From NCBI GenBank assembly GCA_011191875.1, contig DUFC01000029.1:2660-66659 (forward strand): a stretch of DNA of 64,000 nucleotides, in the 5' to 3' direction. Below the pieces are notes generated by a model. It saw only the letters and a program-made list of their open reading frames with translations, was not told the DNA's origin and searched no databases. The position numbers were made by a program, and so were the translations under genes. Source of the DNA: Dehalococcoidia bacterium. GTDB lineage: Bacteria > Chloroflexota > Dehalococcoidia > Dehalococcoidales > W498. Below are positions 1 to 64,000 of this stretch, piece by piece (position 1 is the stretch's first letter; each line of letters starts with the position of its first letter).

Positions 1-215
1 TTGTGCAGGAGAGATTGGGGCACAGCTCTATCTCGACAACCCTTGATATCTATTCTCATGTTGTGCCGGGTCTACAGGAGGCTGCGGCCCAGCGCTTTGA
101 GGACAGTCTACCGAATACTTCACTGCCGGATCTGGAGAAAAAGGTCACCGAAAATCTTGTCGGCAAAATGTCGGCAATTTCGGAAATTTTGCCTTTAGAG
201 GACGTTTTGGGGTAA
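1..215 (+). CDS. tyrosine recombinase / phage-type integrase, C-terminal fragment (5' end lies outside window)
   Basis: Frame-3 translation ...RLGHSSISTTLDIYSHV... matches the conserved C-terminal box of tyrosine recombinases. The ORF is open to the window edge; stop TAA at 213-215. Confidence 0.8.
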   Translation, partial: VQERLGHSSISTTLDIYSHVVPGLQEAAAQRFEDSLPNTSLPDLEKKVTENLVGKMSAISEILPLEDVLG

Positions 216-228
216 AATTTTGAAGCTA

Positions 229-319
229 GGAGAGGTGTCCGAGTGGTTTATGGTGCCGCTCTCGAAAAGCGGTCTCCGCTAAAAGTGGAGCGTGGGTTCG
301 AATCCCACCCTCTCCGCCA
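229..319 (+). tRNA. tRNA-Ser (anticodon CGA), long variable arm, CCA encoded
   Basis: Hand fold: acceptor GGAGAGG/CCTCTCC; anticodon stem CCGCT/AGCGG with loop CTCGAAA; long extra arm; T-arm GTGGGTTCGAATCCCAC; 3' GCCA. Confidence 0.9.
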
Positions 320-377
320 ACCAGTGAAGTATATTATAGTAAGCCAACATAGAATATAATCTAACTTCTCACTTTGC

Positions 378-466
<89 letters not shown>

Positions 467-542
467 TTCAGTCAATTGTCGTCCAAGCACAAGCCTTGCA
501 TAGTGCTACGAGTAATCAGGTATCTTCTGTTAGGCAGTGTGT

Positions 543-1376
543 TCATGCTGTTGCCTGAGTGCTTTTCACTTTTTTCTCAACTATTGGTAGAGACCCAGCC
601 ATAGTAATAATGGCACTTTGGGCAATTTCGAATAAGGTAAATGCCTCATCTGGGGTCAGTACTATTTCAGGGTGCATGATGAGGTTATGGTGTCGGTCTT
701 TAATTTGTTGAAGCAAAGCTATTACTTCTTTGACTTGGGGATTTTGTGATTGTGAGAGATTAGTAATGTATGCCCCCCAGGAACCTAGTTTCTTTTTGGA
801 CTGTGGTTTACAGACCTGCAAATAGTATTTATGTATCACTGATTCTGTTGCTCTCATCATATGAAAGGCCGAAGCAGTCGCCACATCAAAAGCTAAACAC
901 CTCCCGCTCTGCCTAATTTCCTCTACTATGGCTGAATCAATTTTATTCAAGATGGATTCTGGTAGACTCATTTCTGCCTTTTCAATTAAGCTAGTGGTAG
1001 AATATATACCTTTCTGGGTAACATGATAAGTTGCCAGTGTCTGTAATTCAGCCGAAAGGACTATTTCAAATTCTTTGGCTTTGCTAATGACTTGCTGAAA
1101 TACATAATCGATATTTTGGTCTTCTTTACGCCACTCCTCTGAGGGTGTCTTTTTTACCCAATCGTCAATATTGCCAATATTATGGAGAAGTTCTCCCCCA
1201 GAAGCCCGACAAACAGTGAGTGTAGAGTATGAACCAAGAAGAGACTGTATTCTGTTTTGAGCTCTCAAACATGTAATGAAGGATTGAATTCTGTTTTTCT
1301 CAGTTACTTTAAGTTCGGTAACAGGTCTGAGTTCTGTGCCCAACTGGTAAAAGAATGGTAAGTTTATCCTTTCCAT
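543..1376 (-). CDS. hypothetical protein with HEPN-like C-terminal domain (possible Rx6H motif in KDRHHNLIMH)
   Basis: Long ORF. I prefer the start at Met20 of the track ORF (MERINLPF..) because TAGGAGGTG lies 5 nt upstream. C-terminal helices (..RCLAFDVATASAFHMMRATESVIHKYY.. and ..LLQQIKDRHHNLIMHPE..) resemble HEPN/DUF4145-type domains. The N-terminal ~150 aa are unrecognised. Confidence 0.5.
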   Translation of the reverse strand: MERINLPFFYQLGTELRPVTELKVTEKNRIQSFITCLRAQNRIQSLLGSYSTLTVCRASGGELLHNIGNIDDWVKKTPSEEWRKEDQNIDYVFQQVISKAKEFEIVLSAELQTLATYHVTQKGIYSTTSLIEKAEMSLPESILNKIDSAIVEEIRQSGRCLAFDVATASAFHMMRATESVIHKYYLQVCKPQSKKKLGSWGAYITNLSQSQNPQVKEVIALLQQIKDRHHNLIMHPEIVLTPDEAFTLFEIAQSAIITMAGSLPIVEKKVKSTQATA

Positions 1377-1519
1377 AGGAACACCTCCTAAGGGAATACT
1401 AATCCACCCTTCTTCAATAGGCAGGTCGCACATTAGTATATTGCTCCTTGGGAGAGTTTCGCAACAGCCTCTGAATTGTCTTCAATTTATCCCTGTGCTA
1501 GAATGGCATTGCTTTGGGG

Positions 1520-2641
1520 ATGAGTAATAAGGATACTAAATACTGGGTTGGCTTTAATATTATACCCGGTATTGGTCGTGTCAAATTAACCCAGCTTGAT
1601 AATTACTTTGATAGCCTGGCGGATGCCTGGAAGGCTACCACTGCTGATTTAAAACACGCTGGTCTAGATAGTAGCTCAATAAACGCCATTACCTCGTGGC
1701 GACCTAAGATTTCTCTAGAAGCAGAGATGGAAAAGTTAGACCGCTACGGGGTCAAAGCCCTGACCTTTCATGACCCTGATTATCCATCTCGGCTCAAGGA
1801 GATATATGACTATCCATTAATAATTTATATCAGAGGTTCTCTCCTTCCCGAGGATGAGTGGTCCCTGGCAGTAGTGGGCACCCGTCGGGCTACTGTCTAT
1901 GGGCGGCAGGTGACGGAGGAAATAGTAACTGACCTAGCCCGAAGCAGAATCACCATTGTCAGTGGTCTGGCTAAAGGAGTTGATTCCATAGCTCACCGCA
2001 GTGCCTTAGACGCCGGTGGCAGAAGCATTGCTATATTTGCCTGCGGACTTGACATTGTATATCCCGCTGAGAATGCTAACCTGGCTCGCAGTATCATTCA
2101 GCAAGGCGCTCTAATAAGCGAATATCCTTTAGGCACCAGACCCAAAGCTGATAACTTCCCCCGGCGTAATCGCATCATGAGTGCACTGAGCCTGGGGGTT
2201 CTGGTCGTTGAAGCTGGAGAGACCAGCGGGGCTATAATTACCGCTCATCTAGCCTTGGAGCAAAACAGAGAGGTATTCGCTATCCCGGGCAGTATTCTGT
2301 CGCCAGCCAGCAAAGGCACCAATAACCTAATCCAGGAAGGAGCAAAGTTGGTTCGTGACTATACTGATATTTTAGAGGAATTGAACCTGACTACCGTAGC
2401 TCACCAGATGGAAATTAAAGAGGTTATACCGGCTTCTGATACCGAGTCCCTGTTATTAAAGCAGCTCTGTGCTGAACCGACCCATATTGATGAGGTCTGC
2501 CGCACCAGCGGTCTGCCTATATCAACAGTCAGCAGTACTCTGGCTATGATGGAGCTTAAGAGTCTGGTGAAACAAGTAGGGACTATGAATTATGTTCTGT
2601 CTCGAGAAGTCAGAGAGGAATATAGGGTAAAAGTAGATTAG
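1520..2641 (+). CDS. dprA: DNA-processing protein DprA (Smf)
   Basis: Translation shows the DprA Rossmann core (..VVGTRRATVYG.., ..IVSGLAKGVDSIAHR.., ..FPRRNRIMSALS..). Classic dprA-topA synteny. Confidence 0.9.
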   Translation: MSNKDTKYWVGFNIIPGIGRVKLTQLDNYFDSLADAWKATTADLKHAGLDSSSINAITSWRPKISLEAEMEKLDRYGVKALTFHDPDYPSRLKEIYDYPLIIYIRGSLLPEDEWSLAVVGTRRATVYGRQVTEEIVTDLARSRITIVSGLAKGVDSIAHRSALDAGGRSIAIFACGLDIVYPAENANLARSIIQQGALISEYPLGTRPKADNFPRRNRIMSALSLGVLVVEAGETSGAIITAHLALEQNREVFAIPGSILSPASKGTNNLIQEGAKLVRDYTDILEELNLTTVAHQMEIKEVIPASDTESLLLKQLCAEPTHIDEVCRTSGLPISTVSSTLAMMELKSLVKQVGTMNYVLSREVREEYRVKVD

Positions 2642-2643
2642 TT

Positions 2644-4755
2644 ATGAAGAAAAAACTGGTTATAGTAGAATCGCCAGCCAAAGCCAGGACACTGACCAAG
2701 ATTTTAGGTAAAGGCTATAGCCTTAAAGCCTCGCTGGGTCACATAAGAGACCTGCCTAAGAGCCGACTAGGAGTAGATATAGAAAACGGCTTTATGCCTA
2801 AATATGTTGTTCCCAAGGAGAAAAAGAAAGTCGTGCTCGAGCTTAAAGAGGCAGTAAAAACTGCGTCTACCGTATATCTAGCCACCGACCCGGACCGTGA
2901 GGGAGAAGCCATCTCCTGGCACCTGACCGAGATAACAAAAACGAACCGTATACCTTACCGCCGTGTCGTCTTTCACGAAATAACCAGAGAAGCCGTTGAG
3001 CATGCTTTCAAGCACCCCCGTTCTCTAGATATGCAACTAGTCAATGCCCAGCAAGCCCGGCGTGTCCTGGATAGACTGGTAGGCTATAAAATTAGCCCCT
3101 TGCTGTGGCAGAAGATAAGGAGAGGCCTCTCAGCCGGTAGAGTTCAGTCGGTAGCGCTAAGGATTATTGTTGACCGTGAGCGAGAAATTGGGGAGTTTAC
3201 CCCAGTTGAATACTGGACTATCGAAGCTGAGCTAATTAAGAAAATACCCTCTGCCGAGGCGAAAACTTTTAGAGCTATGCTGGTTGGTCTCACTGATGGC
3301 ACCAAGCTGGATATTCATACTCAGGAACAAGCCACTGAGATTAGTGATGAACTTAAACAAGCCAACTACAGTGTTATCAAAGTAAAGACTAAAAAGGTAA
3401 CCCGCCAGCCAGCACCACCCTTTATAACCAGCACCCTCCAGCAGGAAGCCTGGCGCAAACTTCACTTCACCGCCAAGCAGACCATGGCTGTTGCCCAGCA
3501 GCTTTACGAAGGCCTGCCCCTGGGCAACGAGGGAAGCGTAGGGCTTATTACCTATATGCGCACCGACTCTACCCGGGTAGCCCGCTCAGCTATAGTTGAA
3601 GCTAGAGAACTTATTAGTGATAAGTATGGCTCTCAATTTATTCCACCGCATGCCCGTTCCTTCATTAGGATAGTAAAGGGGGCACAAGAGGCGCATGAGG
3701 CTATCCGTCCCACTAAAATTCGGCGGGAGCCATCTTTAATTAAACCACATCTTACTGCGGCTCAATTTAAGCTCTATGAGCTTATCTGGAAAAGAATGGT
3801 GGCTAGCCAGATGTCGGCAGCCTTATTTGATAATACAACTATTGACATTAAAGCCAGACGCCCGCATTTTAAAGCTGATTACCTGTTTAGAACTTCCATC
3901 TCTATTATCAGCTTCCCCGGATTCACCATTCTTTATACCGAGAGTAAAGATGAGGCTAATGAAGAGGAAAAAAAAAGCTCCTTACTCCCCCAAGTGGAGA
4001 AAGGTGATAAGCTTGAACTTCTGGACCTTTTCCCTGAACAGCATTTTACCCAACCCCCACCCCGCTTTACTGAAGCCACATTGATTAGGATGTTAGAGCA
4101 ATGGGGCATAGGACGTCCCAGCACCTATGCTCCCATCTTGTCCACAATTCAGGACCGAGGCTATGTTACCAAAGCTAATGGAAGCTTTCAGCCTACCGAG
4201 CTAGGAATAGTGGTTAATGATGTGCTCAGTCAATATTTCTCGGACATCGTTGACATTGAGTTCACTGCCCATATGGAAGAGGAATTAGACGAAATAGCTC
4301 AAGAAAGCAGGGATTGGGTAAATGTGGTTCAAGACTTCTACATACCTTTTGAGAAGAGCCTAAACAATGCTTCTCTGCTTATGGAAAAGGTAAAGTTAGC
4401 CGATGAGCTAACCGATGAAACCTGCCCCGAATGTGGCAAGCCTTTGATAGTTAAACACGGTCGCTATGGGAAATTCATAGCCTGTAGTGGTTACCCTGAG
4501 TGTAAATACACCAAGCCCTTCCAGATTAAGCTTGGTGTCAAGTGCCCGGAGTGTGGCAGCGAGCTAGTAGAAAGAATAAGTAAAAAGAAGCGTATCTTTT
4601 ACGGCTGCAGTAACTACCCTAACTGCCGGTTTGCCACCAGTTCCAAACCCCTCTCCCACCCCTGCCCTAAGTGTGGCAGTCTCCTTACCCAATACCGGAA
4701 AAACTGGTCAAAATGCACCAAATGTGGGTATAAGGGGAAGCTCAATCAGGACTAG
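2644..4755 (+). CDS. topA: DNA topoisomerase I with C-terminal Zn-ribbon repeats
   Basis: N-terminal TOPRIM motif (KKLVIVESPAKARTL), the active-site region (GLITYMRTDS) and three C-terminal CxxC...CxxC zinc ribbons. Confidence 0.95.
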   Translation: MKKKLVIVESPAKARTLTKILGKGYSLKASLGHIRDLPKSRLGVDIENGFMPKYVVPKEKKKVVLELKEAVKTASTVYLATDPDREGEAISWHLTEITKTNRIPYRRVVFHEITREAVEHAFKHPRSLDMQLVNAQQARRVLDRLVGYKISPLLWQKIRRGLSAGRVQSVALRIIVDREREIGEFTPVEYWTIEAELIKKIPSAEAKTFRAMLVGLTDGTKLDIHTQEQATEISDELKQANYSVIKVKTKKVTRQPAPPFITSTLQQEAWRKLHFTAKQTMAVAQQLYEGLPLGNEGSVGLITYMRTDSTRVARSAIVEARELISDKYGSQFIPPHARSFIRIVKGAQEAHEAIRPTKIRREPSLIKPHLTAAQFKLYELIWKRMVASQMSAALFDNTTIDIKARRPHFKADYLFRTSISIISFPGFTILYTESKDEANEEEKKSSLLPQVEKGDKLELLDLFPEQHFTQPPPRFTEATLIRMLEQWGIGRPSTYAPILSTIQDRGYVTKANGSFQPTELGIVVNDVLSQYFSDIVDIEFTAHMEEELDEIAQESRDWVNVVQDFYIPFEKSLNNASLLMEKVKLADELTDETCPECGKPLIVKHGRYGKFIACSGYPECKYTKPFQIKLGVKCPECGSELVERISKKKRIFYGCSNYPNCRFATSSKPLSHPCPKCGSLLTQYRKNWSKCTKCGYKGKLNQD

Positions 4756-4759
4756 CTCT

Positions 4760-4930
4760 GTGCAAGAGGTCTTCAAGAGCTATATAGACTACCTCGAGGC
4801 GGAGCGAAATGCTTCAGCCTACGGCATTGCGAGTCCTTCACAAGTGAAGGATGAAGGACGTGACAATCTCGGTGGTGGTAGGGCATTCCTGGCAATGACG
4901 AGATGGGGTATGCTTTACAATAACAGGTAG
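4760..4930 (+). pseudogene. diverged duplicate of the xerC 5' end (first ~22 codons) running into repeat-derived sequence
   Basis: GTG at 4760 opens VQEVFKSYIDYLEAERNASAY, against VQEVFNKYINYLEVERNVSPY at the true xerC start (5050). Similarity stops at about 4825. Confidence 0.5.
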
Positions 4931-4950
4931 GAGTGTGCCTCGTAATGACA
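4823..4950. repeat. cluster of GTCATTGCGAGG-family short palindromic repeats
   Basis: Contains GGCATTGCGAG, the hairpin TCCTTCACAAGTGAAGGATGAAGGA, GGCAATGACGAG and CCTCGTAATGAC. The same motifs occur at 30700-30960. Confidence 0.6.
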
Positions 4951-5049
4951 GATATTCCTAATGAGGTAAAGGGGAGTCACGCGTCACTAAGGCGCCGGAC
5001 GAGCACACACATTTGCTAAGGATATAGGAAACCTAGTAAGATTAATTCT

Positions 5050-5958
5050 GTGCAAGAGGTTTTTAATAAATACATAAATTACCTTGAGGTGGAACGGAAT
5101 GTTTCGCCTTATACGGTGCGTAATTATACTACCGATTTGCTTGGCTTCTTTCAGTTCCTTAGAACCAAGGAGATTGGTTCGCTGAAAGAAGTGGATAGGC
5201 TTGTTTTGCGTAATTATCTATCCCAGCTTATGGAGCAGGGTATTGTCAAGGCGAGTATCGCTCGGAAGCTGTCGTCTATTCGCTCCTTCTACCGCTACTT
5301 AGTGCGTGAAGAAATAATATCCACCAGCCCGGTAGCCACCACCTTTTCACCCAAGCTAGACAAGCGCCTACCCTCATTTCTTACTATAGAACAGATGAAA
5401 CGACTTCTGGAAGCTCCTGATTTAGCCACGCCACAGGGACAGCGTGACCGGGCTTTGCTGGAGCTACTTTATGCTTCCGGTCTCAGGGTAAGCGAACTGG
5501 TAAACCTGAATGTGGAGCAGATTAATCTAGACAGCCGTGAAATTCGTGTCTGGGGTAAGGGTTCTAAAGAGCGGATGGTGCTAATGGGCGAGCCAGCCAC
5601 CAAAGCTCTGGGTGCTTACTTCAGACAAGGCAGACCCCAGCTCCTGGCTAAGAAGAGAAGTAGCGCCCTGTTCCTTAATCGTTATGGGGGACGTCTCCCA
5701 GAACGGAGGGTGCAAAGAATATTGGAAAAATATGCTAATATAGCCGGCATAGATAAGGGGGTTCATCCTCACATGCTGCGTCATACTTTCGCTACCCATC
5801 TCCTTGACGGCGGAGCTGATTTAAGAGTAGTCCAGGAGCTTCTGGGACACGCCAACTTATCTTCCACGCAGATTTATACCCATGTAACCAAAAGTCAGGC
5901 GAAAAAGATTTATCTCTCAGCTCACCCCATGGCACAGGAGAAGGGTAAGAAATTATGA
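5050..5958 (+). CDS. xerC: site-specific tyrosine recombinase XerC/XerD family
   Basis: N-terminal SAM-like domain (YLEVERNVSPYTVRNY). Catalytic motifs ..ASGLRVSEL.., ..HMLRHTFATHLL.., ..LLGHANLSSTQIYTHV. Confidence 0.85.
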   Translation: MQEVFNKYINYLEVERNVSPYTVRNYTTDLLGFFQFLRTKEIGSLKEVDRLVLRNYLSQLMEQGIVKASIARKLSSIRSFYRYLVREEIISTSPVATTFSPKLDKRLPSFLTIEQMKRLLEAPDLATPQGQRDRALLELLYASGLRVSELVNLNVEQINLDSREIRVWGKGSKERMVLMGEPATKALGAYFRQGRPQLLAKKRSSALFLNRYGGRLPERRVQRILEKYANIAGIDKGVHPHMLRHTFATHLLDGGADLRVVQELLGHANLSSTQIYTHVTKSQAKKIYLSAHPMAQEKGKKL

Positions 5959-5987
5959 AGGATGTGAAGCCTCTCTTTAATGAATTA

Positions 5988-6108
5988 CTAAATCCTAATT
6001 CCTAAACTCTAAACAATATCAAATGACCAAAACTCAAAGGAACTAAGCGATTTTGAAATTTAAAATTTTAGATTAATTTAGAATTTAGTGCTTAGATATT
6101 AGGATTTC
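5988..6108. repeat. AT-rich imperfect palindromic element (AAATCCTAA...TTAGGATTT family)
   Basis: Left arm CTAAATCCTAATTCCTAAACTCTAAAC pairs with right arm ..TTTAGTGCTTAGATATTAGGATTT. The central ATGACCAAAACTCAAAGGAAC..TTTTGA recurs at 33805-33915. Confidence 0.6.
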
Positions 6109-6170
6109 ACAAAAGGGGGGACGGGGTTAATAAAAAACAAAGGGGGCGTGAGGTAACCAATATAGGGATA

Positions 6171-7241
6171 ATGAAAATAGACAATAGATTACAGAAGCTG
6201 CGCCAAAGATTGGCTGAAGAGGAGATTGAGGCTATCTTTATCTCTCAACCGGAGAACAGGTATTACCTTTCCGGTTTTGATGGTTCAGCCGGTTTTTTGC
6301 TGATTGCATCACAAGACACCGTCTTAGCTACCGATTTTCGCTACCTGGAGCAAGCCAAAAAGCAAGCTCCTGACTATGAGATTTTTCAAATTTCTGGTGA
6401 TATAGTAAACTGGTTTCCCGGACTGGTAGCTGAACTAAACTTAACAAGGCTGGGGTTTGAAGCTAAACATATTACCTTTGCCATGTATCGGCAATTAACC
6501 GACATATTGAATAAAGCACAGTCTCAACTCAAGCTAATCCCTACCGATAGACTTGTAGAATCCCTCCGAGCTATAAAAGAGCCTGAGGAGATTGAGTTTA
6601 TTACCAAAGCTGTAGAAATAAGTGATAGCGCCATTGAATATATTGACGGTATAATTCATACTGGTATGAGTGAAAAGGAAGTAGCCTGGGAGATAGAGAA
6701 ATTCATGCGAGAGAACGGCAGTGAGCCCATACCCTTTGACATTATTGTTGCTTCAGGTACAAATTCAGCTCTACCTCATGCCAAGCCCACATTGCGCACT
6801 ATCCACTCCGGCGAGCCGGTAATAATTGATATTGGCGCCAGGATTGGAGGTTACTCCAGCGACCTGAGCCGCACTATCTGCCCTGGTGCTCCTGATGACA
6901 CCTTCAATAAAATATATGATACTGTTCTTGGAGCCCAGCTAGCAGTGCTGTCTATAATTAGCGAGGGTATGACTGGTGAGGAAGCTGATAGTTTAGCCAG
7001 AGTGGTTATTGAACAAGCCGGCTATAGCGAAGCCTTTGGACACGGATTAGGTCATGGTATAGGTTTAGCCCCACATGAGCAGCCACGCTTGGGTCCAAAT
7101 TCACCGGAAAATATTGCTGATGGCATGGTTTTCACTGTTGAGCCTGGCATTTATCTTTCCGGTTGGGGAGGAGTGAGGATTGAGGATGTAGTAGTAATGG
7201 AAAGTGGTAAAATCAGAGTGATTTCAAAAGCCAGAAAATAG
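6171..7241 (+). CDS. Xaa-Pro aminopeptidase (M24B family)
   Basis: Creatinase-like N-domain plus M24 metal ligands (..IDIGARIGGYSSDLSRT.., ..HGLGHGIGL.., ..EPGIY.., ..RIED..). Located next to efp, as is common. Confidence 0.85.
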   Translation: MKIDNRLQKLRQRLAEEEIEAIFISQPENRYYLSGFDGSAGFLLIASQDTVLATDFRYLEQAKKQAPDYEIFQISGDIVNWFPGLVAELNLTRLGFEAKHITFAMYRQLTDILNKAQSQLKLIPTDRLVESLRAIKEPEEIEFITKAVEISDSAIEYIDGIIHTGMSEKEVAWEIEKFMRENGSEPIPFDIIVASGTNSALPHAKPTLRTIHSGEPVIIDIGARIGGYSSDLSRTICPGAPDDTFNKIYDTVLGAQLAVLSIISEGMTGEEADSLARVVIEQAGYSEAFGHGLGHGIGLAPHEQPRLGPNSPENIADGMVFTVEPGIYLSGWGGVRIEDVVVMESGKIRVISKARK

Positions 7242-7261
7242 GGATTGTTTACTAATGTCTG

Positions 7262-7312
7262 TTTGCCCCCCACGGTAGGCGGGTGGGAAATAAATAGATA
7301 GATAAACAACCC
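7262..7312. repeat. G-rich element GGTAGGCGGGTGGGAAA...GATAAACAACC
   Basis: Related copy at 28090-28130 (GGGTGGGCGGGTGGGGAAAAGAGATTGACAAACAACC). Ends about 20 nt before the efp start. Confidence 0.5.
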
Positions 7313-7331
7313 CAGGAAATAGGAGTCTATT

Positions 7332-7889
7332 ATGATAAGTGGCAGCGAAGTAAGGAAGGGAATTACTATTGAACTGGATGGGGAGCTATATCAGGTTGTT
7401 GAGTACCAGCATATCAAGATGAAGCGAACCGCCTTGGCTCGGCTTAAACTTCGTGACATCCGCGCCGGGCATATTATTGAGCGAACTTTTCAGACTACCG
7501 AGAAGTTCATTCGGGCACGCCTTGACTACCGCCGGATGCAATACCTCTATAATGATGGCAATCTGTATTACTTTATGGATGAAGAAAATTATGAGCAGAT
7601 GCCCCTTAGTACTACTCAACTAGGTGATACTGTCAATTACTTAAAAGAAGGCATGTCGCTAGAGGTATCAAGCTATAAGGATGAGCTGGTAGGTGTAGAG
7701 ATACCTATTACCGTTGAGCTTCAAGTAATTGATACCGGTCCCGCCTTTAAAGGGGATACTGCCACCGCCGGTAATAAACCGGCTGAGCTGGAGACCGGTA
7801 TCACTATTCAGGTTCCACTGTTTATTAATACCGGAGATACTATCAAGGTTGACACACGCAGTGGTAGCTACCTAGAAAGGGTTAGTTAA
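7332..7889 (+). CDS. efp: elongation factor P
   Basis: Typical EF-P sequence across all three domains (..RKGITIELDGELYQVVEYQH.K.., ..TGITIQVPLFINTGD.I.VDTR.G.Y..R). Confidence 0.95.
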   Translation: MISGSEVRKGITIELDGELYQVVEYQHIKMKRTALARLKLRDIRAGHIIERTFQTTEKFIRARLDYRRMQYLYNDGNLYYFMDEENYEQMPLSTTQLGDTVNYLKEGMSLEVSSYKDELVGVEIPITVELQVIDTGPAFKGDTATAGNKPAELETGITIQVPLFINTGDTIKVDTRSGSYLERVS

Positions 7890-7894
7890 GTAAA

Positions 7895-8539
7895 TTGCTG
7901 AATGCCGACTTTCATATTCACACCGAGTATTCAATGGATTGTAATACCCCGTTAGACAAGATTATTGAGCGCTGTCTGGAGACTGGAATAAACTGTATTG
8001 CTATAGCTGACCACGGTACTGCTGAGGGAGCGCTAAAGATGCAAGGTATAGCCCCCTTTCCTGTAATTGTAGCTGAGGAAATCTTAACTCCGTATGGTGA
8101 AATTATGGGTATGTTTCTCAAAGAGACTATACCCAGTGGTCTTTCCGTTGAGCAAACATTATCTCAAATCAAAGCTCAAGGCGGCTTGGTATGTATACCA
8201 CACCCTTTTGACACATTCAGACGAAGTGGTTTAGATGACAGGACGCTGGAAGAAATAGCAGGGCAAATTGATGTTATAGAAGTATTTAACTCAAGAAGCC
8301 CCCTCCTCCGGTCCTCGGCTAAAGCTCAAATCTTCGCCCAGAAGTATGGTATTCCTGGAAGTGCAGGCAGTGATGCCCATACCCCTGGTGAAATAGGCAA
8401 TGCCTATGTAGAGATGCCTGAATTCAATGATAAGAATGATTTTTTAAACGCTCTAGCCAAAGGCAAGATTTTTGGACATAGGACAAACCCCCTCGTCCAT
8501 TTTGGTAGCCTTTGGGCAAGAGTAAGAAAGCAGTTCTGA
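7895..8539 (+). CDS. PHP-domain (polymerase/histidinol phosphatase-like) metal-dependent phosphoesterase
   Basis: ADFHIHTEYSMDC.., ..IAIADHGT.., ..IPHPFD.., ..GSDAH. TTG start. Confidence 0.7.
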   Translation: MLNADFHIHTEYSMDCNTPLDKIIERCLETGINCIAIADHGTAEGALKMQGIAPFPVIVAEEILTPYGEIMGMFLKETIPSGLSVEQTLSQIKAQGGLVCIPHPFDTFRRSGLDDRTLEEIAGQIDVIEVFNSRSPLLRSSAKAQIFAQKYGIPGSAGSDAHTPGEIGNAYVEMPEFNDKNDFLNALAKGKIFGHRTNPLVHFGSLWARVRKQF

Positions 8540-8542
8540 TAG

Positions 8543-9376
8543 ATGGTGATGTATAAGCTTGGCTGGTTTTCAACAGGTAGAGGCACAGGGTCTAGAGGAC
8601 TTCTCAAGGCAGTGCAGGACAGCATCAAGGCCGGTGAGATTGAGGCTGAGATAGCTTTTGTTTTCTGCAGCCGTGAACAGGCAGAAACTGAAGCAACCGA
8701 CATATTTCTCAAGATAGTTGAAGATTATCACATTCCTCTCATCTGTTTTTCTTACCAGAAGCTCAGAGCTAAAAAAGGTGCTCCCACCATAGAATTATCA
8801 CAAAACTTACCCCAGTGGCGACTTGAGTATGACAGAGAGATAATGACACGGCTACAAGACTTTCACCCTGACCTGTGTGTGCTTGCCGGCTATATGCTAA
8901 TTGTAGGTGAAGAGATGAGTCGTAAATACAATATGATTAACCTCCACCCAGCAGCTCCCGGTGGACCCAAAGGAACCTGGCATGAGGTAATCTGGCAGCT
9001 AATTGAAAACGACGCTCAGGAAACGGGTGCGATGATGCATCTGGTGACTCCGGAGCTGGACAAGGGACCACCAGTAACCTATTGCACCTTTCCTATTCGA
9101 GGCGAACCCTTTGATAAATACTGGAAGGAAATAGAGGGATATCCACTGGAAGATATTAAAAAGAGCCAGGGAGAAAGTAACCCCTTGTTCAAGCTCATCC
9201 GCAAACAAGGATTAGCTAGAGAACTCCCGCTAATAATATCTACCCTGAAGGCTTTTAGCCAGGGCAAAATAAAGATAACCTCAGATAAAGAAATCGTTGA
9301 TGCTGAGGGGAAACCTATTAATTGCTATAATCTAACCGACGAGATAAACGAAAAGGTGAAAGGGGCGATTTCATAG
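8543..9376 (+). CDS. formyltransferase-family protein (PurN-like fold)
   Basis: ..DLCVLAGYMLIVGEEM...NMINLHPAAPGGPKG.. resembles the formyl_transf_N core. Exact substrate unknown. Confidence 0.55.
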   Translation: MVMYKLGWFSTGRGTGSRGLLKAVQDSIKAGEIEAEIAFVFCSREQAETEATDIFLKIVEDYHIPLICFSYQKLRAKKGAPTIELSQNLPQWRLEYDREIMTRLQDFHPDLCVLAGYMLIVGEEMSRKYNMINLHPAAPGGPKGTWHEVIWQLIENDAQETGAMMHLVTPELDKGPPVTYCTFPIRGEPFDKYWKEIEGYPLEDIKKSQGESNPLFKLIRKQGLARELPLIISTLKAFSQGKIKITSDKEIVDAEGKPINCYNLTDEINEKVKGAIS

Positions 9377-9388
9377 TTAACATTACGA

Positions 9389-9497
9389 ACTCGTTTATCA
9401 GGGGAAGGTTGAAGGGGCGAAGCCCCTTCAATAGTAATCTCTCCCCCTCTCCTTTGAAGGAGAGGGGGATTAAGGGGGTGAGGTAGATAAACAACCC
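9389..9497. repeat. composite G-rich hairpin element (TTGAAGGGGCGAAGCCCCTTCAA + CCCCCTCTCC..GGAGAGGGGG + GGGGGTGAGGTAGATAAACAACC)
   Basis: A reverse-orientation copy with an internal insertion lies at 27836-27999. It contains two strong stem-loops. Confidence 0.65.
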
Positions 9498-10479
9498 TAT
9501 CTGTTTTGACCTTGAGGGACCGCTGTCACCTCAAGATGATGCCTACGAGCTAATGAAGCTTTTCCCTAATGGTGATAAGCTCTTTGAGGTTATCAGTCGC
9601 TACGATAACCTGTTGACACTGGAAGCAAGAGAAGATTATGAGCCGGGGGATACCCTGGCACTCATAGTGCCATTCCTGGTGCTCCATAATATTTCAGAAA
9701 GCGATATTGCTGACTTAGCCAGTAGAGCTAGTTTAACCGGTGGCGCTGACAAACTTATACCCTGGCTCGAGTATAGTGGCTGGAAAGTATTTTGTATTGG
9801 CACCAGTTATGAACAATATGCCATTCACATTACCCAAAAACTAGGTATTTACGCCCATAATGTTGCCTGCACATCCTTCCCTCTGGATAAATTCCGACTA
9901 ACTTTATGTCAAGAAGACCTCAAGCTATTACATCAGACTGAGGAAGACATTCTAACCATGCGCCCGGTTACCGATGATGACCGGATTAAACTAAACCTGG
10001 ATAATTTCTTCTGGGCAAAATTACCGACTACTGATTTAGGGAAAGCAATAAAAGAGGTAAAGCCGGTAGGGGGACAGCGCAAGGTAGCTGCCTTAAACAG
10101 ATTTGCTGATTCTTATGGCCAGCCATTATCCAACTGGGTAGTGGTAGGTGATAGTATTACCGATTTCAAGATACTCCAGGCGGTGGAAGAAGCTGGAGGG
10201 CTAGCCATTGCTTTTAATGCCAATGAATATACCCTACCCTACTCAACTATGAGCCTGGCCTCTACACTCATCAGCGACCTAACTGAGGTGCTTCAGGCAT
10301 GGCAGAAAAACCAACGAAAAGGGGCAGAGAAAATAGTAAGGCAAAAGGAAAAAACTGGAGGTATGGGTGACAGGGGCTACTTTCACTGGCTATCGGGTAG
10401 AACAGATGTAGACGAGGTCATTGAGCTTCATAAGAGAATAAGACGCCTGGTCAGGGAAGAAGCCGGTAAGCTGGGGTAA
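9487..10479 (+). CDS. HAD-superfamily hydrolase-like protein (start uncertain, possibly non-canonical ATA/ATC)
   Basis: ..VVVGDSITDFKILQAV..GGLAIAFNAN.. is HAD motif III/IV-like. A motif-I-like ICFDLEGPLS is encoded in frame upstream of the first canonical start (ATG 9553), directly after an in-frame TAG at 9484-9486. Confidence 0.5.
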   Translation: MNNPICFDLEGPLSPQDDAYELMKLFPNGDKLFEVISRYDNLLTLEAREDYEPGDTLALIVPFLVLHNISESDIADLASRASLTGGADKLIPWLEYSGWKVFCIGTSYEQYAIHITQKLGIYAHNVACTSFPLDKFRLTLCQEDLKLLHQTEEDILTMRPVTDDDRIKLNLDNFFWAKLPTTDLGKAIKEVKPVGGQRKVAALNRFADSYGQPLSNWVVVGDSITDFKILQAVEEAGGLAIAFNANEYTLPYSTMSLASTLISDLTEVLQAWQKNQRKGAEKIVRQKEKTGGMGDRGYFHWLSGRTDVDEVIELHKRIRRLVREEAGKLG

Positions 10480-10555
10480 GGCTTTAATATAATTCCCTCT
10501 TATTATAGATAGATACTTCATTTTAGAGTCTTTTATTTCAAGAATGAGTATTTAA

Positions 10556-10745
10556 TCGATCCAAGTAACCCAGTCTGGTGATGCCTTCGCTGCTGGTTTT
10601 CTCTATGGGTTAATTGAAGGAAAAGACCTTAAGGGGTGTGGTCTTCTGGGTGATATTATAGCCCAGTTCTCAATGGCTAAACCAAGTGTAAAAGAGGAAC
10701 TATCCACCCTTAATAAACCGGCTCAACGCTACCGAGTACTTTATT
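10556..10745 (+). pseudogene. C-terminal remnant of a PfkB-family sugar kinase
   Basis: In-frame ..VTQSGDAFAAGFLYGLIEGKDLKGCGLLGDIIAQFS.. is the PfkB signature-2 region (DTxGAGDxF). A stop lies immediately upstream (10553-10555) and there is no N-terminal ~250 aa. The 3' limit is approximate. Confidence 0.6.
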
Positions 10746-10762
10746 CAGAGCAATTGCAAGGT

Positions 10763-11419
10763 CTACTCCTTTGCCGGCTTACTCTCAGCTTCGCCAGCCT
10801 CATCGGTCTTGGCTATTTCTTCCGTCGGTTTACCCAGAACTTCATCCACAATGCCATACTCTACTGCCTGCTCAGGGTTAAGGTAGAAGTCACGGTCGGT
10901 ATCATGAATTATCTTTTCCAGTGGTTGACCAGTGTGTTCAGCTATAATGCCTCGAATTATCTCTTGAATTCGCATAATCTCACGGGCAGCGATTTCTATA
11001 TCGGCTGCCTGCCCCTGAGCCCCGCCGAACGCCTGGTGCATGTGAATAGTAGAATTGGGTAGAGCATAGCGCTTACCCCTAGCTCCAGCACAAAGTAGTA
11101 GTGTCCCCATACTGGCTGCCAGCCCAACACAGATAGTAGATACATCAGGTCGTACAAGCTGCATAGTGTCATAAATGGCAAGACCAGCACTAATGATACC
11201 TCCAGGACAGTGGATATAGAGGCTTATGTCCTTATCCGGGTCTTCCCGCTCCAGATAAAGAAGCTGGGCAATAATAACATTAGCCACCTGGTCATTAATC
11301 GGCATACCTAACATGATAATGCGTTCTCTCAGCAACAGCGAGTATATATCGAAAGCTCGCTCCCCTCTGGCTCCAGTCTCAATCACCATAGGTATAACAT
11401 TCATCGGTTGGTTATTCAT
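10763..11419 (-). CDS. clpP: ATP-dependent Clp protease proteolytic subunit
   Basis: ..[32 protein letters not shown].., catalytic GLAASMG and ..IHQ. Acidic C-terminal tail. Confidence 0.95.
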
Positions 11420-11421
11420 CT

Positions 11422-12729
11422 TTACTCCTCCTTTGTCTTGATATTCGTAGCTGAACCCCCAGCTATTTCCACCAGTCGCTGTATAGTCTTTCGGGTCATT
11501 AATGACCGCTCAATCGACTCATGAGACTGTGGAGTATTTAGAATTTTCTGTATTTTATCTTTATTCTCAGCGGCACTTTCTACCATACCTTCAATCTCAG
11601 CCTCTATCTCAGCGTCACTAACTTCAATCTTTTCCTCCTTGGTAATCCTCCCCAGCACCAGTGAGCGGATAACCCTCTTTGTCGCCGGCGGACGCAATTC
11701 TTCCCGTAGCTCTTCCTCCGTCTTATTTTTAAGACTAAGATATTCCTCTAGAGTTCTGCCCTCTCTTTGCAAATACCTTGCTCGTTCACTGATAAGTCGG
11801 TCAATTTCCATCTCGGTCAAGACTGGTGGAAACTCCACTTCCGCCAGGTCAACTGCGGCTTCAATTACCCGCTCCTCAAAATCTATCTTGGCTCTCTCCT
11901 CGGCTTTGAGCCTTAAGTTAGTCGAAACCTGCTCCCGGAGTGAGTCTAATGTTTTGAAATCAGGATTTATCTCACCAGCAAATTCATCATTTAGCTCAGG
12001 AAGTCTCGCCTGCTTTATTTCAGCAACTCTTACTTTAAACCAAGCCTCTTTCCCAGCCAGCTCACCTCTAGGATAATCTCCAGGGAGTTGGAGCTTGAAC
12101 TCTTTCTCTTCATCCCTTCTCATCCCAGATAGCTGTTCGGCAAACCCAGCCACCGGGTAGGACAGGTCGTGAACAAGGTGATACTGAATTCCTTTCTCGT
12201 TTATAAAAGGCTTACCTTCAACATTACTCTCCACATTTAAAACTATCAAGTCATCAAATTCTACCGGTCGCTCTACAGGCTCCCATACAGCGTGCTGACG
12301 GCGTAGTTGCTCTATTGCTGTATTAACATCATCCTCGGTTACTTCCACGGGTTCTGGTATAAATTGAAGGTGATGGTAATCGCCAAGCTTAATCGTAGGC
12401 TTCAGCGGTACTGTTACCTTAAATATTACAGGGTCAGTCTGAGCTATTTCAATATGTGGCTGAGTGATAGGCTCAATTTCTTGCTCCTTAATCGCTTTCT
12501 CATAAGCTTGAGGCAATAGATTATTTAACGCCTCTTCAAAAAGGCTTTCCTTACCTATGTGGCCTTCCAGTATAGCCCGTGGCGCCTTTCCTTTACGGAA
12601 GCCAGGGATTTTCGTCTTCTTTACCAGAAGATGATAGGATACTTCTAGTGATTCCTCTACCTCAGCAGGCTCCATCTCAATGGTTAGAAATGCCTGACTA
12701 TTTTCTGTTTTCTCCTTGGTTACTTTCAA
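11422..12729 (-). CDS. tig: trigger factor
   Basis: N-terminal ribosome-binding ..[11 protein letters not shown].. motif. tig-clpP synteny. Confidence 0.95.
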
Positions 12730-14528
12730 GATTCCTCCCGCAGAAGCAAGTGTAATTCAGCCAACTGCTCCTCCGCAACCGATGAAGGAGCGTTAACGGT
12801 TAAATCAGTAGCACTTTGAGTCTTAGGAAAGGCAATCACTTCCCTGATGGTTTCCTCCCCTGCCATTAGCATCACAATACGGTCAATGCCAGGGGCGACA
12901 CCACCATGAGGGGGAGCACCATAGTCAAATGCCTCGAGTAGATGCCCAAAACGCTCCTCAATTTCATCATCATTATAACCAAGTAGCTTAAATATCTTCC
13001 TCTGAAGATGACTGGTATGAATCCTTATGCTGCCGCCAGCAATTTCACACCCGTTACACACCATATCATAATGCTTACCCCGTACTTTTTCAGGAGCAAC
13101 ATCCAGCAGAGAAACATCTTCATCCCTAGGCGCAGTAAACGGATGATGCATAGACTCCCATTGCCCCATCTCCTCATTCCGCGCCAACAAAGGGAAATCC
13201 ACAATGAAGGCAAAGGCAAGCACATTTGGGTCAGCCAACTTAAGCCGATGCCCCATCTCCCGGCGCAGCTCATCCAGTACCATATCAACTATTTTGGGTT
13301 TACCAGCAATGATAAGTAAAAGGTCTCCCATATTTGCCCCTAAACACTCTGCCATTTGTTTAATATGGTCTAGGGTTATAAATTTGGTTGCCACAGACTT
13401 TACCATTTCAAGGGTTAAATCGTTAATACTACCACCAGAAGTGCCCAGTATTATAGTTACTAAGCCTTTGGCACCAAGATTCTGCACCAGCTTATTTAAC
13501 TCATCAAGCTGATGGCGTGTATAGCTAGCACAACCAGGAGCGCATATACCTTTTACTTTACCTCCTTCAGCAATAGCCGAACGAAAAATAGAAAAATCAG
13601 ATTGGGCGACAATGTCTGATAGGTCTCTTATTTCCATACCAAAGCGTAAATCAGGCTTATCTGTGCCATAATGCTCCATTGCCTCAGCATAGGTAAGACG
13701 GGGGAAGGGTTTTATCATTCGCATTTCAGGTTTAACTGTCTCTACCATAGAGGCAAAAAGCCCCTCAAGCAGGTTAAGAATGTCCTCCTCCTCAATAAAG
13801 CTCATTTCTAAATCAAGTTGAGTGAATTCGGGCTGACGGTCAGCTCGTGTATCCTCATCGCGGAAGCACTTGGCTATCTGAAAATATTTCTCCACACCAG
13901 CTACCATTAGTAGCTGTTTGAGTTGCTGTGGAGACTGAGGTAGAGCATAAAATTTACCGGGGTAAAGACGACTAGGCACCAGGTAGTCACGAGCCCCCTC
14001 AGGAGTGCTCTTAATCAGGATTGGCGTTTCTACTTCAATAAACCCCTGGGCATCCAGGAAATCACGCATAAATTTAACTATTTGGTGGCGAAGGAGCAAA
14101 TTTCTTTTCATCCGAGCCCGGCGCAAATCAAGATAGCGATACTTGAGACGGAGGCTCTCCTCTACCTCAGTGTCTTCATTTATATAAAAAGGTGGTGTCT
14201 TTGATGTATTAAGTATCTCAGTATTATCGATGATGACCTCAACATCACCAGTAGGCAATTTAGGGTTTTCAGTCCCCGGGGGTCGGGGGGCAACTTCACC
14301 GCTAACCCTGACCACATATTCACTACGCATCTCGCTAGCTATTTCATGGCATGACTTTGATACTTCTGGGTTGAATACCACCTGAACTATGCCCCCTCTA
14401 TCTCGTAGGTCAATAAATATTAATCTCCCGTGGTCCCGACGGCGGTCCACCCAACCAGCCAGGTCAACATTAGCACCTACATGCTTCTTTCTAAGCTCGC
14501 CACAACTATGACTCTTAAGCAATATCAT
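12726..14528 (-). CDS. aspS: aspartate--tRNA ligase (bacterial type, 600 aa)
   Basis: OB-fold N-terminus (..GWV...RDHG.LIFIDLRDR.G..Q.V), class II motifs (..FRDED.RADRQPEFTQLD.E.., ..GGSIRIH.., ..G.PPHGG.A.G.DR). Confidence 0.95.
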   Translation of the reverse strand: MILLKSHSCGELRKKHVGANVDLAGWVDRRRDHGRLIFIDLRDRGGIVQVVFNPEVSKSCHEIASEMRSEYVVRVSGEVAPRPPGTENPKLPTGDVEVIIDNTEILNTSKTPPFYINEDTEVEESLRLKYRYLDLRRARMKRNLLLRHQIVKFMRDFLDAQGFIEVETPILIKSTPEGARDYLVPSRLYPGKFYALPQSPQQLKQLLMVAGVEKYFQIAKCFRDEDTRADRQPEFTQLDLEMSFIEEEDILNLLEGLFASMVETVKPEMRMIKPFPRLTYAEAMEHYGTDKPDLRFGMEIRDLSDIVAQSDFSIFRSAIAEGGKVKGICAPGCASYTRHQLDELNKLVQNLGAKGLVTIILGTSGGSINDLTLEMVKSVATKFITLDHIKQMAECLGANMGDLLLIIAGKPKIVDMVLDELRREMGHRLKLADPNVLAFAFIVDFPLLARNEEMGQWESMHHPFTAPRDEDVSLLDVAPEKVRGKHYDMVCNGCEIAGGSIRIHTSHLQRKIFKLLGYNDDEIEERFGHLLEAFDYGAPPHGGVAPGIDRIVMLMAGEETIREVIAFPKTQSATDLTVNAPSSVAEEQLAELHLLLREES

Positions 14529-14602
14529 CTCCCAGCATATCGAATCTTATAGAGATTATAACTTATACGAAGGTAGGCTTCAACTTGTACCATATATGTA
14601 AA

Positions 14603-14632
14603 TTGACAAGCGTGAGGTTCTAGGATTATCAT
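14603..14632 (+). promoter_or_regulatory. candidate sigma70-type promoter for the 14.7-19.6 kb cluster
   Basis: TTGACA (14603-14608), 18-nt spacer, TATCAT (14627-14632), about 58 nt upstream of ATG 14691. Confidence 0.3.
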
Positions 14633-14690
14633 CTTCTAAGTAGTAAAGCGGTTACGAAGCTAGAAGAATTTGATGAAGGAGGTTTGTATA

Positions 14691-14963
14691 ATGCCAGCAG
14701 CGTGTGGAATAGCTTGTGAAGTGTGTGGATTCAAGGATATGTGCGGCGGTTGCATGCCCGGTACAGACCCGAAGGCTCCGGAAAGACTAGAAAAGCTAAA
14801 GCAAATGCTGGGAATGCCCTGTCCAATGCTTGAGTGTGCCGTAAAGAATAAGGTTGACCATTGCCTCAGATGTGAGAAGTTCCCGTGTGATACTGCCTAC
14901 CTAGAGATTCCTTACAGTAAAAAAGTGCTTGATATTTTCAAAATGTTCAAAGAAGGGAAATGA
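14691..14963 (+). CDS. small Cys-rich protein, DUF3795-like
   Basis: AGGAGG 9 nt upstream of ATG 14691. MPAACGIACEVCGF..CGGC...C..LEC....V.HCLRCEKFPC pattern recalled from DUF3795. Confidence 0.5.
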   Translation: MPAACGIACEVCGFKDMCGGCMPGTDPKAPERLEKLKQMLGMPCPMLECAVKNKVDHCLRCEKFPCDTAYLEIPYSKKVLDIFKMFKEGK

Positions 14964-15046
14964 GCCGAGACCGAAACTTAAACAGCCAGCGCTTTGTAGC
15001 CGCCTCTATCTATAAGTTTAGGACTTTAGACTTCTAGGTTAAAGAT

Positions 15047-16255
15047 ATGACGAAAACTATCGAGGAAATAAACGAAAAGATACAACAGGGTAAAGCGGTA
15101 GTAGTTACTGCTGAAGAGGTAATAGACCTAGTTAAACATAAGAGCACTAAAAAGGTAGCACAGGAGGTAGATGTAGTTACTACCGGCACTTTTGGTCCCA
15201 TGTGTTCATCAGGTGCCTATATTAATATTGGACACTCTAAACCCCGAATAAAGCTTGGCGGTGGCAGGGTCTATCTTAACGATGTTCCGGCTTATGCCGC
15301 TTTCGCCGCCATAGACATATATATAGGGGCTAATGCCCTTCCCGATGACGACCCCAGAAATAGAGTCTACCCCGGCGAGTTCAATTACGGTGGCGGACAT
15401 GTAATTGAGGAACTTGTCGCCGCGAAAGATGTAAGGCTGGTAGCAACCGCCTACGGTACAGATTGCTACCCAAGGAAAAGGCTAGAAACCTGGATTAATA
15501 TTAAAGACCTCAATGAGGCGGTGCTATTTAACCTCAGGAACGCCTGCCAGAATTACAATATAGCAGTGAACCTCTCTGATAGGACACTCTATACCTATAT
15601 GGGTATGTTGAAACCAAATTTAGGCAATGCTAACTATTGTAGTGCCGGGCAGCTCTCCCCGTTGCTAAATGACCCATATTATAAGACCATTGGCATAGGC
15701 ACTAAGATATTTTTAGGCGGTGGAACTGGCTTTATCACCTGGCAAGGTACCCAGCATAACCCGAATGTTCTCCGCTCTGAGAATGGGGTACCCAAGAGAG
15801 GCGCCGGCACTCTTGCCGTGACAGGTGATTTGAAGCAAATGAGCCCACGGTGGTTAGTAGGAACAAGCATGTTAGGCTATGGTTGCAATATCACTGTGGG
15901 GATTGGCATCCCTATACCTATACTCTCTGAAGAAATCTTACATTATACTTCAGTAACCGATGATGATATTTTTGCTCCTGTGGTAGATTATTCAAAGGCA
16001 TATCCCCAGATGGAATCAGATATCCTGGGTGAAGTCAGTTACGCTCAATTAAAGAGCGGTAGGATAATAATTCAGGGTAAGGAGGTGCCTACCGCTTCTC
16101 TATCCAGCTACCCAAGGGCTGTAGAAATCGCTGCAATCCTAAAGGAGTGGATACTAAGCGGAAAGTTCGGGCTAACCCAACCAGTGGCACCCTTGCCTGG
16201 CATAGAGTCGGGCACAATTTTTAAGCCACTTAAAGAACGTCCGATACAGGAGTAA
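15047..16255 (+). CDS. homocysteine biosynthesis protein, COG1900/DUF39 (HcyBio) family
   Basis: The N-terminus MTKTIEEINEKIQQGKAVVVTAEEVIDLV is characteristic of MA1821/MJ0100-type proteins. Followed by a NIL-ferredoxin gene, as in methanogens. Confidence 0.75.
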   Translation: MTKTIEEINEKIQQGKAVVVTAEEVIDLVKHKSTKKVAQEVDVVTTGTFGPMCSSGAYINIGHSKPRIKLGGGRVYLNDVPAYAAFAAIDIYIGANALPDDDPRNRVYPGEFNYGGGHVIEELVAAKDVRLVATAYGTDCYPRKRLETWINIKDLNEAVLFNLRNACQNYNIAVNLSDRTLYTYMGMLKPNLGNANYCSAGQLSPLLNDPYYKTIGIGTKIFLGGGTGFITWQGTQHNPNVLRSENGVPKRGAGTLAVTGDLKQMSPRWLVGTSMLGYGCNITVGIGIPIPILSEEILHYTSVTDDDIFAPVVDYSKAYPQMESDILGEVSYAQLKSGRIIIQGKEVPTASLSSYPRAVEIAAILKEWILSGKFGLTQPVAPLPGIESGTIFKPLKERPIQE

Positions 16256-16283
16256 GACCCAATTTGTAATAGAGGTGGTAGAA

Positions 16284-16694
16284 ATGGCTATTTCAAGAAG
16301 AATAGTCCTGCATTTTCCCAGGCGTCTGGTAGACCGACCTATAGTATACCGGCTCATCAAGGATTACAACCTTGAATTTAACATTTTAAAGGCCGCAGTT
16401 ACTCCAGATGAAGAAGGGCTAATGGTTTTGGAGTTAAGTGGAAAGCAACAAGAGTACGATAAGGGTATCAGGTATCTAACCACGAACGGAGTGAAAATTC
16501 AAGCCCTTAGCCAGGATGTTATTCGCAATGATGATAGGTGCACTCATTGTGGTGCCTGTATAACTATTTGCCCCACCGGTGCTTTTGAGCTTGAGTCACC
16601 AACCAGACAGGTTAGATTTTATAATGAAAAGTGTGTTGCCTGCGGACTGTGTATAAAGGCCTGCCCGCCAAGAGCCATGGAGCTGCACTTTTAG
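16284..16694 (+). CDS. NIL domain + 2x[4Fe-4S] ferredoxin protein (MA1822-like)
   Basis: ..YNLEFNILKAAV...G.MVLELSG.. (NIL) followed by CTHCGACITICP and CVACGLCIKACP. GAGGTGG SD before ATG 16284. Confidence 0.75.
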   Translation: MAISRRIVLHFPRRLVDRPIVYRLIKDYNLEFNILKAAVTPDEEGLMVLELSGKQQEYDKGIRYLTTNGVKIQALSQDVIRNDDRCTHCGACITICPTGAFELESPTRQVRFYNEKCVACGLCIKACPPRAMELHF

Positions 16695-16697
16695 TTA

Positions 16698-17426
16698 ATG
16701 TATGAGCCGAGAACCTATCGCCACTGGGTTAAAGCCCAAGACTTAATCTCTTTTGATATAGTGGTAAAGGAGACAGATTTATATATTCGTGCCTCAACTA
16801 ACCTCCGAAGAAAAGCCTACAAACTGGTATTAAAATATCGTGACATATTAGAAAGGTATATTGAGCGACACCCTACCTTTTTAACTTCTCTTGAACCCAT
16901 TTCAGTTGATGATGACGCTCCTCGCATTATAAAGGCAATGGCACAGTCAACAGCGAGGGTTGGAATTGGTCCCATGGCTTCAGTAGCCGGGGCTATAGCT
17001 GAATTTGTTGGTAATGAACTATTAGTCTTTTCACCAGAGATAATTGTAGAAAATGGAGGTGATATATACTTGAAAAGCCTGAGAGAAAGGCTGGTAGGGA
17101 TTTATGCTGGTGAATCGCCTTTAACCGGCAAAATAGGGTTGAAAATCAATGGTGAGGATACACCATTAGGAATTTGCACCTCTTCAGGGACGGTAGGACA
17201 TTCTCTAAGCTATGGGAAGGCTGATGCAGTTATAGCGCTTTCTAAATCAGCTATTGTAGCTGATGCTGCTGCCACCGCTATAGGTAACTTGGTTACCCAG
17301 GCTAATGACATCCCAGACGGAATTGAGTTTGCTAAAGGCATTGAAGGGTTATCGGGAGTAATAATTATCAAGGATGATAGTATGGGGCTTTGGGGTGAAG
17401 TAAAAATCTGTCAAACCTCTGCCTAA
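16698..17426 (+). CDS. UPF0280 / ApbE-like (COG2122) protein
   Basis: MYEPRTYR......F.I.VKETDL.I.A.. and ..GPMA.VAGAIAE.VG.. are typical of UPF0280. This family co-clusters with COG1900 genes. Confidence 0.7.
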   Translation: MYEPRTYRHWVKAQDLISFDIVVKETDLYIRASTNLRRKAYKLVLKYRDILERYIERHPTFLTSLEPISVDDDAPRIIKAMAQSTARVGIGPMASVAGAIAEFVGNELLVFSPEIIVENGGDIYLKSLRERLVGIYAGESPLTGKIGLKINGEDTPLGICTSSGTVGHSLSYGKADAVIALSKSAIVADAAATAIGNLVTQANDIPDGIEFAKGIEGLSGVIIIKDDSMGLWGEVKICQTSA

Positions 17427-17462
17427 TAGAGAAACGATTACCCTTACTGAGGAGTAAAACAG

Positions 17463-18473
17463 TTGATAGAGTTGATAGTTCAGTTTTTCAGCGTATTCTG
17501 GGATTATCTCATTAAAATATTGCCCTTCCTGGCAATAGGCTTTTTTCTGAGTGGTTTAATCCATCAATTTGTCCCCTCAAAGTGGGTGGATAAGCACCTC
17601 GGCGGGCGAGGAATAAAGCCCCTTCTCTATGCTACCCTTGTCGGAGCAGTCCTCCCCATCTGTTGTTTTGGCTCTCTCCCGGTAGCGGTGAGCCTCCATC
17701 AGAAGGGGGCAAGATTAGGAGCCGTTTTAGCCTTTCTGGTAGCAACTCCAGCTACCTCCATAACTGCCCTTCTTGTGTGCTACACCCTTCTGGGGATAAA
17801 ATTCACCGTGTTTATATTCTTGGCTGTGATTTTAATGGGGCTGGCTATGGGTCTTGTTGGAAACTTGCTTAAAGTCAAGCCCACAGCTTTCGCTTCTCAA
17901 AATCAACAGCTAGCTATAGACCCAGTTTGTGGGATGAGTGTAGAAATAGGGAAGGCAATTAAAACAGAATATAATGGAGAGATTTATTATTTTTGCTGTC
18001 CCTACTGTCAACAGGCATTTGAAAGTAGACCGAAAGAATATTTGGGGACTTATTCCAGGAACATTCCCCACCAGCTGAAGCATGTCTTCAAGTTTGCCTT
18101 TGTGGATATGGTTAAGGAGATTGGTCCCGAGTTACTTTTAGGATTAGCCCTAGCCGCCCTAGTAGCCGCGATTACGCCAGTAGGGAAATTTGTCGGGGAC
18201 TATTTTAGCGGTGGCTTAGGCTACTTATTCAGCCTGGTTTTTGGTTTGGTGATGTATATCTGCTCCACTGCCAGCGTTCCTCTGGTAGATGCCTTCATAT
18301 CGCAGGGGATGAACCCAGGGGCCGGGATGCTGCTGCTCTTGGTGGGTCCTATTACCAGTTGGGGGACTATCTTTGTTTTAAGAAAAGTATTCGGCGGTAA
18401 AACCCTGCTTGTGTATTTGGCAGTCATCAGTATAATGGCTTTAGCTTTGGGCTATTGCTTTTCAATAATATAG
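17463..18473 (+). CDS. COG0701/DUF318-type permease with an internal YHS/TRASH metal-binding domain
   Basis: Two multi-TM halves separated by DPVCGMSVEIGKAIKTEYNGEIYYFCCPYCQQAFESRPKEYL. TTG start 8 nt after GAGGAG. Confidence 0.65.
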   Translation: MIELIVQFFSVFWDYLIKILPFLAIGFFLSGLIHQFVPSKWVDKHLGGRGIKPLLYATLVGAVLPICCFGSLPVAVSLHQKGARLGAVLAFLVATPATSITALLVCYTLLGIKFTVFIFLAVILMGLAMGLVGNLLKVKPTAFASQNQQLAIDPVCGMSVEIGKAIKTEYNGEIYYFCCPYCQQAFESRPKEYLGTYSRNIPHQLKHVFKFAFVDMVKEIGPELLLGLALAALVAAITPVGKFVGDYFSGGLGYLFSLVFGLVMYICSTASVPLVDAFISQGMNPGAGMLLLLVGPITSWGTIFVLRKVFGGKTLLVYLAVISIMALALGYCFSII

Positions 18474-19274
18474 GTGGAAAAGATGGAGATAGAGAGATTC
18501 CCTCTACTGCGGGTTACCGAACAAGGTAGGAACGAGACTGAGGACATAGTTACCAAGGAAAGTCCCCTTACCATCATTTTAAACAACCGGGAACTGGTAA
18601 CACTGCTCTGCTCTCCTACAAATTTAAAGTATTTGGCTATTGGTTTCCTTTTCTCCGAAGGGTTACTCAGAAGCAAAGATGAAATCAAGAAAATAATAGC
18701 TGATGACCGGAGGGGTGTGGTGCAAGTAGAAACCAGAAAAAATAAGGAATTTACTGGTGAGCTTATATCTAAGCCGCTTATAGCTTCTAGTGGTGGTAGA
18801 AAGGCTTCTTTTTATAGCGCATCTGATATCCAAGACGAGGCAAAGGTAGAATCTCAAATTACAATAGCACCTCACGAAGTATTTGCCCTTGTCAACGAGT
18901 TTCAGCACCGCTCTAGGCTTTTTAAGGCAACGGGTGGTGTTCACAGCGCTGCCTTATGTGATACAGGCGGCATCCTGGTTTTCAGTGAGGACATAGGCAG
19001 GCATAATGCTATTGACAAAGTCTTTGGCGAATGTATTTTGACAGATATATTAATGGATGACCGTGTGATAATCACCAGTGGGAGAGTCTCATCGGATATA
19101 TTACTCAAGGTTGCTAAAGGAAAAATCCCCATACTCATTTCCAAATCTGCCCCGACCAACCTTGGGGTGAGGTTAGCTGATGATTTAGGTATAACCCTTA
19201 TAGGCTTTGTCAGAGGAAAAGGGATGAATATCTACACTAATAGCTGGAGAGTAATCACCCAAAAACATGAGTAA
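18474..19274 (+). CDS. fdhD: formate dehydrogenase accessory sulfurtransferase FdhD family
   Basis: ..ATGGVHSAAL.., ..EDIGRHNAIDKV.G.., ..SGR.S.....K.A..GIP...S.SAPT. Confidence 0.85.
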   Translation: MEKMEIERFPLLRVTEQGRNETEDIVTKESPLTIILNNRELVTLLCSPTNLKYLAIGFLFSEGLLRSKDEIKKIIADDRRGVVQVETRKNKEFTGELISKPLIASSGGRKASFYSASDIQDEAKVESQITIAPHEVFALVNEFQHRSRLFKATGGVHSAALCDTGGILVFSEDIGRHNAIDKVFGECILTDILMDDRVIITSGRVSSDILLKVAKGKIPILISKSAPTNLGVRLADDLGITLIGFVRGKGMNIYTNSWRVITQKHE

Positions 19275-19280
19275 GAACAA

Positions 19281-19604
19281 ATGGAAGAGTTTACTTATAT
19301 AGTTCTCTTTATTACCACGGCTACTACTAATGAAGCACAGCGAATATCTAAGGTGTTACTTGAGCAGAGGAAGGTGGCTTGTGTAAATATCGTGCCCAGG
19401 GTTAATTCGCTCTTTTGGTGGGAAAACAAGCTTGATTTAGCTCATGAAAGCCTTCTAATTGTTAAAACCAAAGCATCACTATTAAATGAAGTTATTAGAG
19501 TGGTTAGGGAGATTCATAGCTACGATATTCCTGAAATAATTGCTTTACCTATTATAGGTGGCAATCAAGATTATCTGGAGTGGATAGGTAAAGAGGTGAA
19601 ATAA
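19281..19604 (+). CDS. cutA: divalent-cation tolerance protein CutA
   Basis: ..A.....LL..R.VACVNI.P...S.FWW..K......E.LLI.KT......L......HSYD.PEI. Confidence 0.85.
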   Translation: MEEFTYIVLFITTATTNEAQRISKVLLEQRKVACVNIVPRVNSLFWWENKLDLAHESLLIVKTKASLLNEVIRVVREIHSYDIPEIIALPIIGGNQDYLEWIGKEVK

Positions 19605-19760
19605 AGTGCTAGGAAGATAGATTTTTTTAACTTTATAGTATAAGGAGGCTAATTTATGTTTAAAACCTCGTAAGCATATTACTGAGGCTATAATTAGTGA
19701 AGCCAAACTTATTGAGCAACACCTCCACAAACTAGGAATTTCTATATAGAAAGGACAGAA

Positions 19761-20003
19761 ATGGCAAAGCGGCGGGTAATGCTTACCTTTACTCCAGAAA
19801 CAAGCACCGAACCAATCATCTATAGTATTGGTCAGCAATTCAATATAGTGACCAATATATGTGGGGCCGATGCCCCGGAGGGCTGGGGCTGGATAGTAGT
19901 GGAACTTGAGGGTGAAGATAAGGATATTGAAGATGGAATTGCTTGGGTTATTTCCAAAGGAGTAAGGGTTGACCTGATTGGTGACGAGGCGGTTGGGATT
20001 TAA
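19761..20003 (+). CDS. small NIL-domain-like protein
   Basis: ..EPIIYSIGQQFNIVTNI.GA......GWIVVELEGEDKDIEDGIAWV.SKGVRVD resembles the NIL (MetN C-terminal-like) fold. Confidence 0.45.
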   Translation: MAKRRVMLTFTPETSTEPIIYSIGQQFNIVTNICGADAPEGWGWIVVELEGEDKDIEDGIAWVISKGVRVDLIGDEAVGI

Positions 20004-20094
20004 TCAGGGTGTCGCTAGCTCGAGAGAGCATCTGACAGCTCCTTGATAGAGCTGAAATAGAAGCTGAGAAAGGTAGTTTAGGATTTTGTGCCAG

Positions 20095-21270
20095 CTACTC
20101 CCTAAGGTTGCGTGATTTTAACCACTTTTGTTTTTGTTTGAGCCGTATCTGCTCATCAGTAGGCTGGTAATTTGCCAGGAAATTATCCCTGAAAGAGCTA
20201 AAGGTGCCGTTTATGATGGCACTCCTTATTTTATACATAAGATTGTTAATGAAACTCAGGTTATGAATGGTAGCTAATCTATAGGCTAGTAGTTCGTCTG
20301 AATTAAATAGGTGATGTAGATAAGCTGCCGAGAAGGTGCGACAGGTATAGCAATCACAGCCAGGAACAATAGGCTCTTCCATCTGGCTATAGGCTTTATT
20401 TCGGATATTATGTCTGCCTTGCCAAGTAAAGAGGGCACCGTTTCGGGCCACACGAGTAGGAAGGGCGCTATCAAACATATCAACCCCTCTAGCTACCGCT
20501 TCAATAATATCCTCCGGAGAGCCAACTCCCATTAGGTATCGTGTCTTATTCTCCGGCAACAAATCTACTATCTCTTCAACTATAGTTAGAGTTACTCTTT
20601 TAGGCTCGCCGATACTCAAGCCACCAATAGCATAACCGGGGAAGTCTAGTGAGGTAAGGTATTCAGCTGACTGACGCCTAAGCTGAGGGGAAACACCGCC
20701 TTGTATGATAGCGTATAGAGCCTGGTCACTACGCTTCTGACATTTTTGGCATCTCTCTGCCCATTGATGCGTCCGGTTCATTGCCCTCTGCACCTTTTCA
20801 AAGCTATCATCATGGGCTGGGCACTCGTCCAGAACCATAATAATATCAGCGCCAAGGCTCTCTTGAAACTGAATAGTTGACTCAGGGGTAATATAATGTT
20901 GACTTCCATCAATATGGGAGCGGAATATAATCCCTTCATCACTGACCTGGCGCAATGATGATAAGCTGAATACCTGATAACCGCCACTATCAGTAAGAAT
21001 AGCTCTATCCCAAGCCATAAATTTATGCAAACCCCCCATCTTTTCAATTACACTAATGCCCGGCCTGAGGTAGAGATGGTAGGTGTTAGCCACTATCATT
21101 GCTATCCCAATATCTTCAATCTCTTCTGGAGTAAGCGTTTTAACTGCACCCTGGCTGCCCACCGGGAGAAATACGGGCGTCGGTACCTTACCGTGTGGCG
21201 TTATCAACTCTCCAGCACGAGCTCCACTATCAGGACAAGTCTGTATTAAGTGAAAGCTATTATTTATCAT
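20095..21270 (-). CDS. tgt: tRNA-guanine transglycosylase (queuine tRNA-ribosyltransferase)
   Basis: ..TPHG...TP.F.PVG..G.VK.., ..ILTDSGGYQVFSL.., ..LDEC.., Zn site CDCYTC....AYLHHL. Confidence 0.95.
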   Translation of the reverse strand: MINNSFHLIQTCPDSGARAGELITPHGKVPTPVFLPVGSQGAVKTLTPEEIEDIGIAMIVANTYHLYLRPGISVIEKMGGLHKFMAWDRAILTDSGGYQVFSLSSLRQVSDEGIIFRSHIDGSQHYITPESTIQFQESLGADIIMVLDECPAHDDSFEKVQRAMNRTHQWAERCQKCQKRSDQALYAIIQGGVSPQLRRQSAEYLTSLDFPGYAIGGLSIGEPKRVTLTIVEEIVDLLPENKTRYLMGVGSPEDIIEAVARGVDMFDSALPTRVARNGALFTWQGRHNIRNKAYSQMEEPIVPGCDCYTCRTFSAAYLHHLFNSDELLAYRLATIHNLSFINNLMYKIRSAIINGTFSSFRDNFLANYQPTDEQIRLKQKQKWLKSRNLRE

Positions 21271-21307
21271 CTAACTTTGTGCCATTATTACTCTGTGTTC
21301 CATTATT

Positions 21308-22165
21308 CTACCTTAATAGCCAGATATCCAGACACATAGTGAGGAATATTAAACCCAAATACGGGAAAGCTGATAGCTTATATAGCCTCCACGCATCTTT
21401 AGAAGCACTAGACATCACCAGCCGTGAGCTGGCATAGACCATCATAGTACCTAGTAGAATAGCTACTATCAGGTAGAGCCAGCCGAAGCCGCCTATAAAA
21501 TAGAGACCAATGGAAGCACTACAAAGCATCAGGCAAAACACTAACAACACTTTTACTGCTTCCTTTGCCTCTCGGTTCATTGGGAAGTAGCTTTGCCCGG
21601 CACTAAGATAATCCTCCCGATTGGCAATCATAACACTCCAGATATGAAGTGGCAGCCAAAAACCAATAAGAAGGCATATAAGCAATATCTCCCAGCTAGG
21701 AATAGGCTTAATGGCAAACCACCCCATGAGAACCGGCGCCCAGCTAGCTATCGTGCCCTGTGGGAAAACGCATGTTGCCCTCTTTCGCCGGACTATGGCG
21801 GCTACAGTACCAACCAGGTCAGCCAGAAAGCAGAATGGATGCAGATACCAAGCCAATGCCAAACCAATAATAACCAAGCCTGTAGCCAACGGTAATACCT
21901 TTTCTGGTGGGTAAATGCGCTTTGAGGGTAAGACCCTATTCTTGGTGCGTTGCATTCTGGCATCAACATCACGGTCTATATAATTGGTTAATCCGTTAGC
22001 TCCGGCACTGGCCAATAAAATCGTCACGGCAATAAGAAGCAATTCTAAAGATATATGTCCATCGCCAGCTATGATAGCAGCACAGATACCGATAAAGGTT
22101 ATCAAAATGCTTACGCGGGGCTTCAATACCTCAATGTAGTTTTTAGCTGTTTTAATAATCAGCAA
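21308..22165 (-). CDS. UbiA-family prenyltransferase, protoheme IX farnesyltransferase (CtaB/CyoE)-like
   Basis: ..NYIDRDVDARMQRTKNRVLPS.. plus about 8 TM segments. The TTG track start sits only 2 nt after AGGAGG, so the true start is uncertain. Confidence 0.6.
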   Translation of the reverse strand: MLIIKTAKNYIEVLKPRVSILITFIGICAAIIAGDGHISLELLLIAVTILLASAGANGLTNYIDRDVDARMQRTKNRVLPSKRIYPPEKVLPLATGLVIIGLALAWYLHPFCFLADLVGTVAAIVRRKRATCVFPQGTIASWAPVLMGWFAIKPIPSWEILLICLLIGFWLPLHIWSVMIANREDYLSAGQSYFPMNREAKEAVKVLLVFCLMLCSASIGLYFIGGFGWLYLIVAILLGTMMVYASSRLVMSSASKDAWRLYKLSAFPYLGLIFLTMCLDIWLLR

Positions 22166-22191
22166 ATCCTCCTAACCGGCAGTTAATCACT

Positions 22192-22700
22192 TTAAACTAA
22201 ATCCTTCAGGCAGAACTCCAGTAATCTTCTAACAATAGCCAAGCTTATAACACCTATCAAGATAAAGATAATTGTCTGATATGACCATCCATGGGCAACA
22301 ATACCTAGAGCAGTAGCTGCTGCTGGTGGATGTTCAGTATTAGTAATCGTCATTAGAAAAATTGATAATCCACCTGATAAAGCACAGGCACACCAGAGTA
22401 TGAATTCCCAATTTACAGCTAGCTCCCTTAGAGGACCGGTAAGAAAAGCATAGTAGCAAATGGAGCCACAAATTAACCCAACAATGTGCCCCCTATTAAC
22501 CTTCTCGATTGTGCCGTAACTGAACGTGGCATGGCAAAAACAATAAATATACTGGCTCCCAGGGCAGCAACAATAGCAGCCTCGGTAAAAATGTTAACAA
22601 AATATAAAATTATCGCTACGGCTACTGTAGCCAGCAAACTCTGTATAATGTAGTTTCTTGGTGTTCTCACAAACGATTTATCAATTATGTGCATAACCAT
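22192..22700 (-). pseudogene. HPP-family membrane protein interrupted by a 1-nt frameshift in a C5/G5 run
   Basis: Frame A gives MVMHIID...AMPRSVTAQSRRLIGG then a stop. The next frame continues HIVGLICGS...TNTEHPPAAATALGIV... (HPP motif) to TAA at 22192-22194. The switch point is the C5 run at 22489-22493. Confidence 0.7.
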
Positions 22701-22791
22701 TTCCTTCCTACCAACCTACCATATTATTACGGTGATACTGGCTAGTTATAATTGAAAAATTATCCAAATACTATACTATTAAATGAGAGGA

Positions 22792-23217
22792 TTAACTAAT
22801 TGAGCTAATCCCCTCATCCAGATAACCTTGCAAGATAAGAGCGGCAGCTATAGCATCATGCCTGGTTTTTTTCTTGCTTTTCTTGGTATTAACACCTTGC
22901 ATCAGGCGTTTAGCCGACACCGTTGATAAACGCTCATCTCTGAACTCGATGTTAACTTCAGTAAAGTTGCACAATTTCTGGGTAAAAGCTTTCACCTTCT
23001 CCGCCTGCTTACCTAGGCTGCCATCCATTGAGAGGGGTAGACCTACTATAACCTGCTGAACTTGATGCTGGTTAATAATATTAGTAATAGCCTCCACATC
23101 TTCTGTCTCATCGCTACGGTTAATAATAGTAAACGGACTAGCTAGTATACCCTGGGGGTCACTGAGAGCCACCCCAATCCTCTTATCGCCAACATCAAGA
23201 CTCAGACTGCGCGTTAT
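22792..23217 (-). CDS. ruvX: Holliday-junction resolvase-like RuvX (YqgF); apparent ATA start
   Basis: ..VIVGLPLSMDGS.G.QAEKV..F...L........F.DERLSTV.A.... and the ..ILQGYLD C-terminus. The conserved N-terminus SLSLDVGDKRIGVALSD lies upstream of the first canonical start (GTG 23172). ATA at 23215-23217 is 5 nt after GGAGG. Confidence 0.8.
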   Translation of the reverse strand: MTRSLSLDVGDKRIGVALSDPQGILASPFTIINRSDETEDVEAITNIINQHQVQQVIVGLPLSMDGSLGKQAEKVKAFTQKLCNFTEVNIEFRDERLSTVSAKRLMQGVNTKKSKKKTRHDAIAAALILQGYLDEGISSIS

Positions 23218-23244
23218 ACTTACCTCCAGACTTATAGAGATTGT

Positions 23245-25863
23245 CTATATCAGGCTCTTCACCAACTGAAGGGCTTCGTCCAATTTATCCTTATACTTAC
23301 CCCCAGCCTGGGCAAATTGGGCTTTGCCCCCACCACTGCCCCCCGCTACCTTAGCCACCTGTTTCACTATTTCTCCGGCGTTATAGCCTCTGGCGATTAA
23401 ATCTGGGGTTACTGCGGCTAAGAAAAGAGGCTTGTCCTCATAAACCGTGCCTAGAACTATCACGGCACTCTCTAGCCTATCTCTCAGTATGTCACTCATT
23501 TCCCGTAAAGCTTCCAGCCGAGAGGACGGCACCCTGGCTGCCAATATCCTCACCCCGTTAATTACTTCTGCCTGACTGGCCAAAGATTCGGCTATTTTCT
23601 TAGACAGTTCTCTCTCCAAATCTAGCCTTCGTTTACGCTCATTATCTAGTTCGGTAATCAGGCTAGATGCCTTATCCTGAGCATTATCCGTTGAAGTTCC
23701 TAGAAGTTGGGCAATCCCCTCCAAACTAGAAAGACACCCTTCAATATAATCCACAGCTCCTCTACCGGTAACAGCTTCAATACGGCGCAACCCGGCACCG
23801 ATGCTACTTTCACTAATAATATAAAAGAAGCCTATCTCCCCGGTTTGTGCGACATGGGTGCCGCCGCATAGCTCAGCACTAATCATTGGCTCACCAATTT
23901 TCACTACCCGGACGACATCACCATATTTTTCATCAAATAGAGCTATAGCCCCCTCGTCTATAGCCTGTCTATAAGATGTATCCTCATCATATACTTTCGG
24001 GTTTTGGCGAACCTTTTCATTGACAATATGCTCTACTTCCCGTATTTCCTCTTCAGTCATTGCTGTCAGATGAGAAAAGTCAAACCTAAGTCGGTCTGGG
24101 GCTACCAGTGAACCCCTTTGCTGAATATGCTCACCTAATACCTGACGCAGGGCTGATTGAAGTAAATGGGTAGCCGTGTGATTACGGGCAATATCAAGTC
24201 GCCGCTCTCTATCCACTTCAGCCTCTATCTCATCACCCACGGTTAAGCTGCCTTCGGTAACACGCCCCCGATGTACACTAATATCCGGTGGAATTCGAAT
24301 AGTATCGGTGACTAAAAATCGCCCCGAGGAGTTTCGTATCTCACCAGTATCGCCTACCTGCCCCCCCATCTCCCCATAAAAGGGCGTAGCCTCTAGAATC
24401 AGACTTGCCTCCTGTCCCGCTTTTATCGTCTCTGTGGATTTATTATCAACCAGGAGGTCAATAATAACCGACTTATGTGTAAGACCACCATAGCCGATGA
24501 ACTCTGTCTTCATAGTCTTATGATGAATAGTAAGACCCTTAATCTCATGCTCTAGAACCCAACCACCTGCCCGGGCTCTCTCCCGCTGCTCCTCCATTTC
24601 CTTCTCAAAGCCTTCTAGGTCCACAGAAAAGCCACGGTAGGCGGCAATCTCCTTAGTTAGCTCTACAGGGAAGCCGTAGGTATCATAGAGCTTAAACGTC
24701 TCTTCACCAGAGATTTCGTTTTCCCCCTTGCCAACAACCTCCTCCATAATTCCGTCCAATAATTCAAGCCCAGTATAGAGTGTCTCACTAAACCTGGCTT
24801 CCTCCAGTTCAACTACCTTGGTAATGAAATCTCGCCTTTGTACTAACTCAGGGTAAATATGCCCCATCTGCTGGATAGTGGTCTTGGCTGTTTCAGCCAG
24901 AAACGGTTCATCCAGTCCTAACCTTCTGCCAAAGAGGGCGGCACGGCGTAGTAACCGTCGCAGCACATAGCCTCGCCCTTCGTTGCTGGGAATTACCCCA
25001 TCACCGATTAGAAAGGCAATCCCCCGACTATGCTCAGCTATTACCCGCATAGCATTATCAGCACTATCACCAGAGCCGTATTTCCTTCCAGCCAAGTCAA
25101 ATATACATTTTAGCAAAGAAGTAAAGAGGTCGGTTTCATAGACAGAGGTTTTACCCTGGACTACGGCGGCGGTTCTCTCCAGTCCCATGCCGGTATCAAT
25201 ATTAGGTTTGGGTAATAAAGTCCGGTGCCCTTCTTCGTCCTGGTTATATTGAGTGAATACTAGGTTCCAGATTTCAGAAAAACGACCGCAATCGCAATTT
25301 GGGCCACAAGAAACCTTCCCACAACCAAATTCCTCCCCAAAATCGTAGTGAATCTCACTACACGGTCCACAGGGTCCAGTATCACCGGCCGGTCCCCAGA
25401 AATTATCCTCCTCACCAAATCTTAGTATCCTTGGCTCAGGGATGCCTAGCTCTCGCCAGTAGCCAAAAGCCTCATCATCATCAAGGAAGATAGTTATCCA
25501 CAGGCGCTCGGGGGGAAGCCCCAAGCGCTGGGTAACAAATTCCCACGCCCAGTTGATAGCTTCCTGCTTAAAGTAGTCACCGATACTAAAGTTACCCAGC
25601 ATCTCAAAAAAGGTAAGATGACTAGGGTCACCCGCCGATTCAATATCAGTAGTGCGAAAACACTTCTGACACGATGCCAAACGGGGACTAGGTGGCAAGA
25701 CCTCGCCTAAGAAGTAAGGCTTAAACTGCACCATGCCAGCGCTGGTAAGTAGTAAAGTGGGGTCACCCTGAGGTATCAAAGAGGAACCAGGAATAATTTT
25801 GTGTCCTTTTTCCTCAAAGAAGCTCAAAAATGCTGCCCGAATTTCATCACTAGTCATAATCAT
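23245..25863 (-). CDS. alaS: alanine--tRNA ligase
   Basis: 872 aa. ..FFEEKGH......SL.P..DPTLL.T.AGM..FK.., editing-domain HTATHLL and ..CGGTHV.., C-terminal DHHA1 region. Confidence 0.97.
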   Translation of the reverse strand: MIMTSDEIRAAFLSFFEEKGHKIIPGSSLIPQGDPTLLLTSAGMVQFKPYFLGEVLPPSPRLASCQKCFRTTDIESAGDPSHLTFFEMLGNFSIGDYFKQEAINWAWEFVTQRLGLPPERLWITIFLDDDEAFGYWRELGIPEPRILRFGEEDNFWGPAGDTGPCGPCSEIHYDFGEEFGCGKVSCGPNCDCGRFSEIWNLVFTQYNQDEEGHRTLLPKPNIDTGMGLERTAAVVQGKTSVYETDLFTSLLKCIFDLAGRKYGSGDSADNAMRVIAEHSRGIAFLIGDGVIPSNEGRGYVLRRLLRRAALFGRRLGLDEPFLAETAKTTIQQMGHIYPELVQRRDFITKVVELEEARFSETLYTGLELLDGIMEEVVGKGENEISGEETFKLYDTYGFPVELTKEIAAYRGFSVDLEGFEKEMEEQRERARAGGWVLEHEIKGLTIHHKTMKTEFIGYGGLTHKSVIIDLLVDNKSTETIKAGQEASLILEATPFYGEMGGQVGDTGEIRNSSGRFLVTDTIRIPPDISVHRGRVTEGSLTVGDEIEAEVDRERRLDIARNHTATHLLQSALRQVLGEHIQQRGSLVAPDRLRFDFSHLTAMTEEEIREVEHIVNEKVRQNPKVYDEDTSYRQAIDEGAIALFDEKYGDVVRVVKIGEPMISAELCGGTHVAQTGEIGFFYIISESSIGAGLRRIEAVTGRGAVDYIEGCLSSLEGIAQLLGTSTDNAQDKASSLITELDNERKRRLDLERELSKKIAESLASQAEVINGVRILAARVPSSRLEALREMSDILRDRLESAVIVLGTVYEDKPLFLAAVTPDLIARGYNAGEIVKQVAKVAGGSGGGKAQFAQAGGKYKDKLDEALQLVKSLI

Positions 25864-25949
25864 ATACGATTTTAGTGTAACACATACTAGCTGTCAATGA
25901 GAGGGTTTATTACTACTCTCCCCATCTAGTGTGGTAACTACGGGAAGTT

Positions 25950-26813
25950 TTAGAGGAGTTGACGCAAATACTCCCTTAGCTTGTGCCCGATATCAGGATG
26001 CTTTAGAGCAAAAGCTATTGTTGCCTCCAGCCAGCCTAATGGGGTGCCAGTATCATAGCGCACTCCCTCAAATTCATAGGCTAATATTGCTTGTTGCCTG
26101 AGTAGTAACTGCAGGGCATCAGTAAGCTGAATTTCTTGGTTCTTCCCTGGTGGGGTTGCTTCCAGGACATCAAATATCTGGGGCATAAGGATATACCTAC
26201 CTACCACCCCCAGGTTAGATGGTGCTTGTGCCGGCTCAGGCTTTTCGGCAAGACTTAGAACTTGGTATATATGACTCGAAATCTTCTTGGGCTCAATGAT
26301 GCCATACTTTGTAGTATCCTGGATACTAACACGGTCAACGGCGACAACATTAGTTTTATGCTGCTCATAGACTTCAACCATCTGCTTTAGGACAGGCACC
26401 TTACTGTCAACAATATCATCCGGCAGGAAGACAGCGAAAGGTTCTCTACCAACGATGTCTTTCGCAGTTAGAATAGCGTGACCAAGACCTAATTGCTCCT
26501 TTTGCCTAATGTAGCAGACATTGACCAGGTCTGATAGCTCACGTATCTCTTGTAGCCGCCTAACATCCCCTTTTTGCTCTAGAACATATTCTAACTCAAA
26601 GGAGCGGTCAAAGTAGTCTTCAATAGCTTGCTTACCCATAGCTGTTACTAAAATAATTTGCTCAATACCTGAATTAACAGCCTCTTCAACTGCATACTGA
26701 ATAAGTGGTTTGTCTACCAGCGGCAGCATTTCCTTAGGTTGAGCCTTGGTTATAGGTAAGAACCTTGTTCCCCAGCCAGCCACAGTAATAACCGCCTTAC
26801 GAACCTTCATCAT
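25950..26813 (-). CDS. galU: UTP--glucose-1-phosphate uridylyltransferase
   Basis: ..KAVI.VAGWGTRFLP.TKA.PKEMLP.VDKP.IQY.VEE. Confidence 0.9.
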   Translation of the reverse strand: MMKVRKAVITVAGWGTRFLPITKAQPKEMLPLVDKPLIQYAVEEAVNSGIEQIILVTAMGKQAIEDYFDRSFELEYVLEQKGDVRRLQEIRELSDLVNVCYIRQKEQLGLGHAILTAKDIVGREPFAVFLPDDIVDSKVPVLKQMVEVYEQHKTNVVAVDRVSIQDTTKYGIIEPKKISSHIYQVLSLAEKPEPAQAPSNLGVVGRYILMPQIFDVLEATPPGKNQEIQLTDALQLLLRQQAILAYEFEGVRYDTGTPLGWLEATIAFALKHPDIGHKLREYLRQLL

Positions 26814-26819
26814 ACTCTC

Positions 26820-27803
26820 CTAGTCTGCTCCTTGCTCAGCAGCAAAAATAGCAGCACCGAGCACCCCGACATCCTCACCAAGTTGAGCCGGAACTATCCG
26901 CACTGCCTGAGCCGATAGTTGGAAAGCCCTCTCCTTTACTACCTGCCTAGCCGGATTAAGTAAAAGATCTCCCATGTTAGACATCCCACCACCAACAATA
27001 ATCATTTCCGGATTAAAGATATTGACCAAGTTTACCATACCTACCCCCAGATAGGTTGCTGCTTTAGAAACAACCTCCAAGGCTAGAGAATCTCCCTCTT
27101 GAGCTGCCGCTCCAACCTTTTCTGCAGTGATATCCTCTATCTTACCAGCTACCATCTCGGCTAGAGAAGACCTCTCCCCCTGTCCAATACGCCTTATTGC
27201 CTCTTCAGCCACTGCCGTACCAGAGGCTAATACTTCAAAACAGCCGATATTGCCACAATTACACCTTGGTCCATTAACATCAAGGGTCATATGCCCTATT
27301 TCACCAGCACTACCGCTTTGACCAGAGTATAGTTTGTCATTAATGATAATGCCACCACCAATACCAGTGCTCACCGTGAGGTAGATAAGATTACTTACTC
27401 CCCTCCCAGCACCAAGCTGATGTTCACCCAAGGCAGCAGCGCTGGCATCATTGATCAGGAAGGTATTAACCCTGTATTTCTCTTTTATGATGTCTCTCAA
27501 TGGAACATCATGCCAGCCGGGAAGGTTTGGCGATGAGGTTATTAGTCCCTTATCAGAATTAATCGCTCCAGCAGCAGCAATACTTATTCCAGCTAGTTGA
27601 GATGATTTCATATTCCTTAGGCTAAGAAGGTGGTCTATAGCCGAAAATATTCTTTCAATCACCGACTGCGGTCTCTCATCAGCCAAGGTAAACTGGTAAT
27701 CCTTAGCCACCACCTGACCACTATTAGAAATAATAGCGGTAATTATTTTGGTGCCACCCAGGTCTATGGCTAAAACCGGTAGTTCCTGCATCCTGAATAC
27801 CAT
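26820..27803 (-). CDS. ROK-family glucokinase
   Basis: ..AIDLGGTKI.., ..ND...AALGE.., ..G.GIGGGII.., ROK Zn motif ..GHM.......C.CG..GC.E. Confidence 0.85.
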   Translation of the reverse strand: MVFRMQELPVLAIDLGGTKIITAIISNSGQVVAKDYQFTLADERPQSVIERIFSAIDHLLSLRNMKSSQLAGISIAAAGAINSDKGLITSSPNLPGWHDVPLRDIIKEKYRVNTFLINDASAAALGEHQLGAGRGVSNLIYLTVSTGIGGGIIINDKLYSGQSGSAGEIGHMTLDVNGPRCNCGNIGCFEVLASGTAVAEEAIRRIGQGERSSLAEMVAGKIEDITAEKVGAAAQEGDSLALEVVSKAATYLGVGMVNLVNIFNPEMIIVGGGMSNMGDLLLNPARQVVKERAFQLSAQAVRIVPAQLGEDVGVLGAAIFAAEQGAD

Positions 27804-27835
27804 TCTATCTTACCTAGTCCAATTTGTGAAGCTTG

Positions 27836-27999
27836 AGGTTGTTTATCTACCTCACCCCCCTAATTTACCCCAAAAATCAAGATTTTCAGGGACCCCGTTT
27901 TAATCCCCCTCTCCATGATATGGATATGTATTCCTATCATGAGGGGGAAGATGAGTTTTTAAAGGGGCTCCGCCCCTTCAAACTGCCTTTGATAAACGG
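27836..27999. repeat. composite G-rich hairpin element, reverse copy of 9389-9497 with an internal insertion
   Basis: GGTTGTTTATCTACCTCACCCCCC..., CCCCCTCTCCATGATA..TATCATGAGGGGGAA, AAAGGGGCTCCGCCCCTTCAAA, ..TTTGATAAACGG. Confidence 0.65.
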
Positions 28000-28057
28000 A
28001 TCCTGAGTAGTGGGCACTTAGAAATGCCTCTGATGACTTTGTTACTAAACAGGAAGT

Positions 28058-28130
28058 GAGAGATTGAGGCAGAGCCCTCAAAACTCAATCTAGGGTGGGC
28101 GGGTGGGGAAAAGAGATTGACAAACAACCT
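28058..28130. repeat. hairpin GAGATTGAGG..CCTCAAAACTCAATCT + GGGTGGGCGGGTGGGG...GACAAACAACC element
   Basis: The second half matches the element at 7262-7312. Confidence 0.5.
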
Positions 28131-28177
28131 CTAACTAACAAGTTGACGCAAGGTGAACCCCGTGTTAAATTTAGTTT

Positions 28178-28987
28178 GTGCCGTATGTCTTTGAGCATCT
28201 AAATTTAATTGAAGAAGTCATCAGGCGGTCTCCCTTTGGGCTTATTACTGATGTTGATGGCACTATAAGTCAAATTGCACCTACTCCACAGCAAGCCAGT
28301 GTTTCCCCATTATGTCATCACTATCTTTCCATCCTCTGTAAGCATTTAGCTCTGGTAGCGGCTATCTCAGGCAGACCGGCAGCTGAAGTTAAAGATATGA
28401 TAAGAATTGATGGGATGGTCTATATCGGCAACCATGGACTAGAGCGATGGGCTGAGGGTCATTCTGAATTCCCTAAAAATATCCAGGATTACTTAAAAGT
28501 AGTAAAAGATACCATCAAGGAACTAACCCCGTTACTTACCATAAAAGGCGTTACTATAGAGGATAAGGGAATAACAGCTACCATTCACTATCGTCTTTGT
28601 CCTGAACCTCAATCGGTTGAGAAAGATATCCTAGCTGCGATAGAGGATTCACCCCCAGCCAGAAGTTTGCGAATTATACAGGAGAGGATGGCAATTGACC
28701 TTCTACCACCGGTAGATGTAGACAAAGGCATGGCTATACTGGACTTAATACGAGGATATAATTTGCAGGGCTGTATCTATTTAGGTAATGATACCACGGA
28801 TATTGATGCCTTTAGAGCAATACACACCGCTTCCCGTGATTTAAATTTTCAGGGTTTTGCCATCGGCATCATTACTCAGGAAACACCGGAAAAGCTGATA
28901 ACAGAAGCAGATTTTACCTTAAATGGGGTAAATGATGTGGAACGTTTTCTCAAGTGGATGTTACAGACCGTTCTTCAACCAAATTAA
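28178..28987 (+). CDS. otsB: trehalose-6-phosphate phosphatase
   Basis: HAD motifs ..LITDVDGTIS.., ..ISGR.., ..KG.A...L.., ..YLGNDTTDIDAF. Adjacent to otsA. GTG start. Confidence 0.8.
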   Translation: MPYVFEHLNLIEEVIRRSPFGLITDVDGTISQIAPTPQQASVSPLCHHYLSILCKHLALVAAISGRPAAEVKDMIRIDGMVYIGNHGLERWAEGHSEFPKNIQDYLKVVKDTIKELTPLLTIKGVTIEDKGITATIHYRLCPEPQSVEKDILAAIEDSPPARSLRIIQERMAIDLLPPVDVDKGMAILDLIRGYNLQGCIYLGNDTTDIDAFRAIHTASRDLNFQGFAIGIITQETPEKLITEADFTLNGVNDVERFLKWMLQTVLQPN

Positions 28988-30488
28988 CCGCATCCTCCAG
29001 TAAACACGAAATCCAGTCAGTTACATCCTTTTCCTCGATTGATTTCTTGAGTTCAGTGGCACGCTTTTTCCTCTCGTCGGCTGGCATCGTCAATGCTGTA
29101 TACAGGGCTTGAGTTGTTCCTTCCAGGTCAGCCGGCGCCACAGTTAGAGCATTTTGCCCTAATTGCTCACAGGCACCAACAGTCTCCGAGAGTACCAGCA
29201 CCCCATCCCGATTATTAACCGTGGGGCCCTCCTTCGCCACCAAGTTCATCCCATCAATAATGGCGTTTACCAGCAGGACATCATAGAGACACATGCCAGC
29301 TATAGCTTGTATGTAGTTGTTCTCATAAAAGAAATCGATAGGATGCCATTCCTCAGTCCCATATTTATTATTTATAGCTTCTATAATCTCAGTGACCTCC
29401 TGCGTATACCTCTGGTATGGCTTCAGATGAGTTCTGGTAGGGACTAGAAAGGCTATGAATTTGACCTTTCCCTGAAACTGGGGATAACGTTCCAGCAGCA
29501 TATCAAAGGCTCTAAATCCACGAATGATATTTTTACTAGGCTCAAGTCTATCTACACGGACTATGGTTTGCTCTGCGCAAAGCTGACGTAACCTTTCTTC
29601 ATCTTCCTTTAGTCTAGCTGAAGAAACGAGCTTCTTAAGACCGACGACATCAACCGATACCGGGTAGGCTTTAACCTGAACAATGTGATCCTTTATCCTA
29701 ACCCTCCGTTGCTCATAATATATCTCAGCTTCGTCAATGAATGATTCACAGCAGTGGAGGAAATTACTCACGTCTCGCATTGCTTGCAAGCCCACGATAT
29801 CAGTAGCACATAAACTCCTGAGGATTGCCTGCCGCATAGAACTTGGCAATAGTTGCCAGTAGCACGGTGATGGCCAGGGAATATGAATAAAGTGCTGAAT
29901 TACCAGATTTGGCATCTGTTCCCGAATATAACTACTGGCTAAATAAAGGTGATAGTCATTTAGTATTACTATTGGTTGCAATCCATTTATTGCTGCCTCA
30001 GCAACAACTGCTTGAGCAAAAGCTTGATTTACGGAAACATAGCCATTTTCCCAAGCATCGTAAACGACCTGATTTATATTGGGTGTGCGGGGAGAATTCC
30101 ACATGTAGTGTTGCAGAAACCAAAGAAGGGGATTGCAAATGACGCTATAATATTTATGATAAGTATCTCTAGGACTAACTACAAAATTGAGATATAGGTT
30201 ATCACTAACTGAGGGTACTTTAAATCGCTTTCCGTGAGCTCTCCGTGCTACCTCTCTATCTCCTTCCCCCATAGCACTCGCAATCCAACTAAGCTCTACA
30301 TAATTACTGAGACTACCAAGGGCGGTAACAATACCACCACTACCACGCCCTAAGCGAAGTTGCTTATCCTCTGTAAAATAATATTCAATAGGTCCCCGGT
30401 TGCTGGCAAGAATTAGCCGCCTCGATGATAATCTCTGGCTGCATAATTCTTTCAGCCGTGCATTACTATTCTCCGGGCTTGCTGACAT
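28950..30488 (-). CDS. otsA: alpha,alpha-trehalose-phosphate synthase (GT20)
   Basis: ..LILASNRGP.., ..NP.LWF..H.., ..I.LNDYHL.L....R.., ..R.DR.EPSKNI..GF.AF.., ..DGMNLVAKE. Confidence 0.85.
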   Translation of the reverse strand: MSASPENSNARLKELCSQRLSSRRLILASNRGPIEYYFTEDKQLRLGRGSGGIVTALGSLSNYVELSWIASAMGEGDREVARRAHGKRFKVPSVSDNLYLNFVVSPRDTYHKYYSVICNPLLWFLQHYMWNSPRTPNINQVVYDAWENGYVSVNQAFAQAVVAEAAINGLQPIVILNDYHLYLASSYIREQMPNLVIQHFIHIPWPSPCYWQLLPSSMRQAILRSLCATDIVGLQAMRDVSNFLHCCESFIDEAEIYYEQRRVRIKDHIVQVKAYPVSVDVVGLKKLVSSARLKEDEERLRQLCAEQTIVRVDRLEPSKNIIRGFRAFDMLLERYPQFQGKVKFIAFLVPTRTHLKPYQRYTQEVTEIIEAINNKYGTEEWHPIDFFYENNYIQAIAGMCLYDVLLVNAIIDGMNLVAKEGPTVNNRDGVLVLSETVGACEQLGQNALTVAPADLEGTTQALYTALTMPADERKKRATELKKSIEEKDVTDWISCLLEDAVNLVEERSVTST

Positions 30489-30699
30489 TTTGCTTCTCTG
30501 TCACTCCGACTCTAAAGAGGGTAATTTAGTAGTAAGCAAGCTTATTTCTTGATTAGTATTACAATATAAAGGATAGAGGCTAACAAAAAGTCTAACATTA
30601 TGCAATAAGCCTGTCAAGCACATGTTCTCGTTTTGTTAATGTTCTCGTTCACATGATTAGTGATATCTCTGGAAAACTAACTATGTCAAGTTTCTTGAA

Positions 30700-30960
30700 C
30701 GGGTGGTTTCCTTGCCTTGTCATTGTGAGGAACCCACCATCCCGTCATTGTGAGGAACCCACCATCCCGTCATTGAGAGGCACCCGCCCTCCCATCATTA
30801 CGAGGGGCAGAGCCCCGAAGCAATCTTGGAGATATGTTCCACCTTGTCATTGCGAGGGGCAGAGCCCCGAAGCAATCTTAGAGGAGGGGGATATGCGTTG
30901 GATTACCACGCCCTTTATCCTTCATCCTTCACTTTTGAAGGATGAAGAACTCGCCGTGAT
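30700..30960. repeat. array of GTCATTG(T/C)GAGG-family repeats plus a terminal hairpin
   Basis: Two exact 25-bp tandem units, GTCATTGTGAGGAACCCACCATCCC, at 30719-30743 and 30744-30768, plus a degenerate third unit. Two copies of (G)TCATT(A/G)CGAGGGGCAGAGCCCCGAAGCAATCTT(G/A)GAG. Hairpin ATCCTTCATCCTTCACTTTTGAAGGATGAAG. Confidence 0.8.
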
Positions 30961-31172
30961 ATAAAAGAATTGTCAGGACATGACTAAAACTTCAACCCGA
31001 ACATACACCACACTTAAAATGCCACCTATCTATTTAAACCAGCTCAGTTTGTGTACTCGTCAGACGCCTAGAAATGCATTGCTCCCTCCCCTTTGTGGTC
31101 TTTTAGGATTTACAAAGCGATAGCTAAAAGCTACAATATCAATTAAGCTCCGCAATATGTAGAGATTATGTA

Positions 31173-31538
31173 ATGCAATATATTGGTATAGATATAATAG
31201 AAATAGCTCGCATCGAAAGGGCTATAGTCCGCTGGGGAGAGCAGTTCCTCCAGCGAGTGTTTACCGACTCAGAGCTCAGGTTAAGCCGTAAAAAGCCTTC
31301 ATCACTAGCTGCTCGTTTTGCCGGCAAGGAAGCAGTAATAAAAACATTTGGGACACAGAACAAAGGCATCAGCTGGAGAGAGATTGAGATATTGTCTGAC
31401 CCTAGTGGCAAGCCCTTAGTTTATCTTCATGGCAAGGCGCAAAATCAAGCTAATAGCTTGGGATTAGCCAGTCTTGCTATCAGCCTCTCCCACTCAAGGG
31501 AATATGCTATCGCCTTCGTAGCCGGTGAGACCAAATAA
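31173..31538 (+). CDS. acpS: holo-[acyl-carrier-protein] synthase
   Basis: MQYIGIDIIEI.RI.., ..AARFA.KEA..K.., ..ISLSHS.EYA.A. Confidence 0.9.
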   Translation: MQYIGIDIIEIARIERAIVRWGEQFLQRVFTDSELRLSRKKPSSLAARFAGKEAVIKTFGTQNKGISWREIEILSDPSGKPLVYLHGKAQNQANSLGLASLAISLSHSREYAIAFVAGETK

Positions 31539-31598
31539 AGCATAAGCCCTTTGACCATATGCAAGTGAGGTGCTACAATTTAAGAAGGAGAGCTAAAG

Positions 31599-32363
31599 AT
31601 GTCAGGGCATTCTAAGTGGTCTTCGATTAAACATCAGAAGGGAGTGACTGATGCCAGGCGAGGTCAGCTTTTCACCAAACTGACCCGAGAGATTATCATT
31701 GCCGTGCGGGAGGGTGGCAGTAACCCTGAGGTAAACTTCCGGCTGCGGTTAGCAATACAGAAAGCCCGTGACAATAATATGCCACTGGACAATATAGAAA
31801 GAGCGATTAAGCGGGGTAGCGGTCAGACAGAGGGAGCCAACCTGGTAGAGATGGTTCTAGAGGGCTACGGAGCCAGTGGCACAGCTATTCTAGTGCGAGC
31901 CCTAAGTGATAATCGCAATCGAACCCTGCAAGATGTAAGGAATATATTTACCCGCCTCGGTGGCAGTCTGGGAGAGAGCGGTTGTGTCGCCTGGCTTTTT
32001 GACTCTCGAGGATTGATTACGATGGAGACCAAAGAACTGGATGCCGAGGAATTAGCCCTACAGGCCATTGATTCCGGTGCCGAGGATGTTAAGGTAGAAA
32101 ATAAATATATAGAAATTTATACCAAGCCTGAGGAGCTTGAGATGGTCAGGACAGCACTAGAGCAAAGAAATCTCTCTATAGCCTCGGCTGAACTATCTAT
32201 GGTGCCCAAGACAACGATTGAGCTTGAGGAAAAGGCAGCGCTACAAGCTCTGAAGCTGCTGGATAAATTAGAGGAGCTGGATGAGGTACAGCATGTGTCC
32301 AGTAATGCTGACTTTCCTAACTCTATTCTGGAGAAGTATCACGCGAATTTGGTAGGGCAATGA
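31599..32363 (+). CDS. YebC/PmpR-family DNA-binding transcriptional regulator
   Basis: MSGHSKWSSIKH.KG..DA.RG.LFTKL.REI..A...GG.NPE.N.RLR.AI.KA. Confidence 0.9.
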   Translation: MSGHSKWSSIKHQKGVTDARRGQLFTKLTREIIIAVREGGSNPEVNFRLRLAIQKARDNNMPLDNIERAIKRGSGQTEGANLVEMVLEGYGASGTAILVRALSDNRNRTLQDVRNIFTRLGGSLGESGCVAWLFDSRGLITMETKELDAEELALQAIDSGAEDVKVENKYIEIYTKPEELEMVRTALEQRNLSIASAELSMVPKTTIELEEKAALQALKLLDKLEELDEVQHVSSNADFPNSILEKYHANLVGQ

Positions 32364-32857
32364 AGATTCTAGGCATTGACCCGGGCACAGTAACTATGGG
32401 TTACGGAGTGATAGAGAGCAGTGAGGATAAAATAGCTCTGGTTGATTATGGAGACCTGAACTGCCCGGCAAGCTCCCCGATTGGGGAGCGTTTGAGCTAT
32501 CTGTATAGCGAACTTTCGGAAATTATATCACGCCATCAGCCCGATGTCGTGGCTATCGAGCAACCTTTTGTGGCTAAGAATGTGAAGTCGGCGCTAGCAG
32601 TAGGTAAGGCTCAGGCAGTGGCTATTCTGGCAGCAGCCAATAAGGGAATCCCAACCTTTGAATATACCCCAGCCCAGATAAAGCAGCGGGTTACTGATTA
32701 CGGGGCTAGCACCAAGGAGCAGATTCAGGAAATGGTCAGGCTTCAGCTTGGGTTATGTCAAGTTCCCCAGCCAAACGATGCTGCTGATGCCCTAGCCGTA
32801 GCTATTTGTCACCAGCGTGAGACACACCTGGATAGCTTGCTGGCTAAGCAGGAGTAA
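32360..32857 (+). CDS. ruvC: crossover junction endodeoxyribonuclease RuvC
   Basis: MKILGIDPG....GYGVIE.., ..V.IE..F...N..SAL..G.A.., ..P.DAADALA.AICH. Confidence 0.95.
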   Translation: MKILGIDPGTVTMGYGVIESSEDKIALVDYGDLNCPASSPIGERLSYLYSELSEIISRHQPDVVAIEQPFVAKNVKSALAVGKAQAVAILAAANKGIPTFEYTPAQIKQRVTDYGASTKEQIQEMVRLQLGLCQVPQPNDAADALAVAICHQRETHLDSLLAKQE

Positions 32858-32866
32858 CGAGAATAA

Positions 32867-33451
32867 ATGATAGCTGGTCTTCATGGGAAAGTTGAGTCGG
32901 TGGGTAGTGATTGGGCAATTATTGATGTTGGTGGCATAGGCTTTCAGGTATATATGCCTACCTCTACGTTAAGCACACTAGGCGCTATTGGCGAGGAGGT
33001 TAAGCTATACACTCACCTTCATCTCAGAGAGGATAATGCCACCCTTTATGGCTTCGCCTTAACTGATGAGCTGGGACTGTTTCAAAACCTGATTAACGTA
33101 TCGGGATTAGGTCCCAAACTGGCTCTAGCCATGCTTTCAGCTATGAATGTGGAGAGACTTACTATGGCGATTGCCACCGGCAGCACCGACCTGCTGACGG
33201 TGATTCCAGGGATAGGTAAAAAAATGGCTGAACGCCTTGTCCTGGAGCTTAAAGAGAAAATAGGTGCCGGCTGGATAACAACCCCGGCGGCTCAATTAGC
33301 TCAGGAAAACACTGATGTATTAGCCGCCCTAACCTCCCTCGGCTACTCTGTTGCCGAAGCCAACCGAGCCGTAGCCACCCTCCCCCCATCCTCCGACCTG
33401 AGCCTGGAGGAAAGAGTTAAGCAAGCACTACAGTATTTCACCACCAAATAA
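32867..33451 (+). CDS. ruvA: Holliday junction DNA helicase subunit RuvA
   Basis: MIAGL.GKV.......A.IDVGG.G..V.., HhH motifs ..V.G.GPK.ALA.LS.. and ..IPGIGKK.AERL..ELK. No ruvB follows. Confidence 0.95.
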   Translation: MIAGLHGKVESVGSDWAIIDVGGIGFQVYMPTSTLSTLGAIGEEVKLYTHLHLREDNATLYGFALTDELGLFQNLINVSGLGPKLALAMLSAMNVERLTMAIATGSTDLLTVIPGIGKKMAERLVLELKEKIGAGWITTPAAQLAQENTDVLAALTSLGYSVAEANRAVATLPPSSDLSLEERVKQALQYFTTK

Positions 33452-33580
33452 ATAGCCCTAGCTTCTGAGGCTATTCACATGGTGACCAGCTAGTAACCCC
33501 GTTCAAATACACGATTGGAATCCACCCCTCCCACCCAAGCATATTGAGCATAAAGCCTTGCTACATTAAATTGAGAAAGT

Positions 33581-33609
33581 TTGACGCCTGTAGCCTGACT
33601 CTTTATACT
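33581..33609 (+). promoter_or_regulatory. candidate promoter of tRNA-Ser(TGA)
   Basis: TTGACG (33581-33586), 17-nt spacer, TATACT (33604-33609). The mature tRNA 5' end is 11 nt downstream. Confidence 0.45.
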
Positions 33610-33619
33610 AAATTAGCTT

Positions 33620-33709
33620 GGAGGGGTGTCCGAGCGGTTTAAGGAGACGGTCTTGAAAACCGTTGTTCTCTTTTGGGGACCGTGGGTTCGAATCCCACCC
33701 CCTCCGCCA
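33620..33709 (+). tRNA. tRNA-Ser (anticodon TGA), long variable arm, CCA encoded
   Basis: Hand fold: acceptor GGAGGGG/CCCCTCC; anticodon stem ACGGT/ACCGT with loop CTTGAAA; extra arm; T-arm GTGGGTTCGAATCCCAC. Confidence 0.9.
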
Positions 33710-33804
33710 CTTATTATTAGGTGACCCTATCCCCCTGTCTAGGTAAGAGGGAGCTAACGCGGGATACTCCCAAAAACTTAGTTTTTACGGGGTAAACAAG
33801 TACC

Positions 33805-33915
33805 AAGCACTAATGACCAAAATCTAAAGAACCAAGACGCTTTTGAGTTTTGAACTTTGAATTTGTTTAGATTTTAGGATTTAGTATTTTCTCCGAAGGA
33901 GATTCAGGATTTTTT
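33805..33915. repeat. second copy of the AT-rich palindromic element family
   Basis: TAATGACCAAAATCTAAAGAACCAAGACGCTTTTGAGTTTTGAACTTTGAATTTGTTTAGATTTTAGGATTTAG aligns with 6020-6105. Confidence 0.55.
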
Positions 33916-33949
33916 CAGTCAGGGGGTTTAGGTCAATAAACAATCTCTG

Positions 33950-35554
33950 TTAATGAGGTTCAACCGAGACACTATTTAACATAGCCAAACCCAGAGGGTT
34001 TAGATTATACCCCTTGATATGCGGCTTAATAAGAATATAGTTTTCCCCAAACCATAAAGGTAGACAGGCAGCATCGTTAACAAGCCTCTGCTCAGCCTGT
34101 TGATATAGTGCCAGACTCAGGTTGCTATCCGGCTCCATGCCCGCCATCTCCAATAGGGCATCCATCTCAGGATCGCTATAGTCGCCATAGTTGTTATCGG
34201 CATCACTATGAAACAAAACTTCTAGGAAGTCCTGCGGGTGTGGGTAGTCAGCAATCCAGCCTATAGAGAACATCTCATCCTTCTCCTGTTTAAGGTGATA
34301 AAGGAACCGCTGGGGTTCTAGCTGCCTTACCGTAACCTCCACCCCGAGGTTCTGTCGCCACTGGTGAATAATAGCTTCTAGTTCCGATGAAATCAGTCCT
34401 CCCCAACCGACGGTGGTAATAGTGATAGGTGGTAACTCAGATACATCACCATACTTAGAGGCACTAATTAACTCCTTAGCCTCATTTATGTCATAATCCA
34501 GCCCTGATAAATCTTCGTTAAAACCGGGCATACCTGGTGGTAGGATGCCATCCGCCTGCTGCACCATACCTCTAAATACCAAAGAAGCTAGTTTATCCTT
34601 ATCAATAGCCTGGGAGAAGGCACGGCGAATATTAACATCATCAAAAGGTGGTTTACTACAGTTAAAGCCGATATAGAAGAAGCTCAGCTCAGGGACTATC
34701 ACCAGCTCCTTGTAAAAGGGACCTGACTCATCGATAACCTTATCAATATAATGAAGAGAGACACCAGTAACATCTATTTTGCCAGTCTCATACATATTCA
34801 TCGGCACACCACCCCATAAATAAAAGACAATATTATTGACCTTAGCCAAGTCCCCGTAGTAAAGCTCATTCCTCTCTAAAACAAGCAAGCTATTTTCGTC
34901 CCACTGCTTAAGCTTGAATGGACCGGTGCCATTTGGTTCCTGCCACCACTCCCCTCCTGATTCCACGTTGGCTCTATCCACGACAAAGGTAGTGGGATAG
35001 GTTAGCTTGGATAAGAAATAAGACTTGGGAGCATCTATAGTTACCTGAAGGGTATAATCATCAATAACCTTGACACCGCTAATCTCCATAGTTACACCGG
35101 CTAATACTTCCTTCACCCCGACGATATCACCCAGGTAGGTGGCTGCCGTCAGCGACCCAGTACCGGGGTCACAGGCTCGCTGCCAGGAATACTCAAAATC
35201 CTCAGCTTTTACCACCTCGCCATTATGGAAGCTAACATCATCTCTTAGATAAAAGGTATAAGTTCTACCATCATCACTAACCCCCCATCTCTGGGCAATA
35301 TCAGACACCGGCTCCAGGTTATCATCAAGGCAAACCAATCCACTAAACAACTGCATTATATAGCTATGGGAGGTCGTTTCACCGGAAACTGCCGGGTCAA
35401 GCGTCCACGGGTCAACGCCATACAGATTAAGGACTTTTTCAGTGGGCGGTGCTCCGTCCTGCCCCGGCTGGCAACTAATACCCGGTAGGCAGAATACCAA
35501 GAGACTGCATAGCAATACTACCGAGAGAACTATATATAAGGTGCTTTTTATCAT
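33950..35554 (-). CDS. ABC transporter substrate-binding protein, family 5 (peptide/nickel type), orphan
   Basis: N-terminal signal sequence. SBP_bac_5-like length and motifs (..DP.......E.....QLF.GL.., ..FHNG..V.A.DF..S..R). No permease or ATPase genes adjacent. Confidence 0.8.
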   Translation of the reverse strand: MIKSTLYIVLSVVLLCSLLVFCLPGISCQPGQDGAPPTEKVLNLYGVDPWTLDPAVSGETTSHSYIMQLFSGLVCLDDNLEPVSDIAQRWGVSDDGRTYTFYLRDDVSFHNGEVVKAEDFEYSWQRACDPGTGSLTAATYLGDIVGVKEVLAGVTMEISGVKVIDDYTLQVTIDAPKSYFLSKLTYPTTFVVDRANVESGGEWWQEPNGTGPFKLKQWDENSLLVLERNELYYGDLAKVNNIVFYLWGGVPMNMYETGKIDVTGVSLHYIDKVIDESGPFYKELVIVPELSFFYIGFNCSKPPFDDVNIRRAFSQAIDKDKLASLVFRGMVQQADGILPPGMPGFNEDLSGLDYDINEAKELISASKYGDVSELPPITITTVGWGGLISSELEAIIHQWRQNLGVEVTVRQLEPQRFLYHLKQEKDEMFSIGWIADYPHPQDFLEVLFHSDADNNYGDYSDPEMDALLEMAGMEPDSNLSLALYQQAEQRLVNDAACLPLWFGENYILIKPHIKGYNLNPLGLAMLNSVSVEPH

Positions 35555-35588
35555 TTTGTTCTATAACTACCTTTATAGGGGAACAACC

Positions 35589-36293
35589 TTAGAATAAGCC
35601 CTCCCTCTTAAGGCTCAGGTAGTTTTTATCACACACAATGATGTGGTCCAGGACATCTATGCCCACAATCCCCCCCGCCTCGGCTAGCCTTTTAGTTAAC
35701 TTTATGTCATCTTCCGAAGCCTTAGGGTCACCCGAGGGGTGATTATGGACAAAGATAACTGAGGCAGCACTGGCTGATATTGCCTCCTTAAATACCTCCC
35801 TGGGGTGAACGATGCTGGTATCCAGGCTACCGACCGAAACTTCGGCCACTTTTATTAGCTGATTCCTGGTATCCAGCAAAAGTGTTAAAAAATGCTCCTT
35901 CTTTTTACCCCTCAGTCTACCCTTCACCAAGCTAGCAACATCGTCAGGAGTCTTAACTACTGGCTTCTCTCCAGCCTCTGAGTAACCCTCCAGCCGGTTA
36001 GCCAACTCACAAGCAGCCTTAATCTGAGATGCTTTAGCAACACCAACCCCCTTAATCCGAACTAGCTCCTCCACCGAGGCGCTGGCAATCCCTTTAAGAC
36101 TGCCAAACTGGCTGAGTAACCTTTGGGCAGTTACCATCACCGACTCGCCGGCAACACCACGACCCAGAATTAAAGCTAGAATCTCCTGCGCCGAAAGGAC
36201 GGCTACCCCTAATTTTTGCAGTCTCTCTCTAGGTCGCTCGGAATAAGGTAAATCATGAATAGTCATCGATACAACTCGATTTCGATAAGGCAT
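35589..36293 (-). CDS. radC: RadC-family (JAB/MPN domain, UPF0758) protein
   Basis: ..ERPRERL...G...LS..ELLA..LG.G.., HhH region, C-terminal ..HNHPSGDP..S..D...T..L. Confidence 0.85.
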   Translation of the reverse strand: MPYRNRVVSMTIHDLPYSERPRERLQKLGVAVLSAQEILALILGRGVAGESVMVTAQRLLSQFGSLKGIASASVEELVRIKGVGVAKASQIKAACELANRLEGYSEAGEKPVVKTPDDVASLVKGRLRGKKKEHFLTLLLDTRNQLIKVAEVSVGSLDTSIVHPREVFKEAISASAASVIFVHNHPSGDPKASEDDIKLTKRLAEAGGIVGIDVLDHIIVCDKNYLSLKREGLF

Positions 36294-36552
36294 CTCCGTA
36301 TCAGTTTAGCATAACCAGAGAAGGAAGAGTAGCAATACCCAGGGAAGAGTTGACAGGCCAATGACCGATACCCCACGAGTAAGGGAAAATACTGTTCTCA
36401 GCAATGTTACAAGGGGCATTAAGAGAAACAGGCTGAAAAAGTACGCCCGAGATTCCAAGCATGAGTTTCGAAGCTAGTAGCTGGGCGAAGTTTCTATAAA
36501 TCAGGGCTAGCGCTAGGTAACAGACCTGGCGAAAATCCAGTCTGCTGTATGT

Positions 36553-37086
36553 TTAGTAATTTTCCACCATAATTTCATAGTAGCTCTGGGGGAAACTACA
36601 GGCAGGACACTCCTCAGGTGCTTCAGTACCCTCATGGATATAACCACAGTTTCGGCACTTCCACCTAACTACCTTGTCCTTTTTAAAGACCTTTCCTTCC
36701 TCCAGATTCTGGAGCAAGGCGAGGTATCTCTTCTCGTGCTCTTCCTCAACTTCGGCCACTTCTTTGAAGAAATCGGCAATCTCTCTGAAGCCTTCGTCAC
36801 TGGCTACTTTCTCAAACTCAGGATACATCTGGGTCCATTCGTAGTACTCGCCTTCGGCGGCTGCCTTCAGATTCTCCTTAGTATCTCCGATTCCCTTAAG
36901 GAAATCGAACTCCCTTTTAGCGTGTTCTCTCTCGTTCTCGGCTGTCTCCAGGAATATCCCGGCAATCTGTTCGAAACCCTCATCCTTAGCTATTTTGGCA
37001 AAGTAGGTATACTTGTTGCGTGCCTGCGATTCGCCGACAAAGGCAGCAAGAAGATTATGTTCGGTTCTGCTTCCCTTAAGTTCCAT
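36553..37086 (-). CDS. rbr: rubrerythrin (diiron ferritin-like domain + C-terminal rubredoxin-like CxxC..CxxC)
   Basis: [27 protein letters not shown].., ..E..H.., C-terminus WKCRNCGY......APE.CPAC. Confidence 0.9.
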
Positions 37087-37097
37087 TCTCTCCTCCC

Positions 37098-37487
37098 TTA
37101 ATATTCTAGTAATCTTTTTTCTCCTTCAATTCTCTTTATTTCCGAGATATCCTGTGTGGCTTCCAATGTGCCTAGGTATTTACCGGCTTTGTCCCGCACC
37201 GCAAAATATCTAATATACACCTTCCTCTCCCCTAGATTTATCCAAAATTCGGCTGAATTTCTTTTACTGCTCTTAAAATCGGATAATATCTGGCTCACCT
37301 TATCCACACTGTGCTTCGGGTGGCAATTCTGAACTGCTTTTCCCAGTGCCGAATATGGTCGTTTGAAGGTTCTGGTTTCGTGCTTATTCCAGAATTTAAC
37401 CAAGTCATCTTCATCAACGAAGGAAATTTCAAAGGGTATTGCTTCGAATATCCCTTCTAACTGTTCTTTGTTTAAATTTTCTATCAT
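37098..37487 (-). CDS. stand-alone PAS-like domain protein (of the type found C-terminal to DUF438/hemerythrin proteins)
   Basis: ..[23 protein letters not shown].....F.R....LGK.VQNCHP..S.DKV..IL..F....... recalled from DUF438-associated PAS domains. Confidence 0.45.
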
Positions 37488-37489
37488 GA

Positions 37490-37999
37490 TTATACCTCTT
37501 CTATTCTATCGAATTCACGCTTGGCTGACCCACAGACAGGACATACCCAATCGTCTGGTATATCATCGAAAAGCGTCCCCGGTTTTATGCCGCTGTCGGG
37601 ATCTCCTAGATCCGGGTCATAGACATAGCCGCAAACGGCACATTTGTATTTTGACGCTCTGAGAGCTGCCAAAACCTGCTTCATTTCGTCCACTTGACCA
37701 CACATACCACTGGTACACCTGTTCGCTGGTGCTTTGTTAGTTTCTACCTTTATCTCCTCTTGTAGCAGGTTCAGTTTTTGCCTAAGCCGTTCCTCATCGA
37801 AGCCGACTAATATGTCACCATCGATATCAACCACCGGTACACTCAGTTGCTTTGAGCTACTTACCATCTCATCTCGAGCGGCTGAATCACTGGCAACATC
37901 AAATCCTTGATAGGGGATGTTATTTTCGTCCAAGAATTTCTTAGTTCTCTTGCACCATGGACAGTTAGGCGTAGAATAAACTTTAACCTGTTGTGCCAT
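37490..37999 (-). CDS. glutaredoxin-like / rubredoxin fusion protein
   Basis: N-terminus [25 protein letters not shown]...[14 protein letters not shown] (Grx/NrdH fold, CPWC). C-terminus [47 protein letters not shown] (canonical rubredoxin). AGGAGGTG lies 6 nt before ATG 37999. Confidence 0.8.
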
Positions 38000-38032
38000 T
38001 TCGATCACCTCCTAATAGAGTCAATATCGACA

Positions 38033-38155
38033 TTAACAGGAAGGCCAAGGCAATCTCGGATGGTGTTGGCAATTTGCCCATTGAGCCTGTCTACCTTTCT
38101 TGAGCTTACTACATACAGACAAGTAATCCAACTTATATAAAGCCTCAAGATTCAT
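38033..38155 (-). CDS. candidate 40-aa small ORF (MNLEALYKLDYLSVCSKLKKGRQAQWANCQHHPRLPWPSC)
   Basis: GGGAGGTG SD 4-6 nt before ATG 38155. No recognisable family. Below the ORF-track length cut-off. Confidence 0.2.
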   Translation of the reverse strand: MNLEALYKLDYLSVCSKLKKGRQAQWANCQHHPRLPWPSC

Positions 38156-38189
38156 TTATCACCTCCCGTTTTATTTTTTGAATAAAGAT

Positions 38190-38879
38190 TTAGCGGACCT
38201 CCGACTTTATCTGGCTTGATTGAGCAGCTTTTTTATAATATAAATTGTGTCGACAGTCATCCATACAGAGCCTGCAATTATTGCACTTCAGGGGATATCG
38301 CTCAATAGTACCATCTGAACTAGAGTTAATAGCCTCGGTAGGACACACATCGGCACAATAAGCAAAGCTGCACTGGCGACAGTATCTCTTCTTCCACAGC
38401 CACCAGTCGAACTCATGGTAAATATGATAGAGTAATACTACGATGGCAGAGAAGAAAGCGACGTCATGAATCATCAGGGAAAACCTAAACATTTCAGATG
38501 GTACTATACCCTTCAGGAACCACTGCAATATGCCAGTCAGTACGAAAAGGACAAAACCGAACGCCACAAATGACTTATGTATCCTTTGCCAAGTATCGGG
38601 ATTAGGCGAGGTGGTAGTATTCCAGAATGCGGCTTCCCTCAGCCACTGCCAGGCGGCTCTGCTATTCGTTAAAGCATAGACCACTGGTGTACCCACCAAG
38701 ACTACCGCAGCAGTACGGTGAATAAGGCGACTCCAACTGCTGGCAGCTAATCCAGAGAGGCCGGGGACAACTAAAGGCAAACCAGTAATCAATAACATTA
38801 AGAAGGCTGCTACCATTATCCAGTGGACTATACGCTTACTGCTTTTTATATTATCGACACCAGTGCTCTTATTTGACAT
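38190..38879 (-). CDS. membrane b-type cytochrome-like domain (FdnI/Ni_hydr_CYTB-like) fused to a C-terminal 2x[4Fe-4S]-type Cys motif
   Basis: ..RIVHWIMVAAFLMLLITGL.., four TM helices with conserved His (..LIHR.., ..MIHD.., ..LYHIYHE..), then CRQCSFAYCADVCP and CNNCRLCMDDC. Confidence 0.45.
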   Translation of the reverse strand: MSNKSTGVDNIKSSKRIVHWIMVAAFLMLLITGLPLVVPGLSGLAASSWSRLIHRTAAVVLVGTPVVYALTNSRAAWQWLREAAFWNTTTSPNPDTWQRIHKSFVAFGFVLFVLTGILQWFLKGIVPSEMFRFSLMIHDVAFFSAIVVLLYHIYHEFDWWLWKKRYCRQCSFAYCADVCPTEAINSSSDGTIERYPLKCNNCRLCMDDCRHNLYYKKAAQSSQIKSEVR

Positions 38880-39000
38880 GAATCACCTCAACCTTAACTC
38901 AAAATAAATAGTAATTATAAATATTATTATGTAATAACTTAAAACACATGTTGATTTCATCCAGAGCCTTGAGATTATTATTAGCCTCTACCAGTGTTAT

Positions 39001-40236
39001 CTACATAAGCTCTTTCTCGCTAGATTCGATAGCCCGCTGCAGTTCGGCGCTGAGTAATGGTGGTAGTCCCTCAATATCTACCTCGAGAAAACCTCTAACT
39101 ATAGTAGCTGTGGCCTCAGCCCGTGTTAGCCCCCGAGCCATCAGGTACTCCACTTCTTCTTCAGCTATCTTTCCTACTGCTGCCTCATGGGATAGGTCAA
39201 TGCCGTCTAGTGTACCCTTAAGCTCGGGTATGGCGTGAATCACTCCTTCTCCCTGTAGGATTAGTCCGCGGCATTCCAGGTGCCCTTTAACCTCAGGAGC
39301 ATTGCCTTCTATGTAGCCCCGGGCGATAATATTACCCCCAGTAGTTATGGCCCGTGATATGATCTCTGTCTTTGCCCCTTTAGCGTTGAGGATTGCCCGT
39401 GAACCAACATCCAGTGCTGACCCCTGAGCTGCCACTAGAATACTGTTATATCTGACAACCGCGTTTTCACCTACACATCTAGCAGTAGGATACATTTGTA
39501 ACGAACGAACTGGCTTCATGAGTACATAATTACTGAGAAATAAGCCATCCTCTTCAACGATCGCTGCAGTGCGTGGGCGGACCGCTACCTCTGGATTCCA
39601 GCTATGTATCATAGTGAAGGTAATCTTAGCCCCCCTCTTTATATAGAACTCAGAGACTCCCAGATGTAATCCCGGCTCCTCTTTGGAAGCAGTAGTACAT
39701 CCGGTAATAATATGGAGTTCAGAGTTTTCTTCAGCAATTATGATATTATGAATATTTTGAGCCAGCTTACCCTTGGCTAGGTAAAGACAAGCTTGAACCG
39801 GATAGATAGTCTTAGTACCAGGTAGAGCTCTTATGAAATAGCCGTTACTCTGACTCAGCTCAACATTGGCAGTGTACTTATCAGTATCTACGGCTACCGC
39901 CTGCCACCAATAGTCTGATAGCCAATCATAATTTTCTAGAGCCTGGCTTACCGGCATTACTTCTATACCCTCTTGCCAGCTGGAAAAGTGGACTGGTGTA
40001 TTGTCCGTCTGGATAAAGGTTCCTGACCTCTGGCTCACATCATCAAGAATGACCCCTGCCTCTAACATCTGCTCCTTGGTCTTGGCGGGAAGCTCCGACG
40101 GGTCGGACTGATATGGTTGTGCCTCGGCTGAGCTAACATAATTAGTCAGGTCTACATCCTCACCAATAGCTGCTGGTTTGGTTGAGGCGGCTTTGGCCTT
40201 ATCTCTATACGTCTTGGAAGACTTTATTTCACGCAC
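39001..40236 (-). CDS. sufB: Fe-S cluster assembly protein SufB/SufD family
   Basis: C-terminal SufBD beta-helix (..SRA......A.......LI...A...A.P.L.I....V...H.A..G.I.EE..FYL.SRG....A). Preferred GTG start at 40236, 8 nt after GGGGAG, overlapping the sufC stop (GTGCGTGA). The track start at 40323 is probably too long. Confidence 0.8.
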   Translation of the reverse strand: MREIKSSKTYRDKAKAASTKPAAIGEDVDLTNYVSSAEAQPYQSDPSELPAKTKEQMLEAGVILDDVSQRSGTFIQTDNTPVHFSSWQEGIEVMPVSQALENYDWLSDYWWQAVAVDTDKYTANVELSQSNGYFIRALPGTKTIYPVQACLYLAKGKLAQNIHNIIIAEENSELHIITGCTTASKEEPGLHLGVSEFYIKRGAKITFTMIHSWNPEVAVRPRTAAIVEEDGLFLSNYVLMKPVRSLQMYPTARCVGENAVVRYNSILVAAQGSALDVGSRAILNAKGAKTEIISRAITTGGNIIARGYIEGNAPEVKGHLECRGLILQGEGVIHAIPELKGTLDGIDLSHEAAVGKIAEEEVEYLMARGLTRAEATATIVRGFLEVDIEGLPPLLSAELQRAIESSEKELM

Positions 40237-40981
40237 TTGGTACACTCCCCGCAAGGCATTTGACACACTCCTCATAGCCCTTCTCCCTGATAGTCGCCAG
40301 AATCTCATGCGGGTCTCCTGCACAGCCTATTCTGCCATCAAGCATGACATAGCCAGTGCGAGCATTAACATAGTCCAGAATATGACCAGTATGGGTGATA
40401 ATAAGCCCCATGCACTTTCGGGTACGAATGTGACAATTTTTGTCCAGCAACTCATTTATTAGGTCGCCTATCAGGGCTATATTTACCAGGTCGACACCGG
40501 ATTCTGGCTCGTCAAATAAAGTTAGTTCTGGTCTTTGAGCTAGTAACTGCATTAGCTCGGAGCGCTTTATCTCACCTCCTGAAAAACCATAGTTTATCTC
40601 TCTATCTAGAAGCTCAGTCATATTGGCTCTCTCAGCTAACTTATCTATAGTTACTTTATCCCCTCTATCTCCCATAGAGGCATCAAGCATATCACGTGTC
40701 TTTACCCCTCGAACCACCGGGGGACGCTGGAAAGACATGCCAATTCCTAAGCGGGCTCTCTCATCCACAGGCAACTTGGTTATGTCTTTGCCCTTGAAAA
40801 GGATACTGCCCTTGGTTACCTGGTATCTGGGGAAACCCATTATTGCCATGAGGAGAGTAGTCTTGCCACTACCATTAGGACCGAAGAGAACATGTGTTTC
40901 GCCAGTCCCAATATCCAAATTTATACCCTGCAGAATCTCCATACCATCTATAGCTACAGATAGTTGCTTAATCTCCAGCAT
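40229..40981 (-). CDS. sufC: Fe-S cluster assembly ATPase SufC
   Basis: MLEIK.L.V......IL.GI.L.I..GE.H.L.GPNGSGKTTL, ..FSGGE.KR.E..QL.., ..LDE..SG.D. Confidence 0.92.
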   Translation of the reverse strand: MLEIKQLSVAIDGMEILQGINLDIGTGETHVLFGPNGSGKTTLLMAIMGFPRYQVTKGSILFKGKDITKLPVDERARLGIGMSFQRPPVVRGVKTRDMLDASMGDRGDKVTIDKLAERANMTELLDREINYGFSGGEIKRSELMQLLAQRPELTLFDEPESGVDLVNIALIGDLINELLDKNCHIRTRKCMGLIITHTGHILDYVNARTGYVMLDGRIGCAGDPHEILATIREKGYEECVKCLAGSVPSA

Positions 40982-41017
40982 ATTTACTGCTCCATCTTAT
41001 TTTTCTTAACTACTTAT

Positions 41018-41548
41018 TCAGCCTCCGTCCAAAGACGGGCGCTCTTTGGTAACAAACCAACCTGCTGGATCCTTGAGATATTCGTAGTAGTCAAGGAGAA
41101 CTAGATGATGTTCTCTTTCTTCGGCAGCTAAGGTCTCATAAAAGTCTCTTTCAGTATCATAGGTAGCGGTCTGGCTTCGGTCTTTATACAGGTCATAACT
41201 CTTACTTTCCATTCCCATGGCTGTTTGTATAGCATCAAGCTCAGTGGCAGGAGCCTTTATGTCAGAGCCAATTTCATCGGTCGCTCTGGCAAATATGGTT
41301 CTTAATCTTTTACCCCCATCAGGCTGAAAATTAGTCTTGGGCCAGACCTTTTTACTCCGAAAAGTATCATAAATCTCCTCAAACTTCTGACGGTGAATGT
41401 CTTCCTCATTGGCTAGAGATTGGAAAAGTTCTCTACCCAGCTGGTTATCACTGCTCTGGCTTACCTTTCGGTAATACTCCTTACCATCAATTTCCATCTG
41501 TATAGCAATTTGAAGTGCGCCTAGGATTTTATCCTGTTCGGTTTCCAT
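41018..41548 (-). CDS. ferritin-like / rubrerythrin-family diiron-domain protein
   Basis: ..AIQMEIDGKEYY.., ..LANEEDIH.., ..AMGMESKSYDLY.., ..LAAEEREH.. (two ExxH pairs). Confidence 0.55.
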   Translation of the reverse strand: METEQDKILGALQIAIQMEIDGKEYYRKVSQSSDNQLGRELFQSLANEEDIHRQKFEEIYDTFRSKKVWPKTNFQPDGGKRLRTIFARATDEIGSDIKAPATELDAIQTAMGMESKSYDLYKDRSQTATYDTERDFYETLAAEEREHHLVLLDYYEYLKDPAGWFVTKERPSLDGG

Positions 41549-41578
41549 ATTCCAACCTCTCTTAAGTTTGCAAGGTAA

Positions 41579-42067
41579 TTATCTAACTTTTCGCAATGTT
41601 TTTTTTAGTTGGGAAAACATTCTCAGGTGTGCCTTTTCCTCGTCTATTATATTGAGAACTACTTTTTGGTCAGGCTGTCTTACGAAGTTCTGCATCTCTG
41701 TATAGAAAAGGATAGAATCCTTTTCAGCTTGAATGCCGATATCAGTGGCTTCAATTTCACTGGTTACCTTCTCGGCTTTTTGTTGAGCCTCACTGATATT
41801 TGAGAACACTGAGCTATCAACTAGTGATTTCAGATAAAGCATATATTCTTCGGCATAATCTTGCGGAGGCTGATATTGACCTACAGCATCTAGCATGCCC
41901 TGAAAAGTATTCAGATGTTTCTTCTCTTCGTTAGCCAGATAATCATAGATATCCTTGGAATCCTTATTCTGGGTTTTGTTAGCCAAAGCCTGATAGAATG
42001 CTACCCCGTTTCTTTCTATATTTATAGCTATTTCTACGAGTTCACTGCCTGTAAAAACGATAGACAT
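41579..42067 (-). CDS. ferritin-like / rubrerythrin-family diiron-domain protein (paralogue)
   Basis: ..AINIERNGVAFY.., ..LANEEKKH.., ..GIQAEKDSILFY.., ..IIDEEKAH. Confidence 0.55.
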   Translation of the reverse strand: MSIVFTGSELVEIAINIERNGVAFYQALANKTQNKDSKDIYDYLANEEKKHLNTFQGMLDAVGQYQPPQDYAEEYMLYLKSLVDSSVFSNISEAQQKAEKVTSEIEATDIGIQAEKDSILFYTEMQNFVRQPDQKVVLNIIDEEKAHLRMFSQLKKTLRKVR

Positions 42068-42093
42068 TTTTAAATTACCTCCCTAGTTGTTTT

Positions 42094-43008
42094 TTATTCG
42101 CTAAGCCTCTGTAGGTAACTATACGCTTGAAGGGTAGCCTTAGCCCCTTCACCAGCAGCTATCACTATCTGCTTTTCAGGAACACTGGTAACATCCCCGG
42201 CGGCAAAAAGCCCAGGTACACTTGTTTCATTGGCACAATTAACCTCTATTTCCCCAAGATGATTTAGAGTGACTACCCCTTTCACAAACTCTGAGTTAGG
42301 GATGAGTCCAATCTCGACAAAAACACCACCAACGTCCAACTCCCTTTCCTGTCTGGTCTTCAAGTCTCTTATTCTTATCCCCTCAACAAAGTTCTCCCCT
42401 TCTATCTCCAGCACTTCGTGTTCCAGGAATTTCATCAGGTTATTAGCCTTTTCCAGTTTATCAATTAGTATGGGGTCGCCGGTGAGAGGAGTCAACGATA
42501 TCAAGTAAGTATGGTCAGCGATCCTAACCATGTCAATAGCAGCTTCCAGAGCCGAGTTACCACCTCCAATGACAGCTACTTTCATACCGCCAAAGAGGGG
42601 GCCATCGCAGACAGCGCAGTAAGTAATCCCTTTGCCTCTAAGCTTTTCCTCACCCGGAACATTTAGCAAACGAGAACGCTTACCGGTGGCTACTATGGCT
42701 GTCTTAGCCTCGTAGGTTTCGTCTCCACCTATCCTGACCTCAAAGCCTTGGCTTATTTGGGACAAGTTACTAACCCCTTGCCCGATTTTCATATCTACGG
42801 GAAACTGTTTTACCTGCTTCTCAAATTTCTCCATTAACTCAGGACCTTCTATGAACTGGTAGCCCATATAGTTCTCTATTCCCGCAGTAACATTTGGCTG
42901 ACCTCCAAGGTCTTGGCTAATGAGCAATGTACTTAGCTTCTTTCGGGCAGCATACACCGCCGCTGTCATCCCCGCCGGACCACCTCCGATAATCATTAAA
43001 TCATACAT
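42094..43008 (-). CDS. trxB: thioredoxin-disulfide reductase-like flavoprotein
   Basis: MYDLMIIGGGPAGMTAAVYAAR.., redox-active ..YCAVCDG.., ..V.VIGGGNSA.E.A.., ..FAAGDV. Confidence 0.85.
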   Translation of the reverse strand: MYDLMIIGGGPAGMTAAVYAARKKLSTLLISQDLGGQPNVTAGIENYMGYQFIEGPELMEKFEKQVKQFPVDMKIGQGVSNLSQISQGFEVRIGGDETYEAKTAIVATGKRSRLLNVPGEEKLRGKGITYCAVCDGPLFGGMKVAVIGGGNSALEAAIDMVRIADHTYLISLTPLTGDPILIDKLEKANNLMKFLEHEVLEIEGENFVEGIRIRDLKTRQERELDVGGVFVEIGLIPNSEFVKGVVTLNHLGEIEVNCANETSVPGLFAAGDVTSVPEKQIVIAAGEGAKATLQAYSYLQRLSE

Positions 43009-43009
43009 T

Positions 43010-43072
43010 TTACTTAATTCTCTTGCACCAGAGGTGCCCGGGCGTAGAATAAACTTTAACCTGTTGTGCCAT
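43010..43072 (-). other. 20-codon leader ORF derived from a duplicated glutaredoxin 5' end ([20 protein letters not shown]), stop 1 nt before the trxB ATG
   Basis: AGGAGGTAATCGAAATGGCACAACAGGTTAAAGTTTATTCTACGCC differs at 1 of 46 nt from the Grx-Rd start region (37954-37999 plus SD). TAAaATG junction with trxB. Confidence 0.45.
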
Positions 43073-43147
43073 TTCGATTACCTCCTGGTAGGGTCAACAT
43101 TACCATAACAGGGAGACCGGGAAGCGAGACATTAGAGAATCAATAAG

Positions 43148-43933
43148 CTACTTACTAGCTTTTTTCTTAACCGAGACTGGAATCTTCTTGGCTTTAACCT
43201 CAGCGGTTTTGGGAAAAGTAACCTCTAAAACTCCATCCTCAAAACTAGCTTCAATCTTTTCGGCATCGGCGTCAGTAGGAAGAGCTATTGCACGAGAGCA
43301 TCTACCATAAAGACGCTCACAGGTATAGTAGTCTTCCTCCTTGACCTCGGTTTCAGATTTTCGCTCCCCTTTTACCACCAGTCTGTCGCCGACAACTGAA
43401 GCATCTACGTCCTCTGCCTTCATCCCGGGGAGTTCAACCTTTATCACAAACTTATCTTCCTTCTCAAACATCTCTACTGGAGGTGCCCAGTGTCTTTCCT
43501 CTATAGGGCGATGCTTCCACACTTCGGGATGAAGCACTCGACCCATAACATCCTCAAAGTGCCGCTCCATCTCATCTAGATCAGTCAATGGTCTACGACC
43601 CCACACTTCTGGGTGAAGCGATGGGGGATACGTGGGTTGAAATGCTGGACCTTCTACCCCCGCCAATTCGGGGTGAAAAGCTCGACGAATGGCATTCTCC
43701 AAGCGCTGTTCTATCTCCCCTAGATCCGTCAATGGTCTACGACCCCATACTTCGGGGTGAAGCGATGGGGGATACGTGGGTTGAAATCTTGGACTTTCTA
43801 CTCCCCTTGCCAGTTCAGGGTGAAAAGCTCGACGAACGGCATTCTCCAAGCGCTGTTCTATCTCTGGATACCCACCGTATGGTTTCAACCCCCACATTTG
43901 GCGAATTTCAGACGGTAAATTTTCTAGTGCCAT
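43148..43933 (-). CDS. Hsp20/alpha-crystallin small heat-shock protein with a long internally duplicated N-terminal extension
   Basis: C-terminal ACD (..PPVEMFEKEDKFVIKVELPGMKAEDVDASVVGDRLVVKGERK..., ..ASFEDGVLEVTFPK). AAAGGAGG SD. Confidence 0.85.
   Translation of the reverse strand: MALENLPSEIRQMWGLKPYGGYPEIEQRLENAVRRAFHPELARGVESPRFQPTYPPSLHPEVWGRRPLTDLGEIEQRLENAIRRAFHPELAGVEGPAFQPTYPPSLHPEVWGRRPLTDLDEMERHFEDVMGRVLHPEVWKHRPIEERHWAPPVEMFEKEDKFVIKVELPGMKAEDVDASVVGDRLVVKGERKSETEVKEEDYYTCERLYGRCSRAIALPTDADAEKIEASFEDGVLEVTFPKTAEVKAKKIPVSVKKKASK
43574..43864 (-). repeat. in-frame tandem duplication (147 + 144 nt) inside hsp20
   Basis: EIEQRLENAVRRAFHPELARGVESPRFQPTYPPSLHPEVWGRRPLTDLG is followed by EIEQRLENAIRRAFHPELAGVEGPAFQPTYPPSLHPEVWGRRPLTDLD. 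A degenerate third unit follows (EMERHFEDVMGRVLHPEVWKHRP). Confidence 0.85.
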
Positions 43934-43997
43934 AGCTAAACCTCCTTTAGTTTATTGTCGCAAACTAGGTCCCGCTTCCCAGACCTTTAGGATTCAT

Positions 43998-44212
43998 CAA
44001 TAATGATAGCAAGCTAGCAATAACGAAGTCATAAAATGGAAGGAGAAAAAGTTACAAAATTATGACATTGTAGGCAGTGTTTTGCGATAAGTTTACAATG
44101 TTATTAGTATCCTTCGACGTAGGATTCATTAAAGCTATTCAGTCCAGGAGTTGGTCTATGATGTAGCCTATCTTGGGGATGGTGCGAATCAGCTTGGGAG
44201 CGATTAGGAGCA
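43998..44212. repeat. left arm of a ~215-bp inverted repeat bracketing the two-component system; contains a decayed response-regulator 3' end
   Basis: The reverse complement aligns along its length with 46795-47007. The minus strand at 44139-44198 encodes PKLIRTIPKIGYIIDQLLD*, against the RR end PKLIRTIPKTGYIVDQPLA*. Confidence 0.85.
44003..44063 (-). promoter_or_regulatory. candidate outward promoter (toward hsp20) plus conserved 44-nt upstream core
   Basis: On the minus strand: core 44063->44020, -35 TGACTT (44031-44026), 17-nt spacer, -10 TATCAT (44008-44003). The hsp20 ATG is about 70 nt downstream. Confidence 0.45.
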
Positions 44213-44263
44213 CCAATACTAGTAACGATGGTGAAAAATGCATAGGATTCTTGTTGTTTAAAT

Positions 44264-46090
44264 TTATGGATGATTCTCGCTAGGTAAACCATGACTCAAA
44301 GGTATGGTAAAGAAGAAAGTGGAACCTTTGCCGAATTCCGATTCAACCCATATCTGACCGCCGTGTGCTTCCACCAGCCTGCGACAAACCAATAATCCCA
44401 GTCCTACCCCTCCAATTCCACCAGATCTGGACTCTTCAAGACGCTGGAAGGGCTCAAATAGCTTGGACCGGTCAGAAGGAGATATACCACTCCCTTGGTC
44501 ACTAACGCCGATAACCAGGTGCTCCTCCTCCGGTCTGGCGGAGATTCGTATCTCTCCTCCTTGCGGTGAGTACTTAATTGCGTTTTCAATGAGATTATAG
44601 AGGATACGCTCCAGTCTCAATTCATCAGCATAAACTGAGGGTAGTTTCTTCGGGAGGTCCACAACAAACTGACGTGATGAAGACTGGCGTTTTATTCTCT
44701 CGACTATGCCTTGAATTACCTTCTTAGTATTAGTTGCTTCAGCATGAAGAAACAGACGGTCTGCCTGTATTCTAGACAGCTCCAAGAGATTTCCCAACAT
44801 GTGGGAGAGCGATTCTGCTTCCAAAGCTGCATCGTTGAGTAGTTGATGTGTTTCTTCTGGAGATAGACGTTCCGCTTCGGTTAGAGCCGTATTGACAGCT
44901 CCTGTGATAACAGTTAGAGGACTGCGTAGCTCATGGGAGACAAGGCCGATGAACTCATCCTTTAACTGGTCTAGTCTTTTACGCTCAGTAATATCCACTA
45001 CCACTGACCGATTGGCCACCACCTGACCACCTTTATCATGGACTGGCCGCACTGATAAGTTAATCCACACCTTACTGCCGTTGGCTCGGCAAATCTCTAA
45101 CTCCTCGTCACGGATCTCCTCGCCAGCAAGAAACCTCTGAAAAACCCCCTTTGCCTTACCTTTTCCGTCTGGCGTATCGGCATACAAGTCAAGCACCCGC
45201 CGCCCAACCAACTCATCCAAGCTATAACCAAATAGTTCGGTAGCACCACGGTTAGCCTGCTTAATAAAGCCATCTACCCCAACCGAGAAATAGGCATTGG
45301 GTGCTTCATTGTAGAGGTCTCGGTATCGCTTTTCGCTTTCCTGAAGCTCACCCTCAGCTATAAATGTGTGCAGTGCCTGGCCGATATAGACCCCCACCCG
45401 TTCCAACAATTGGACTCTTTCTAGAGGGATTTTGTTTTCACTTTCATCAGCCAGATGGATTAGTCCCAAGATTCTACCTCTATCTTTCATCGGCACCAGA
45501 GCTACTGATTCGTAGCCATACTGGTTACATACATTCCCAGTTTGGTCCTTGAGCTCCTCTGGAACCGAGGCCAGAAGCTTTGTCGTGCCGTTGCTGAGGA
45601 AGGAGCCGCCCTTAGTATATGTGAGAAACCCAGAGCGGGTATTTCCCATTATCACATTAGCGCACATGCATTTGTCCGACTTGATACATAGAGGGTTTTC
45701 AACCTCGTAAAACTTTCGGTTGAATCCGGTATATGAGACATAGGGAATATTCCCATCGTCGTCCAAGAGACGGATGCCCACACAGCAGCATCCTGAATAT
45801 TTCTTAACTTGCTTGACAAGTCGCTCTAGGTATTTCTTCATATCCCGGCTCTGGCTCAGCGTCTCCAAGACGCTAATAAGCAAATCCCTTTCCGCTTGTA
45901 CGAATGCAGTTGTACCCTCAAAGCCAACCCTCGGGGACCTGTTCGATGGCTCCCTTACTACTCTTCGATTCTTTTTAGAGATACTCACTGGGATGTTCCT
46001 CACGAGTTTTTTTATTCCGAAACATTGGCCTTCTATGATAATATCTAGTATTTTAGTTGCAGCTAATAGTCTAGTCAAGATATCATCCAT
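44264..46090 (-). CDS. soluble sensor histidine kinase: Cys-rich GAF - PAS - HisKA - HATPase_c
   Basis: No TM segments seen. GAF-like region with ..[15 protein letters not shown].., ..[12 protein letters not shown].., ..[16 protein letters not shown]... PAS (..[15 protein letters not shown]..). H-box ..[14 protein letters not shown]... N/G boxes ..[11 protein letters not shown].., ..DQGSGI.., ..GGVGLGL. Confidence 0.9.
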
Positions 46091-46103
46091 ATATGAAGAG
46101 ACT

Positions 46104-46132
46104 TTGACATCCGCTGAATTTGGAACTATTAT
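46104..46132 (+). promoter_or_regulatory. candidate promoter of the response-regulator gene
   Basis: TTGACA (46104-46109), 17-nt spacer, TATTAT (46127-46132). Lies inside the track ORF N-terminal extension, which supports the GTG 46168 start. Confidence 0.45.
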
Positions 46133-46167
46133 TCTTACTTAGAGTAGGTAAACTCGGAGATACTTCG

Positions 46168-46866
46168 GTGAGGCAATTTCGCATACTGGTAGTTGACGAC
46201 GAGGAACGGATCCTCAACTTCCTCAGATCAAAGCTTAAAGCTTCAGGCTACGAGGTGCTTACCGCCAGCAATGGACTTGAGGGCCTGGAGCAGGTTGAGG
46301 CTCAAGAGCCTGAACTGATTGTGCTTGACCTCCTCATGCCTGAGATGGACGGCTTAGAGATGCTTAAGGAATTACGCAGTTTCTCAACAGTGCCGGTTAT
46401 TATTCTTACTGCCAAAGGTGCAGATGCTGACAGAATTAAAGGGCTCCAACTAGGAGCCGATGACTACCTGCCGAAGCCCTTCAACCCCGACGAACTGGTA
46501 GCTAGGATCGAGGCAATAAAGCGCCGGCTTAAACCTGGCGAGAGAAGTAAAACCCTAGAAGTTTTCGATTTAGGGTATGTAACCATCGATTTCAAGAAAC
46601 ATAGTGTGCTTGTCAGCGGTGAGGAAAAATACCTGACCCGAATCGAGTGGCTCTTACTTAGCCAGCTTGTCAACAATGCTGGCCGTCTTATGTTATACGA
46701 GGAACTACTCAGCCGGGTGTGGGGGCCGGAATACCGCGATGATGTCCAAATCCTCAGAACATGGATAAGTCGGCTGAGAAACAAGCTGGAAAGTGACCCC
46801 ACCAATCCTAAGTTAATTCGCACCATCCCCAAGACAGGCTACATCGTAGACCAGCCCTTAGCCTGA
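46168..46866 (+). CDS. OmpR/PhoB-family response regulator
   Basis: ..ILVVDDEE.., ..LDL.MPEMDG.., ..LTAKG.., winged-helix C-terminus ..LT..E..LL..L..N.G......LL..VWG......V..L...ISRLR.KLE........I.T.PK.GY. Confidence 0.9.
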   Translation: MRQFRILVVDDEERILNFLRSKLKASGYEVLTASNGLEGLEQVEAQEPELIVLDLLMPEMDGLEMLKELRSFSTVPVIILTAKGADADRIKGLQLGADDYLPKPFNPDELVARIEAIKRRLKPGERSKTLEVFDLGYVTIDFKKHSVLVSGEEKYLTRIEWLLLSQLVNNAGRLMLYEELLSRVWGPEYRDDVQILRTWISRLRNKLESDPTNPKLIRTIPKTGYIVDQPLA

Positions 46867-47007
46867 ACGGCTTCAATAAATCGCATCCAAGGAGGCTAAT
46901 ACCGTCGTTAACCTTTTCGCACGACACAGCCAATAATGTAATAATTTTGTAACTTTTTCTCCTTCCATTTTATGACTTCGTTATCGCTACCCCGCTATTA
47001 TTATTGG
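46795..47007. repeat. right arm of the ~215-bp inverted repeat (includes the authentic RR 3' end)
   Basis: See the left arm. The 44-nt perfect core at 46941-46984 is the reverse complement of 44020-44063. Confidence 0.85.
46941..47001 (+). promoter_or_regulatory. candidate outward promoter (toward pfpI-sod...) plus conserved 44-nt upstream core
   Basis: Core ATAATTTTGTAACTTTTTCTCCTTCCATTTTATGACTTCGTTAT; -35 TGACTT (46973-46978), 17-nt spacer, -10 TATTAT (46996-47001). Confidence 0.45.
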
Positions 47008-47160
47008 TGTAAGCGCTTTCAAGTAAGCCACTGGCAATAACAAGTGGACAGACTCCGTAGATAGAGGACGTGACATAGGAATGCTGAAACTTGTAGGGTG
47101 TACCAGGAATAGAAACAACCGTAATAAAGGTTATCAGACTAAGCAAGGGAGCTGAAGAGT

Positions 47161-47682
47161 ATGCTCGATGGGAAAAGGATTGCCATCCTGGCCGAAGAGG
47201 ACTTCGAGGACTCTGAACTTATCGAACCAATGAGGGCAATGAAGAATGCCGGTGCTAAAGTGCTGATCGTCGGCAGTGGTTCCAAGGAAACTTATAGAGG
47301 TAGAAGAGGCAGTGTCACTGTAAGCGTCGATGCTATGGCTGATAAGGTCAAGGCTGAGGATTTTAATGCTATCATTATACCTGGTGGTTACGCTGCTGAT
47401 AGAATGCGCTTGTACCAATCCATGGTTGAACTGGTGAGGAAGGCACATGAATTAGGTAAGGTGGTAGCGGCTATTTGCCATGGACCACAATTACTCATCT
47501 CAGCCGAAATAGTTAGAGGACACCGGGTTACCTCCTGGCCTTCGTTAATGGTAGACCTCAGAAACGCCGGCGCCGACTGGGTAGATACACCTGTAGCTCA
47601 AGATGGAAATATCATCACATCGCGCAAGCCAGCAGACCTACCAAGATTCAATAAAGCAATAATCGAAGCTCTGAGAGACTAG
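47161..47682 (+). CDS. DJ-1/PfpI-family protein (intracellular protease / deglycase type)
   Basis: ..KRIAIL..E.FED.EL..P.., ..IPGG.., nucleophile elbow ..AAICHGPQLL.., ..NIITSR.P.DLP.F. Confidence 0.85.
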   Translation: MLDGKRIAILAEEDFEDSELIEPMRAMKNAGAKVLIVGSGSKETYRGRRGSVTVSVDAMADKVKAEDFNAIIIPGGYAADRMRLYQSMVELVRKAHELGKVVAAICHGPQLLISAEIVRGHRVTSWPSLMVDLRNAGADWVDTPVAQDGNIITSRKPADLPRFNKAIIEALRD

Positions 47683-47721
47683 CCCTAGTTTATTCTAATG
47701 ATACCGAGAGGAGGAGAAAAA

Positions 47722-48300
47722 ATGGCTTACACAGCAAACGACTACAACAATCTCATCGGAATGGAGGGCTTCAGCGAAACCCTGTTGAAGAACCACTTCA
47801 CTCTCTACCAGGGCTATGTGACCAATACCAACAAGCTACTGGACCTACTTGCTACAGTGCTTGGAGAAGGGAAAATTGGTACTCCAGAATATTCTGAACT
47901 GAAGCGGCGGATGGGTTTCGAGTTTAATGGTATGCGGCTCCACGAGTACTACTTTGGTAACTTAGGTGAAAAAGTAGCTTTGGACAAAACGGGTAAGCTT
48001 GGTAGTAAGCTATCTGCAGATTTTGGTAGCTACGAAGACTGGGAAAAGGATTTCAAAGGCACAGGCACTATGCGCGGTATTGGCTGGGCTATACTGTATC
48101 AGGACAGTATCACTGGAAAGCTCCTGAATTTTTGGATTAATGAACACGAAACGGGTCATCCCGCCGGTTGCTTTCCCATTCTAGTAATGGATGTCTTTGA
48201 GCATGCCTACATCACCGATTATGGGCTGAAGCGAGTTGACTATATAGAAGCCTTTTTCAGGAATATAAATTGGGCTGTAGTGGAAAGCCGACTGCAATAA
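47722..48300 (+). CDS. Fe/Mn-family superoxide dismutase-like protein
   Basis: GAGGAGGAG SD before ATG 47722. ..LKNHFTLYQGYV.., ..FNGMRLHEYYF.., ..VMDVFEHAYITDYG.. (the D..EH metal-ligand motif). Confidence 0.8.
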   Translation: MAYTANDYNNLIGMEGFSETLLKNHFTLYQGYVTNTNKLLDLLATVLGEGKIGTPEYSELKRRMGFEFNGMRLHEYYFGNLGEKVALDKTGKLGSKLSADFGSYEDWEKDFKGTGTMRGIGWAILYQDSITGKLLNFWINEHETGHPAGCFPILVMDVFEHAYITDYGLKRVDYIEAFFRNINWAVVESRLQ

Positions 48301-48318
48301 GCGACTGTTTACCGGAAG
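48250..48318 (+). repeat. direct repeat A (last 15 codons of sod + 18 nt of 3' flank)
   Basis: By hand count, 59 of 69 nt are identical to 53869-53937. Confidence 0.8.
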
Positions 48319-48497
48319 AAGGCATCGAGAACTACCTGTATCTAGCGGTTACTAGCTTTGGTGTTTTCGCTGTTATCAAGACCGCAGGCGCTTTCATGAT
48401 TATAATAGGTATTACCCTCGGCATAACAGGTTACGCGTTATGGAGTATAGCCAGAGAAAAATCTGTCAAGAACAACTCATGGAGAAAGCTGTACTAA
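48270..48497 (+). CDS. possible small membrane protein (start unclear)
   Basis: The track ORF has a hydrophobic stretch ..YLYLAVTSFGVFAVIKTAGAFMIIIGITLGITGYALWSI... Its TTG start lies inside sod, and there is no convincing SD. Confidence 0.2.
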   Translation: MGCSGKPTAISDCLPEEGIENYLYLAVTSFGVFAVIKTAGAFMIIIGITLGITGYALWSIAREKSVKNNSWRKLY

Positions 48498-48508
48498 GAT
48501 AACTTGAA

Positions 48509-48730
48509 ATGGCTGAGATAAAGTTAGACTGCACAGGTGAAACTTGTCCGGTTCCTTTGGTTGAAGCCCGCAAGGCTTTGAGGAAAGCAAAGGAAGGCGA
48601 TGTCGTAGAAGTTATCGGAACACATCCCTCTTCCAAAAAGGAGATACCAATGGCTGTCAAAGCGCTGGGGCTGGAACTTATCGATGTGGAGGAGAAAGAC
48701 GGAGTTTGGAAGATAAGGATACAGAGGTAG
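48509..48730 (+). CDS. TusA/SirA-family sulfur-carrier protein
   Basis: MAEIKLDCTGETCPVPLVEARKAL......GDVVEV.. (CPxP motif). Confidence 0.8.
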   Translation: MAEIKLDCTGETCPVPLVEARKALRKAKEGDVVEVIGTHPSSKKEIPMAVKALGLELIDVEEKDGVWKIRIQR

Positions 48731-48745
48731 AAGGAGGAAGTAACT

Positions 48746-49168
48746 ATGGCTGATAAAGCTACCATAATAGTTCATAGCGGCGATATGGACAAGGTTTACA
48801 GTGCCCTTATAATAGCTAATGGGGGACTAGCAATGGGGATGGAAGTATCACTCTACTTCACTTTCTGGGGGCTCCAGCGTCTCAAGAAGGGAGGTCTTGA
48901 GAAGGGACCTCTCTCTAAGATGAACATGCTGGGCCTCGGCAAGTGGATGGTGAAGCGGAAGATGAAGAAGGCTGGAGTTGTTTCACTAGAGAAGATGATG
49001 CAGGACTTCGTGGAGCTAGGTGGCAAAATCCTTGCCTGTGACATGACCATAGAAATAATGGGGATAAAGGAAGAAGACCTCCAGAGGGATTTGATATCGG
49101 ATTACTGCGGAGTTGGAACTTACCTTAATGAAGCAAGGGAATCAAAAATAACCCTGTTCATCTCTTAG
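48746..49168 (+). CDS. DsrE/DsrF-like family protein
   Basis: ..KATIIVHSGDMDKVYSALIIANGGLAMGMEVSLYFTFWGL..L.. is typical of DsrE2/peroxiredoxin-like DsrE-family proteins encoded next to TusA. Confidence 0.65.
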   Translation: MADKATIIVHSGDMDKVYSALIIANGGLAMGMEVSLYFTFWGLQRLKKGGLEKGPLSKMNMLGLGKWMVKRKMKKAGVVSLEKMMQDFVELGGKILACDMTIEIMGIKEEDLQRDLISDYCGVGTYLNEARESKITLFIS

Positions 49169-49177
49169 GAGAAGGGA

Positions 49178-50353
49178 ATGTTGAACAGACCTGTTTACCT
49201 AGATAATGCAGCAGCCACCCGGCTGGACGAGCGGATACTCGAGGCGATGAGACCGTACTTCTTCGATATTTACGCCGTTGCCACCTCGGAATTTGGCTAT
49301 TCCCAAGGTATAGAAGCTCGTGAAGCCTTAGATGGCGCTAGAGAGGCTCTTGCTGCTACTCTGGGGGCAGCACCGGAAGAGTTCATTTTTACCTCGGGAA
49401 GTACCGAATCCTCAAATGTTGCCCTAAAAGGAGTGGCACTAGCTCTTGGTAAAAAGAAAGGTAAACACGTAATTGTCTCAAAAATCGAAGATTTCCCAGT
49501 ACTTAATAGCGCTAGAGCCCTTGAGAAGCAAGGGTTTCAGGTGACATATCTGGATGTAGATAGTGACGGTTTTGTGGACCTTGATAAACTCAGGGAATCT
49601 ATCACGAACGAAACCATTCTGGTCTCTATCCAGCATGCCAATCAGGAGATCGGCACCATCCAAGATATTAAAAATATCGGTCTCATCTGTCGTGAGAAGG
49701 GAGTGCTCTTTCACACTGATGCCACGCATACCTTCACCAGGGTTCCCCTTGATGTGAAGAAGATACCCGTGGACTTAATAACAGTGTCGGCACATACCAT
49801 CCACGGGCCAAAGGGCACAGGGGGACTTTACATCCGTAAGGGGACAAGCCTAGCCAAGTGGGTAGATGGGGGATTCCAGGAGTTCGACCTCCGGGCAGGG
49901 CTCGAAAACATACCCGGCGCGGTGGGTTTCGCTAAAGCGGTAGAACTGGTTACCACCCAGGAAACCGAGCAGATACAACTAGTGCGTGATCATGTTATAA
50001 GCCGCATACTTGCCGAGATACCTGATACCGTTCTCAATGGTCATCGCTGGAAGAGACTCCCGCAGAATGCCAATATTTCGTTCCACTTCATAGAGGGTGA
50101 ATCTATCACCCTGCATCTGGATATGCATGGTTTTGCCGTGAGCACTGGCTCCGCATGTTTCAGCCGCTCGTTAGAGGGTAGCCACGTTATCTTTGGCATT
50201 GGTGGTGACCACGAAAGGGCACACGGCTCAATTCGTTTTACCTTTGGGCGTTACAATACTATAGAAGACACCAACGCCCTGGTTAATACACTGGCTGAGG
50301 TGGTGCGGGAGCTTAGAAGTATCAGCCCGTTGGGCAAAGAGAAAAAAGAATAG
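49178..50353 (+). CDS. cysteine desulfurase (NifS/IscS class V aminotransferase)
   Basis: ..YLDNAATT-like (YLDNAAATRLD), ..FTSG.TES.N.., ..H.D..Q.., ..SAH..HGPKG.G.LY.., active-site ..STGSAC. Confidence 0.9.
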   Translation: MLNRPVYLDNAAATRLDERILEAMRPYFFDIYAVATSEFGYSQGIEAREALDGAREALAATLGAAPEEFIFTSGSTESSNVALKGVALALGKKKGKHVIVSKIEDFPVLNSARALEKQGFQVTYLDVDSDGFVDLDKLRESITNETILVSIQHANQEIGTIQDIKNIGLICREKGVLFHTDATHTFTRVPLDVKKIPVDLITVSAHTIHGPKGTGGLYIRKGTSLAKWVDGGFQEFDLRAGLENIPGAVGFAKAVELVTTQETEQIQLVRDHVISRILAEIPDTVLNGHRWKRLPQNANISFHFIEGESITLHLDMHGFAVSTGSACFSRSLEGSHVIFGIGGDHERAHGSIRFTFGRYNTIEDTNALVNTLAEVVRELRSISPLGKEKKE

Positions 50354-50364
50354 GAGGAATAGAG

Positions 50365-51000
50365 ATGAGATTCCCATATAGTGAAACTGTACTGGAACAC
50401 TTTCGCCACCCTCGTAATGTGGGCAAGATTGAGAATGCCGACGGGAAGGCAATAGAGGGTAGTCCAGCCTGCGGCGATATGGTGTCCGTATATATAAACG
50501 TTGACCCTAAGACAAATACCATCTCAGACGTTAAGTTCGAATCTTACGGTTGTGCTTCTAACATTGCCACCGGTTCTATCATTACCGAACTAGCCAAGGG
50601 AAAGACACTGGATGAGGCTAAGAAGATTACCTGGAAGGAAGCTTCAGAAGCCTTGGGAGGACTTCCCAAAATTAAGGCCCATTGCTCGGTGCTTGCTGTG
50701 GAGGGTTTACGTTCGGCTGTTGAAAACTATGAAGAGCGCCACGGTCTGGTTAAGGATAGAAAACCGACTACGGTAGAGACAGTGCGCAGACGCCTTAAGA
50801 AAGTCATGAACCCTATGGCTGGATTAGACCTGGTACGCACCAACTTGGTGCGAGATATTAATATAAAGAACGGAACTGTCCGAGTAGTCATCGACTTACC
50901 TCCAGACCACCAGTTTGCTTCGGCAATAAAAGAAGAGATAACAGAGAAAATAGAACCGCTCTGGGATGTGAAAGAAGTAGTGGTTGAATTTACGGAATAG
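50365..51000 (+). CDS. IscU/NifU-N scaffold domain fused to a DUF59 (SufT/MIP18-like) domain
   Basis: ..HF.HPRNVG.......G..GSPACGDM.., ..F.SYGCASNIA.., ..K.HCSVLA.., then ..VMNPMAGLDLV..NLVRDI.I..G.V.V.IDL. Confidence 0.8.
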   Translation: MRFPYSETVLEHFRHPRNVGKIENADGKAIEGSPACGDMVSVYINVDPKTNTISDVKFESYGCASNIATGSIITELAKGKTLDEAKKITWKEASEALGGLPKIKAHCSVLAVEGLRSAVENYEERHGLVKDRKPTTVETVRRRLKKVMNPMAGLDLVRTNLVRDINIKNGTVRVVIDLPPDHQFASAIKEEITEKIEPLWDVKEVVVEFTE

Positions 51001-51043
51001 AAGTCGGTAATAATTCAGGCCCATGTACGGTCCCGGGGATATA

Positions 51044-53536
51044 ATGGCTGAAAAGTCTACACTTAATAGTCAGAAATCAGAGAAGACTCATATTCACATA
51101 ACCGGAATGACTTGTACTACTTGTGCCGCCACCATCGAGAAGGGTCTAGTGGAGACACCTGGGGTAGAGCAGGTAAACGTGAGCTTCGCCTCAGAAAAGG
51201 CTTCTATAGAATATGACCCTTCCAAGGTAGACCTTGCTAAAATTAAGAATACTATCTCTCAAATAGGCTATGGGGTAGCTACTAAGAAATCTATCTTCCC
51301 TGTGGCCGGAATGACCTGTGCCTCCTGTGTCAGTCGGGTGGAGGAGGCTCTTACTAGCGTGCCAGGTGTAATTTCCGCCAGTGTTAATCTAGCCTCAGAG
51401 AAAGCCACTGTAGAATATGTTGAGGGGACAGAGCTAGGCGCTCTCAGACAGGCGGTAAAAGAAGCGGGCTATAAGTTAGGCTCAGAGGCAGAAACATTGG
51501 AAGATGTTACCACCGCTGCCCAGCGGGAGATTAGAACCATACGTAACAGGCTTATCCTAGCGGCTGTCCTAGCCAGCACAATCATGGCTCTAATGTGGAC
51601 TCCCTTTTTCGAGGGGAAGGCCTATCTGCTTTGGGCTCTGGCGACGCCGGTGCAGTTCTGGGCAGGCTGGCGATTTTATCGTGGGACTTGGGGAGCACTT
51701 AGGCACCGAACCGCCAACATGAATACCCTGATTGCTGTAGGCACTTCGGCTGCCTATCTTTACAGTATGATAGCTGTTCTCTTCCCTAGACTTTTTACCG
51801 CTGGCGAGCTGGAACCACATCTGTACTTCGATACCTCAGCCATGATTATTACCTTGATTCTACTTGGTCGTTTTCTGGAGGCTAGAGCCAGAGGACAGAC
51901 CTCGGCGGCAATAAAGAAGCTCATCGGTATGCAGCCGAAGACTGCTCTTGTTATCCGTGATGGCGAGGAGGGAGAAGTTCCTATTGAAGACGTTCAGGTT
52001 GGTGACCTCGTCTTGGTACGACCGGGGGAGCGAGTGCCCGTGGATGGTATTATTCGCCTGGGGTATTCCAGCACAGATGAGTCTATGATTACCGGGGAGA
52101 GCATCCCAGTGGAAAAGAAGGTGGGTGATAAGGTTATCGGTGCCACCATTAATAAGACAGGCAGTTTTCAATTAGAGGCGACCAAGGTAGGTAAAGACAC
52201 AACACTGGCTCAGATTATCCGATTGGTGGAGGAAGCGCAGGGAAGCAAGGCGCCTATTCAACGCCTAGCCGATGTCATCGCTAGTTTCTTCGTACCGATA
52301 GTGATTGGCATTGCTATCATTACCTTCATCATCTGGTACTCCGTGGGGCCAGATCCAGCCCTTACCTTTTCCCTCCTCAACTTTGTTGCTGTGCTTATTA
52401 TCGCCTGTCCCTGCGCGCTGGGACTGGCCACTCCAACCGCGATCATGGTAGGCACCGGCAAAGGAGCTGAGCATGGTATTCTTATCCGGAGTGCTGAGGC
52501 ACTGGAGAGGTCCCACCAAATAAGAACCGTGCTGCTTGACAAAACCGGCACTCTAACCCGGGGTGAACCCGAGGTAACCGATATCGTTGCTGTCCCAGCT
52601 TCTTCCCAGGAGGAGGTTCTTCGGCTGGCAGCCTCAGCTGAGCGTGATTCAGAGCATCCGCTCGGCGAGGCTATAGTCAAGGCGGCTCTGGAGAAGAGGT
52701 TAGAAGTATCTTCAACCAAAGACTTCAATGCCATCCCCGGACAAGGTGTCGAGGCTTCAGTGGCTAGGAAACACCTTTTGCTGGGTAACCTGACATTAAT
52801 AACGGATAGGGGTCTTTCTCTGAACGGATTGGGGGAAGAAGCAGAGCGCCTGTGGGAAAAGGGCAAGACAGTGATGTTTCTCGGGTTAGATAGCCAGGTA
52901 GTGGGAATCATTGCTCTGGCCGATACTCTCAAACCCAATGCCAGGGAGGTGTTGGAACAGCTACACAAGTTAGGAATTAAGGTAGTTATGCTTACCGGAG
53001 ACAATCGACGCACTGCTGAGGCTATTGCCCGAGAGGCAGGCATTGACGATGTTCTCGCCGAGGTGCTCCCAGAGCATAAAGCTCAGGAGGTAAAAAGGCT
53101 ACAAAATGAGGGAAAGGTAGTGGCAATGGTAGGTGATGGTATAAACGATGCCCCAGCACTGGTTCAGGCGGATGTGGGTATCGCTATCGGTACCGGCACT
53201 GATGTCGCCATAGAGACAGGAGACGTTACGCTGATTAGCGGTGATTTAGAAGGGATTGTAACCGCCATATCCCTGAGCAAGCACACCATGAAAACCATTA
53301 GGCAGAACCTCTTCTGGGCGTTTGCCTACAATACTACCCTTATCCCAGTGGCAGCAGGCGTATTATACCTCGCCTTCGGCCAAACCGGTGTACCCTCAGG
53401 GCTTCACTTTATTCTGGGCAAATATGGATTCCTGAATCCAATCCTAGCTGCGGCAGCAATGGCCGCTAGCTCTGTAACCGTCGTATTCAACTCACTCCGT
53501 CTAAGAAGGTTTAAGCCAGCCAAATTCATAGACTAA
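51044..53536 (+). CDS. copA: copper-translocating P1B-type ATPase with two N-terminal HMA domains
   Basis: GMTCTTCA and GMTCASCV; TGES; CPC ([12 protein letters not shown]); DKTGTLT; ..GDG.NDAPAL. Confidence 0.93.
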
Positions 53537-53553
53537 CCAAAGGAGGTGTCTCA

Positions 53554-53712
53554 ATGGCTATTGATCCAGTTTGCAAGATGGAGGTCGAGGAGAGCAAGGC
53601 AGCCGCTACCTCCGAGTACAAGGGAAAGAAATACTACTTCTGTGCCGTAGGTTGTAAGAAAGCCTTTGACCAAGACCCTGAGAAATACCTAGTCGCAGAA
53701 AGGAAGCTTTGA
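53554..53712 (+). CDS. YHS/TRASH-domain small metal-binding protein (52 aa)
   Basis: AGGAGG 7 nt upstream. MAIDPVCKMEVEESKAAATSEYKGKKYYFCAVGCKKAFDQDPEKYL. Confidence 0.7.
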   Translation: MAIDPVCKMEVEESKAAATSEYKGKKYYFCAVGCKKAFDQDPEKYLVAERKL

Positions 53713-53768
53713 CAACGTTATTGCCAAGACCTAAGATTATCCTAAGAATAGAAACTTAGGGGGTGCAT

Positions 53769-53879
53769 ATGACAAGTAAAAAGCACTTCACTACCGAAGA
53801 AGCCAAACGAATTGGCGAGGCCTTAGGTATTGATTGGAGCAAGTTCGATGTTGAGCAATATAGGATGGGCCTTTTTTAG
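53769..53879 (+). pseudogene. truncated DUF5661-like gene (first ~35 codons only)
   Basis: MTSKKHFTTEEAKRIGEALGIDWSKFDVEQYRMGL then a stop. As I recall the family, it continues ..VELEHG.., which is absent here. Confidence 0.45.
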
Positions 53880-53937
53880 GAACATAAACTGGAATGCAGT
53901 GGAAAGTCGACTGAAATAAGCGACTGAATACCGGAAG
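53869..53937 (+). pseudogene. direct repeat B = orphan 3' end of a sod gene (AFFRNINWNAVESRLK*) plus flank
   Basis: In the +1 frame relative to the DUF5661 fragment, with TAA at 53917-53919. Aligns with sod codons AFFRNINWAVVESRLQ* at 48250-48300. Confidence 0.7.
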
Positions 53938-53983
53938 GGGGGTACAAAAGGTTGAGGTTCACCATAAGTTAATGACATCTTCA

Positions 53984-55201
53984 TCAGCCTCGCCTCCACA
54001 CCCAGCTTTCAATAGTCAGCCCCAATATTAAAACAAACCCGGTAGCCAGTGCGGCTAATGTCCCAATCAGTGCCGGATGCATCCCCCCTTTTTCAATCGG
54101 TTGAGCCGGAATGATAACATAATCACGCCACAAAGCATCCAGACCATCCATATTAAAGCCATATACTTTGTCTAGGGCTTCATCGTAATCACTGCCCTGT
54201 TCGAAGATAAGAAGCAGCTCAAGCATCCTGTCCTGCCCATAACTATTAATAAGAAACTCCGCCAGACTATAACTCTGAGCATAGGAAAGTAAGGACTCCT
54301 CAGCATAAGCCGAAAAGGGACTTGATAAACTACGCACCGAGATAAGGCTATTTTCGGCTATTGCCTTATCAAGATAGGCTCTAAACACTGGAGCCAGCAG
54401 TCCCTCAGCATACATAGCCAAACCCTCATCAAGCCAGGTAGGCAGGTCATTATAGGGATTAAGGGTCATCTGATGTATGACCAGGTGTGCCAGCTCGTGA
54501 GCAATTGCTCTCTTTCCCCAGTTAATATCATCTGGGGTTATACCAATAGCTATAACACCATATCTGGTAAAAGCTACTCCTCCCGTCCACTCCTGAGGAT
54601 AAATCATAGCCCCCCGTAAATCTTGGGAATTAGCGTAGATATAGAGCTTGGCTGGTCTTTCAAGATAAGCACCAGTATCCTCAGCCAGCTTAGTCAGTGC
54701 TTGCTGAGCCGCAGCCATTAGCTCCTGAGCAAAGGACTCCTTCCCTTCATACCAATATATTGTTACCTTGCCTTCAGTTAAACTATGCCAGGAATAACGA
54801 GTGTCATCAAACTGAACTCGAATCGGAGCCGTCTCAACCTTGTTACCTCCAGCATTCTCCACTAGCCACCAATACTCCACACTAGCTCCAGAGGGTAAGC
54901 CGCCTATTCTCACCATTTCCAAAGCCCAACTAACATCAACCATAGTAGCCGGGACAAATTCAATATAGACCTCACTGATCACCTGGGCGTAGCTTACCCG
55001 GTCAACAGTATAACGAAGGCGAATATCAGTGATATTGACATCACTCTCGGCTGATAAATTAAAGATAAGCCTGGAAGGAAACTCTGCCTGAGCCGAGCTA
55101 TCTAGTATGGTTAACCCAGTCTGGGCTTGAACCAAGCCAGGACTCAATAAAACCAAGAGCAGCCAAAAAACTAAGGCTAATAGGCTGGTTTTCTTAATCA
55201 T
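53984..55201 (-). CDS. secreted/membrane-anchored peptidase MA-like (HExxH) protein
   Basis: N-terminal signal peptide, ..AIAHELAHLVIHQ.. zincin motif, C-terminal TM helix. Confidence 0.5.
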   Translation of the reverse strand: MIKKTSLLALVFWLLLVLLSPGLVQAQTGLTILDSSAQAEFPSRLIFNLSAESDVNITDIRLRYTVDRVSYAQVISEVYIEFVPATMVDVSWALEMVRIGGLPSGASVEYWWLVENAGGNKVETAPIRVQFDDTRYSWHSLTEGKVTIYWYEGKESFAQELMAAAQQALTKLAEDTGAYLERPAKLYIYANSQDLRGAMIYPQEWTGGVAFTRYGVIAIGITPDDINWGKRAIAHELAHLVIHQMTLNPYNDLPTWLDEGLAMYAEGLLAPVFRAYLDKAIAENSLISVRSLSSPFSAYAEESLLSYAQSYSLAEFLINSYGQDRMLELLLIFEQGSDYDEALDKVYGFNMDGLDALWRDYVIIPAQPIEKGGMHPALIGTLAALATGFVLILGLTIESWVWRRG

Positions 55202-56296
55202 CCTTCTTCACCTACAATAGATCTGAGGTAGGCGGTTATGAAGTCATCCAACTCTCCATCTAATACAGCATCGGTATCGCTTGTTTCATAACTAGTCCTG
55301 TGGTCTTTTACCATCTTATACGGATGAAGGACATAGCTCCTAATCTGGTTGCCCCATCCAGCAGCTATACGCTTCCCCTTCAGCCTGGCTCTTTCCTCGG
55401 CTCTCCTAGCTAACTCTACCTCTAGCAGGCGAGCCTGGAGTATTCTTAAAGCAATTTCTTTGTTCTGGTACTGAGAACGCTCACTCTGACAGGTAGTCAC
55501 CAACCCCGTGGGAAGATGAGTTAACCTGACAGCGCTACTCGTCTTCTGCATATGCTGTCCACCTGGTCCACTAGACCTAAACACATCTACCCTCAAATCC
55601 TCTGGTTCTATCTTTACATCAATATCTGCTTCAGCTTCAGGCATAACCTCTACCAAAGCAAAAGAGGTATGTCGAGCATGGTCAGCATCAAAGGGAGAAA
55701 GACGAACCAGACGATGAACACCGTGTTCTGATTTCAAGTAGCCACAGGCATAATCACCGCTAACCTCAATAATGGCACTCTTTATCCCCGCCTCATCGCC
55801 TGGGGAAACATCTAATATCTCGGCCTTATAACCACGCCGCTCAGCCCAGCGTAGATACATCCTTACTAGCATCTGCACCCAATCTTGAGATTCTGTGCCT
55901 CCAGCTCCGGCATGAACCGCCAGGATAGCGCTTCTGGCATCATACTCACTGCTAAAAGCCATCTCTAGTTCCATCTTATCAAGGCAGGAAGCTACCTTTC
56001 CTATCTCTGACTGAATCTCTTCATTAAGGACGGCATCTTCCTCAGCTAGCGGGATTAATTCAGTAATGTCAGTCACCTTTTTCTCCAACTCTCGCCACTC
56101 TTGCACTACCTTCTTCTGCGCAGATAAAAGACACATAACATCTTGCGCTCTAGTCTGGTCTAACCAAAAGTCAGGCTGGGCAGTCTCTTTCTCTAATCTG
56201 GCAATCTTCTCCTCCTTGCCAATAATGTCAAAGATGCACCAGTGCCATAGAAATTCTCGCCTGCAAATCGCTTAGTATGTCCCTCAACTCCTGCAT
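55198..56296 (-). CDS. prfB: peptide chain release factor 2, requires programmed +1 frameshift
   Basis: Frame 0 is MQELRDILSDLQARISMALVHL then TGA. The +1 frame continues DIIGKEEKIARLE...SPF..., ..SGPGGQH.., giving 365 aa in total. Length is 1099 nt = 3n+1. Confidence 0.92.
56227..56233 (-). other. RF2 autoregulatory +1 frameshift site CTT TGA C
   Basis: The exact heptamer CTTTGAC is on the minus strand at the junction of the two prfB frames. Confidence 0.9.
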
Positions 56297-56305
56297 TTAT
56301 CCTCC

Positions 56306-57037
56306 CTACATTTTTCTACTTGAAAACTTTCCTTGATAGCCTGCTCCAAGTGTTAAAGTATCCTTTTCTCGCCCCAGATTTCCTCCAGCCGCTAGATGGG
56401 CAAGTCGCGTAGGCTCGGGTAGACGATAACCACAGCCACACTTCAAAACCCAGTGAATAGCAGTTTGAAGGTCAATTTTATGACCTATAGAAACATAAAT
56501 GGGCTTCACCCCGAGCTTGGTTCGCAGCGCCACCCCTATGGTCTCACCCTTATCTATTAGTTCAGTATAGCTGCCTGGCTCAACGCCGGGTTCCTCATGT
56601 TGCCCACAAAGCCGCGATTTAGCGCAACCAATTGTTGGCGTATTTAAAAGGAGCCCTAAGTGGGAGGCAAGGCCAAATCGCCGGGGGTGGGCAATTCCCT
56701 GACCATCAACTAAGATGAGGTCTGGGGTAATAGAAAGCTCTTGGCAAGCAGCTAGTGTTAGTGGTGACTCTCTGAATGAGAGAAGCCCAGGGATGTAAGG
56801 AAAATCAAGCCTTCTTTTTACTACTTTTGTTTCCACTAATCTAAGTTCGGGATAATCTAAGACAACCACAGCCGCTGTAGCCATCCCCTGTGCCTTTCCC
56901 GCTGATATATCCACACCTGCTATAAAACGGGGAGTGGTGACCTCACTATTCCTAGATACCTGTTCTGCCAGCCTCTGCTGTATGTCCAAAGCCTGAGTAG
57001 TACTAACCTGCCAGCTGTGCAATCTCTCCACTTTCAT
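56306..57037 (-). CDS. nfi: endonuclease V
   Basis: ..IAGVDIS.., ..FPYIPGLLSFRE.P.., ..L.VDGQGIAHPRRFG.ASHLG......TIGCAKS.L. Start taken at MKVERLH (57037). The track ORF extension to 57184 has no homology. Confidence 0.88.
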   Translation of the reverse strand: MKVERLHSWQVSTTQALDIQQRLAEQVSRNSEVTTPRFIAGVDISAGKAQGMATAAVVVLDYPELRLVETKVVKRRLDFPYIPGLLSFRESPLTLAACQELSITPDLILVDGQGIAHPRRFGLASHLGLLLNTPTIGCAKSRLCGQHEEPGVEPGSYTELIDKGETIGVALRTKLGVKPIYVSIGHKIDLQTAIHWVLKCGCGYRLPEPTRLAHLAAGGNLGREKDTLTLGAGYQGKFSSRKM

Positions 57038-57243
57038 ACCCCGATTATAGCCCCTATATAACCTTCTGACAACCACATGCAAATGAGATTGGTAGAGAAA
57101 AGACACGCTACCCCCAATGGTAACCAAGTTGACATTCCTATTCAACACAGCTAGTCTATAAGCTAGGGTTTGACCAAATTTCACCCCAGCAGCTTTTTAG
57201 GCTTTCGACCATGGTTTATTAAACCCAAAGGAGGGCAGAATAT

Positions 57244-57879
57244 ATGATAAGACAAACTCGTAGTCAACTGAAGTGGCTAGCTCGTTTAATAATCCCAGTT
57301 GTAGCTATCCTTCTTATTAGTGGCTGTATCCCGGCTAATCAACTGCCACTTATTTCTAGTCTTACTATTGATGAAGAACAGGTTAATCCTTCTGGCGACT
57401 GTCAGGTTAGGTGTATTGCCTCAGACCCAGATGAAGATGAATTAAGCTATACCTGGTCTGCAAGCGGAGGGAAGTTCTCCGGAGAAGGAGCTATTGTCAC
57501 CTGGATTGCTCCTGAGGAAGTTGGTGCTTACACCATCACAGTTGAAGTAACAGATATTAGACGTGGCAAAGCAACGGCGCAACTGACCATTGATGTAGTT
57601 GTTAATCACCCTCCGGTTATTGAAAGTCTGACGGCTAAGCCATCACCGGTGAGACAAGGTAAGACCAGTACTATCGAGTGTGTTGCCTCTGACCTGAATG
57701 GAGACGAACTCAGCTACTTGTGGTCACCAGCTCAAGGGAATATTACCGGAGAAGGCGCTACTGTTACTTGGACAGCACCTAACGCCTGCGGGACCTCTAT
57801 TATTACGGTTACCGTAGCCGATGGCAGGGGCGGTGAGGTGAGCGAGGAGCTTGAAATCAAGGTGATAAAACCCGGCTGA
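57244..57879 (+). CDS. lipoprotein with two tandem Ig-like (PKD-like) repeats
   Basis: Signal peptide with lipobox LLISGC. Two ~90-aa repeats share ..C.ASD..GDELSY.WS...G...GEGA.VTW.AP...G...ITV.V.D. Confidence 0.6.
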   Translation: MIRQTRSQLKWLARLIIPVVAILLISGCIPANQLPLISSLTIDEEQVNPSGDCQVRCIASDPDEDELSYTWSASGGKFSGEGAIVTWIAPEEVGAYTITVEVTDIRRGKATAQLTIDVVVNHPPVIESLTAKPSPVRQGKTSTIECVASDLNGDELSYLWSPAQGNITGEGATVTWTAPNACGTSIITVTVADGRGGEVSEELEIKVIKPG

Positions 57880-58095
57880 GGCTAAGATGGGACCTGGACG
57901 GCCCCGGGATGCTAAGATTAATCAAAAGTGAGTTAAGGCAATTACACAGCAGAGACAAGTTTATCGTTCTCTACTATTGACGAAGCTACTGAAAGTATAA
58001 GCATTGTAGTGAGTTGTGGGCACAAGTAAAGGTAATGCAAGCTACAAAATTGTATGTAATGGAGGGACAGGAAGAAGATTCCCAGTCAACTGTAG

Positions 58096-58704
58096 ATGGC
58101 TAGCGCAATTCTCGCCTTTTTAAAAGAGGTCGGGTTAAGTTTTATCCCCCTTTTTATAGCTGTCGATGCTATCGGCGTCCTGCCTTTCATATTATCCTTG
58201 ACTCAGGATATGGACCCTGCAGAACGACCGAGGACAATTCGCTACGCCATGCTCACTGCTTTCGCACTGGGCTTGGTATTTATCGCTATCGGGCAAGGCC
58301 TATTTGTTGTACTCGGTTTTGCCGTTGGCGACTTTTTGATAGCTGGAGGGCTGGTTCTTCTAGTCTTGGCTATCAGGCATTTGACAACCGGCAAATTAGT
58401 AGAGCTTCAACCAAATGTTTCCAAACGGATGATTGGGGTGGTACCCATAGGAACACCCCTGGTGGTGGGACCAGCAGTTCTGACCACATTACTCCTTCTA
58501 ACCCAGCAGTATTCTCTTCCCGCTGTAATAATTTCTTTCCTGTTCAATATGGCATTTGCCTGGCTTGTCTTTACCCAGGCGAACAGGGTAGCTCGCCTGT
58601 TGCGAGAGCAAGGACTTCGGGCAGTGTCCCAAATAGCCGGCCTACTTTTAGCAGCTATAGCAGTGATGATGATTCGTAAAGGTGTTTTTGAAATCTTGGC
58701 GTGA
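58096..58704 (+). CDS. marC: MarC-family (UPF0056) integral membrane protein
   Basis: ..F..LF...D.IG..P.F..LT.., six hydrophobic segments, length about 200 aa. Confidence 0.75.
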   Translation: MASAILAFLKEVGLSFIPLFIAVDAIGVLPFILSLTQDMDPAERPRTIRYAMLTAFALGLVFIAIGQGLFVVLGFAVGDFLIAGGLVLLVLAIRHLTTGKLVELQPNVSKRMIGVVPIGTPLVVGPAVLTTLLLLTQQYSLPAVIISFLFNMAFAWLVFTQANRVARLLREQGLRAVSQIAGLLLAAIAVMMIRKGVFEILA

Positions 58705-58733
58705 GAGCTTGAAACACCAAATTTTAACTGCCA

Positions 58734-58763
58734 TTGACAGCCAATACAGTTTTAGCGCATAAT
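58734..58763 (+). promoter_or_regulatory. candidate promoter of the rpsP-KH-rimM operon
   Basis: TTGACA (58734-58739), 18-nt spacer, CATAAT (58758-58763). Confidence 0.35.
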
Positions 58764-58800
58764 AGCCTAAATATTCAGACTAAAAAAGAGGCTGGTAAAA

Positions 58801-59070
58801 ATGGTAAAGATTAGGTTGCGACGGGTAGGTGCTAAAAAAAGACCGAGTTATCGAGTTGTAGTAGCCGATGTGCGAGCTCCCCGGGATGGGGCGTTCATTG
58901 CTACTATAGGACACTATAATCCTTTAACCGACCCAGAAACGGTGGTTGTAGATGAAGAGAAAGCCCTGAACTGGCTCAGGCAAGGGGCTCAGCCGACAGC
59001 TACTACTGCCAGATTACTATCAAAGCTAGGCATCATGGAAAAGTTCAAAGCAACCAAGGAGAAAACATGA
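58801..59070 (+). CDS. rpsP: 30S ribosomal protein S16
   Basis: [27 protein letters not shown]...G.YNP. Confidence 0.95.
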
Positions 59071-59294
59071 AAGAAGTAATAGAATACATCGCCAAATCAA
59101 TTGTCAATCTACCTGATGAGGTAATAGTTACCGAGGAAACCACCGAAGAGGGTGTAATAATTAAGTTACAAGTTGCCGAAGAGGATAAAGGGAGAGTTAT
59201 CGGCAAACAAGGTCGAGTGGCTGAAGCCATGCGCACCTTGATCAGGGTGAAAGCAGCTAAGCAAGGCACCAGAGCTACCCTAGAGATTATCTAG
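59067..59294 (+). CDS. KH-domain RNA-binding protein (UPF0109/YlqC)
   Basis: ..L...VA.ED.G.VIGKQGR.A.A.RTL.., in the conserved position between rpsP and rimM. Confidence 0.85.
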
Positions 59295-59324
59295 GAATAA
59301 CTCACTGAGCCACCCAGAATTGGG

Positions 59325-59831
59325 ATGAAATCATCTGAGCCGGAATTTATAACTATTGGTAAAATTCTAGCTCCTTGGGGGATTAAGGGTAAACTAAAGG
59401 TAAAGGTAGTAACCGATTTCCCTCAGCGTTTTACCCCTTGTTCAAAGATCTATATTAAGCGTCAGCCTATGACCATTGACAGCACCCATTGGCACAAGGG
59501 GAAGGCAATTATTAAGCTTAACACCATTGATTGTATTGAAGAAGCTCAACGGCTTAACGAGCAACCTGTAGAAATACATCATAGCCAGCTTGAGCCTCTG
59601 CCTGAAGGGCAATACTACCATTTTCAACTCATCGGGCTAGAGGTATGGACAACCCAAGGTGTACTATTAGGAAATATCACGGAGATTCTAGCCGCAGCCA
59701 GTAATGATACCTATATAATCAGCAGTGCTAAAGGAGAAATACTTATTCCTGCCATTGAGGACGTAGTAAAATCCATTGACATTAATAAAGGACGGATAAC
59801 TATCGAGGTAATTGAGGGACTACTGACTTGA
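59325..59831 (+). CDS. rimM: 16S rRNA processing protein RimM
   Basis: ..I.IGKI..P.GIKG.LKV...TDFP.RF.., PRC barrel ..YY..L.GL.V. Confidence 0.9.
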   Translation: MKSSEPEFITIGKILAPWGIKGKLKVKVVTDFPQRFTPCSKIYIKRQPMTIDSTHWHKGKAIIKLNTIDCIEEAQRLNEQPVEIHHSQLEPLPEGQYYHFQLIGLEVWTTQGVLLGNITEILAAASNDTYIISSAKGEILIPAIEDVVKSIDINKGRITIEVIEGLLT

Positions 59832-59850
59832 ATCAAAAGGCCAATTAAGT

Positions 59851-60273
59851 CTAGGTTCCTAGCTTTCTTTTTCTCCTCTTCTCCGCCACTTTGAGGCGAG
59901 CGAGCGAACGTCGTAGTGCTGCCTCAACCCGAGCAGCATCAACCGCAGGTGGATGGTGACTAAGTTGCTCCTGAGCTCGGCGCTTTGCTTCTTCAGCCCG
60001 GGCTATATCAATTTCCTCAGACCTCTCAGCAGCATCAGCCAGAACTATTACCCGGTCAGGTCGCACCTCAAGAAAGCCCCCAGAAATAACTATGAAGAAT
60101 TCCTCCCCACCCTTCCTTACCCGCAGTTCACCTACTTCTAAGGTGGTCATCAAAGGGGCGTGATGCGGTAAAATCCCCAGTTGACCTTCAATGCCTGGGG
60201 CAACAAGTATATCCACCTCCTCTGCAAAAACCACCCCCTCAGCGGTAACAATATCAAGCTTTATACTAGACAT
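59851..60273 (-). CDS. atpC: F0F1 ATP synthase subunit epsilon
   Basis: ..L.IVT.EG.VF.....V.V.APG.EG.LGILP.HAPL.T.L..G. Confidence 0.9.
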
Positions 60274-60278
60274 TCAAC

Positions 60279-61679
<1,401 letters not shown>

Positions 61680-61684
61680 CTAAC

Positions 61685-62542
61685 TTAAACCAGAGCGGCA
61701 GCCCCGCCAGTAATATCAAGAAGCTCCTTAGTAATTGCCTCCTGCCGTGCCTTATTGTATATCAGGGTTAAATCTTCAATAAGCTCATTGGCATTATCGG
61801 TAGCATTTCGCATCGCTACCATTCTAGCTGATTGCTCGCTGGCTATAGACTCCAGAATAGCATGATATACCTGCATCTCTACAAATCGCGGTAAAAGCTC
61901 ACCTAACACCACCTCAGGGCTTGGTTCATATATATAATCCACATTCTGCGCCGTGGGTATAGCTGCCGGCTCAACCGGAAGTATCTGCTGTAAAATTGGT
62001 CTCTGGACCATTGTGGAAATGAATTGAGCATAGACTAAATAAACCAAATCTATAACACCATTAGTATAATCATCTATAATAATATGGGATATGGGTAAGG
62101 TATCAAGGAAACTTGGTTGGTCACCAAGCTGGGTAAACTCAGCCCGAATATCCCGACCATATCGTCTCATAAAATCAATCCCCTTGCGCCCAATAACAAT
62201 AAGGGTAACCGGCACACTTTGCTCCAGTATGAAGCCTGCTGTTTTACGATTAATATTGGAATGAAGCCCGCCACACAAACCACGGTCAGGGGTGATATGC
62301 ACTACAGCAACTTTAGTCACCGGTCGGCGCTGTAGCAAGGGGTGCGCCAGCTTACCTTCCTGAGGTAGAGCCGCTAGGTCGGCTATCACTTGATATATCT
62401 TCTCTGAATAAGGCCGCCCCGCCAAGCCTCGCTCCTGGGCTCGCCTCATCTTTGAGGTGGCTATCATCTCCATAGCCCTGGTAATCTTGGCTGTGCTCCG
62501 AATGCCGCGTATCCGGCGGCGAATTAAGCGAATATTAGCCAT
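61685..62542 (-). CDS. atpG: F0F1 ATP synthase subunit gamma
   Basis: MANIR.I.RRI....T.KIT.AM.M.A..K.RRAQ.., C-terminal ..ARQ..IT.EL.DI..GA.A. Confidence 0.93.
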   Translation of the reverse strand: MANIRLIRRRIRGIRSTAKITRAMEMIATSKMRRAQERGLAGRPYSEKIYQVIADLAALPQEGKLAHPLLQRRPVTKVAVVHITPDRGLCGGLHSNINRKTAGFILEQSVPVTLIVIGRKGIDFMRRYGRDIRAEFTQLGDQPSFLDTLPISHIIIDDYTNGVIDLVYLVYAQFISTMVQRPILQQILPVEPAAIPTAQNVDYIYEPSPEVVLGELLPRFVEMQVYHAILESIASEQSARMVAMRNATDNANELIEDLTLIYNKARQEAITKELLDITGGAAALV

Positions 62543-62564
62543 TCCTTGACCTCACCCCTTCAGT

Positions 62565-64000
62565 CTACCCCAAAAAGCCCTGTTTAAACTCCGTAATAGC
62601 TGCCTTTAAAGCCTCTTCAATATCAGTCGTAATCTCTTTTTCCCCGGCGATACGCTCACCTATCCCCGGGTGATTTGCCTCCATAAACCTATGGAAATCA
62701 GTTTCAAAGGCAGTAACCTTATCTGTAACTACATCATCAAGATAACCGTTAATAGCCGCATACAGAATCATAACCTGCTTTTCCAGTGACATAGGGACAT
62801 ACTGAGATTGCTTTAAGATTTCAGTAAGTCGCTGACCACGCTCCAACTGAGCTCTAGTTGATTTATCCAGTTCAGTAGTGCCAAATTGAGCAAAAGCAGC
62901 TAGCTCCCGATACTGAGCTAACTCCAGTCTAAGCCTACCCGCTACTTGCTTCATTGCCTTGGTTTGGGCGGCACTTCCTACCCTAGACACTGATAAGCCA
63001 ACATTTAATGCTGGTCTGATACCAGCATTAAACAGGTCTGTTTCCACATAAATCTGACCATCAGTAATAGAGATAACATTAGTTGGGATATAGGCAGCTA
63101 CATCACCAGCCTGAGTTTCAATAATAGGTAGCGCGGTAAGAGAACCACCACCATGTTCAGAGTCATACTTAGCCGCCCTCTCAAGTAAGCGACTGTGTAA
63201 ATAAAAAACATCACCGGGGTAGGCTTCGCGCCCCGGCGGTCGATGTAGTAATAACGAAAGCTGCCGATAAGCCCAAGCGTGCTTGGAAAGGTCATCATAG
63301 ATAACTAAGGCATCCCTCCCCTGCTCCATAAACTCCTCGCCCATGGCACAGCCAGCATAAGGAGCAAGATATTGCAAGGCAACCGAATCAGAGGCATCAG
63401 CAGTAACTACAATAGTATGCTCCATAGCTCCATAACTTTCTAAAGCAGCTACCACTCGCGCCACCTTGGATGTTTTCTGCCCAATGGCAACATAGACGCA
63501 GATTAAATCGCCACTCCTCTGGTTGATAATGGTATCAAGGGCAATAGCTGTCTTGCCTGTGGAACGGTCACCAATAATAAGCTCCCTCTGCCCCCGACCT
63601 AAAGGAATCATACTATCTATAGCTTTAATCCCCGTTTGCACCGGAGTATTTACTGGCTTACGCAGTGTAACACTGGGGGCAACACGCTCCAAAGGTCGAG
63701 TGTTATCAGTCTTAATTGCACCCTTACCATCAAGGGGATAACCTAAGGCGTTAACAACCCTACCAATAAGAGCCTCGCCTACAGGTACCGCAGCAATCTG
63801 ACCTGTGCTCCGCACCTCATCCCCCTCCTTAATCCCACTGTAATCACCCAGGATAACGGCAGCCACATTATCTTCTTCCAAGTTCAGAGCAATCCCCATA
63901 ACCTCATTAGGAAACTGAAGAAGCTCATTATACTTAGCTCCAGCCAGCCCGTGAATCCTGGCGATACCATCACTGACCTCAATCACTATACCCACATCCA
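62565..64000 (-). CDS. atpA: F0F1 ATP synthase subunit alpha (N-terminus beyond window end)
   Basis: ..[17 protein letters not shown].., ..DDLSKHA.AYR..SLLL.RPPGREA.PGDVFY.HSRLLER. The reading frame is still open at position 64000. Confidence 0.95.

Follow-up and report, generated by a model that had tools for sequence, protein, structure and literature searches.

A putative two-component regulon with a duplicated promoter next to oxidative-stress genes in a Dehalococcoidia bacterium

Uncultured Dehalococcoidia abound in marine and estuarine sediments and are believed to be sensitive to oxygen. A literature search found no description of a Dehalococcoidia stress regulon or of the motif reported here. 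The window, which is the whole stretch of 64,000 nucleotides analysed in this work, carries a two-component system enclosed by an inverted repeat, with a string of redox and stress genes on each side, and the question is what this repeat represents. On balance, we read the locus as a two-component regulon whose promoter has been duplicated, itself a known kind of arrangement.

The sensor histidine kinase (44264–46090, minus strand) is cytoplasmic and contains Cys-rich GAF, PAS, HisKA (E=7e-13) and HATPase_c (E=1e-33) domains according to Pfam. Its cysteines are kept in the orthologues L140 and L125, and the H-box SHELRSPL is invariant in the orthologues. The protein has 608 aa here, while the gene callers of most other assemblies take a start giving 574 aa, and its best NCBIfam matches are PnpS, WalK and PhoR. 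The adjoining gene (46168–46866, plus strand) encodes an OmpR/PhoB-family response regulator (RR) of 232 aa with a GTG start, the same start as in the gene calls of other assemblies; its domains are Response_reg (E=5e-33) and Trans_reg_C (E=4e-18), and the nearest solved structures are RegX3, KdpE, MtrA, PhoP and RpaA. The RR scores under every NCBIfam equivalog cut-off, and its best match, RpaB (NF045944), reaches 218.8 bits against a cut-off of 330, so that it is not classed as an RpaB. By consensus match, the RR gene has its own predicted sigma-70-like promoter at 46104–46132 on the plus strand (TTGACA-17-TATTAT, 11/12). The two genes are divergently transcribed, therefore the left arm of the repeat sits 3′ of the kinase stop codon. 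Neither gene is followed by an intrinsic terminator, as judged by a terminator scan.

The left string (36553–43933, minus strand) encodes Hsp20, a TrxR-like protein, two rubrerythrin-like proteins, SufC, SufB/D, a cytochrome b561-ferredoxin, a glutaredoxin-rubredoxin, a PAS_10 protein and a rubrerythrin, and RNA contigs span the gap between hsp20 and the TrxR-like gene. The right string (47161–53712, plus strand) encodes DJ-1/PfpI, SOD, TusA, DsrE, NifS, NifU, CopA and YHS proteins. Pfam bore out the assignments that an earlier note, made from the bare sequence, had given to both strings and to the two-component system.

The same note had described the arms as about four-fifths identical by eye, and blastn agrees: 43995–44199 aligns with 47009–46806 at 81.1% identity (206 nt, 2 gaps; E=5e-51), this being the sole hit in the window. 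A repeat search resolved two arm pairs, 43995–44095/46909–47009 (101 nt, 86%) and 44123–44199/46806–46882 (77 nt, 82%). The right, RR-side arm (46795–47009, plus strand) includes the true 3′ end of the RR gene, a spacer and a putative promoter/operator facing pfpI. The left, kinase-side arm (43995–44212, minus strand; 81% identity to the other arm) has a relic, a spacer and the same kind of putative promoter/operator facing hsp20. The relic (44139–44198, minus strand) comprises the last 19 codons and the stop of the RR gene, PKLIRTIPKIGYIIDQLLD, without a gene body; compared with the true tail, PKLIRTIPKTGYIVDQPLA, it matches at 15 of 19 residues and has the stop codon at the same position, in line with the decayed RR 3′ end suspected before, and it still keeps an open frame, into which the RR frame would run on after an inversion, as had also been noticed. 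The 44-nt core (44020–44063) is the exact reverse complement of 46941–46984 and occurs nowhere else in the window, so that its perfect conservation stands.

How the left arm arose can be read from the relatives. Copies of the site on the kinase side are also present in L142, L158, L128 and L118, with homologous RR-tail relics in L142 and L118; thus the duplication is neither private to this genome nor recent. A kinase-side site is lacking in L140 and L125, the nearest relatives that have the same kinase, so the system can do without the bracket. The order RR, site, (ferritin), pfpI is the usual arrangement among relatives, and from this the RR-side copy is judged to be the ancestral one. The kinase-side copy would have arisen through an inverted duplication of the RR 3′ end, the spacer and the promoter, an origin already proposed in the earlier note and favoured by the relic and by the kinase-side copies in relatives. 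At 81% identity, a perfect run of at least 44 nt is expected by simulation with P ~0.003, and the perfect core is mainly a residue of purifying selection in arms otherwise 20% diverged. Gene conversion is superfluous as its cause, since weak constraint applies to some 12 of the 44 positions, and at 20% divergence all 12 would stay unchanged with a probability of ~0.07. The inverted repeat is then a by-product of promoter duplication and no new type of genetic element.

The conserved unit within the arms is a 68-nt element, AAATGTCATAatTTTGTAAC-N13-ATTTTATGACTT-N17-TAnnAT, defined on a consensus of 123 unique sites. The left copy (44003–44070, minus strand) scored 83.6 bits with the position weight matrix (PWM) and contains TGTCAT (44067–44062), TGTAAC (44056–44051), TATGAC (44033–44028), a −35-like TGACTT (44031–44026) and a −10 box TATCAT (44008–44003). 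The right copy (46934–47001, plus strand; 77.8 bits) contains TGTAAT (46937–46942), TGTAAC (46948–46953), TATGAC (46971–46976), TGACTT (46973–46978) and a −10 box TATTAT (46996–47001), and occupies the same position after the RR in L001–L003 and at 31 metagenome loci. TGTnAn hexamers in direct repeat with a 5-nt gap, as in PhoB/WalR-type operators, occur in both copies (TGTCAT-AATTT-TGTAAC on the left and TGTAAT-AATTT-TGTAAC on the right), and this layout is kept across the 123 unique sites. The pair lies at about −72 to −55 with an 11-bp period, and TATGAC forms a third related element over the −35. This describes the element better than the two direct repeats 23 nt apart that had been put forward. 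The core itself is under functional constraint as a regulatory element and linked to the RR gene, but the putative operator is longer and begins 8 nt upstream, at AATGTCAT. TGACTT, a 17-nt spacer and TATCAT or TATTAT are present as first described, and the promoter scan picked the same region as a sigma-70 promoter (ATGACT-18-TATCAT/TATTAT, 9/12 matches). TGTCAT-N5-TGTAAC also matches the pho-box layout. In a by-eye comparison, the consensus sites of CtsR, HrcA (CIRCE), HspR (HAIR), PerR/Fur and Rex did not fit. An Rfam scan of 43000–48000, with E up to 1, gave no match, so that neither the arms nor the pfpI leader contain a known RNA element.

Outside the window, the element was found at 144 sites in contigs of related Dehalococcoidia, the degenerate pattern search giving matches on at least 119 metagenome contigs. 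Positions left free in the pattern are still conserved (T13 0.90, T15 0.93, A16 0.96, A32 0.85, A48 0.98; T49 has a frequency of 0.78), and the −10 box keeps a constant spacing behind a rigid 17-nt spacer (T 0.86, A 0.89, A 0.79, T 0.91). The PWM recovered only the two sites in the window, with the next best scoring −3.8, and 7 sites in 62 kb around three close relatives; it found none in shuffled sequence and none over 1.25 Mb around RR homologues of at most 50% identity. In the three nearest genome relatives (L001–L003; RR 66–71% identical), the motif lies directly 3′ of the RR stop codon and the downstream genes differ. An orthologous RR (64–84% identical) ends 13–162 nt, mostly 40–90 nt, upstream of 34 of 125 sites, and the nearest upstream genes are led by Trans_reg_C (31/120), followed by ODP (7) and histidine kinase (5), with no other DNA-binding family among the top 25 upstream families listed.

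The sites point to the downstream ORF, the median gap being 66 nt. Among the genes that follow them, rubrerythrin, ferredoxin, pyridine-nucleotide disulfide reductase, DJ-1/PfpI, AhpC, Hsp20, SOD and Usp are over-represented; unrelated families such as adh_short, NTP_transferase and RpiB also occur. Sites without an adjoining RR precede rubrerythrin, peroxiredoxin, SOD, ferredoxin, Hsp20, DJ-1/PfpI and CopA/YHS genes, and at 37 of the 130 sites tested, the 3 kb downstream contain homologues of the string genes of the window. An element placed before oxidative-stress genes at more than 140 places would mark a previously undescribed stress regulon, and not a random repeat or a DNA switch. The arms can be taken as two outward-facing copies of one promoter, as first proposed; the motif is conserved and oriented across the clade, and in relatives, genes from the two strings fall into one putative regulon.

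Metatranscriptomes agree with a start at the left promoter. In eight runs, the contigs of the hsp20 transcript (minus strand) end at 43981, 43981, 43983, 43976, 43979, 43975, 43979 and 43979, which places the RNA 5′ ends at 43975–43983; those at 43983 and 43975 (2/8 runs) run straight into Illumina adapter. None of the eight runs has an hsp20 contig beyond 43983 or read-through from the kinase. The ends of these assembled contigs lie 20–28 nt below the left −10 box, compared with a canonical 7 nt, an offset that may come from terminal 5′ nucleotides being lost while libraries were prepared and assembled. The most abundant RNA of the locus is that of hsp20, and the two-component genes are barely detectable. 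Transcript starts had been expected near both −10 boxes. On the left, the ends lie a little way downstream of the box; on the right, in seven metatranscriptomes no contig covers the predicted 150-nt pfpI leader (47008–47162), and the pfpI contigs begin at 47163–47310, hence the pfpI RNA may start or be processed near the start codon. Leaders of five relatives have no visibly conserved second promoter or leader upstream of pfpI. In the relative L191, RNA depth rises from 0–2.5 over the RR gene to 37–369 downstream of the RR-side site. L191 also has a divergent site pair, where RNA alignments are shortened by strain divergence.

From its position beside the sites, we infer that the RR would be the protein that binds the element, and we lean somewhat towards the arms being RR-dependent promoters of a regulon. 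In the mechanism that we propose, the Cys-rich GAF/PAS domains of the kinase would pick up a redox or oxygen signal, and the kinase would then phosphorylate the OmpR-type RR, whose dimers would bind the half-sites and help RNA polymerase to use the weak −35. On the left, this would switch on hsp20 with the redox/Fe-S string, and on the right, pfpI-sod with the sulfur/Fe-S/copper string.

Known systems offer partial parallels. PhoB with its pho box and WalR (YycF/VicR) also combine an OmpR/PhoB-family RR with a PAS-HisKA kinase, and their operators likewise consist of two hexamers in direct repeat, with a period of 11 bp, and have conserved DNA up to a weak −35. They differ in that their regulons concern phosphate or the cell wall, whereas redox and oxidative-stress genes are found here, and in that our half-site pair is placed further upstream, with a third element over the −35. 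In cyanobacteria, light and oxidative-stress genes are under the control of RpaB, likewise an OmpR-type RR, whose sites (HLR1) are direct repeats of the TTACA type. RpaB is the top NCBIfam match of our RR, and the reverse strand of the element reads GTTACAAAAT; however, the repeat period is 11 nt here and 10 nt in HLR1, the RR falls below the RpaB cut-off, and the sensor part of the kinase is not NblS/Hik33-like. The WalR consensus is TGTWAH-N5-TGTWAH (PMC4168254). CosR of Campylobacter jejuni, an OmpR-type RR of an oxygen-sensitive bacterium, directly controls oxidative-stress genes, namely sodB, ahpC, dps and rubrerythrin-like genes, but it has its own 21-bp AT-rich site, is orphan and essential in C. 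jejuni, and has no close sequence relationship to the RR described here (PMC3139631).

Could the element serve another regulator, or be no more than a strong promoter of this clade with an upstream element, so that its linkage to the RR would be incidental? Adjacency and co-occurrence would also fit another clade-specific regulator; three quarters of the sites are not beside an RR, and the half-sites are separated by T-rich tracts reminiscent of UP-element-like DNA. We nevertheless consider this unlikely, because the RR family alone is enriched among DNA-binding families in the top 25 upstream families listed (31/120), the half-site layout is of the OmpR/PhoB type, the motif is missing around more distant RR homologues, and one site per genome beside the regulator with several elsewhere is the pattern of a regulon. 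Rather doubtful, too, is that the same RR acts on the same operator as a repressor, occluding the −35 and spacer until a stress signal releases it. An operator overlapping the −35 and spacer would suit a repressor as well, conservation does continue through the −35 into the spacer (A48 and T49), hsp20 is high in situ with the two-component genes so low, and CosR represses sodB while it activates ahpC (PMC3139631). Against repression, the −35 is imperfect (TGACTT/ATGACT, 9/12 overall), as is usual where a promoter depends on an activator, and the half-site pair upstream lies at about −63, a classical position for activators. If the RR does bind, activation seems somewhat likelier than repression.

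The earlier note had also raised a recombinational inversion of the kinase-RR segment, which would swap the strings before the two-component genes or change the RR C-terminus. Inverted arms of 205 nt with a 44-nt perfect core would be a suitable substrate, as in the fimS and hin switches, where inverted repeats also surround a DNA segment beside promoters; the relic retains its frame and stop codon; and the arms are more alike within the genome than positional counterparts are between genomes (spacer 69% and 65% versus 51%), a likeness that could reflect gene conversion between arms. Six independent metagenome assemblies of this species, from different samples, are nevertheless colinear with the window over 43900–47200 at 99.9% or more, all in a single orientation, which leaves inversion unsupported, though rare variants may exist. 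The RR tail faces pfpI or ferritin at 31 of 31 RR-linked metagenome sites and never the hsp20 string, and no strand-changing joints were reported in four DNA runs, a weak point since the unitigs (Logan) break inside the 44-mer core. No recombinase was found among the string genes or just beyond the left string, nor any site-specific recombinase among the Pfam-scanned genes of 33950–53712 (a 53-aa ORF at 36301–36462 lies outside the scan). Moreover, unlike in fimS/hin, the promoters here are part of the arms themselves and face outward; inverting the segment would not turn them off. We regard such a switch as highly improbable. That the core is a generic repeat of the REP/MITE type, dispersed or mobile and without regulatory role, is less probable still. 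The core is indeed present at many loci, and DNA depth reaches 160–199x at 43907–44107 compared with ~11x, with heterogeneous loose ends at 44069; yet these loci are promoter positions, strictly oriented towards redox and stress genes that form a coherent set, with the −10 at a fixed distance, which sets aside the generic repeat that the earlier note had feared. Terminal inverted repeats or a hairpin are absent, Rfam gives no match, and there are two copies only in 64 kb.

As a regulon of the RR, the locus offers a candidate set readable from metagenomes: a sensor kinase, a regulator, a 68-nt putative operator and the presumed members, which are rubrerythrins, peroxiredoxin, SOD, DJ-1/PfpI, Hsp20, Fe-S repair and copper export. 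The proposal is open to tests with recombinant proteins without culture of the organism, and the motif may be used as a probe for stress genes without assigned function in the clade. More tentatively, and with less confidence than for the locus itself, one RR/operator pair might be the master switch of oxygen and oxidative-stress defence across this uncultured and nominally strictly anaerobic sediment clade, fed by lineage-specific sensors and with the arms kept alike by gene conversion. If true, this uncultivated group would thereby gain its first defined stress regulon, with a hint of a timer (KaiBC) input. The sensors do differ by lineage: L001 and L003 have MASE3 membrane kinases, and in L142, the only one of the RR loci with KaiBC nearby, the kinase gene comes directly after a KaiC-KaiB pair.

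The inverted repeat that the earlier note placed around the two-component system was recovered by the repeat search as two collinear blocks, 43995-44095/46909-47009 (101 nt, 86% identity) and 44123-44199/46806-46882 (77 nt, 82%). Both formed a single blastn match of 206 nt (81% identity, 2 gaps, E=5e-51), far above chance level, and the left arm had no further significant blastn match inside the 64-kb window. The 44-nt core is perfect, as had been claimed: 44020-44063 is the exact reverse complement of 46941-46984, with no third copy in the 64 kb. All earlier gene assignments were upheld by Pfam, including the sensor kinase (44264-46090, minus strand) and the response regulator (RR; 46168-46866, plus strand, GTG start). 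These two genes are divergent, and the left arm therefore lies between the kinase stop and hsp20; the right arm lies between the RR stop and pfpI. The right arm contains the true RR gene end, which reads PKLIRTIPKTGYIVDQPLA before the stop codon. The left arm holds a relic (44198-44139, minus strand) reading PKLIRTIPKIGYIIDQLLD before its own stop, with no RR-like sequence upstream, and is thus a copy of the RR 3' end without the gene body, as previously proposed.

The closest RR relatives are encoded in three Dehalococcoidia/Dehalococcoidales MAGs (L001-L003; 66-71% identity), and the locus is present in metagenome runs from marine, estuarine and wetland sediments. In each of these three MAGs the element directly follows the RR stop codon, despite different next genes: L001 has pfpI, L002 pyruvate:ferredoxin oxidoreductase, and L003 a small ORF and then a glycosyltransferase. 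A degenerate pattern from five copies of the window and these relatives (AATGTNATANNTTNNNNANNTTTN10TTTTRTRAYTT) was searched against metagenome contigs and matched at least 119, almost all from sediment. The free positions of the pattern were nevertheless strongly conserved among the sites, whose consensus is A-AATGTCATA-at-TTTGTAAC-TTTTTcc.Cc.cc-ATTTTATGACTT-cTtcAT-N11-TAtaAT, with a TAnnAT -10 box exactly 17 nt past TGACTT (T 0.86, A 0.89, A 0.79, T 0.91).

A 68-nt position weight matrix made from the pattern-matched sites gave the window copies 83.6 and 77.8 bits; the next best window position scored -3.8, and no shuffled window scored above 0. Seven sites of at least 20 bits occur within 62 kb around the three close relatives, and none of at least 5 bits in 1.25 Mb around RR homologues of at most 50% identity (L004-L080). 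The collected loci contain 144 sites of at least 20 bits, 20 of which do not fit the search pattern yet carry the same conserved blocks. For 124 of the 144, the motif points toward an ORF starting at most 400 nt downstream (median gap 66 nt), and 14 of the other 20 have less than 250 nt of sequence remaining. In DNA runs X1 and X5, depth over 43907-44107 is 160-199x versus about 11x elsewhere, and many contigs diverge at 44069; this spike is the conserved operator drawing contigs from many other loci or species in the same samples. At six loci (L092:6274-6472, L108:1838-1982, L110:2216-2626, L121:5162-5576, L191:8745-8992 and L194:602-746) two motifs stand back to back, with 9-283 nt between the 68-nt sites and genes driven both ways, a compact version of the window bracket. 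A weak copy (21 bits) at L003:9807-9874 precedes the gene of a stand-alone receiver, which is located between those of the MASE3 kinase and the RR.

The most informative blocks of the operator, TGTCAT (positions 2-7) and TGTAAC (13-18), form a direct repeat of 11-bp period, whose centre lies about 63 nt before the expected start. This layout is also that of a pho box. A third block, TATGAC (36-41), overlaps the -35 and also forms an inverted pair with GTCATA (3-8); either symmetry may be the one that matters. The repeats that had been singled out, ATTTTGTAAC and ATTTTATGAC, 23 nt apart, were confirmed as conserved, but the 11-bp pair better fits known sites, and the operator begins 8 nt upstream of the 44-mer. 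TGTCAT-N5-TGTAAC matches the WalR/VicR consensus TGTWAH-N5-TGTWAH (PMC4168254) with one mismatch.

An orthologous RR (64-84% identical) ends 13-162 nt, mostly 40-90 nt, upstream of 34 of 125 sites. In the census of nearest upstream genes, Trans_reg_C leads the families by a wide margin (31 of 120), followed by ODP-type di-iron proteins (7) and histidine kinases (5); no other DNA-binding family is among the 25 top families listed. The ODP family, second commonest at seven sites, has a metallo-beta-lactamase fold of the oxygen-binding di-iron type. First downstream genes are enriched for rubrerythrin, ferredoxins, pyridine-nucleotide disulfide oxidoreductases, DJ-1/PfpI, AhpC/peroxiredoxin, Hsp20, SOD, Usp and glyoxalase, and also include a tail of unrelated families. 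Homologues of the window strings stand individually behind sites elsewhere (Grx-rubredoxin, TrxR, rubrerythrin, Hsp20, SOD, NifS, YHS/CopA); in the window genome, these genes are gathered as two strings behind two promoter copies. This linkage is the pattern of a regulon whose regulator gene has one site beside itself.

Other readings of the repeat were weighed against a duplicated promoter. The earlier note would have been refuted by a generic repeat dispersed over many unrelated loci. The motif does occur at many loci, yet at these it takes a promoter position, with matching orientation, before genes that form a coherent set, and a mobile repeat was rejected on the same grounds. Inversion of the kinase-RR segment, suggested earlier as a secondary role of the arms, found no support. 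Since Logan unitigs break within the core, inversion was judged from independent assemblies: same-species contigs from at least six metagenome assemblies, found by exact-protein lookup, span both arms and are colinear with 43900-47200 at 99.9% or more. No recombinase was found among the nearby genes scanned with Pfam (33950 to 53712), and the arms were rejected as a switch, although rare inverted variants may occur. The inverted repeat is a duplicated promoter.

The arrangement RR-site-(ferritin-like gene)-pfpI is common, being found also in L001 (71% RR identity), and the right arm is therefore ancestral. Four loci (L142, L158, L128 and L118) have a second site past the kinase, likewise facing outward; L140 and L125, whose kinases are the most similar (65% and 61%), lack it. 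The RR-tail relic accompanies the kinase-side site in L142 and L118, with a common 9-nt deletion, and is lacking in L158 and L128. In the non-coding spacer, the arms within one genome are 69% (window) and 65% (L142) identical, compared with 51% between the kinase-side arms of the window and L142. This greater likeness within genomes would follow from independent duplications, or else from gene conversion that acts between the arms. A perfect run of at least 44 nt has P of about 0.003 given 81% identity. About 32 positions of the 44-mer are strongly constrained across the family, and for the other 12 or so to be all identical at 20% divergence has P of about 0.07, so the perfect core is explicable without gene conversion.

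The earlier note had also predicted outward promoters in both arms, and contigs assembled from public metatranscriptomes favour the left one. The hsp20 transcript is the most abundant of the region (depth up to 60), and its contigs end at 43975-43983 in 8 of 10 runs, with none extending past. In two runs the contig continues straight into Illumina adapter after 43983 or 43975, the mark of a true fragment end. The contig ends are 20-28 nt downstream of the -10 box (44008-44003) and miss the expected +1 near 43996 by 13-21 nt, a gap that probably arises because library preparation and assembly usually lose the outermost 5' ends. No RNA contig covers 44086-47162, save two faint pieces within the kinase gene in one run, so hsp20 is not a read-through product from the kinase. 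The hsp20-TrxR gap is bridged by RNA contigs, which shows co-transcription of at least these two genes.

On the right side, the RNA evidence is not supportive. The pfpI contigs (depth 4-11) begin at 47163, 47164, 47177 or later in seven runs, those of the two best runs 2-3 nt inside the coding sequence (47163 or 47164), and the predicted leader of about 150 nt (47008-47162) is covered in none of the seven. The leader may be removed by processing, transcription of pfpI may begin close to the gene, or these samples may make little use of the site. In the relative L191, RNA depth is 0-2.5 over the RR gene but 37-369 over the ferritin-like and pfpI genes that follow the RR-side site, and this copy can therefore act as a promoter.

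The locus is probably an OmpR/PhoB-kind two-component regulon with a putative pho-box/WalR-like operator. The RR is an ordinary member of its family, whose nearest solved structures are RegX3, KdpE, MtrA, PhoP and RpaA; its best NCBIfam match is RpaB, yet under the cut-off, and the system belongs to no named equivalog. Functionally closest are RpaB of cyanobacteria and CosR of Campylobacter (PMC3139631). The literature searched describes neither the motif nor any Dehalococcoidia stress regulon. The locus provides a testable set of candidates (sensor, regulator, operator) for how an uncultured clade defends itself against oxygen.

The kinase core is nearest to PnpS, WalK and PhoR, and Pfam predicted no membrane domain. 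Cysteines of its GAF domain (GCxC, DKCxC, CNQYGYES; 45400-45800, residues about 100-210) are kept in orthologues and make it a candidate redox sensor of the Fe-S, metal or thiol type; the regulon content makes redox state, oxygen or a metal a plausible signal. The same RR is paired with different sensors by lineage: MASE3 in L001 and L003, and in L142 a kinase that follows KaiC-KaiB. There, homologues of KaiC (594 aa) and KaiB (105 aa) separate the divergent RR and kinase genes and immediately precede the kinase (L142:4250-8091), whose sensor differs from that of the window kinase and is not Cys-rich; KaiBC is absent near the RR in all other collected loci.

The divergent control region at 46050-46132 is very tight: a near-consensus RR promoter (TTGACA-17-TATTAT) sits 14-42 nt from the kinase start codon, and the best minus-strand promoter match falls within the 608-aa kinase ORF, for which most gene callers chose a later start (574 aa). 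Beyond the left redox string, on the same strand, the genes for RadC (35589-36293) and an SBP_bac_5 solute-binding protein (33950-35554) are unlikely to belong to it. In L200, of the window species, copA was called as two genes (9863-12234; 542 and 258 aa, versus 837 aa in the window), possibly through a frameshift or assembly error in that sample. In the product of hsp20 (43148-43933, minus strand), the alpha-crystallin domain is preceded by an unusual N-terminal extension, encoded at 43507-43864, in which a unit of about 48 aa (EIEQRLENA.RRAFHPELA...PTYPPSLHPEVWGRRPLTDL) occurs three times in tandem, with a period of 144-147 nt and 83-90% identity. One RNA contig (X25) carries a strain variant with a 3-nt insertion at 43654.
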